DNA of 32,000 nucleotides from Candidatus Saccharimonadota bacterium (GTDB lineage Bacteria > Patescibacteriota > Patescibacteriia > 2-12-FULL-60-25), in the NCBI GenBank assembly GCA_963718585.1, contig OY970357.1, forward strand, positions 750,001-782,000, read 5' to 3'. Numbering within the stretch: position 1 is the stretch's first letter; every line of letters starts with the position of its first letter. Shown here piece after piece: positions 1 to 32,000 of this stretch. Under the pieces are notes generated by a model that was not told where the DNA came from, searched no databases, and saw only the letters and a program-made list of their open reading frames with translations. A program made the position numbers and the translations under genes.

Positions 1-542
1 AGGGACTTTTCCAACTCCGCAACGAGATGCGCCGCATGGAACGGCGGCGTGTCCCGCCCATCCGTGAACAAGTGGAGCGCGACACGCGGGAGATGCAGCT
101 CCTTCGCAAAACGGATCAGCGCCTGCACGTGTTTGGGCGAGGCGTGTCCGCTCCGGTCGTCGGTCAACAATCCCATGAGATGGAGCGTGCTGTGTTTTCG
201 CACACAATGTGCCGCCGCCTGGAGGAGCGCGGGATTGTTCTCAAATGTATGATCCAGGATCGCCTGATCGATCACGATCTGATCCGAATCCACGGCCCGG
301 CCCGCACCGATCGTCGTGTGCCCAGCCTCAGAATTTCCCGGCTGCCCTTTGGGCAGACCGACCGCGAGACCGTCTGCCATGAGCAGGGTGTGTGGGTACG
401 TCTTCTTCAGCTTATCCCAAAGCGGCATTTTCGCGGACCGCGGAGCATTTCCCTCCTGATTTTTTGAGACGCCAAATCCATCCCAGACGACCACGACAAC
501 GGGTCCTTTCAGGCGTCGATTGACCGTTTTTTTACGGACCAT
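1..542 (-). CDS. gpmI: 2,3-bisphosphoglycerate-independent phosphoglycerate mutase, N-terminal ~180 codons (rest lies beyond the window start)
   Basis: Absent from the ORF track because it has no stop in the window. Manual minus-strand translation from ATG at 542 gives MVRKKTVNRRLKGPVVVVVWDGFGVSKNQEGNAPRSAKMPLWDKLKKTYPHTLLMADGLAVGLPKGQPGNSEAGHTTIGAGRAVDSDQIVIDQAI... The GNSE-x-GH-x-x-IGAGR block with the catalytic Ser is the iPGM hallmark. The listed + ORF 27..467 is its Arg-rich antisense shadow. Confidence 0.85.
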   Translation of the reverse strand, partial: MVRKKTVNRRLKGPVVVVVWDGFGVSKNQEGNAPRSAKMPLWDKLKKTYPHTLLMADGLAVGLPKGQPGNSEAGHTTIGAGRAVDSDQIVIDQAILDHTFENNPALLQAAAHCVRKHSTLHLMGLLTDDRSGHASPKHVQALIRFAKELHLPRVALHLFTDGRDTPPFHAAHLVAELEKS

Positions 543-605
543 AGGTCATCACAGGATAACCGTCCGACGGGCAGGGCACAAGAACCGCATGATTAAGCCA
601 AACTC

Positions 606-634
606 TTGACATTTTAGCCATTTTTTGGTATGGT
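606..634 (+). promoter_or_regulatory. Sigma70-like promoter for the 690..2344 gene pair
   Basis: TTGACA (606-611), 17-nt spacer, extended -10 TGgTATGGT (626-634). A 7-bp hairpin follows in the leader: ctatcgg-aataag-ccgatag at 645-664. An AGGAG lies 6 nt before the GTG at 690. Confidence 0.45.
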
Positions 635-689
635 GTGTCGTTCTCTATCGGAATAAGCCGATAGGGAGGTTCTTTACAGGAGACATACC

Positions 690-986
690 GTGACCCAACG
701 CACGCCAAGTCAAGCGTTCATCCAGAACATCAAAAAGGTGATCGGCGTGCGCGAGGAAAACGGACATCTATTCCTCGACTGCCACTTTCGCGACAACGTT
801 CTGCATGCCATCGACGAGATCCGTCTTGGCATGATCAGCGGCGACATCTCGAAAGACGATCACCCAGAAGCCAGAAAGCTGATGGAATTTCTCGACGCGA
901 ACCTCATGCTCTGCACTCCGAAGAAGAACCGGCAAGCAGACCCAACACTCAACCCCCGTCCGTCAGAGACGGAGAAAAGGATGTGA
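690..986 (+). CDS. Hypothetical small protein (98 aa), no family recognised
   Basis: GTG start preceded by AGGAG (679-683). Coding-like composition. Its stop overlaps the start of the next gene (GTGA), suggesting translational coupling. Confidence 0.6.
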   Translation: MTQRTPSQAFIQNIKKVIGVREENGHLFLDCHFRDNVLHAIDEIRLGMISGDISKDDHPEARKLMEFLDANLMLCTPKKNRQADPTLNPRPSETEKRM

Positions 987-2344
987 CCGTGACCGAGAAC
1001 GACGAGAACGACGAGGTCGTCGATGAAGAGATCATCAACGAAGAAGACGACCAGACCTCTGAATCGGAGGATGCGCGGGAGGGGGAGCCAGAAAACGCTC
1101 CCACGCCGCAAGCGGCGGAACCTGCTCTTCCGGCAAAGCTTCCCTCTCTGGGTCCGCGAACGCGGTCACGTGAGATGGGCAGTTTCCGGAACCCGACCCC
1201 TGCCTCACCAGCTCCCCTGGTGACGCCGCCGGTCTCTTCTCCGGCGACATCCGCCCACCTCTCTGACCCGACGTCGCTCGCGACGGCGAACGAGAAGGCG
1301 GCCAGCTTCGTCATCGATCAAGACGCGAAACGCCGAAAGGACGAGGCGGAGCGGGTCCGTCGAAGCGCGACTGATGCGGAGACGGAAGAAAAGGCGATCG
1401 CAGATGCGAAGGCGGCCCAGCGACGTCGCGAACAAGAGGCTGAGGACCGAGCAGCCGCAGAAAAGACCGCTCGGGAGAAGGCGCTCAAGGAAGCGGCTGA
1501 GGCGGCGAAGCAGAAGGCCAAAGCAGAAGCCAAGGCCGAAGCAGAAGCCGTATCGCCACCTTCACAGCCTGGCGATGCATCACTCGAAGAGACGGTCATT
1601 GCGCCGTCAGAGCCGCCACCATCCGTCCGCCCCCAGCGAACGGATCGATCCGCCGTGGCTGCCCGCGGTCCGAACAAGCCGCCCCCGCTCCCGACGCATC
1701 CGCCGTCCGTGATCATCAATCAAGAGGATGACGCGCCGGATCAGGAAGAGGTCCCGACCAAGCCCCGACCGGAAGCAGGAGAGGCGCCTCGGATCCAGAA
1801 GACGCGGACACCCACGCCGCGCGAAGAAGAGCGGATGAGGAAATTCGCTCCGGTCCACGAGGAGGTCTCTCGACCTTCCCAGGCCGAGCATCTTCCCCCA
1901 GCGGCACCACGGCCCCTCAAACCGACGGAACCCATGCCGGCCGTTCCCCTTCCTGCAAAGGGACGGGACGATCGGCGGGTGATCATCGGCATTCTCTCCG
2001 GGGTTCTCGTGCTGATCATCGTCCTGATCATGGTCATCGAGTTCGTGCATACCAAGAACACGACGGCTTCTGTGACAAGCGCATCGACGACGGCTTCTGC
2101 CGCTCCGTCGGCAGGCGCGCCGCCCCTGTCTGGCTACATCAAGCACTGCACGGACGTCACGCCGAAACTGTTGAACGCATTCTTCGGTGAAAAGGATCCG
2201 AAGGCGTTCATCAGCGCTCCGTTCGAAGACGAACACCAACCCCGGATCGAAGGCCATGTCTACAAACTTGGCGTCGATCAGCAGGGTCGGACCGTCTACG
2301 ATGTCTCCAAGGCCAGGGTGTGTTGGTTCGACCACACGCCCTGA
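983..2344 (+). CDS. Hypothetical bitopic membrane protein: acidic N-terminus, K/E/A-rich coiled coil, Pro-rich region, one TM helix, small Cys-containing ectodomain
   Basis: 453 aa. Acidic run DENDEVVDEEIINEEDDQTSESED. Coiled-coil-like AKAAQRRREQEAEDRAAAEKTAREKALKEAAEAAKQKAKAEAKAEAEA. Pro-rich stretch. TM helix VIIGILSGVLVLIIVLIMVIEFV. About 95 aa of C-terminal domain. A strong terminator follows. No family recognised. Confidence 0.75.
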   Translation: MTVTENDENDEVVDEEIINEEDDQTSESEDAREGEPENAPTPQAAEPALPAKLPSLGPRTRSREMGSFRNPTPASPAPLVTPPVSSPATSAHLSDPTSLATANEKAASFVIDQDAKRRKDEAERVRRSATDAETEEKAIADAKAAQRRREQEAEDRAAAEKTAREKALKEAAEAAKQKAKAEAKAEAEAVSPPSQPGDASLEETVIAPSEPPPSVRPQRTDRSAVAARGPNKPPPLPTHPPSVIINQEDDAPDQEEVPTKPRPEAGEAPRIQKTRTPTPREEERMRKFAPVHEEVSRPSQAEHLPPAAPRPLKPTEPMPAVPLPAKGRDDRRVIIGILSGVLVLIIVLIMVIEFVHTKNTTASVTSASTTASAAPSAGAPPLSGYIKHCTDVTPKLLNAFFGEKDPKAFISAPFEDEHQPRIEGHVYKLGVDQQGRTVYDVSKARVCWFDHTP

Positions 2345-2371
2345 CCGATCCGCCACACGCGGAAACACCTC

Positions 2372-2406
2372 GCCCCCCGAAGCGATCGCTTCGGGGGGCT
2401 TTTTTA
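2372..2406. terminator. Bidirectional rho-independent terminator shared by convergent genes
   Basis: gccccccgaagcg / cgcttcggggggc perfect 13-bp stem (2372-2384 and 2387-2399). A T-run (2400-2405) follows on the + strand. It sits between the stop at 2344 (+) and the stop at 2404 (-). Confidence 0.7.
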
Positions 2407-2709
2407 TTCCTTTGGATGGGCGCTGACCTTGATCACTTCCGCCATATCATCTTCCGGCGTCGTCCGATTCCACTTTTCATGCCTGCAGACCGTACATCGA
2501 TGGAGCAGATCGTACCCCTCACGGGTCACGCGGATGGCCACTGGCTCCATCATCCCCCCGCAATCAGACGCCCGGTCTCCCGGTTCCACATCGACATGCT
2601 TACTCCACAGGCAATGCGGACAATGGTTGGTATACCCATTCCCCTTCACGACCACGCCGCAATGAGCGCACGTGAAGTCCTCGATCCGGCGCGTGAATGA
2701 GGTCGACAT
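2404..2709 (-). CDS. RNHCP domain-containing zinc-ribbon-like protein
   Basis: 101 aa. CAHCG...GYTNHCPHCLWSKHVD...CGG...CTVCRHE matches my memory of the RNHCP domain family (Pfam RNHCP). The ATG at 2709 lies 1 nt after the metG stop (TGA-n-ATG). Confidence 0.85.
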   Translation of the reverse strand: MSTSFTRRIEDFTCAHCGVVVKGNGYTNHCPHCLWSKHVDVEPGDRASDCGGMMEPVAIRVTREGYDLLHRCTVCRHEKWNRTTPEDDMAEVIKVSAHPKE

Positions 2710-2710
2710 G

Positions 2711-4231
2711 TCACGCCGTCTCTTCCAGGCGCGGGAAGATCGGCGGTCCGCTCGTGATCGGCGTGTCTCCCGCGAGCGCGTTCCATTTCAATGCTTCCGC
2801 GAAGGTCAGTTCGCGATCATCCGCCGCCGTCCCCATCCGGTCGAGGATCTGATCAGAGATGGTCGGCATGAACGGGCGGATGAGCCACCCGATATGTCGC
2901 ACGGCCTCGAGGACGCTCGCGATCACATCCGCCAATTCGTCCTGTTTTCCCTGCTTCGCCAATTCCCATGGCTTGGTCTCATCGATCAACCGATTCTGTT
3001 CGATCGCGTAGGTGAGAATGAAGCCGAGCGCCTGATCGAATCGATATGACGCGATCCATTCCGCGTAGCCTTCAAAGTCATACCCGATCGTCCGCGTGCC
3101 CGGCTTCGGTGCCAGGCCGTCAAAGTACTTATTCGTCATGGCCGTGACGCGATGAACGAGATTCCCGATGGTATTGGCAAGATCCGCGGCATATTTTTGC
3201 TGAGATCGTTCGTGACTCCAGTCGCCATCCTGGGTGAACGGCACCTGTGACAGCAGGAGGTATCGCGTCGCATCCACGCCGTACGTCTCGATCAGCTGAT
3301 CCGGCTCGATCACATTCCCTAGCGTCTTGGACATCTTCTGCCCATCCACATGGATCCATCCATGGACTGCGACCTGCTTCGGCGGAGCGATCCCCGCGGC
3401 CATGCACATCGCGGGCCAGAGCATCGCATGGAACCGACTGATCTCCTTCCCGATGATATGCACATCTACTGGCCAATACCGGGCGAACGCCGCATCATCC
3501 GAAGGAAATCCCGCACCGGTCAGATAGTTCACGAGCGCATCGAACCACACGTACATCACCTGCGTATCGTCATCCGGGACCGGGATCCCCCAGGCGAGCT
3601 GTTCCGTCGATCGGGAGATGCTGACGTCAAAACTCTCATCCAGGTCTGCGACGAGCTGCTTCACTTCATTGAACTTGTGCTCCGGTACCACGAACGCCGG
3701 ATGATCCGCGTAGAGCTTCTGCAGCCGTTCCTTGAATGCCGAGAGTTTGAAAAAATAATTCTCCTCTTCAAGGAACTGCGGTGCGACGTGATGGTCCGGA
3801 CATTTTCCGTCCACGAGCTCATGTTCTTTCTTGAACGCCTCACACCCCACGCAATACAAACCGGAATATGTCTTCTTATAGATGAATCCCGCATCGCGAA
3901 CACGTCGCCACATCTCCTGCGATGCGGGAACATGCCGCGCTTCGGTCGTCCGGATGAAATCCGTGTTCGTGATGTGCAAACGCGCCGCGAGATCCTTGAA
4001 TTCGCCGGAGATCCTGTCTGTGAACGCCTGCGGATCCATCCCCGCTTCTTCCGCCTTTTGGAGGATCTTCTGCCCGTGTTCATCGGTCCCGGTCAGAAAC
4101 CGGACGTCCTTGCCCATGAGCCGCTGATACCGGGCGACCACATCCGCATACACGAGCTCGAGCGCGAAACCGATGTGCGGCTTCGCGTTCGCATACGCGA
4201 TGGCCGTGGTGAGATAGAACGGTTCGCGCAT
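2711..4231 (-). CDS. metG: Methionine--tRNA ligase
   Basis: FYLTTAIAYANAKPHIGFALE (HIGH-type motif), zinc knuckle CVGCEAFK...GKCPDH, and KMSKTLGNV (KMSKS). The track ORF starts at a TTG at 4252. I prefer the ATG at 4231 (MREPFYLTT), 1 nt after the upstream gene stop. Confidence 0.95.
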   Translation of the reverse strand: MREPFYLTTAIAYANAKPHIGFALELVYADVVARYQRLMGKDVRFLTGTDEHGQKILQKAEEAGMDPQAFTDRISGEFKDLAARLHITNTDFIRTTEARHVPASQEMWRRVRDAGFIYKKTYSGLYCVGCEAFKKEHELVDGKCPDHHVAPQFLEEENYFFKLSAFKERLQKLYADHPAFVVPEHKFNEVKQLVADLDESFDVSISRSTEQLAWGIPVPDDDTQVMYVWFDALVNYLTGAGFPSDDAAFARYWPVDVHIIGKEISRFHAMLWPAMCMAAGIAPPKQVAVHGWIHVDGQKMSKTLGNVIEPDQLIETYGVDATRYLLLSQVPFTQDGDWSHERSQQKYAADLANTIGNLVHRVTAMTNKYFDGLAPKPGTRTIGYDFEGYAEWIASYRFDQALGFILTYAIEQNRLIDETKPWELAKQGKQDELADVIASVLEAVRHIGWLIRPFMPTISDQILDRMGTAADDRELTFAEALKWNALAGDTPITSGPPIFPRLEETA

Positions 4232-4232
4232 A

Positions 4233-6275
4233 TCAGGGACAGTAGATACCAAGTTGATAGTTCGGGACGCAGGTCGGCTTGGTATTGCCGTAGGTCGGTG
4301 TCAGTGACGCGTCCTGCACGATCGTGAAACCGAGCGTTCCGATCTTCGTGATGCCGCCTTCCGTATACGAACAATACGCATCCACGTTCCCGGTTCCGGA
4401 GAGTGAGGTCATTTTCTGATTGAAGATATCGGCGAGACGCGGATTCGATGTGGACCACGTGCATTGATAGGTCACATCCGTCGTTTGTCCGCCGGTATAC
4501 ACCGCCGTCGCCTGGACCGGGACGGACTGCCCCGTCGAGAGGGTCGTGGATCCGACCGCGCTCACGCGGACACCCTCCAACGCATTGGAGATCGTCTGAT
4601 CCGTGACCGTCACGGAAGCGTTCGCGGTCTTCGTGAGTCCGTCATCGTTGTAGGTCGCCGTCAATGTCGCGGTCCCGGCCCTGTTCGGCGTGTACACATT
4701 CCCCCCGATCGAACCAGACAACGAGGAGCTGTACTGCGCCAACGCGGTCAAATCGACCGTCGTCCCATCCGGACAGGTGCCATACAGAGACATCGTGACA
4801 GGCTGGCCAACGCCGACCGTGCTCGGTTTCGCGAACAGGGTAAGGCGATATCCGCAGGAGGTGGAGACAGACGATGGCGGCTGTGCCGTCGCGGGCGGAG
4901 CCGCTAACACCGGAGACGGAGTCGGGGCGGAAGGTGACGGCGCAAAAGATGTCGGGATCGTACTCGTCGTCCCCATATCGGTCGACGTCGGCGCCTCGAC
5001 CTGAAGCGGTTCGACCGGCGGAAGGATCCCGAACGACGCAAGCCGGGCTCGAAGTGCGTGAGCCTTGTCCGTGATGATCGTCCGTTGATCGTCCGGAAGC
5101 GCTTGCGCATCGTTCTCCAGAGACCCGATCTGGTCGCGGAGGTCAGACGCCTGCTGCGCCGCATCCTGATCCGTGATCGGACTCGGCGGATACAGGAGCT
5201 GATCGATCCCATCGTCGATCTCGAGCGCGCGGGCATACTGGGCGTCCGCCGGCGACGTCGCAACGAGGATCGTCCGCAAAGATGCCAGCTTGGTGAACAA
5301 CGTCGACGGTGGGAATCCCGGGCGTGGTTTGACCACGAAGAGGGCATCGCGCACGTTCAACAACACGCGATCCCGCGCATCGCCCTGCAGGGTCCGGATC
5401 AATCCTTCGGTCCGCCCAAGGATCTGTGGCGCAGCAGATGGCGCTTCCAACACGCGACCGATCCGGCGCGCAACGTATCCAGATACGACGGTATCGCGAG
5501 ATGCCGTGTCCGTCAGCTGAAGATGGAGCTCTTCCGACCATTCGACGAGCCATTCGGGCGCTGCCTTCTGAAGCTTCTGAAGACGTTGTTCGATCTCATG
5601 ACGGAATGCATCATCGAACGTCGCATCCTTCTTCCGATTCTCCACGGCCCACGCGTCCTGATCCGTGAGGGGCCGGACAATGATGGGCGTACCGGTCGCA
5701 CTGAACGCACCGAACATGTTGTCCGGTAACAAGGTCGGAGTTCCGCTTGCGGCACCGACACCCACGACCGACTCGGTCACCGAGACCTCGGCGCCCGTAT
5801 CCGTTTTCGCGACACCGAACGCGGTTCCACGGACGGTCGCGACCACGGTCCCGGTCCGAACCTCCGCGTCACTTGTCACGTCAAGCAATTTCAAAAGCCG
5901 CGTCCATGCGCGTCCGCCAGTGACGTCCAGTTTCAAGATCGCGTGCGTTGCCCCAGTTGGATCCGGCGCCGCATCGACCGTCAGTTCGCTTTGCGGATCC
6001 AAACGGCTCACGCCGCGATCCCCCCAGCGGATGGTCGCCGCTCCATCCGCACCGGTGCGGATGTGATCACCATTCTGCACTTCCGTGCTCACATCCACCG
6101 GCGTCCAATCGCTCGTTCCGCCGTGCTGGATCTCGACGGGCGCATGGACGACCTCCACGCGGACCTGCGGTACATCTTCAGATGCAGAGGCTCCAAGAGA
6201 CCAAAACCAGATCCCAAAAAGGATCACAAGAATGGCGATGACGATCCCAATACCGACCTTGACGGGTCTTTTCAT
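4233..6275 (-). CDS. Membrane-anchored FecR-domain protein with two C-terminal Big_2-type Ig-like domains
   Basis: 680 aa. N-terminal anchor VKVGIGIVIAILVILFGIWFWSL. FecR-like beta region (EVQNGDHIRTGADGAATIRWGDRGVSRLDPQSELTV...VATVRGTAFGV). Helical middle and P/S/T linker. Two Big_2-like units (GTATLTATYNDDGLTKTANASVTVT; VPVQATAVYTGGQTTDVTYQCTWSTSN). Confidence 0.85.
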   Translation of the reverse strand: MKRPVKVGIGIVIAILVILFGIWFWSLGASASEDVPQVRVEVVHAPVEIQHGGTSDWTPVDVSTEVQNGDHIRTGADGAATIRWGDRGVSRLDPQSELTVDAAPDPTGATHAILKLDVTGGRAWTRLLKLLDVTSDAEVRTGTVVATVRGTAFGVAKTDTGAEVSVTESVVGVGAASGTPTLLPDNMFGAFSATGTPIIVRPLTDQDAWAVENRKKDATFDDAFRHEIEQRLQKLQKAAPEWLVEWSEELHLQLTDTASRDTVVSGYVARRIGRVLEAPSAAPQILGRTEGLIRTLQGDARDRVLLNVRDALFVVKPRPGFPPSTLFTKLASLRTILVATSPADAQYARALEIDDGIDQLLYPPSPITDQDAAQQASDLRDQIGSLENDAQALPDDQRTIITDKAHALRARLASFGILPPVEPLQVEAPTSTDMGTTSTIPTSFAPSPSAPTPSPVLAAPPATAQPPSSVSTSCGYRLTLFAKPSTVGVGQPVTMSLYGTCPDGTTVDLTALAQYSSSLSGSIGGNVYTPNRAGTATLTATYNDDGLTKTANASVTVTDQTISNALEGVRVSAVGSTTLSTGQSVPVQATAVYTGGQTTDVTYQCTWSTSNPRLADIFNQKMTSLSGTGNVDAYCSYTEGGITKIGTLGFTIVQDASLTPTYGNTKPTCVPNYQLGIYCP

Positions 6276-6317
6276 ATCGCGCGTATTGTGGCGGAAAAAG
6301 TGAGAATTGACAACAGG

Positions 6318-6734
6318 TCAAACGACGTCCGTCTTTGCGATCCGTAGGATCGTCTCGGCCTGCTCATCACTGACTGACAGGACAGAGAGTCGTGGCTGCG
6401 TGACCAGCGGCATGACGAAGAGACCATAGGTATTCCGGATCTCCTCGAGGCTGACCACGCGCGTCAATGAGACGACAGCCTCCAGATCGACGGAAACCCA
6501 ATCCCCCTTCTCTGCCGTGGGATCCGGCACGGCCTCTGCGATCACCCGCGCAATGCCCATGATCATCTTTTCGAGCCCTGTATGATAGATGAAGACCAGA
6601 TCGCCCCGTTTCATCTCCTTTAGATTATTGCGAGCCTGAAAATTCCGAACCCCTGTCCAGGCGGTCCGGCCATCGCGCTCGAGGTGCTCCCAGGCATAAT
6701 CCTCGGGCTCGGTCTTCACCAGCCAAAACCCCAT
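6318..6734 (-). CDS. EVE (PUA-like) domain protein
   Basis: 138 aa. MGFWLVKTEPEDYAWEHLERDGRTAWTGVRNFQARNNLKEMKRGDLVFIYHTG is the canonical EVE-domain opening. Confidence 0.85.
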   Translation of the reverse strand: MGFWLVKTEPEDYAWEHLERDGRTAWTGVRNFQARNNLKEMKRGDLVFIYHTGLEKMIMGIARVIAEAVPDPTAEKGDWVSVDLEAVVSLTRVVSLEEIRNTYGLFVMPLVTQPRLSVLSVSDEQAETILRIAKTDVV

Positions 6735-6754
6735 ATGTGCAGTATACTATCCAT

Positions 6755-7099
6755 ATGAGCACAAAACCGCTTTTACAACAACATTGCGCCCCCTGCGAAG
6801 GCGGGACCCCACCGATGGGCCAGGAAGCAGCACAACGGTCGCTCGCGGAAGTCCCCGGATGGGATCTGGCGCAAGACGGGTCACGGATCAGCCGAGCGTT
6901 CACGTTCAAAGACTTCCACGAAGCGCTCGCCTTCGTGAATCAGGTCGGTACGATCGCAGAAGAAGAGGGTCATCACCCGGATATCCACTGGTGGTGGAAC
7001 ACGGTGAAGCTCGAACTGACGACCCATGCGATCAAAGGTCTTTCGACGAACGACTTCATCCTCGCCGCAAAGATCAACGCGTTGAAGGCGGGTTCTTGA
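6755..7099 (+). CDS. Pterin-4-alpha-carbinolamine dehydratase (PCD/DCoH, COG2154)
   Basis: AEEEGHHPDIHWWWNTVKLELTTHAIKGLSTND fits the COG2154 catalytic signature as I remember it: [EDKH]-x3-H-[HN]-[PCS]-x5,6-[YWF]-x9-[HW]-x8,15-D. There is an N-terminal CAPCEGG. The track ORF starts at a GTG at 6737. The ATG at 6755 (MSTKPLL) is preferred. Confidence 0.85.
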   Translation: MSTKPLLQQHCAPCEGGTPPMGQEAAQRSLAEVPGWDLAQDGSRISRAFTFKDFHEALAFVNQVGTIAEEEGHHPDIHWWWNTVKLELTTHAIKGLSTNDFILAAKINALKAGS

Positions 7100-7499
7100 G
7101 GATCTTCTCCAGCGCCGCATCGTCCCCTTCTGCGGCATACGGCTCTTGGGGATTCGGGATGGTGTAGCCCTTGCGCATGGAATACTTGAGCGGACACCAA
7201 TATTTCTCGGTCTCGATGAGCACGGCGCTAAAATATGCGCCAACACCATTCGCGTAACTACAGTACCCGCAATTGAATCGATCGATCCACGGAAGGTTCT
7301 TGCCACGCGGGATCCAACGAACGTAGGACCGTCGCGCCACACGAGGGATCCCGTATAACCGGAAACAGATCGCCTGATAGGTCGAGATGCAGAGATCCAG
7401 AAAGACGATCGGGATGACCATGATATAAATGACGGGTGCGGCAAGTCCGATCCTCAGGATCCCACGCTGCCGAGCCCGCGCTAAACCGATCGATGGCAT
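7074..7499 (-). CDS. Hypothetical membrane protein with a conserved-looking Cys motif
   Basis: 141 aa. N-terminal helix LAAPVIYIMVIPIVFLDLCISTYQAICF, then NCGYCSYANG...WCPLKY. Coding-like composition; family not recognised. The 3' end overlaps the convergent dehydratase gene by 26 nt. Confidence 0.7.
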   Translation of the reverse strand: MPSIGLARARQRGILRIGLAAPVIYIMVIPIVFLDLCISTYQAICFRLYGIPRVARRSYVRWIPRGKNLPWIDRFNCGYCSYANGVGAYFSAVLIETEKYWCPLKYSMRKGYTIPNPQEPYAAEGDDAALEKILKNPPSTR

Positions 7500-8010
7500 T
7501 GCGGGAGTGTAGCACCAAAACGCCTAGCCCGGTTCCAGGCCCTACGTATTGGGCCACCAACGCTTTCTCGTCTGTTGGCGGACCGATCCATCGGATGAAT
7601 TCATATCCTTTTGTCGACGTGCTCCTTTTGGGTTGATCCGCTAACCATGCTTCCGTCGTCTCGTACGGCGCTGATTCCGCAGTGACACCTAAAGCCCAGG
7701 TATTGGTCGAGTCTTTAAAGAGCAACCCCTGCCCCATCTTCTCAACGTCGGTGACTCGAGAAGGTTCTTCGATGGAAAAGTGAAGTGCGGCGTCCTCGTA
7801 GACATGAGATGATGGCTCTTTGGGGATGGTTGATCCGGGTGATGGCGACGGAATTGGCTTATACCAATAAATGACAAAAATAAAGACGCAGACGAAGGCG
7901 CTGACAATCAGGAGTACAATCTTCTTCCGATTGTCATTCACATCTTCCGGTTGTCTTACGATAAGTCTTTTGAGCGGGGCAGATGCATGCGACACCGGAA
8001 ATATTGCCAC
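7258..8010 (-). CDS. Hypothetical membrane-anchored protein; 3' third (7258..7499) doubtful
   Basis: 250-aa ORF with a GTG start at 8010. An alternative GTG at 7941 gives MNDNRKKIVLLIVSAFVCVFIFVIYWY. The anchor helix and soluble part read protein-like down to about 7500. Beyond that the ORF runs out of frame through the next gene and looks non-protein-like. Confidence 0.55.
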   Translation of the reverse strand: MAIFPVSHASAPLKRLIVRQPEDVNDNRKKIVLLIVSAFVCVFIFVIYWYKPIPSPSPGSTIPKEPSSHVYEDAALHFSIEEPSRVTDVEKMGQGLLFKDSTNTWALGVTAESAPYETTEAWLADQPKRSTSTKGYEFIRWIGPPTDEKALVAQYVGPGTGLGVLVLHSRNAIDRFSAGSAAWDPEDRTCRTRHLYHGHPDRLSGSLHLDLSGDLFPVIRDPSCGATVLRSLDPAWQEPSVDRSIQLRVL

Positions 8011-8425
8011 CGCTACTTGTGCAGAGGTTCATTATGATCTGCGTCCAAAAAAAGTAGTCCCCATATGGAAGCCCAACCGAGGCATTAAATGCATCTCCAG
8101 CCGGACCTCCGTTTGTTGATTGGCAAAATCCGGTACTCGCATCGTACATTGCGTCCTGAGATTGATCTTGGGCCCCTCCGTCTAATGGACAAATGCAGCG
8201 AATACCGTTAAAAGACCCTCCACTCAGTTCGCAATTATAGCGAATGGGGCCCGTCAGAACCGATTGAGTATTGGGAGCATTTTGGGAGCTCTGCGTCTCA
8301 GTATCTACGTGAGGACTTGAAGAGGCGTTGAGCCACTTCCATGCCATCGTGAAAAACATTCCACCGATGACAACGAGGACTACGACGCAGACCAAAATGT
8401 AAAGTTTTTTTTTATAGAGAGACAT
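7934..8425 (-). CDS. Small Cys-rich secreted or anchored protein with an internally duplicated C-x-SGG-x3-G-x2-CICP motif
   Basis: The ATG at 8425 (MSLYKKKLYILVCVVVLVVIGGMFF) is preferred over the TTG at 8470 because a promoter-like element lies in 8435-8463. The ectodomain has 8 Cys. CELSGGSFNGIRCICP and CTSSGGNISGVACICP are duplicates. Confidence 0.65.
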   Translation of the reverse strand: MSLYKKKLYILVCVVVLVVIGGMFFTMAWKWLNASSSPHVDTETQSSQNAPNTQSVLTGPIRYNCELSGGSFNGIRCICPLDGGAQDQSQDAMYDASTGFCQSTNGGPAGDAFNASVGLPYGDYFFWTQIIMNLCTSSGGNISGVACICPAQKTYRKTTGRCE

Positions 8426-8434
8426 GCGCTGATT

Positions 8435-8463
8435 AACGTATAGCGGGTTCACCTTAAAGTCAA
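8435..8463 (-). promoter_or_regulatory. Candidate promoter of the Cys-rich protein gene (very short or no leader)
   Basis: Minus strand reads TTGACT (8463-8458), 17-nt spacer, TACGTT (8440-8435). The ATG at 8425 is about 10 nt downstream of the -10 element. Confidence 0.35.
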
Positions 8464-8595
8464 CTGACAATTATTGCCATGGCTCCTTTTTGGATTAAGC
8501 TTCTGTGACTTGAGACAGTCTCGAGATGCAGCGCTCCCTAGTAAAAATGATTTAAGGATGCGCTGCATGGTTCGTACGTACATTTGGAGGTTATC

Positions 8596-10416
8596 ATGAG
8601 ACGGATATGGGCTACTCTCTTGTTACTTCTCTTGACCATTGCATCAGTCGATTGCAATGAAAGACGACCCTTCGACAACCAAAAAACCGTGACGTCCACC
8701 TCGCATCTCCTAACTCTGAGTGAACTCACATACCCGCTGTCTTCCATGAATGCATGGACCGATGCCAACTATGGTGCGTGCGGTTCGTACTATTTCACAG
8801 GCCTGTGTCACAACGGCGCCGATATTTACGCAAGTGAGGGCACGCCCGTATATGCGATTACGGCTGGAACAATCGTCGCCAGAAGCGACGCACAAAACGC
8901 GACCTGCAGCTCCGGATGGGGCCAGACAGGAGGTACCTGCAATATGGCGCTTGCCATTCGACATTACGACTCGAACGGCCTGCCGTTCATCGCAATATAT
9001 GGCCATCTGCGCGACGACACGACCATAGGGGCCGGCACCACAGTTACAGCGGGTCAGCAGATAGGAGTCATTGGTAATTGGCCATATGGTGAGCATTTAC
9101 ACTTCGGCATCGTTCCCGGAGCTAGCGTGCCAAATTCGGGATGGGGCAGGACGTCTTGTGCAAGCAACCAAGACTCGAGCACTACGTACCCAAGCGGATG
9201 TTCTTCCAACGGCTTCCTGCCCCCAGGGACGTTCATTACAGAGCACTTCACCCCGAGCGCCCCCTTTTCACATCACGATCCTCCAACGGTTTGCGCCAAC
9301 GAGCCAACACCGGACGGATCATGGTACTACAGCTGTTCGCAGCAGAGCTTTTTCGAGGAAGGAGAGCCCGTCTGGGTCTTGCTGCGGTTGTACGACGTCA
9401 CGGCTAATCATCAATTCAGAGTCAAAGCGTATAAGGACGACGTATACCAATGGGACTGGACGACTGACATGAACAACGTGTCGGGCACATGGCAATACAG
9501 TCATTTCTGGCCGGAGCTCATTGACTCCACTACGGGCAAATGGAGATTCGACCTTTACGTCGTTCCTGAGGGACAGCCAGAGATCTACGTGGACAGCGCT
9601 CGCTTCGAGATAGTGCCTCAGGGCACACTCTATGAGCAGGGCGGAGGCGGACTATCTCTCGGTTACCCCGGCGTGGAATATACCTATGACGGCAATGGAT
9701 ACACGTGCGCGGCGCCAATCGAGGGAAGTGCGGGCACGAATTGGGTGTATACATGCGGCGAGCCTCGCTCGACATTCGAGGACGGCGAGACCGTCAATGC
9801 GCTGGTTCGCATAGATAACGTCAATGCGAACTTCCGTTTCTCGACGGATGTCTACAAGGACGGCGTCTACCAATGGACTGCATCGACGGGATGGAATGAC
9901 GTCGGTCAGTGGGGCTGGTCGAAGTACTACTACCCGATCACCATGCAAGATGCACAACCGGGCAACTGGGAATTCCGCGTCTCCGCAGATGAAGGGTACG
10001 GTTTCGAGCTTCTCGACACATTGAACTTCACCGTGAACCCACCTCCTCCATACCAGTACGTCGGCGATCTCGTCACGTGCCGGGGTCCGGTCACTGGTGG
10101 TGCGGACACGAACTGGGTGTATACGTGCGAGAATCCAACAAGCACATTCAACCTCAACGATCCGGCAGTCGCGTTAATCCGTATCAACAACGTAAACACA
10201 AACTTCCGTTGGAAGGTGGACATCTACGCAAATGGAGCCTACCAATGGGGATATACGACGGATTGGAATGATGTCGGTCAGTGGGGCTGGGACAAAACCT
10301 ACCTCTGGCCAACGACCGGCTCTGTCTGGATCGCAGGTTCTTGGGAGTACAAAATCTATATAGACACTGGAAACGGCTTCCAATACGTGGACTCCGCGTA
10401 CTTCTCGGTCAACTAG
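8596..10416 (+). CDS. Secreted M23 (LytM-type) metallopeptidase with three C-terminal tandem modules of unknown family
   Basis: GGAGG lies 7 nt before the ATG at 8596; the track starts at a TTG at 8584. Signal peptide MRRIWATLLLLLLTIASV. M23 zinc motifs HNGAD (HxxxD) and HLHFG (HxH), plus GTPVYAITAGTIV and AIYGHL. Three ~110-aa repeats follow. Confidence 0.9.
   Translation: MRRIWATLLLLLLTIASVDCNERRPFDNQKTVTSTSHLLTLSELTYPLSSMNAWTDANYGACGSYYFTGLCHNGADIYASEGTPVYAITAGTIVARSDAQNATCSSGWGQTGGTCNMALAIRHYDSNGLPFIAIYGHLRDDTTIGAGTTVTAGQQIGVIGNWPYGEHLHFGIVPGASVPNSGWGRTSCASNQDSSTTYPSGCSSNGFLPPGTFITEHFTPSAPFSHHDPPTVCANEPTPDGSWYYSCSQQSFFEEGEPVWVLLRLYDVTANHQFRVKAYKDDVYQWDWTTDMNNVSGTWQYSHFWPELIDSTTGKWRFDLYVVPEGQPEIYVDSARFEIVPQGTLYEQGGGGLSLGYPGVEYTYDGNGYTCAAPIEGSAGTNWVYTCGEPRSTFEDGETVNALVRIDNVNANFRFSTDVYKDGVYQWTASTGWNDVGQWGWSKYYYPITMQDAQPGNWEFRVSADEGYGFELLDTLNFTVNPPPPYQYVGDLVTCRGPVTGGADTNWVYTCENPTSTFNLNDPAVALIRINNVNTNFRWKVDIYANGAYQWGYTTDWNDVGQWGWDKTYLWPTTGSVWIAGSWEYKIYIDTGNGFQYVDSAYFSVN
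9292..10413 (+). repeat. Three tandem ~110-aa protein modules (9292-9615, 9706-10038, 10078-10413) inside the M23 gene
   Basis: Shared pattern: C-x(7-9)-(S/N)W(Y/V)Y(S/T)C-x(3-4)-S-x-F...(L/I)(R/Y)(L/I)-(Y/D/N)(D/N)V-x-(A/T)N-x-(Q/R)F...(V/A)YQW...G-x-W(E/R)(F/Y)...F-x-(I/V). Copies 2 and 3 add WNDVGQWGW. They also share the DNA string tcggtcagtggggctgg (9903 and 10275). Confidence 0.8.
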
Positions 10417-10435
10417 GGCATTAGCGCCCACTCTC

Positions 10436-10464
10436 AGGCACCGTCTTTATGTCGGTGCCTTTTT
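10436..10464 (+). terminator. Rho-independent terminator after the M23 gene
   Basis: aggcaccg (10436-10443) / cggtgcct (10453-10460), 9-nt loop, then a T-run. Confidence 0.7.
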
Positions 10465-10525
10465 AAATATTTCAAAAGGAAATACCATCATTGTATAGGC
10501 TCGAATATGATAGACCACGAAGGTC

Positions 10526-10554
10526 TTGCAACAATCAGGAAATGGTGGTAATTT
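10526..10554 (+). promoter_or_regulatory. Sigma70-like promoter of tRNA-Asp
   Basis: TTGCAA (10526-10531), 17-nt spacer, extended -10 TGgTAATTT (10546-10554). The tRNA starts about 28 nt downstream of the -10 element. Confidence 0.5.
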
Positions 10555-10581
10555 TCCGCCACAATTTCAGACCCCACGCAT

Positions 10582-10659
10582 GGGTGCGTGGTGTAGCCCG
10601 GTTAACACGTCTCCCTGTCACGGAGAAGATCGAGGGTTCGAATCCCTTCGCACCCGCCA
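10582..10659 (+). tRNA. tRNA-Asp (anticodon GTC), CCA encoded
   Basis: Hand-folded cloverleaf. Acceptor GGGTGCG/CGCACCC. D stem GTGT/ACAC. Anticodon stem TCTCC/GGAGA with loop CTGTCAC. 5-nt variable loop. T arm GAGGG-TTCGAAT-CCCTT. Discriminator G, then CCA. 78 nt in total. Confidence 0.95.
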
Positions 10660-10662
10660 TGG

Positions 10663-10692
10663 AAAACGCTTCACCTTTTGGTGAGGCGTTTT
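10663..10692 (+). terminator. Terminator hairpin after tRNA-Asp
   Basis: aaaacgcttcacc-tttt-ggtgaggcgtttt: 13-bp stem with one G:U pair, tetraloop, and a 3' T-run that forms part of the stem. Confidence 0.6.
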
Positions 10693-10770
10693 GCGTATGG
10701 TAGATAGCGAAGGGTTCGAACGGGCACAAAAAGACAAACGATCTTATCCTAAAATGCTATCCTATCCCCG

Positions 10771-11718
10771 ATGGTGGTCATGCGATGGCTCCAACCGTAC
10801 CTCCCCGACCTGATCTTCGGGCTGATTTGCGCACTCCTCCTCTGGCTTACGCGCCCCGCGTATCTCGCCTTCACGCGTCGGCGGAGCGGCTTCGGAACCG
10901 TCTTCAACAGCCACACCGGCGCACCCGAGGCGCTTGCGACCGTGACACTCAAAGACCTGCATGGCCAGTCCGTCCGCTCGGCGGTCACGGACAAGCAGGG
11001 ACGCTATCGCATCGTCGCGCCCAAAGGCGACTACATCGTGGACGTGAAGAAGTTCGGCTACGTCTATCCTTCCAAGCTCCTCGGAAAGAGCGCAGCGACG
11101 ACATTGTATGACGACCTCCTGACCGCGCGACACATCATCGTGAATGACGTCGGGGCGATCACGAAGAACATCGCGATCGATCCGCCGGTGACCAAAGGCC
11201 ACGCGCGCGTCGCCGCGAAGTCATTCGTCTTGCCCAAGGTCGTACAAGAGACGCTGTCTCTCCTCGGACCCGCCGGGGCGCTCGCGTATGCATACGTCCA
11301 GGATCGCGCGCTCCCCTGGTCGATCCTCGTCGTGTATCTCGGCGTCATGGTCTCGCGCCTCGCGTCGTTCAAGCCTCCGCGCCCGCCGTTCGGGACGATC
11401 CGCGATGCCGTGAACAAAGGACCGGTCCAGGGCGCGGCCGTCCGCATCATCGACACGAAATTCAATAAGCTCCTCGAGACGCAGATGACATCGCCGAAGG
11501 GACGGTATGCCTTCGTGGTCAAACCCGGCTCGTATCGCATCCTCATCACCAAGCCCGGGTATCACGGTGTGATGATGAACTTCCCGCGCATCCAACAGGA
11601 CGCCTACCTTCTGGCCAAGGATGTGATGCTCAAGCGCGCGACCAAGAAAAAGACGGCTGCACCGGCCGTCACGGAGCTTGAAGCGCATCTACCGCCGGCG
11701 GCGTATCAAGAGGCGTGA
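10771..11718 (+). CDS. Membrane protein with two carboxypeptidase-regulatory-like (prealbumin-fold) domains
   Basis: 315 aa. N-terminal helix LIFGLICALLLWLTRPAYLAF. Domain 1: GTVFNSHTGAPEALATVTLKDLHGQSVRSAVTDKQGRYRIVAPKGDYIVDVKKFGY. Two central helices. Domain 2: GTIRDAVNKGPVQGAAVRIIDTKFNKLLETQMTSPKGRYAFVVKPGSYRILITKPGY. The start could instead be the ATG at 10780. Confidence 0.8.
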   Translation: MVVMRWLQPYLPDLIFGLICALLLWLTRPAYLAFTRRRSGFGTVFNSHTGAPEALATVTLKDLHGQSVRSAVTDKQGRYRIVAPKGDYIVDVKKFGYVYPSKLLGKSAATTLYDDLLTARHIIVNDVGAITKNIAIDPPVTKGHARVAAKSFVLPKVVQETLSLLGPAGALAYAYVQDRALPWSILVVYLGVMVSRLASFKPPRPPFGTIRDAVNKGPVQGAAVRIIDTKFNKLLETQMTSPKGRYAFVVKPGSYRILITKPGYHGVMMNFPRIQQDAYLLAKDVMLKRATKKKTAAPAVTELEAHLPPAAYQEA

Positions 11719-11746
11719 CCTTCCGTCGCGCCCGAACGACCGGTCT

Positions 11747-13201
11747 TTAAGTGACCTCTCGCACTTCGACGAGATTCACTCTTCCAGAAACGCCGACAGG
11801 ATCACCCGCGACAACGATGATCTTATCGCCCTTTTTAAGGACCCGCTTCGTCTGGAGTACCCGGACAGAATGCTTCACAAGCGCATCCAACGACGCAGCA
11901 CGCGGAAGGAGAAAGGGCCGCACCCCCCAGGAAAGTGCCATTTGTCGTTCGACCCGTTTATCATTCGTCGCGGCGTAGATCTCCAATTGAGGACGATGCC
12001 GGCTGACGAGCCGCGCCGCATTTCCAGACAAGGATGCGACGAGGATGAGCTTCGCCCTGACCCCCTGCGCCAGAATGCTCGCGACATCAGTGATCCCCTC
12101 ATCCGTCGTTCGTTCCGAACCGTCCGTGTGAGGAAGCAGATCGTCATATGTCGAAGCCTCCGTCTCCTGCACGATCTTTGCCATGGTCCGTACGGTCTCG
12201 ATCGGATATTTTCCAGCTGCCGTCTCCCCCGAAAGCATCACCGCATCCGTATGATCGATCACCGCGTTCGCGACATCCGAGACCTCCGCACGCGTCGGTC
12301 GCGGATTCCGGATCATGGAATCGAGCATCTGCGTCGCCACGATGACCGGTTTCGCCGCCGCTAAACATTTCTCGATGAGCATTTTTTGGATCAACGGCAC
12401 TTCTTCCGCCGGCATCTCGATCCCCAAGTCCCCGCGCGCGACCATGATCCCATCCGCCGCCTTGATGATCTCATCGATATTCTTGACCGCGTCCGGCTTC
12501 TCGATCTTCGCGATGATCCGGATCGGATAAGCATGCTTATGCATCACATCAAGCTCATCCTGCGCCGCCTGGATCAACCGGCGAAGCGCGCGGATCTCTT
12601 TGGCCGTGCGGACAAAAGAGAGCGCCACCCAATCGACGTGCTGGATCACCCCGAACCTGGCATCATCCCGGTCTTTGTCCGTGATCGCCGCGACCGAGAG
12701 CTTCGTGTGCGGAAAGTTCATGCCCTTATGAGAAGTGAGCATGCCGCCGTCCACGACGGTGCACGTGATCTCTTTCCCACGGACACGATCGACCGTTGCG
12801 GAGAGGAGTCCGTCATCCAGCAAAAGCTTCTCCCCCTTCTTCACGTCTAGGTGCAAACGCTTATACGTCACGGGCAATTTCATCTTCGCGATATCCGGCT
12901 TTCCGGTCGTGAAGATGATCTGTTTCCCCGGCGTGAGTTTCACCCCTTCTTTCGGCAGCTCCCCCACGCGGATCTTCGGTCCTTGAAGGTCCTGCAAGAT
13001 CGCGATCGGTCGATCAAGGTCCGTAGACGCCTTTCGCAAACGCTTCACGAGTTTTGCGTGCTCCTCATGCGTCCCATGGGAAAAATTGAGACGCGCGACA
13101 TTCATCCCGGATCGAAGGAGGTTGGTGATCTTTTCCGTCGTATCGGTCGCGGGCCCGATGGTGCAGACGATCTTGGTCCGTTTGTGTGGAGTGTGGGGCA
13201 T
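11747..13201 (-). CDS. pyk: Pyruvate kinase
   Basis: KRTKIVCTIGPATDT...MNVARLNFSHGTHEEH...IIAKIE...IMVARGDLGIEMP...ATQMLDSM. The track ORF extends to 13297 and into htrA. The internal ATG at 13201 (MPHTPHKRTKIVCTIGP) gives a canonical N-terminus 7 nt after the htrA stop. Confidence 0.95.
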   Translation of the reverse strand: MPHTPHKRTKIVCTIGPATDTTEKITNLLRSGMNVARLNFSHGTHEEHAKLVKRLRKASTDLDRPIAILQDLQGPKIRVGELPKEGVKLTPGKQIIFTTGKPDIAKMKLPVTYKRLHLDVKKGEKLLLDDGLLSATVDRVRGKEITCTVVDGGMLTSHKGMNFPHTKLSVAAITDKDRDDARFGVIQHVDWVALSFVRTAKEIRALRRLIQAAQDELDVMHKHAYPIRIIAKIEKPDAVKNIDEIIKAADGIMVARGDLGIEMPAEEVPLIQKMLIEKCLAAAKPVIVATQMLDSMIRNPRPTRAEVSDVANAVIDHTDAVMLSGETAAGKYPIETVRTMAKIVQETEASTYDDLLPHTDGSERTTDEGITDVASILAQGVRAKLILVASLSGNAARLVSRHRPQLEIYAATNDKRVERQMALSWGVRPFLLPRAASLDALVKHSVRVLQTKRVLKKGDKIIVVAGDPVGVSGRVNLVEVREVT

Positions 13202-13208
13202 AAAAAGG

Positions 13209-14480
13209 TCACTTTTTGAGTTCAACAAGGGTCGTGGTCGCCGTCTGGGTCGTTCCGTCACGGTCGTACGAAAGCGTGATCTCATCACCGGGTGCATGCG
13301 CCCCGATCAATCCGGCCAATGAATGCGCATCATTCACATCCGTCCCGTCGACCGACAAGATGACATCCCCCTCCTTCAGACCCGCCGTAGCTGCCGGTGA
13401 ATCGACAGTGATCGCCGGCGTATCCTTGGTCGAACCACTGACGATCAACGCGCCATGATCGACCTTCAGTTTTTCCGACTTCACCACGTCCGGTGTGACG
13501 AGGACGTACCGAACACCGAGGAATGGACGGACGATCCGACCCGTACGATCCAGACTTTGGAGATCACGGAGGATCGCCGTTGACGGAAGGGCGAATCCGA
13601 TGGACTGCCCCTGATCCGAGACCGCCGTGTTCATCCCAACGACCATTCCGTCGAGATCTAAAAGCGGCCCGCCGGAGTTGCCTGGATTGATCGCCGCGTC
13701 GGTCTGGATCGCCTCTTCGATCACCTCCGTATCCGAGTAATCCCCGGCAATGAATGTCCGATTGAGGCCGGAGACGACACCCTTGGTGACGGTGTTCTGG
13801 AACTCGCCGAGCGCATTCCCGATCGCGATGACGGTCTGACCCGGGACGAGTTTTGTGGAATCTCCGATCGGGAGCGCCGGCGTCCCCGTGGCATCTACCT
13901 TCAAGAAGGCAAGATCAAGAAGCGGATCCGCCGCAAGGACCGTGGCCGGAAGTCGACGGCCGTCCGCCATGACCACCTCAAACGTTGGAGCTTCCCCATA
14001 ATCCGGATGTTCGACCACGTGGCGATTCGTCGCGATGATGCCGTCGTTCGAAACGAAGAATCCGGAACCGCCTCCGACCTGTTGGATGTCGGGCGTGCTC
14101 GAACCGTTCGCAGGCGGCGGCGTCATGCTCGGAAAACCGGGCCCACCAAACGGATCACTGGATGCCGGCAGCGTGTTGACGTCTGCATTGATGACCACGG
14201 CGACGACGCTTTGCTCTACCCGCTTGACGACACCGACCGTCTCCGCGTCTTCTTCATGAAGGGCGCTGGACGGAACGAGCATGCGCGACGTGGTCGACAC
14301 CGTCCCCGGCGAGATATGCGGGACCAAAAAATCGAGCCACTCCATGCGAACGCCTGGAAGCCCTATGAGGACAACCGTACACACGATCACACTCGTCACG
14401 ATCGAGACGAGGATCGAATGATGCGTCGGCGGTTGTGACGGCGGGACGGACCTTTCCTCCATAGGTCCGCAGTGTAGCAC
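13209..14480 (-). CDS. htrA: HtrA/DegP-family serine protease with one PDZ domain
   Basis: N-terminal anchor helix. Triad contexts ATNRHVV (His), DLAFLKV (Asp) and INPGNSGGPLLD (Ser). PDZ: GLKEGDVILSVDGTDVND. The start may be the ATG at 14462 (MEERS). Confidence 0.9.
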   Translation of the reverse strand: MLHCGPMEERSVPPSQPPTHHSILVSIVTSVIVCTVVLIGLPGVRMEWLDFLVPHISPGTVSTTSRMLVPSSALHEEDAETVGVVKRVEQSVVAVVINADVNTLPASSDPFGGPGFPSMTPPPANGSSTPDIQQVGGGSGFFVSNDGIIATNRHVVEHPDYGEAPTFEVVMADGRRLPATVLAADPLLDLAFLKVDATGTPALPIGDSTKLVPGQTVIAIGNALGEFQNTVTKGVVSGLNRTFIAGDYSDTEVIEEAIQTDAAINPGNSGGPLLDLDGMVVGMNTAVSDQGQSIGFALPSTAILRDLQSLDRTGRIVRPFLGVRYVLVTPDVVKSEKLKVDHGALIVSGSTKDTPAITVDSPAATAGLKEGDVILSVDGTDVNDAHSLAGLIGAHAPGDEITLSYDRDGTTQTATTTLVELKK

Positions 14481-14495
14481 TCGTGCACGTCGTCG

Positions 14496-14996
14496 TCAGC
14501 GACGATTGCGCGGCCGACGGCCGAGAGCACGCGCATGATCGATCGGTTTGCCATTCAACCGCGCGAGCTCCTTGTGGAAGGATTCCACATCTTCGAACTG
14601 TCGATAGACGGACGCGAACCGGATATACGCGACCTTGTCGAATTCCTTCAGACGATTCATGACCACCTCGCCGACGTCTGCGCTCGTCAATTGGTCGGCC
14701 TTCATGCGTTGGATGTCCCGTTCGATGCCGTTCACGAGCGTGCGGAATGCCGCGTCCGTCACCGGACGTTTTTCCAGCGCCTTCTTGAGACCGTGCTCCA
14801 TCTTGTCCCGCGAATAGGATTCGCGGCTTCCGTCGCGTTTCACGACCGTCAGCCCCAAGAGCTCGATCTCCTCGGTCGTCGAAAAACGGTACCCGCAATG
14901 CTCGCATTCCCGGCGACGGCGGATCGCGGAGCCGTCCGCGACCAAGCGCGAATCCACGACCTTCGTATCTTCATCGTTGCAGACCGGACAATGCAT
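14496..14996 (-). CDS. nrdR: Transcriptional repressor NrdR (zinc ribbon + ATP-cone)
   Basis: MHCPVCNDEDTKVVDSRLVADGSAIRRRRECEHCGYRFSTTEEIE, followed by ATP-cone sequence. Confidence 0.95.
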   Translation of the reverse strand: MHCPVCNDEDTKVVDSRLVADGSAIRRRRECEHCGYRFSTTEEIELLGLTVVKRDGSRESYSRDKMEHGLKKALEKRPVTDAAFRTLVNGIERDIQRMKADQLTSADVGEVVMNRLKEFDKVAYIRFASVYRQFEDVESFHKELARLNGKPIDHARALGRRPRNRR

Positions 14997-15054
14997 ATCT
15001 GGAAGAAAAGCGTAGCAGTTTATCCGCGCGGCACAAAGCGAGGAGGTGGCGGTA

Positions 15055-15093
15055 CATAAAAGAAGAGGATCGAGTCGAGACCCGGTCCTCTTC
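15055..15093 (-). terminator. Candidate terminator after ftsZ
   Basis: On the minus strand: gaagagga (15093-15086), 16-nt loop, tcctcttc (15069-15062), then TTTTAT. It begins 7 nt after the ftsZ stop. The large loop lowers confidence. Confidence 0.45.
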
Positions 15094-15099
15094 GTTCGA

Positions 15100-16425
15100 T
15101 CACATCATCTTCTTTCGGATGAACGCTGGGATCTCCAGCTCATCCTCTTCGGACGACTTCGCCGGCATCCGCGGAGGCGGTGAAGCGGGCGGGCGCTGTG
15201 GCTGCGGCGGCGCGTAGGTCGGCGGCTGGACATGCGGTTGATGCGCGGCCGGTGCCGGGGCTGGCTCAGGTTTGAATGCCGGTTTTTCTGGAACGTTCGA
15301 TGCCGGCGCTTCGATCGGAGCATGCTTGGGTTCGGGCGTCGCGGCTCTCCCAGGCGGCGGCGGGACATGACGACCGGAAAACGACATCGGTTCAAGTGGT
15401 TCTGAGGGACGGGAGCTTGGCGAAAACGCACCGGACGCGAACGCAGCTTTCGGCTTGGACCCGGCTGGACGTGCGCTCTCGAATCCTGTGGCAATGACCG
15501 TGACCTTCACCTCGTCCTTCAGGGCTTCATCAATGATCGCGCCGAAGATCACTTTGGCATTCGGATCTGTCGATTGCGTGATGACCTTCGCCGCTTCAGA
15601 GACCTCATACATCCCGAGATTCGATCCGCCGGTGAGCGTGAAAAGGATCCCCTTCGCCCCATCGATCGAGATCTCGAGGAGGGGTGAAGCGATCGCTCCC
15701 TTCGCCGCATCGACAGCACGATTCTCACCGGATCCGCGACCGATTCCCATGAGGGCAGAACCGCGATTCTGCATGATCGCACGGACATCCGCAAAGTCGA
15801 CGTTGACGAGACCAGGAACGGTGATCAATTCCGAGATACCCTGCACTGCCTGACGCAACACGTCATCTACGATCTCGAACGCATCGAGCAACGAGGTCTT
15901 CCGATCGATGATCTGCAGGACGCGGTCATTCGGGATCGTGATGATCGTATCCACGACCTCACTCATCCGCTCGTGCGCCGCTTCTGCGATGTTCCGCCGT
16001 TGCGCTCCTTCGAACATGAACGGCCGTGTCACGACGGCAACGGTGAGCGCGCCAAGTTCTTTGGCGATCTCCGCGACCTTCGGTCCGGCGCCGGAACCCG
16101 TTCCTCCGCCGAGACCGCACGTGACGAATACCATGTCCGCCCCTTTCAATGCCTCGGCGATCTCTTCATGACTTTCTTCTGCCGCACGATGTCCGGTCTC
16201 TGGATCCATCCCCGCACCGAGCCCGCGGGTGATCGTCTTTCCGATATGGATCTTCACGGACGCTGCCGAATGATGGAGCGCCTGGACATCCGTATTCATC
16301 GCGATGAATTCAACGCCACGGATCTTCGACGCGATCATCCGATTGATCGCCGAACCGCCGGATCCGCCGACGCCGACCACTTTGATCTTTGCGAATGTCT
16401 CGATCTCAGGTTTGATCTCAGCCAT
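15100..16425 (-). CDS. ftsZ: Cell division GTPase FtsZ
   Basis: [14 protein letters not shown], the tubulin signature [12 protein letters not shown], and NVDFADV. Long Pro-rich linker. Conserved C-terminal peptide [12 protein letters not shown]. Confidence 0.97.
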
Positions 16426-16489
16426 ATGTTTGAGTACAGAATTTGCTCATCTAAGGCTTCATTGAGCCACAAAAGTATCTTTCGCATCG

Positions 16490-16519
16490 AGCATACTCGT
16501 ATGTGCAAAGAACCGTCAA
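16490..16519 (-). promoter_or_regulatory. Candidate ftsZ promoter in the ftsA-ftsZ spacer
   Basis: Minus strand reads TTGACG (16519-16514), 18-nt spacer, TATGCT (16495-16490). This is about 65 nt upstream of the ftsZ ATG. Confidence 0.4.
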
Positions 16520-16600
16520 GCAAAATAAAAAAGGAAGGCTCTACTTCCCCATTCTCCGACGTCCGCTCTTCACTCCCGACACCCTACTCTCTCCTCCCCT

Positions 16601-17875
16601 TTAGGGGATGAATGACTTAAAGATCTTTTTGATCGGTGCCCCAAGCTTTGCCGCAAAATCACTTCCCTTATGAGACACCCCGCGCGCCGCATTCCCGATC
16701 GCGCCGTCATCGCGGCGCTCCGCCTCATATGCCCACAACACCAATCCGACCGCCGTGCTATACGAGAGGTCTTGGACGATCTCCGGCATGGAACTCGGGA
16801 CAGACATCCCGCCAAGCGCGACCGGCAATTTCATGACGCGCTTCGCCACGTCGGTCAAACCGGGCAGTTTCGCACCGCCGCCGGACAGGATCACGCCCGC
16901 CGGGAGCAGCCCTTCGCGATCGATCCGCTTCAACTCGCTCTCTGCCTTTTCGAACAACTCTTCCACGCGCGCCTCGATGATCTCGGCGATATACCGAAGC
17001 GGCACCATCTCGCTTTGATCCGCACCAAAATCCGCGAGGTCGATCTCATCCCCCCGCTTCGGCAACGTCTCCGCGACCGCAGTCCCGTACATCCGCTTGA
17101 TCCGCTCCGCGGCGTCGATCGAAACGCGCAATCCGATGGCGATGTCATTGGTGATGTGATCGGCACCGATCGGGATCGTACAGGCCCGCAGAAGCTCCCC
17201 GCCTTCGTAGATCGACATGCCGGTCGTCGCCGCACCGATGTTGAGCGAACAGACACCCAGCTCACGCTGTCGCGGCGAGGTCACGGCTTCCCCGGATGCC
17301 AATGGGGCGTAGACCAGCTCCGTGATATCCAGCCCGGTCCGAAAGACGGCCTTGGTCAGATTGCGCACATGGCTTGAGAGGCCTTGGATGATCAACGCGT
17401 CCACCTCCAGCCGGATCCCCTGCATGCCGATGGGGTCTTTGATCCCATACTGACCATCCACGCTGAAGCTGCGCGGCAAAACATGCAAGATCTCTTGATT
17501 CGCCGGATTGACGAACGCCCGTGCCGCCTCAAGCGCACGCGAGACATCTTCGACGCGGATCTCCCCGTCCGTCCGGGAAACCCCGATGACCCCCTTAGCC
17601 TCCTGCGATTTGACGCTGACACCCCCGATCCCGACCGTCGCCTCATGGATCGGCATTCCGAGCACCCGCTCCCCCTGCTCCAAACAAGCAGAGATCGCGC
17701 TGACCGCGTCTTCTAATGAAGAGATCGTTCCTTTGGCGATCCCCTGAGAGGGGACTTCCGTAGCACCGATGATCCCGAAGGTCGGCCGCCGTTCCGTATT
17801 CAAACCAACCTGGCCGACGGCCAGTCGGATGGCAGATGTCCCGATATCGAGACCGACGATGAGACGTTCTTTCAT
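16601..17875 (-). CDS. ftsA: Cell division protein FtsA (actin-like ATPase)
   Basis: MKERLIVGLDIGTSAIRLAVGQ...GIAKGTI...GGGAKLPGL. C-terminal amphipathic tail LGAPIKKIFKSFIP. The ATG at 17875 overlaps the dgkA stop (ATGA). The track start at 17908 is less likely. Confidence 0.95.
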   Translation of the reverse strand: MKERLIVGLDIGTSAIRLAVGQVGLNTERRPTFGIIGATEVPSQGIAKGTISSLEDAVSAISACLEQGERVLGMPIHEATVGIGGVSVKSQEAKGVIGVSRTDGEIRVEDVSRALEAARAFVNPANQEILHVLPRSFSVDGQYGIKDPIGMQGIRLEVDALIIQGLSSHVRNLTKAVFRTGLDITELVYAPLASGEAVTSPRQRELGVCSLNIGAATTGMSIYEGGELLRACTIPIGADHITNDIAIGLRVSIDAAERIKRMYGTAVAETLPKRGDEIDLADFGADQSEMVPLRYIAEIIEARVEELFEKAESELKRIDREGLLPAGVILSGGGAKLPGLTDVAKRVMKLPVALGGMSVPSSMPEIVQDLSYSTAVGLVLWAYEAERRDDGAIGNAARGVSHKGSDFAAKLGAPIKKIFKSFIP

Positions 17876-18246
17876 ACGCGACCGACGATGGCGCTCAGAT
17901 ACGGCCAAAGGATCAACGCCCCGATGACGGCGGCGAAGAGGGAGGAGAGGAGGACGGCAGCGGCCATGAGGTCTTTGATATCACGCACGGCCAAACTCAA
18001 CCTGGGTTTCACGAGGTCAACGAATCGCTCAACCATGCTGTTCAGCAATTCTAGCACGAGGACCGCGGCCATCGCCAGCAGGAGGACGACGCGCTCCCAA
18101 TCGCGGAACGGCAGGAGGAACAAAAGGATGCTGATCGCCAACGCAGCGGCGATCTGGAGACGAAAACTCCGTTCCGTTCGGAACGCCAATCGGAGCCCGC
18201 GCCATGCGTGCCCAAAACTGATGAACACACTTTTGATCATTTTCAT
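17872..18246 (-). CDS. dgkA: Diacylglycerol/undecaprenol kinase family membrane protein
   Basis: 124 aa, three helices. FGHAWRGLRLAFRTERSFRLQ and LELLNSMVE match prokaryotic DAGK motifs. ATGA overlap with ybeY. Confidence 0.9.
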   Translation of the reverse strand: MKMIKSVFISFGHAWRGLRLAFRTERSFRLQIAAALAISILLFLLPFRDWERVVLLLAMAAVLVLELLNSMVERFVDLVKPRLSLAVRDIKDLMAAAVLLSSLFAAVIGALILWPYLSAIVGRV

Positions 18247-18680
18247 AGATCCATGGTATCGACGACCGCCTCCTGCAGCGCGAACATCCGTTCCTCATCC
18301 TTTGCCGTGGCATGGTCATATCCAAAGAGGTGGAGCAGACCATGGACGAACATCCGGACCGTCTCTTCGCGCACGCCGATGGCCCGTCGCTGTGCTTCCG
18401 CACGCACGACCGTCGGAGCGATGACGATATCTCCCCAATGCCGCGGAAGGGATCGCGGCTGTGGCACGGATGGCGTAGAAAACGAGAGGACATCCGTTGG
18501 ACGGTCTTTGCCACGCCACGCCCGATTCAAGCGACGGATCTCCTTCGGGGTGACAAACGCCACATCAATGGTTCCCGTAGGGACACGACGAACTTTCTTG
18601 AATGTGAGGCGGGCGGCGCGAGGAAGATCATTCGGCCGAAGGGGGGCCGGACGGTTTCCACGGACAGACATCGTGATCAT
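18243..18680 (-). CDS. ybeY: rRNA maturation endoribonuclease YbeY
   Basis: 145 aa with the zinc-binding HGLLHLFGYDH motif. ATGA overlap with the upstream gene. Confidence 0.92.
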   Translation of the reverse strand: MITMSVRGNRPAPLRPNDLPRAARLTFKKVRRVPTGTIDVAFVTPKEIRRLNRAWRGKDRPTDVLSFSTPSVPQPRSLPRHWGDIVIAPTVVRAEAQRRAIGVREETVRMFVHGLLHLFGYDHATAKDEERMFALQEAVVDTMDL

Positions 18681-20023
18681 GGCGTCGTTCCGGTCGCCGA
18701 ACCGGTCGTGGTGCTCCCTGATGGGAAGACGGATTCCGGCTGAGCCACGACCCCGGTCGACGTCGCCCCTGGCTCAAAGGGAAGCGGCGTCGAACTTGCG
18801 GTCACATTCACCTGCGGAACACCCGTAAGCACCAGGGAATTCAGCATCATCGAATAGGTGGTGCGGTAATTGATGAATGTCTGTCCATCCATGTCATAGA
18901 CCATGGTGAAGACCTTATCCTCCCAGGGGAGATAGACCGTCAGCGAACCATCGCTGATGATCTCGATCCCCTCATACCCTTTTTTCGTGACGAACTTGAG
19001 GATCTGTGACTTCGGCGTATCCGGATGAGAGGCGAGATACCACTCAAGCACCGCCTGACGCGTCGGATCTTCCTCGATCGTCACATGGAATGTTTCTCCA
19101 TGGCCGGTGTCATAGGTCGCGGAACCGGCATTGCCCTGCGTCACCTTCCAAGACGACGGGACCTGCATGGACCAACCTGCTGGCGAGTTCACGACGGCCA
19201 CAAGCTTCGCCTCTAGGAGCGTCCCTGGGGCGCGGCCATTCGGGTTATAGAGATGGAACACTTCGTTTCCGTCCAAGAACCCATCCGCATCCGTATCCGG
19301 ATTCTGCGGATTCGTCCCGAACAGGGCTTCTTCAAGGTCCGTGAGGCCGTCAGAATCCGTATCCAAGCCCGCGGGCGGCAGCCTCGGCGTCTCTGGCGGT
19401 GGCGGAGGCGGCAACGGCACCGTCGCGCTCGCTACGTTCGATGAGGGAGAATCTCCCCCCTGGTTCACGGCAAAAACACGATATTCATAGGCCGTGCCGG
19501 ATTGGATCGCAGAATCGATGAACGTCGTGCTGTTCGGCGGCAATGCGGAGAGCGCGGAGAACGCCGTACCTCCTGCTGCGGCACGTTCGATGCGATATCC
19601 AGATTCGTTCGACGCGTTGTCCGTCCATCCCAGATTGACGGACTGCGGATTCGTTGAGGTCGCGGTCAAACCCGTCGGGGCGACCGGGGGTTCCGCTGTT
19701 TGCGGCGCAGGAGGCGTCGGTGTCGGCGTTGGTGTCGGAGCTGGTGCCGGCTGCGGGAAGAGCAACGCTTGATTGAAATAGACGAACGCTCCCCCACTAC
19801 CGAGGAGGAGGACCAGTACGATAAGGACGATCGGCAACACCATCGAACGCTTTGGCGGCGGCACGACCCCATTTGATGCTTCCGGCTTGGTCTCTGCCTC
19901 TTTGATATGCGCCTTCAAAGCCGCCCCGTAGAATTTCTCCGGGATGGTATGGATCTCTGGCTCGGCGCCGGGATTTTGTGGGGTGGGTTCGGTCGGGGCC
20001 GAGGTGGGCTTCATTTCAGGCAT
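18677..20023 (-). CDS. Bitopic surface protein: TM anchor, Pro/Thr linker, fibronectin type III domain, TSP3-type calcium-binding repeats, unknown C-terminal domain
   Basis: 448 aa. Anchor MVLPIVLIVLVLLLGSGGAFVYF. FN3: PTGLTATSTNPQSVNLGWTDNASNESGYRIERAAAGG...TAYEYRVFAVNQGGDS. DTDSDGLTDLEEALFGTNPQNPDTDADGFLDGNEV follows the DxDxDG pattern. The C-terminal ~170 aa are paralogous to the next gene. Confidence 0.8.
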   Translation of the reverse strand: MPEMKPTSAPTEPTPQNPGAEPEIHTIPEKFYGAALKAHIKEAETKPEASNGVVPPPKRSMVLPIVLIVLVLLLGSGGAFVYFNQALLFPQPAPAPTPTPTPTPPAPQTAEPPVAPTGLTATSTNPQSVNLGWTDNASNESGYRIERAAAGGTAFSALSALPPNSTTFIDSAIQSGTAYEYRVFAVNQGGDSPSSNVASATVPLPPPPPPETPRLPPAGLDTDSDGLTDLEEALFGTNPQNPDTDADGFLDGNEVFHLYNPNGRAPGTLLEAKLVAVVNSPAGWSMQVPSSWKVTQGNAGSATYDTGHGETFHVTIEEDPTRQAVLEWYLASHPDTPKSQILKFVTKKGYEGIEIISDGSLTVYLPWEDKVFTMVYDMDGQTFINYRTTYSMMLNSLVLTGVPQVNVTASSTPLPFEPGATSTGVVAQPESVFPSGSTTTGSATGTTP

Positions 20024-20027
20024 GGGA

Positions 20028-21155
20028 TCAAGGCGCGGCTACGCGGAGAGATTCCGCGATCAGTTCCGTGGACGCTCGGAAGTCATAGGCGGGTGCCCCG
20101 TTCAACTGATACGTGACCACGATGATTGTATCACCAGAGGCCAGATCGTACACGACATCCCCATTTTCATGCCTTGCGGCACGCAGACCGTTCTTCGTGG
20201 TCAGGAACGTCGCGGTCGCCGCATCGGTCCCCAACCACTGCTCCAGTGGCAACTGCGCGGTGTTTGGACGGACTTCCAAGGTCACGGTCGCTGCAGAACC
20301 GGTTTGAATGACCGCTTTCGACGGATCCTGTTGGTCCGCGGACAAGGTCCATGCACTCGGCATGAGGAACGTATGTCCGTTCCAGGACTGAACTTTGACC
20401 CCCGCGTCCTGCGTGATGCTCGCTCCGGCATGGGTCGGATCATACAAACCCGTCACTTCGCTTCCATCTGAATATCCGTCGCCGTCCGTATCCGGGTTCG
20501 TGACCGAAGTTCCATACAGCGCCTCCTCCACATCCGTAAGACCGTCCTGATCTTGATCCGTGCCTTCGATCGGTGCGGGCGGCGGAGGCGCGACCGCTGA
20601 CGGAATTTCTGTGGTATTCGTCGTCGGCTCCGGGATCCCCGGGGGCGGTTGTGTGACCGGCGCGGATGGAGTTGATGGTGCGGTCGGAACAATGGGCGTG
20701 GGTGACGGTGTCGTTGGGACCGTCGGAACGGTCGGCACGGTCGGCGAAGCAGAGGACGTGGTCGGAGACGTGGTCGCGGGTGCACGGACAAGGAAGAACC
20801 AGACAGCGAATCCGACTGCACCGACCAAAATGACCGCCCCAGCAACGAACAAGATGAACTTGAGTTGCGACGGCTTAGATCTCGCTGGCGGCTGCGCAGC
20901 CACTTGAGCACCCTGGGCATCTTCCGCCCCTAACTGAAGCCCGGAGAAGATATCCTCGGGTTCTTTTTTTCCCGTTGTCATTGGAGTCTGCGGAACGGGC
21001 TTCAATCCGCCACCCCGTCCTGCCGGCGCTTGCGGCGGCGTCGGGGCCGTCGGGGCTCCTTGCGGCGAAGAGGGTGCTGAAGGCTGCGAAGCGTTGCCCT
21101 GCCCTGTCGAAGGCGTGGGTTCCACGGGAAGATTGGCGGGTGCGTTGTCGAACAT
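20028..21155 (-). CDS. Bitopic surface protein, paralog of 18677..20023 (TM anchor, Pro/Thr linker, TSP3-type repeats, same C-terminal domain, no FN3)
   Basis: 375 aa. Anchor FILFVAGAVILVGAVGFAVWFFLV. DQDQDGLTDVEEALYGTSVTNPDTDGDGYSDGSEV. The C-terminal domain aligns with the 448-aa protein (MPSAWTL / VPSSWKV; LEQWL / LEWYL; TTKNG / TKKGY). Confidence 0.8.
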   Translation of the reverse strand: MFDNAPANLPVEPTPSTGQGNASQPSAPSSPQGAPTAPTPPQAPAGRGGGLKPVPQTPMTTGKKEPEDIFSGLQLGAEDAQGAQVAAQPPARSKPSQLKFILFVAGAVILVGAVGFAVWFFLVRAPATTSPTTSSASPTVPTVPTVPTTPSPTPIVPTAPSTPSAPVTQPPPGIPEPTTNTTEIPSAVAPPPPAPIEGTDQDQDGLTDVEEALYGTSVTNPDTDGDGYSDGSEVTGLYDPTHAGASITQDAGVKVQSWNGHTFLMPSAWTLSADQQDPSKAVIQTGSAATVTLEVRPNTAQLPLEQWLGTDAATATFLTTKNGLRAARHENGDVVYDLASGDTIIVVTYQLNGAPAYDFRASTELIAESLRVAAP

Positions 21156-21167
21156 ACGTATATCGGG

Positions 21168-21500
21168 TTAGGGGGTGGTTGAGGTCGGACGGAAGCCGCG
21201 ATGAGCATCTGCTTCCTGCGCCGCTTGGATCTGCTCTGGCGTCCATGTCGATTGGTAATCTGCCGGAAACTGTCCGGCGTTCTGCTTCTGCAGATCCCGT
21301 GCTGCTTGGATATCCGGCGTGATGTCATAGACAGACGTTGCTGAAGACGGTCCCCTGTTGGAGGCGGATGGGGCCGATGGTGAGCTCACGAGCGGGACCA
21401 ACGGCGTACCCGCGCGCCCCCGAAGAACGATGACCACGACGAACACGATGACGATGAACACCATGCTTCCGAGAATGATCCAAAGGACGCGTCGATTCAT
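21168..21500 (-). CDS. Small N-terminally anchored hypothetical protein
   Basis: 110 aa. MNRRVLWIILGSMVFIVIVFVVVIVLRG anchor, S/P linker, then a short polar domain. The ATG lies 6 nt after the giant gene stop. No family recognised. Confidence 0.6.
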   Translation of the reverse strand: MNRRVLWIILGSMVFIVIVFVVVIVLRGRAGTPLVPLVSSPSAPSASNRGPSSATSVYDITPDIQAARDLQKQNAGQFPADYQSTWTPEQIQAAQEADAHRGFRPTSTTP

Positions 21501-21506
21501 AGATGC

Positions 21507-24500
21507 TTACCAGTCATAGATACCATACTGTGTCTGCTGCGTCTTCGGGACGCACGTATTCAAGATATTGACCTGACCCGTCTCCCCGTTCTGCTGGAAC
21601 GGGATCCATGTGTGGTCATAACACGACGGCGTGAAGGACTGATGGCTGGTGAATGTCACGAGCTGGACCCGGAGTGACATGTCTTGGTAGTCCTTCAGAC
21701 TCCACGCTGACTTGAGGTCATTCAACCCGACCGTGAGATCGCCACTGAAATAGGGCGGAGAATATTTCAAGACTTCCGGCGCGGTCGTGAGGTGCGTACA
21801 CACATCACAGGAATCTCCCGAGTGATAGCAATATGCACGCGCATGCGGGAGCTTGGTCAGATCACGGAGACCGTTATGGTTCCAGAACACTTCCCCGAGA
21901 CACCCATTCCCAATGACCTGACCTCCCGTGCAGTCGCTGTACGAATAGACCTGATCAGAATCGATCGGCGGACCAGCAACATTCGAATTGGTCGGCTTCT
22001 TCACACAATAGGTGTCATAGCTCTTATCCTGATCGTAATTCGTCGGGCTCGCATAATCCGGGTTCACGTCTGTATGGAATTGACCGTATGCGACCTTTTT
22101 TCCATTTGCATCGGTGTATATCGGGAAACCAAGGTGAACATTGATGTCATTCCCTTGAAGATCTCCGTTCCACGTCACGACAACCAGGCTCTCATTCTTT
22201 GCGACGCGTGGCAGGAGGTAGATATATCCATCCGAATTCTTGATCCCCTGTGAGTGAAAAGTAGTGACCGTAAACGCATCACTCGTGTATGGCCAATACC
22301 CGCCATTGAGAGATTCATCCACATTCCCGACGAAGTTGTTCCATGTCGTCCCATCACAGGATGGACGGTCTCCATTGTTGTCCACGGCGGTACACGTATT
22401 ATCCTGATACATGTCGACCACGATCTTATAGCTGTTACAGGCCGGATTCGTGTTCAGCGTGGAGAACGTGAATACGCCGTCATTGTCCGTATACGTCTCG
22501 TCGACTTTGACGCCCTTCGAGAGGAGGGTGACGCGTGCGCCCGGAACTGGCTGATTCGCGTACACGGCATCATGGATCTTACCCGTGATCACACCCTTGC
22601 CCGGGACATCGCTACACTTCGCGCAATTCTGGAATCCGCATCCGGCACTGCAGGCGACGATATCTGCGGACGTATCGACCGAGACCCCGTACTGCGGTCC
22701 TTTTTCATACACACACTTCCAGAAATCATTCGCAGACGGAAGCGGGTCTGCAAATGAAAGCTTGCTCTCAGCGCCTAGGCCCGGCTGGCCCGTGACCTGA
22801 CAGGTCATCCCAAGACAATCACGGTACATCGCATATTGGTACCATGTGAGCGCCTGATACGGTGCACAATTGTAACCAGCCGAATAAAACTGTGTCCGCT
22901 GATCCTCCGCCTGGATCGCCGCCTCCGTCTGCGGCGTCTTCGGACCCACGATCTCCGGATACAATCCGTTGATCGAATAGTCATAGCCGAGCTTGGTACA
23001 CGAGATGCCGGGTTCGGATGTTTGCACACAGGGGCTTTGCGTGCAGTTCGACTGGACCGCCACTGCGACGCCAGCCGGCGCACCGGACGGGACCGGGTTC
23101 GTCGAATGGATCACGCTCAAGCACTTCGCTCCAGCGCCACACTCCGCGTCCGACGCACAGGGCTGACCTTTTTTCGCACCCGAGGAACAAAACGTCCCCG
23201 CTGGCTGATTCCCATCACACTGCTCCGGTCCTTCCTTGATCCCGTTTCCGCAGTACCCACCGGCACTCGCGAGGAATTTACAGGACGTCGAGCAGGAAAG
23301 ACAGCTGGAATTGTAATCAGCGGAACACGTCACCTTCCCGTTGTCCGCACCCGCGTCACATTCTTCGACACCGATATTCACCTTCCCATCGCCGCAAATA
23401 TTCTTCTTACACGACGTCGTACAGGCCTTCGTGTCCCCATTATCCTTCCCGTTGTCACATTCCTCTCCCGAATCCTGGACCCCATCGCCACAGATCCCCT
23501 TTGCGACACACCCGCTCCAACCCGTCCCACTCCCGGCCCATTTACACGCATTCGTCGTTCCCGGCGCATTACATGTCCGGACATGGTGCGTATCTCGTGT
23601 GATCCCACCCACGACCACAGTCACTCCGACGCATGAATTGGTCGTGCCCGTCCCGCCGCACTTGGCATTGCTCCCCCCACAGTCCGCATCCGTCGTACAT
23701 GGCTGACCGAGATTCGAACCCGCGGAACAGATCGCGCCATCGTTCGCCTGTGTATTTCCGTCACATTCTTCCGGCGGGCTGATGAGTCCATCGCCGCAAT
23801 AAGGTCCCGGGCCTTTGCAATCCAAACTGCACGAGCCGGCGTACTTGCCGTTGAAATCGGTCTTTGTCTGATCATTGCCCACATCGCACACCTCACCTGG
23901 ACTCAACTTTCCATCTCCGCAAAAACCGGAATACCCGTTACATGACGTATTGCAGTGTCCATATGTGCCATTCAACGCTCCATCATCGCACGTCTCCGCC
24001 TTCTGACAGGTCTCACCAGATGCGCAGTCTCCGTCCGTCAAACAGCCGAGCTTGGAACCGCTGCACTGCTTATCCACGCGGGCATTCCCGCAATGCACAT
24101 CCGGAATACAATCCGGGTGCTGGGGATCATCCGAGAACGACTGACATGCGTTGCACGTCTGCTGGCGATGCCCGGGCTCTCCATTCACGGTCGTGCATTG
24201 GACGTTCTGCGTCTGACCGATCTCGCAGACCTCGCCCGCATTCAGCACTCCGTCACCACAGATCCCCGCTTCGGCATACGTTCCAGATTTACAGATGTTC
24301 GTGTAGTTGAACGTTCCGCCGAACTGACGACAGGATCCGGAGACCACCGGAATGTTCTGACACGATCCAGACGTCCCGCCGCAATCCGCATCTGATGAAC
24401 AGAAGGTCGGACTATTCTTGCACTGTTTACAGACATTCGGATTGGGACACGGCCGGCACAAGGCATCATCCCCCGTCCCGTTCGCTCCGGCGCAGAACTG

Positions 24501-27500
24501 ACCATAGGTGGACGGCGTCACACACCGATACACACCGTTCGGGAGAGGTGGCGCCCACCAATTCGCGGTCGGATCCGCCGGATTCGGCGGCGGGATCTCA
24601 TATTCCGCACCGAGCGAATACTGCGTCCCTGCGGCGAGAGACCTGTACTGATAGAACCGCGAAACGCCGGTCTGTTGATTCCCGATCTTCGGACAGATGA
24701 ATTGCTTGTCCGTCGTGTTCCAGCATGTCTGCGGATCGATATGGTCATCGAATGTCCAGGTCCCGGAAACGTCCTTCCCACCACGACAGGTCTGAGCCTG
24801 ACCATTGTAGCTCGGACAATCGCTGTTTTGTGCACAAGGTTGTTGTGACTGGTCACACCGACCGCACGTCAGGAATCGATTCACCGGATCCGTAGGCAAC
24901 TGAGCGCTCAATGCCTTCCCGAGCTCCTGTGACCACGATGGCCAGTTCGACGTCGAAAGACCGGTCAGGTACGTCCCCGCCTTTGCCTGCGGATACAGAC
25001 TCTGTCCATCTTTCCCGTTCTCAAGATCCTTAGCCACTTCCTGGAAATCCGCGATGCGCAATGAATCACGCGTGAGCTTGAGCTTCACGCTGTCACACGA
25101 GCTCTCCGGGTCATAGGCGAGACACTGCCAATCTGCCTCACAGTGGATGTACTTCTGTGTTGCCGGATCCAGGATCGGCACGCCGTTCTTGCGGCACGAA
25201 TTGCTCTGATCCGTGAACTCCTTATTGATATTGAAGACCAAGCTCTGGACCATCTGATCGTAGATCCCTTGCGTGGTCTCCTGTGCATCCGGATTCCGCG
25301 AGATGATGTAGATATTGGAATAGATCGGCCCTTGGTTGCCCTGCGGACGATTGGCCGCCGCAACGTACACTGTGGAACCGTCTTTCAAAGCGGGATACCC
25401 GTCCACCGTGATCGATTCCGGGCTGCCGGAGAAACCGCGTGCGCGATACCACTCAAGCGGCGACAGATGTTGGAAGTTGCTCATGATGCGCACCCCGATC
25501 CCATCCTGTTTCAGTTCCGGATGATCCGCCCCGTAGACGAAGAGATACTGGCGCAAGATGCCGTTGGCGATGTCGATCCCGGACAACGGGACCATCGTGA
25601 TCTGAAGTTGCGGAAGATCGTCGCTCGGATCGTGCGGCGCGCCGGCGTCACGGCAATAGAAGGTCGAGAAGTTGAAATACTTCGATGACTGCGTGCTGTA
25701 GAACTCGCTCCCCGGCGGGATGTTGGGCGAATTGAGAAGGTCTCGGAACGGTGAGGTGTTGAGCGTCGGCCACGGATTCTCACAGACCTGGACCTCGACA
25801 TCCGCGATCCCCGCGATGGCCTGGCCCACGGTCGACGGGACGCTGACCGTGTCGGTCGTGACCTCCAACGTCGCGGTCAGGATGGCATGGCCGTTCTTTT
25901 GCGCGGACTCAAAGATGGCCGACGCCCCCTGGTCCTGCGTGGCGTCCACGACGCTCGGTTCGCTCGAGGTCCATGCATCCCACTTCCACGAATACCCCGC
26001 GACCGGGGACAGCGGCACGGCTTGGTTGTTCTGGATAGATTGCGCGGCAGCGGCAAACGTCCGATCTTCCGGTTGGTTGTTCGCGTTCACGAAGAGATAC
26101 GGATGATGCTCCGGATCCTGATCGGTGACCGTGACGTCGTTGATCGCACACACCTGCCCGCCGGTCGTAAAGACCCACTCAAGATCCCCGCTCTGCCCGG
26201 TCTCCAGCGCATGGACCACGCCATAACTCGTCTTGACCCCGAGCTTTTGCGGGATCGATTGATTGTCCGTCAGATCCGGATCACCAAGGAAGCGGACGCG
26301 GTAGGTCGTATTCGGATCGAACGCTTGATCGAGTTTGTACGTGAAGGTCTTGGTCCCGCTCGGCGTCGTGACCGGTGTCAGCTGACCCGTGACCTTCCCT
26401 TTGCACCACTTCTCGGCGTACACCGGCTGTCCCTGGAGCCACGCGAGGATCTTATGCCAGACCGAACGGATCCAGGCGAGGACGCCGGTCCCCTGATCGT
26501 CGGCGCGGACCAATATCTCCTGCGTCCCCGGCGGACACACGTTGTTCACCGAGGGCTGGGAGACCTCAAAACTTCCGATCGTCGCCCCCGTGTCCATGGG
26601 CACGTTGAACGTGGCGGAGATCAATGCATTCCGACACACGCCAGACCCGGACGGATAATTCCCGACCAGTTTCGGACGTTCACGGCAGCACCCATTCGCA
26701 TCCAATCCAAGACCTGCCGGACACTGGGTCTCATCCGTATAACCACATTGCAAACCATACGATGCATCCCCCTGCGTCCCCTGCATGGTCGCGGAGAGCG
26801 TGCTGGAGGCGATCCCGGTCTGTTGATCCGGTACGGCCGTGGAGGCGATATATGCCAGCTGTGTCCGGTCGACGATCTTGTCCCCTTTCTGAGCAAGCGG
26901 ATCCAACAACAGATACGCGGCCTTAAGCGCGGACCCTAACGGCGGAGGCGAGGCGTCATAATGCGCGGCATGCGCAAGATCGTTCGATGGGATCCCCTGC
27001 TCGCATTGCTCCCCCTTCTCAAGGATCCCATTCCCGCAAAAACTGGGTTGCATCTTCCCGCTCGTGTCCGTGTAGTACGCACTCGATCCTTCGAGGAGAC
27101 AAGAGGCACTGCATCCGTCACCGCTGATGCTATTCCCATCATCGCAATCCTCTCCCCGATCGATCGCATTGTTCCCACAACATGCTGTGGTCTGGCCCGG
27201 CGCACACGCGACCGTTCCGGTATGCAGACAGGTGGTCGGATCGCATCCGGGCGGGAATGGCGTATTCAGACTCGGCCGCTCACAGGTCTCACCCGGTTCC
27301 AGGATCGCATTTCCACAGACACCGGCGACCACGCTGGAAGGCGCCGAACCTTCGTGCAGACAGATCGCAGAACAGCCGTCGCCATTCGTGATGTTCCCAT
27401 CGTCACAATCTTTCCCATCTCCCAGCGGATCATTGTTCCCGCACGTCGATTTGCCGGCCGGCGCTCCCAAATGACGACAGGAGGAAGAACATCCGCGATA

Positions 27501-30500
27501 ATCATGCATCGCGCATGTACCACCGGCATTCGTACACGCAGCGCGCGCGGCATCCGTCAGACAGGATGTCCCATCCGAGACCGGGGTCGTGGTGGTCGCA
27601 TTTCCACCTCCGAGACAGGTCGGACCAAAGTCACAGGCCTCCCCCTGATCTTTTTGGACGATGCCATCGCCACACGTTCCCCCAAGTCCGTAGGCCGGCA
27701 CGGGTTTATACAAACAGGTCGTCGCATCGCAGACGGTCCCGTCCAATCCGGGTTCGCACTCCTCCCCCGCTTTGGCGCCAGCCGCAAAAAGCTGACATGG
27801 CTTGCCCGTCGGGGTCTTGCCATTGACGCAGAAATCCTTGTCCGTGGTCTCGATCACGCCATTGCCACAGACCGCGACTTTGCCGAACAGACCGCTTGCC
27901 CCGGTCGCAAGACACCTTCCGCTGCAACCCTGCGGCAGCGTTCCGCCCGTATCCACGAGCTCCCCGCCGATCCGATAGAAATCCGCGGTCTGCGCATCGG
28001 ACGTCGCCCAGGTCGTATTACTCGGCACGAGCATCTGCCCGTCCGTGCTGCACACGTCACCTTTGGTGAACGGCGTTGCCGTGAAGAGCTGACGACCATC
28101 GATCCGCGTTTCCACTTTTTTGGCTGGCGAGATGTCCACACGCTCCGGCGTACACGTCGCCGTCGGTCCGGTCAGGACACGGAAGATCCAAACGTACCCC
28201 TGTGGATGATTGAGAGATGCCATCGGCACGCCATTGTCTCCTTTCAGACCATTCGGTACAGCCGGCCCGCCCTTGAGGAGTACCCGATAGAACGCCCCCG
28301 GCTCCAAGGACGATGACGGTGTGATGGAGATGAACCGATCCGTATCGTTCGTCGTCCCCGGCGGCGTGGACAGTTCGACTTTCGCGGAAAGTCCCGGCTG
28401 ACTCAACGGCGGGCTCAACTCGGACTCGAAACAGTTCTCGTTATGACATTTCCGCAGCTCGACATTCCCCGGCGTCAGGACGCTCGTGGGATCCAATGCC
28501 GCAGAGAAACGTGCCCAGATCAACGCGTTGGAACAGGCAGAATCACAATTCGGTCCGTATTGCTCGATGGTCGGCGGGATGAAGTGGATCGACAGCTTCC
28601 CGGTCCCCACAAGCGGCGCGGGCTGGTTCTGCAATTGCACATTCATGTTCACGGGCGCAGCGCCGGTCTCCGCGAGCCCGGTCCCGATCTGTTTGCAATC
28701 GACATGTCCATCCGAATCCTCATCCGCATTCGAAAGGTCCGCACGCGGATCTGACTGCCCCGGGGCACCGGTATACCAGCTCCAATCGTACTGATGACAA
28801 TCAAGGATGATACACGCGTCATTCGCGTACGTCGGCTCCGCAAGATACGGCGTGGTCTCCCCGGATTTGGACATTTCATACATCGACGGAATGAGCGTCA
28901 CGGACCCGATGTTCGCCGTATCCGCGCTATCCCGTGTCTTGAACCGATAACAATACCCATAGGTCTCCCCATTCGGCCCGGTCCCGCACGCGGTCACGGG
29001 CTCCATGTTCGCGCCACCAGCCCCGGCCGCCTTCACATCCGTCGAGACCGTGACGAGATAGGTCGTCCCCGTCGCAAAGGTCTTTCCGCCGTAATGTCCC
29101 AACGTCACGACATCCTGCTCCGGGGTCTCATGGATCAAAAGCGGATCATTGAACGCGGAAGAAACATCTTCGGTCGTCGCACACGGATCATTGCCCGTAT
29201 CCGTACATTTCGACACGTGGAATGCGGAACGGACCACCGTCGATGGATCAAGCGGACGGCTGAACCGCATCTTCAGATCCGCCTCGATCGGCGCTTGATC
29301 ACCACCAGCCCGTCCGAGCCAGGGAGACGGAGACGGGGTGACCGGCGGCTGCGACTGCGGTGCGCACTCCTCCACCACCCGCGGCGCGATCGGGATCAAT
29401 CCCGTGGACATCTGCCACGCGTATTGCGCGGACAGGGGCGCCGTTCCACATGCCTGCCCCACAGCGCGACATTCACCGGTCGGACAACACTGGAACTGAC
29501 TTGGCGGTCCGCAGATGTCCGGCGCTTCGTTGCAGTTCCGTACCGTAAAATCCACAGCGTTCGATGTCTGCCCGCCGGTCTTCACGGTCACGGGTCCGGT
29601 GACGGCTCCGTTCGGGACGGCCGTATCGACCTCGTTGTTCGTGTTGGAGAGGACGTTCGCAAGCGTATTCAAGGAAAAACTCACCGTGGGCGGCGTCAGA
29701 CCGAAGCGGTCCCCGTACAATTTGACCGCGGTCCCGACCGGACCCGAGACCGGATCGATGCCACAGATCCCCGGTTTCGGCGTTCCCGTCGTGATCGTGA
29801 ATGTCAGACTGTTCGACACTGCGCCATCCGCACGCTTGACCTTCACGTGGTAGGAGCCGGTCGGCGTCTGCGCGTTGTTGGGGAAGGTGCTCGGCGCCTT
29901 GATCACGATGGATGCATCCCGCCAGAAACTCGCGGCATTGCAGACCGGTGGGAAATTCGTATCTCCGATCGCATCCACGCCGCTCTGATCGTTGGTGAAG
30001 ACCACGGTCCCGAGATCATATCCGAAATTACTGCCCGACAAGGTCAGATATTCTTGCTGCGGCCCCTGCCCCGGATCGATGGATGTCAGGACCGGTGCCG
30101 CGCCGTAGGTCTTATTGAGCACCGTGTACGTTGCCGGATTGGAGATGCCGGCGGTCGTCGTGACATAGACCGGGTAGTTCCCCGCATCGACGACTGGAAC
30201 ATGGATACGGACGTCGGTGTCCGTCCAACTCGGGAATGAGGAAAGCACGCGGCTCAAACTCCCGAAGTACACACTCGATGGCGCCGTCCCGAACCCACTT
30301 CCAATGACGTCTGCCTCATCATTCACATACCCAGACGACGGTTTGATCCCGCAAACACCTGGATGGGCCACGTCATTCGCAAGGAAATCCGCGAGGTGCG
30401 GACCATCCGTATCATCCGTCCGATCGGTCAACGTTGAACTCGCATTCCGGATCTGGATCGGCCCTGATGCCGCTCCATCCGGAACGGCGACGATGGCCTG

Positions 30501-31958
30501 GGTCGCACTCCACGTAGACAGACCGGCCGCCGTACAGACCGAGGGAGGTGCCGCGACACGATCGTCATTCGGATCCGCCGGATCACCGAGGAAGGTCACG
30601 GTCCCAGGCGTGTCACCGAAGTTCACGCCGAGCAGGGTCACGAACGTCCCCGGGCGTCCATTGTTCGGACTCATCTGCGTGATGATCGGTTTGACGACGC
30701 AGACATTGCTCTGACAGAAACCGGAAGAACACTGACTGTTCGTGGAACACGTCCCACCGGTACACGCGCCGCAATACTCCGCACTCGATGGATCTCCACC
30801 ACAATCGATCCCGGTCTCGCCCTTATCCGCATCCAGCTTTTGGTTGAAACAGTGTTCTGCACGGACCACGACGTTCACGCCCGCGCTCTGTGTGACATTC
30901 GTATCCAGATCCGATGCGCTGGCGGTCAATGTGTGGGTCCCCAACGTGACACCGGCCGTATTCCAAAGGAGATGCGCCGTGAACGGGGTAAACGGAGGAC
31001 CCGCAGGTGCATCCATCCCGATCTGGGTGTTGCCATCCGCAGTCCCCTCGACCGTTGAGATCCCACTGTCATCGGTCGCATCCGCGTAGACGTCCTGCGT
31101 CAAACTGTTCACCGGCACAGACATCCCGTCTGTCGGGAACGTGACGCTCACCTGCGGCGGCTGCGTGTCAACGAGATCCCCCGTATGGAAATCCACCGTG
31201 CATGCTAAGGCGAATCCGCCGCACGTGACCGTCTGACCGCCGCTTGATTTGAGGGTCTTTGCGACCGTGACCGTGAAATCCGCATTGGCATCAAAACATT
31301 TCCGCGTCTGATTCGGTGCCGGACAATCTGCGGACGGGGTGAATGTCGCGAGACTCCCGCTCACGTCGACCGTTCCCCCCACGGGTGCGCCTCCTTCGGT
31401 CACGGTGATCGCGCCAGCGCTGGACGGATCGATGGCTTTGCTCAGCAGGATCTTTACCTGCACGTTCCGCAACGGAACATCCCCCTGCGGGGTGATGGAT
31501 TGGATGACAAAGACCTGACCCGGAGAACCGCCGCTGAATCCGCCGGTATACCCAGGACCCGTACCGCCGGTGACCGTTCCGCCGCTGGTCGTGGCCTGCA
31601 AGAGACGATCGATGACGAATCGCGCAATAGCCCAGGACGAAAGGATGATGATGAGTCCGATGATCGCATTACGAATGATCGCTTTGGCCTTTGTCGTCTT
31701 TTCCGCTTCCCCGCCCGAGGTCATGTACAGGAACCCGGCGTACAAGATGAGGACCACCATGATGATGGCCAGGAGCCCGAGCGCGACATTGATGAGATTC
31801 GCCGCGATGACACGCGGATCATTGTTCGGAAGCTTGATCGTCTGACCCACGGCGTTCAGCCCGGTATCGACCTGCGCATGGACCGGCGCAATGAGAAAGG
31901 CACCGGCGCCCGCGAGCGACAGACTGATCGTCAGGACAGTTAGCAGGCGACGGATCAT
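21507..31958 (-). CDS. Giant (~3,483 aa) cysteine-rich multidomain surface protein with an N-terminal T4SS-pilin-like membrane module
   Basis: One uninterrupted ORF of about 10.45 kb. The track starts at a TTG at 31982; the ATG at 31958 (MIRRLLTVL) is preferred. Recognisable protein-like modules run throughout (see sub-features and findings). All long ORFs on the opposite strand are Arg-rich shadows. Confidence 0.9.
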   Translation of the reverse strand: MIRRLLTVLTISLSLAGAGAFLIAPVHAQVDTGLNAVGQTIKLPNNDPRVIAANLINVALGLLAIIMVVLILYAGFLYMTSGGEAEKTTKAKAIIRNAIIGLIIILSSWAIARFVIDRLLQATTSGGTVTGGTGPGYTGGFSGGSPGQVFVIQSITPQGDVPLRNVQVKILLSKAIDPSSAGAITVTEGGAPVGGTVDVSGSLATFTPSADCPAPNQTRKCFDANADFTVTVAKTLKSSGGQTVTCGGFALACTVDFHTGDLVDTQPPQVSVTFPTDGMSVPVNSLTQDVYADATDDSGISTVEGTADGNTQIGMDAPAGPPFTPFTAHLLWNTAGVTLGTHTLTASASDLDTNVTQSAGVNVVVRAEHCFNQKLDADKGETGIDCGGDPSSAEYCGACTGGTCSTNSQCSSGFCQSNVCVVKPIITQMSPNNGRPGTFVTLLGVNFGDTPGTVTFLGDPADPNDDRVAAPPSVCTAAGLSTWSATQAIVAVPDGAASGPIQIRNASSTLTDRTDDTDGPHLADFLANDVAHPGVCGIKPSSGYVNDEADVIGSGFGTAPSSVYFGSLSRVLSSFPSWTDTDVRIHVPVVDAGNYPVYVTTTAGISNPATYTVLNKTYGAAPVLTSIDPGQGPQQEYLTLSGSNFGYDLGTVVFTNDQSGVDAIGDTNFPPVCNAASFWRDASIVIKAPSTFPNNAQTPTGSYHVKVKRADGAVSNSLTFTITTGTPKPGICGIDPVSGPVGTAVKLYGDRFGLTPPTVSFSLNTLANVLSNTNNEVDTAVPNGAVTGPVTVKTGGQTSNAVDFTVRNCNEAPDICGPPSQFQCCPTGECRAVGQACGTAPLSAQYAWQMSTGLIPIAPRVVEECAPQSQPPVTPSPSPWLGRAGGDQAPIEADLKMRFSRPLDPSTVVRSAFHVSKCTDTGNDPCATTEDVSSAFNDPLLIHETPEQDVVTLGHYGGKTFATGTTYLVTVSTDVKAAGAGGANMEPVTACGTGPNGETYGYCYRFKTRDSADTANIGSVTLIPSMYEMSKSGETTPYLAEPTYANDACIILDCHQYDWSWYTGAPGQSDPRADLSNADEDSDGHVDCKQIGTGLAETGAAPVNMNVQLQNQPAPLVGTGKLSIHFIPPTIEQYGPNCDSACSNALIWARFSAALDPTSVLTPGNVELRKCHNENCFESELSPPLSQPGLSAKVELSTPPGTTNDTDRFISITPSSSLEPGAFYRVLLKGGPAVPNGLKGDNGVPMASLNHPQGYVWIFRVLTGPTATCTPERVDISPAKKVETRIDGRQLFTATPFTKGDVCSTDGQMLVPSNTTWATSDAQTADFYRIGGELVDTGGTLPQGCSGRCLATGASGLFGKVAVCGNGVIETTDKDFCVNGKTPTGKPCQLFAAGAKAGEECEPGLDGTVCDATTCLYKPVPAYGLGGTCGDGIVQKDQGEACDFGPTCLGGGNATTTTPVSDGTSCLTDAARAACTNAGGTCAMHDYRGCSSSCRHLGAPAGKSTCGNNDPLGDGKDCDDGNITNGDGCSAICLHEGSAPSSVVAGVCGNAILEPGETCERPSLNTPFPPGCDPTTCLHTGTVACAPGQTTACCGNNAIDRGEDCDDGNSISGDGCSASCLLEGSSAYYTDTSGKMQPSFCGNGILEKGEQCEQGIPSNDLAHAAHYDASPPPLGSALKAAYLLLDPLAQKGDKIVDRTQLAYIASTAVPDQQTGIASSTLSATMQGTQGDASYGLQCGYTDETQCPAGLGLDANGCCRERPKLVGNYPSGSGVCRNALISATFNVPMDTGATIGSFEVSQPSVNNVCPPGTQEILVRADDQGTGVLAWIRSVWHKILAWLQGQPVYAEKWCKGKVTGQLTPVTTPSGTKTFTYKLDQAFDPNTTYRVRFLGDPDLTDNQSIPQKLGVKTSYGVVHALETGQSGDLEWVFTTGGQVCAINDVTVTDQDPEHHPYLFVNANNQPEDRTFAAAAQSIQNNQAVPLSPVAGYSWKWDAWTSSEPSVVDATQDQGASAIFESAQKNGHAILTATLEVTTDTVSVPSTVGQAIAGIADVEVQVCENPWPTLNTSPFRDLLNSPNIPPGSEFYSTQSSKYFNFSTFYCRDAGAPHDPSDDLPQLQITMVPLSGIDIANGILRQYLFVYGADHPELKQDGIGVRIMSNFQHLSPLEWYRARGFSGSPESITVDGYPALKDGSTVYVAAANRPQGNQGPIYSNIYIISRNPDAQETTQGIYDQMVQSLVFNINKEFTDQSNSCRKNGVPILDPATQKYIHCEADWQCLAYDPESSCDSVKLKLTRDSLRIADFQEVAKDLENGKDGQSLYPQAKAGTYLTGLSTSNWPSWSQELGKALSAQLPTDPVNRFLTCGRCDQSQQPCAQNSDCPSYNGQAQTCRGGKDVSGTWTFDDHIDPQTCWNTTDKQFICPKIGNQQTGVSRFYQYRSLAAGTQYSLGAEYEIPPPNPADPTANWWAPPLPNGVYRCVTPSTYGQFCAGANGTGDDALCRPCPNPNVCKQCKNSPTFCSSDADCGGTSGSCQNIPVVSGSCRQFGGTFNYTNICKSGTYAEAGICGDGVLNAGEVCEIGQTQNVQCTTVNGEPGHRQQTCNACQSFSDDPQHPDCIPDVHCGNARVDKQCSGSKLGCLTDGDCASGETCQKAETCDDGALNGTYGHCNTSCNGYSGFCGDGKLSPGEVCDVGNDQTKTDFNGKYAGSCSLDCKGPGPYCGDGLISPPEECDGNTQANDGAICSAGSNLGQPCTTDADCGGSNAKCGGTGTTNSCVGVTVVVGGITRDTHHVRTCNAPGTTNACKWAGSGTGWSGCVAKGICGDGVQDSGEECDNGKDNGDTKACTTSCKKNICGDGKVNIGVEECDAGADNGKVTCSADYNSSCLSCSTSCKFLASAGGYCGNGIKEGPEQCDGNQPAGTFCSSGAKKGQPCASDAECGAGAKCLSVIHSTNPVPSGAPAGVAVAVQSNCTQSPCVQTSEPGISCTKLGYDYSINGLYPEIVGPKTPQTEAAIQAEDQRTQFYSAGYNCAPYQALTWYQYAMYRDCLGMTCQVTGQPGLGAESKLSFADPLPSANDFWKCVYEKGPQYGVSVDTSADIVACSAGCGFQNCAKCSDVPGKGVITGKIHDAVYANQPVPGARVTLLSKGVKVDETYTDNDGVFTFSTLNTNPACNSYKIVVDMYQDNTCTAVDNNGDRPSCDGTTWNNFVGNVDESLNGGYWPYTSDAFTVTTFHSQGIKNSDGYIYLLPRVAKNESLVVVTWNGDLQGNDINVHLGFPIYTDANGKKVAYGQFHTDVNPDYASPTNYDQDKSYDTYCVKKPTNSNVAGPPIDSDQVYSYSDCTGGQVIGNGCLGEVFWNHNGLRDLTKLPHARAYCYHSGDSCDVCTHLTTAPEVLKYSPPYFSGDLTVGLNDLKSAWSLKDYQDMSLRVQLVTFTSHQSFTPSCYDHTWIPFQQNGETGQVNILNTCVPKTQQTQYGIYDW
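23115..24866 (-). repeat. Cys-rich repeat array 2 (seven CG[DN]G-type modules plus C-x-[ST]-D-x-[DE]-C knots, aa ~2373-2956)
   Basis: CGDGVLNAGEVCE, CGNARVDKQC, CGDGKLSPGEVCD, CGDGLISPPEECDGN, CGDGVQDSGEECDNG, CGDGKVNIGVEECDAG, CGNGIKEGPEQCDGN. Interleaved with QPCTTDADCGGSNAKC, QPCASDAECGAGAKC and FCSSDADCGGTSGSC. Confidence 0.7.
26988..27872 (-). repeat. Cys-rich repeat array 1 (six CG[DN]G-type modules, aa ~1371-1665)
   Basis: CGNGVIE, CGDGIVQKDQGEACD, CGNNDPLGDGKDCDDGNITNGDGCSAICLHEG, CGNAILEPGETCE, CGNNAIDRGEDCDDGNSISGDGCSASCLLEG, CGNGILEKGEQCE. This resembles the Myxococcus cysteine-rich repeat (DUF4215 / TIGR02232) as I remember it. Confidence 0.7.
29538..30692 (-). repeat. Four tandem IPT/TIG Ig-like domains (aa ~431-815 of the giant protein)
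   Basis: Each unit opens P-x-I/C-x-I/M-x-P-x-x-G and carries a G-x-x-F-G core: ITQMSPNNGRPGTFVTLLGVNFG; CGIKPSSGYVNDEADVIGSGFG; LTSIDPGQGPQQEYLTLSGSNFG; CGIDPVSGPVGTAVKLYGDRFG. Confidence 0.75.
31599..31958 (-). other. Signal peptide plus two-helix VirB2/TrbC-type 'T4SS pilin'-like module of the giant protein
   Basis: MIRRLLTVLTISLSLAGAGAFLIAPVHA | QVD..., then RVIAANLINVALGLLAIIMVVLILYAGFLYMTSGGEAEKTTKAKAIIRNAIIGLIIILSSWAIARFVIDRLL. The helix / MTSGG-x-EK-x2-KAK loop / helix layout matches my memory of the small CPR pilin family (Pfam T4SS_pilin, related to TrbC/VirB2). No HMM was run. Confidence 0.65.
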
Positions 31959-32000
31959 GGCGTTTGGAGAATGGTCTGACAATCCGCGGACGTGGGCGAA

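Follow-up and report, generated by a model that had tools for sequence, protein, structure and literature searches.

Integrity of the giant gene and its family

The 32,000-nucleotide window (the whole stretch of DNA analysed here) is dominated by one very large gene, and this raises the question of what protein it encodes and what such a protein might do for its bacterium. A first-pass annotation had described one uninterrupted ORF of ~10.45 kb and ~3,483 aa, and had considered that it might prove to be an assembly chimera or to be interrupted. Translation of positions 21507-31958 on the minus strand gave a single ORF of 3,483 codons without a stop. The longest reading in the ORF listing (21507..31982, minus strand) begins with TTG and has 3,491 aa, and the chance of 3,491 stop-free codons at 59% GC is ~1e-52. 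The ATG at 31958, which yields 3,483 aa, is a better predicted start than the TTG at 31982, because orthologues begin with M-(K/R)-R at the same place, and because the TGA of an upstream ORF in another frame overlaps this ATG (ATGA), a junction that the window shares with 22 related loci.

A chimera is excluded because the ORF is complete and collinear, at 2,935-3,859 aa, in 39 independent genomes. A repeat check revealed no long DNA repeats inside the gene that could cause mis-assembly. A search of the window for a repeat partner of the gene's 3' end gave nothing, and there was no RT among the window ORFs scanned; with neither a repeat partner nor long internal repeats, the ideas of a DGR target and of repeat-driven misassembly were rejected. 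Although the gene is split into two ORFs in about 9-10 of 59 relatives, the idea that it is a chimera or a decaying pseudogene still open by chance appears effectively refuted and has a negligible probability, given the 39 assemblies with ORFs of similar size, the conservation of 111 Cys among orthologues, the lack of repeats inside the gene and the improbability of so long an open frame.

Sequence comparison places the giant protein in a very large, conserved and uncharacterised family of orthologues, and it is not unusual in its lineage. No sequence identical to the giant protein, with either start, or to FtsZ is on record, and an exact 49-mer search of metagenome contigs was empty. The 39 genomes with complete ORFs are of Patescibacteria species, identity in the best orthologues reaches about 53% over 93% of the length, and at least 573 stretches in species-representative genomes were confirmed by tblastn. 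All close relatives are from Patescibacteria, especially Candidatus Uhrbacteria-type MAGs, and have the same N-terminal architecture, which fits the earlier suggestion of a reduced, host-dependent bacterium. The gene seems to occur once per genome and in nearly all members of its clade. The 39 complete orthologues share the order of hairpin, Ig domains, Cys knot, four TIG domains, Big_5-like units, Cys array, signature module and Cys array, and their gene context is constant. Literature searches found no paper describing this architecture or family, in agreement with the first-pass view that the domain combination is not a described system. The ORF probably encodes a genuine, vertically inherited cell-surface protein of an Uhrbacteria-like Patescibacteria bacterium, surface exposure being a predicted property.

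Domain organization of the giant protein

Segment-wise HMM searches showed that the domain map drawn from the letters alone holds almost everywhere (Table 1). That map placed at the N-terminus a signal peptide, a pilin-like two-helix module and a Gly-rich linker, with which both the PF18895 match and the hydropathy profile agree. The proposed SbsA/Big_5-like Ig domains at aa ~157-375 correspond to Big_5 and Big_7 profile matches, and the Cys knot followed by four IPT/TIG domains was recovered with all eight Cys in place and all four TIG domains above the cut-off. Two Cys-rich arrays do flank a module without annotation, and the map ends, as predicted, in a carboxypeptidase-regulatory-like domain (just above the cut-off) and a Cys-containing C-terminus that has neither a sorting signal nor a hydrophobic tail. 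The further Big_5-like units stood only in part: one near aa 1860-1900 passes the cut-off, whereas those in aa 820-1330 are weak and were sub-threshold when scanned separately.

Table 1. Coordinates of the giant gene, its encoded modules and flanking genes in the window
Feature	Residues (aa)	Window positions	Strand	Remarks
Upstream partner gene, 3' end, cut by window edge		31955..32000	-	Other frame; ends ...DCQTILQTP*; TGA overlaps the giant gene's ATG (ATGA)
Giant protein CDS, complete	1-3483	21507..31958	-	3,483 aa + stop codon at 21507-21509; orthologous complete ORFs in 39 genomes
Signal peptide	1-28	31875..31958	-	Hydrophobic aa 4-24; predicted signal peptidase I site AHA|Q
VirB2/TrbC-like pilin module	29-120	31599..31874	-	DPR segment (conserved), TM1 (~48-75), basic loop TSGGEAEKTTKAKAIIRN, TM2 (~93-118)
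Gly-rich linker	121-151	31506..31598	-	Read directly from sequence
Big_5 Ig-like domain	152-243	31230..31505	-	PF13205, 55.3 bits
Big_7 Ig-like domain	268-346	30921..31157	-	PF17957, 29.9-33.2 bits
Eight-cysteine knot	368-422	30693..30857	-	HCFN...ETGIDCGG...CGAC...C...C.SG.C....CV; no Pfam family
Four IPT/TIG domains	424-515, 533-616, 622-725, 729-811	29526..30689	-	PF01833
Cys-containing linker and weak Big_5-like units	812-1330	27969..29525	-	Big_5 E=2e-6, two stretches, whole segment
Cys-rich array 1	1331-1680	26919..27968	-	DUF4215 / TIGR02232 repeats; four CG[DN]x..GE.C[DE] motifs
Conserved region	1681-2090	25689..26918	-	One Big_5 unit near aa 1859-1900, 27.9 bits, passes cut-off
Family signature module (~400 aa)	2091-2500	24459..25688	-	Between Cys-rich arrays 1 and 2; no Pfam or PDB relative
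Cys-rich array 2	2501-3000	22959..24458	-	Six CGDG..GE.C[DE] motifs; matched in 50/84 loci
CarboxypepD_reg-like beta-sandwich	3124-3181	22416..22589	-	PF13620, 32.8 bits vs cut-off 32.3
Variable C-terminal tip	3200-3483	21510..22361	-	Cys-containing; no known family, no sorting signal
Two paralogous bitopic membrane proteins, 375 and 448 aa		18677..21155	-	Both with TSP3 Ca-binding motif; longer also fn3

The hydropathy peaks of the protein lie at aa 4-24, 48-75 and 93-118, and the signal peptide and two helices recur at about aa 5, 50 and 95 in about 30 homologues. A28 and Q29 of the predicted cleavage site are invariant in the alignment of relatives. The T4SS_pilin model PF18895 matched aa 51-115 above its curated cut-off of 26.6 bits (34.9 bits with the whole protein, 40.8 bits with aa 1-150), and the NCBIfam pilin-like model NF045849 reached 33.4 bits, under its cut-off of 40. 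A profile search of PDB sequences with the N-terminus gave no significant match. The loop between the helices carries four K/R against two E, in keeping with a loop in the cytoplasm and a C-terminus that faces outward. Across the 39 orthologues, no other stretch of 50 aa is as well conserved as aa 51-100 (54%). As the best-conserved part, the hairpin is probably more than a passive anchor, which points to a role in assembly.

In the Ig-type stalk, the Big_7 region matches an Ig domain of PDB 9kvu (E=0.007), and the eight Cys of the knot are all invariant or nearly so in the relatives. Scanned singly, the four TIG units all exceeded the cut-off of 20.9 bits (26.4, 21.5, 28.1 and 21.3), but they were missed in scans of the whole protein or of a 450-aa segment; a PDB search matched two of the four to domain D of CGTase (E=1e-5). 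Searches with tblastn matched the aa 812-1330 segment in 71 of 84 related loci, and the aa 1681-2090 region was matched in 66 of the 84.

The TIGR02232 model gave 60.6 bits over three stretches (cut-off 20.8), and DUF4215 gave 34 bits in array 1 (cut-off 27) and a sub-threshold 19.9 bits in array 2. Ten copies of the motif CG[DN]G..GE.C[DE] occur across both arrays. The protein contains 166 Cys (4.8%), and the conservation of 111 of these in at least 80% of orthologues suggests purifying selection.

A profile of the signature module finds 1,632 clusters (50% identity), mostly of proteins of 3,000-4,600 aa, and its aa 2151-2200 are 53% conserved. A word-indexed search had under-reported these relatives (two matches); their wide spread emerged from HMMER and from tblastn on fetched loci. 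The Pfam scan of the module found no family, only small Cys-knot noise across members, and a 35-sequence profile found no relative among PDB sequences. Its second half contains a type-IV-pilin-like helix motif (RDxxRxxD...L..Y...G.YP). As a lead for aa ~2290-2480, comparison of the 35-sequence profile with three CPR type IV pilins by hhalign gave a probability of 86.7%, over only 28 columns, and one of the 35 members matches T2SSG (E=0.055). The AlphaFold2 model of aa 1900-2500, built on an alignment of 2-3 sequences, shows, with low confidence (pLDDT 41.4), a long helix and then strands, and a Foldseek search of the PDB with the low-confidence model of the module returned nothing better than E=0.13.

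The C-terminal region behaves differently from the rest of the protein. As far as about aa 2900, identity to orthologues lies at 30-54%; past that point it lies at 5-30%. In 40 orthologues the C-terminal ~500 aa are swapped, so that the tips form at least 12 unrelated classes, and the tip type in the window differs from those of its five closest core relatives. The CarboxypepD_reg segment was matched in 19 of 84 related loci and the tip in nine. Profile scans of aa 3190-3483 found no Pfam family, and a word-indexed search, of the kind that had under-reported relatives of the signature module and did so here too, found one database homologue of the tip (P0064). A search of PDB sequences with the tip profile gave one marginal C2H2-like match, which we regarded as chance, and the AlphaFold2 model of aa 3000-3483 was unusable (pLDDT 33.3; alignment of 2-3 sequences). 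No LPXTG signal is present, the only LPSAN being at aa 3073 with no tail after it, and the C-terminus (...QYGIYDW) is polar, with no hydrophobic segment. No GGxGxD motif of RTX repeats is present in the protein, which has an N-terminal Sec signal instead of one for T1SS. As motif scans of the protein were empty, LPXTG, RTX and toxin-motif ideas were rejected.

Partner gene and genomic neighbourhood

In 75 of 75 related loci, the gene directly upstream encodes a VirB2-like partner of ~650 aa (~600-900 aa) with T4SS_pilin and Big_5 domains. The hairpins of the two proteins share the consensus YaGFlWMTagG..ek..kAk..i.nA.IGL.IiLss.aI. In the hairpin, a giant protein is 57% similar to the partner from its own genome and 48% similar to partners from other genomes; giants from different genomes are 52% similar. 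At one locus (L001), a stand-alone pilin of 167 aa is encoded between the partner and the giant gene.

The TSP3/fn3 genes lie downstream of the giant gene in 42 of the 43 relatives with enough downstream sequence, and in most relatives a TSP3 gene follows it directly. Beyond them, the order ybeY-dagK-ftsA-ftsZ is the same in the window and in the relatives; with a signal peptidase gene and hisS upstream, the giant gene occupies a conserved housekeeping neighbourhood. In the window, a 110-aa ORF (21168-21500) stands directly downstream of the giant gene. It encodes a low-complexity single-pass membrane protein and has no match in the 84 related loci.

Proposed role and alternative explanations

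We lean, if only slightly, towards reading the giant protein as a long fibre, rooted in the membrane and stapled by disulfides, that carries an exchangeable tip and serves in contact or adhesion. The protein would be exported by Sec and cut after AHA (aa 28) by signal peptidase I. Its VirB2/TrbC-like hairpin of two TM helices would insert with the short basic loop in the cytoplasm and both ends outward, and the remaining ~3,360 residues (about 360 kDa, pI 4.6) would project from the cell. The projecting array would comprise Big_5, Big_7, four IPT/TIG and Big_5-like domains, the two Cys-rich arrays and the ~400-aa family-specific module, and would end in the lineage-variable tip, a CarboxypepD_reg sandwich with a Cys-containing domain of ~280 aa. 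The 166 Cys could pair into as many as 83 disulfides; an MdbA-like oxidoreductase and VKOR, for extracytoplasmic disulfides, are enriched in CPR genomes (PMC6744442). The paralogous partner of ~650 aa would be made alongside from the translationally coupled upstream gene, and the near-identical hairpins of the two proteins would probably pack together in the membrane. The resulting long, rigid, oxidation-stabilised fibre may touch or adhere to another cell or surface, with the conserved stalk giving reach and the exchangeable tip giving specificity.

The role in host attachment or as an envelope scaffold that the first-pass annotation put forward is an inference from architecture. Pfam and PDB profile searches identified no domain with a demonstrated ligand in the protein, and the conserved housekeeping neighbourhood, apparent single copy and near-universality suit a core envelope component no less well than they suit a host-specificity factor.

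The hairpins also raise the possibility, which we consider unlikely, of assembly into a pilus. Extracted from the membrane, the VirB2-like hairpins of giant protein and partner, along with any small pilins, would polymerise with or without a Patescibacterial T4SS. The giant protein, at the tip or as a minor subunit, would then act as the adhesin of a contact organelle derived from conjugation. This idea draws on the PF18895 score, on the hairpin being the most conserved part of the whole protein and on the consensus shared with the partner, closer within a genome than across genomes, although gene conversion between adjacent paralogues can also produce such similarity. Both termini of conjugative pilins are on the exterior of the pilus, so that a C-terminal fusion is topologically allowed. 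The additional small pilin at L001 is compatible with the same idea, and tandem VirB2-like arrays are reported from Patescibacteria, in which no PrgB-like adhesin was found (PMC12102498). Against this, no T4SS gene (VirB4, VirB6 or coupling protein) occurs in the 21.5 kb that follow the giant gene in the window, nor is any T4SS gene found within 10 kb of it in four annotated relatives (L001-L004), and sequence searches found no PDB pilin. An extension of ~3,360 aa would also block homopolymerisation, and we know of no precedent for a pilin that carries one. In a more specific form, about which we are doubtful, the partner and the giant protein would be pilin-type subunits of one conserved organelle, their hairpins co-assembling, perhaps driven by the T4SS of the Patescibacterial chromosome, to form a filament or base that is rooted in the membrane and displays a ~360-kDa disulfide-stapled adhesin with an exchangeable tip. 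If true, the T4SS-like apparatus of Patescibacteria would have its 'missing' adhesin, and the whole lineage a host-contact device encoded beside division genes.

We also considered the possibility that the protein is a core envelope scaffold, such as an S-layer-like coat, a wall-spanning tether or a division-associated scaffold, and not a host-binding factor; this too seems rather improbable. The strict retention of the gene order beside ybeY-dagK-ftsA-ftsZ across distant lineages, the near-universality of the gene and the co-conserved TSP3/fn3 bitopic membrane proteins downstream are all in keeping with it, as are the Big_5 domains, which are typical of S-layer proteins such as SbsA. However, a tip that comes in at least 12 unrelated types would be unusual in a protein that does no more than build a lattice, a size of 362 kDa and a Cys content of 4.8% are atypical of S-layer proteins, and the profile scans found no SLH, LysM or similar self-assembly or wall-binding domain.

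Polymorphic-toxin-like delivery, in which the stalk carries an exchangeable C-terminal effector and the unmatched 110-aa downstream ORF encodes its immunity protein, would explain the variable and modular C-terminus, but it is highly improbable: profile and motif scans gave no domain of toxin, pre-toxin (VENN, PT-HINT) or Rhs/CdiA type, the tip resembles an extracellular binding domain in its Cys and its predicted richness in beta-structure, the 110-aa product is a low-complexity single-pass membrane protein, and the giant gene is directly followed by the TSP3 gene in most relatives.

For the contact fibre that we favour, the conserved module order, partner and chromosomal position, together with the lineage-swapped tip, make the protein a concrete and widely distributed candidate for a contact apparatus. 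Genomes of Patescibacteria (CPR) are of about 1 Mb or smaller, and every cultivated member lives attached to other cells (PMC11623550). The giant gene accounts for about 1% of a genome of that size. The family holds a ~400-aa module, present in more than 1,600 protein clusters, that has no Pfam family or solved structure, and it would represent the reuse of a conjugative-pilin fold as the membrane root of a giant ectodomain. Even if the protein were merely a structural envelope component, it would still be a core, undescribed part of the CPR cell surface.

Comparison with known systems

Giant Ig-domain adhesins include the RTX type (LapA, SiiE and MpIBP) and the Gram-positive LPXTG type (Ebh), and are characterized by a megadalton-scale stalk of serial beta-sandwiches, an anchor at one end, a distal ligand-binding region and an acidic pI. 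The protein in the window likewise has a serial beta-sandwich stalk, predicted one-end anchoring, a distinct distal region and an acidic pI. It differs in having no RTX repeats, T1SS signal or LPXTG, in its divergent domains (self-BLAST gave no near-identical tandem copies) and in its anchor, an N-terminal TM hairpin. Many disulfides would stabilise it, rather than Ca2+-rigidified repeats.

The N-terminal module resembles VirB2/TrbC-type pilins (PF18895, PF04956), including those of the VirB2-like arrays of Patescibacteria (PMC12102498), in its cleavable signal peptide, two hydrophobic helices and short basic loop. As in those arrays, the giant gene stands in tandem with a paralogue bearing the same module. 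However, known VirB2/TrbC pilins are stand-alone proteins of about 70-120 aa when mature, whereas the mature giant protein has ~3,455 aa, its module bears an ectodomain of ~3,360 aa, and no T4SS genes are nearby. The report on those arrays treats VirB2-like proteins as small pilins and, in the passages searched, does not describe giant fusions (PMC12102498).

Very large genes have also been reported from other small-celled bacteria. The CPR predator Vampirococcus lugosii encodes proteins of 1,392-4,163 aa, with a predicted membrane location, that were proposed to form a fibrous surface and to act in host attachment; compared by description, they contain other domains (WD40, PKD, DUF11, integrin and saposin), and their function is likewise inferred (PMC8080830). 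The giant genes of Omnitrophota, which are small-celled and putatively predatory or host-associated, also have conserved neighbours, but they are far larger, follow a T2SS/T4P-like secretion locus, are linked to cell-wall degradation and have no VirB2-like anchor (bioRxiv 10.1101/2023.11.21.568195).

Both Cys-rich arrays contain the repeat of the myxobacterial cysteine-rich acidic repeat proteins (TIGR02232; DUF4215), CG[DN]G..GE.C[DE].G....DGC...C, although here it is a building block that makes up about 25% of the protein. Finally, PrgB-type adhesins of Gram-positive T4SS and the Pam pili of CPR bacteria are proposed cell-cell contact structures with Ig-like folds on monoderm or CPR cells. 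By description, they are set apart from the giant protein in that PrgB is LPXTG-anchored and Pam pilins are small subunits joined by donor-strand exchange (bioRxiv 10.64898/2026.03.03.709456).

Integrity of the giant gene

The minus strand of the window carries one ORF at 21507..31982, whose product is 3,491 aa long if translated from a TTG and 3,483 aa if translation begins at the ATG at 31958. Orthologues open with M-(K/R)-R at the position equivalent to this ATG, and the stop codon (TGA) of an ORF in another frame, which enters across the window edge and ends in DCQTILQTP, overlaps it by four nucleotides (ATGA), an overlap found identically in 22 related loci. Because of these two observations, the ATG at 31958 is likely to be the true start. 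The coordinates and size given by the first-pass annotation (21507-31958, 3,483 aa) are correct. The computed probability of a stop-free run of this length is ~1e-52 at 59% GC. We also looked for long internal DNA repeats in the gene and for near-identical repeats in the protein, and found none. That the ORF is an artefact seems to us next to impossible.

Of 59 otherwise complete relatives, about 9-10 have the gene as two ORFs: L001 (broken at about nt 14650), L040, L043 and L057 (at about aa 2260, a position common to these three genomes), and also L003, L044, L050, L054 and L060. Such splits could reflect errors in sequencing, phase variation or a true fission of the gene. In L001, the gene is annotated as 1,584 + 2,033 aa and the tblastn alignment merely switches frame at the break, so that it appears to be a frameshifted or mis-sequenced ~3,600-aa orthologue.

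Domain organization

Domain-by-domain profile scans bore out almost completely the domain map that had been read from the sequence (see table). The VirB2/TrbC-like module matched Pfam T4SS_pilin (PF18895) with 34.9-40.8 bits against a cut-off of 26.6, and scored under the cut-off of NCBIfam NF045849. The IPT/TIG units were missed by whole-protein and 450-aa-segment scans and had to be scanned singly; two of them align with domain D of cyclodextrin glycosyltransferases in the PDB. Ten CG[DN]G..GE.C[DE] motifs lie across the two Cys-rich arrays combined. The mature protein has a computed mass of about 362 kDa, a pI of 4.6 and 166 Cys. As the first-pass annotation had noted, there is no C-terminal sorting signal, neither an LPXTG tail nor a hydrophobic C-terminus. 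Given that the signal peptide is followed by two helices with a net-positive loop, both ends of the hairpin would be expected to face outward, by the positive-inside rule and by analogy with the topology known for VirB2, in which case the ~3,360-residue C-terminal part would be extracytoplasmic.

Features of the window and of the giant protein (aa numbers from the ATG at 31958)
Feature	Position	Strand	Remarks
Glu/Lys/Ala/Pro-rich, highly charged protein, 453 aa	983-2344	plus	TM helix near C-terminus; without Pfam family
FecR-domain surface protein, 680 aa	4233-6275	minus	N-terminal TM helix, Ig-like C-terminal repeats
Secreted M23 peptidase, 610 aa	8584-10416	plus	three ~124-aa tandem repeats with WNDVGQWGW motif; DNA repeat at 372-nt spacing (9884/10256)
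tRNA-Asp	10582-10659		just upstream of 315-aa membrane protein gene
Membrane protein, 315 aa	10771-11718	plus	two CarboxypepD_reg domains, a fold also near the giant protein C-terminus
Bitopic membrane protein, 448 aa	18677-20023	minus	TSP3 Ca-binding motif, fn3
Bitopic membrane protein, 375 aa	20028-21155	minus	TSP3 Ca-binding motif
Single-pass membrane ORF, 110 aa	21168-21500	minus	low-complexity; between giant and TSP3 genes
Tip of giant protein	21510-22361	minus	aa 3200-3483; Cys-containing, unannotated
Pilin-like motif region	24459-25100	minus	about aa 2290-2500
Signal peptide	aa 1-28		AHA-Q site invariant in relatives
VirB2/TrbC-like module	aa 29-120		hydrophobic helices about 48-75 and 93-118, basic loop between
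Gly-rich linker	aa 121-151
Big_5	aa 152-243		55 bits
Big_7	aa 268-346		profile match
Eight-Cys knot	aa 370-420		invariant across the family
Four IPT/TIG units	aa 424-811		each above Pfam cut-off when scanned singly
Big_5-like units	aa 812-1330		weak
Cys-rich array 1	aa 1331-1680		TIGR02232 60.6 bits; DUF4215 34 bits
Conserved region	aa 1681-2090		one Big_5 unit
Signature module	aa 2091-2500		without Pfam family
Cys-rich array 2	aa 2501-3000
CarboxypepD_reg	aa 3124-3181		32.8 bits vs cut-off 32.3

The signature module, for which no Pfam family was found, has a match in 57 of 84 related loci. Word-indexed searches returned only two relatives of this middle module and one of the C-terminus. For the middle module, HMMER run exhaustively with a profile of three sequences over aa 1900-2500 returned 1,632 cluster representatives (50% identity) at E<=1e-3, 1,196 of them at E<=1e-30. 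Most of these proteins measure 3,000-4,600 aa and have the module near residues 1,800-2,600. For this module, the scarcity in word-indexed searches is thus an artefact of sensitivity, not rarity. A 35-sequence profile of the module found no relative among PDB sequences even at E<=10. Its second half contains a motif typical of the type IV pilin alpha1-C helix, RDxxRxxD...L..Y...G.YP (in the same helix motif, the fuller pattern RDxxRxxDF....LE.....G.YP ... LP.DP.N.F). When the module was compared with three type IV pilins from the fetched CPR loci, hhalign gave a probability of 86.7%, over only 28 columns, so that the likeness to pilins is no more than a lead. This type-IV-pilin-like motif sits mid-way in a VirB2-anchored protein. 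Both AlphaFold models were built on very shallow alignments and were of poor quality, and a Foldseek search with one of them gave no match.

A large family with a conserved hairpin and a variable tip

Patescibacteria proteins that share the N-terminal order PF18895, Big_5, Big_7 and TIG came up in a search with aa 1-1330. Several of these are labelled Candidatus Uhrbacteria, most end at contig ends, and the databases name them 'IPT/TIG domain-containing protein', 'Ig-like domain-containing protein' or 'hypothetical'. We then used the N-terminal alignment to scan one genome per prokaryotic species; at least 573 stretches were confirmed, some of them partner paralogues, and the best 80 loci were kept. 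By record title, these 80 come from Uhrbacteria, Falkowbacteria, Magasanikbacteria, Komeilibacteria, Paceibacter and many unclassified Patescibacteria. Many loci are titled 'uncultured Gammaproteobacteria', all from one bulk submission, and two further non-CPR labels stand on the same cassette and synteny ('Candidatus Kapaibacterium sp.' for locus L052, 'Bacteroidota bacterium' for protein P0001); all of these are likely to reflect mis-binning or generic titles.

The survey for orthologues and conserved neighbours, which the first-pass annotation had proposed as a check, returned 39 complete, uninterrupted ORFs of 2,935-3,859 aa among the kept loci, with the module order seen in the window. 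Two further giant ORFs exceed 4,300 aa before the contig ends. Shorter family members, of ~2,000 aa, occur in Saccharimonadales (P0029). The closest among the kept loci (L048, L005 and L006) show about 53% identity over about 93% of the window protein. The giant protein is real and was correctly described, but it is not unique, because it belongs to a large, conserved and uncharacterised family.

Across the 39 full-length orthologues, conservation peaks in two 50-residue windows, aa 51-100 in the hairpin (mean identity 54%) and aa 2151-2200 (53%). The stalk mostly shows 20-50%. Past about aa 2950, identity falls to 5-30%, except at the start of CarboxypepD_reg (30% in the aa 3101-3150 window). 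Of the 166 Cys, 111 recur in 80% or more of the orthologues. This argues for structural disulfides, which would fit the enrichment of CPR genomes in MdbA-like oxidoreductase and VKOR (PMC6744442).

Among 40 proteins, the C-terminal 280 aa could be sorted into 12 or more classes that are unrelated to one another. The window tip clusters with those of L013, L014, L016, L018, L034 and L067, and the five closest core relatives of the window protein share a different tip type, which indicates that the tip is modular and has been replaced during evolution. The window-type class (these six loci and protein P0064; tip alignment A6) has a conserved Cys/His cluster, C.RDIYW..G..DL..PHA.LYC.H...C, which might bind metal. 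Searches of Pfam and of databases with the tip gave no informative relative; the sole PDB match, to a C2H2 protein, was marginal (E=1.3e-3) and probably due to chance.

Partner gene and chromosomal setting

Immediately upstream of the giant gene, all 75 loci with enough upstream sequence carry a partner gene (~600-900 aa), which encodes a VirB2-like module and then Big_5 domains. The hairpins of both proteins follow one consensus (YaGFlWMTagG..ek..kAk..i.nA.IGL.IiLss.aI). Their mean identity is 57% between giant and partner within a genome, 52% between giants of different genomes and 48% between giant and partner across genomes. This points either to functional co-evolution of hairpins that pack together or to gene conversion between the adjacent genes. 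In L001, an extra 167-aa stand-alone VirB2-like pilin (9491-9994), 51% identical to the window hairpin, lies between the two genes, and L022 has a similar 136-codon ORF, so that some genomes have a three-gene pilin array.

Four loci, one of them on a 1.02-Mb contig, share one gene order: signal peptidase S26 and HisRS, then S21 and/or YqeY; a T4SS_pilin+Big_5 protein of 546-884 aa, then the giant protein; TSP3 and fn3-type proteins, then YbeY, DagK, FtsA, FtsZ, NrdR and HtrA. In the window, the genes downstream of the giant gene lie on the same strand with gaps of a few bases. The 110-aa ORF has no tblastn match in any of the 84 related loci. The two bitopic proteins are paralogues (33% identity over 210 aa), each with a cytoplasmic N-terminal tail, one TM helix, a Pro/Thr-rich stalk, the TSP3-type motif and an unannotated ~150-aa C-terminal domain. 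Since genes of the TSP3/fn3 type lie behind the giant gene in 42 of the 43 loci whose downstream sequence is long enough, they may be part of one system with it. Further downstream are YbeY, diacylglycerol kinase, FtsA, FtsZ, NrdR, an HtrA-type protease and pyruvate kinase, and the rest of the window holds MetRS, an EVE-domain protein and the FecR-domain, M23 peptidase, two-CarboxypepD_reg and tRNA-Asp genes. This setting is chromosomal housekeeping, not a mobile element, and no T4SS genes were found in the window.

Proposed function and comparison with known systems

The reading best supported, which we put forward with modest confidence, is that the giant protein and its shorter partner are made together and that the giant protein forms a membrane-rooted fibre with a long reach, for contact or adhesion. 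After Sec export, the hairpin would root it in the membrane, from which beta-sandwich and disulfide-knotted modules would extend in series, ending in the exchangeable tip. At about 3.5-4 nm per ~100-aa domain, we estimate that the fully extended fibre would reach a length of the order of 100 nm. The ORF, its domains, the family, the synteny, the conservation and the modular tip are direct results of the analysis; that the protein is exposed at the surface, forms disulfides, associates with the partner and adheres is inferred from them.

Alternatively, the hairpins may co-assemble as in a pilus, and the giant protein would then be the adhesin on an organelle derived from a T4SS. What makes this attractive is that no part of the protein is better conserved than the hairpin; a survey of Patescibacterial T4SS also reports VirB2-like arrays but no PrgB-like adhesin (PMC12102498). 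However, the cassette has no linked T4SS genes, and we consider such co-assembly possible but unlikely. A role as a core envelope or division-associated scaffold would fit the fixed position beside ybeY-dagK-ftsA-ftsZ; tip replacement speaks against it, and we hold it to be rather improbable. A polymorphic-toxin-like protein seems very unlikely.

As a contact fibre, the giant protein would resemble giant Ig-repeat adhesins in its way of working. We also compared it with the defining features of the RTX and LPXTG classes; it has those of neither, and no RTX repeat was found in it. Its N-terminus agrees with VirB2-like pilins in sequence and topology, but the protein is neither small nor linked to a T4SS. 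Conceptually, it comes nearest to the giant membrane proteins of Vampirococcus (PMC8080830) and the VirB2-like arrays of Patescibacteria (PMC12102498). The searched passages of these two papers do not describe this architecture, and full-text literature searches found no description of it. The members of this family would be giant surface fibres that are rooted by a conjugative-pilin hairpin, have an obligatory partner and carry a tip that can be swapped.
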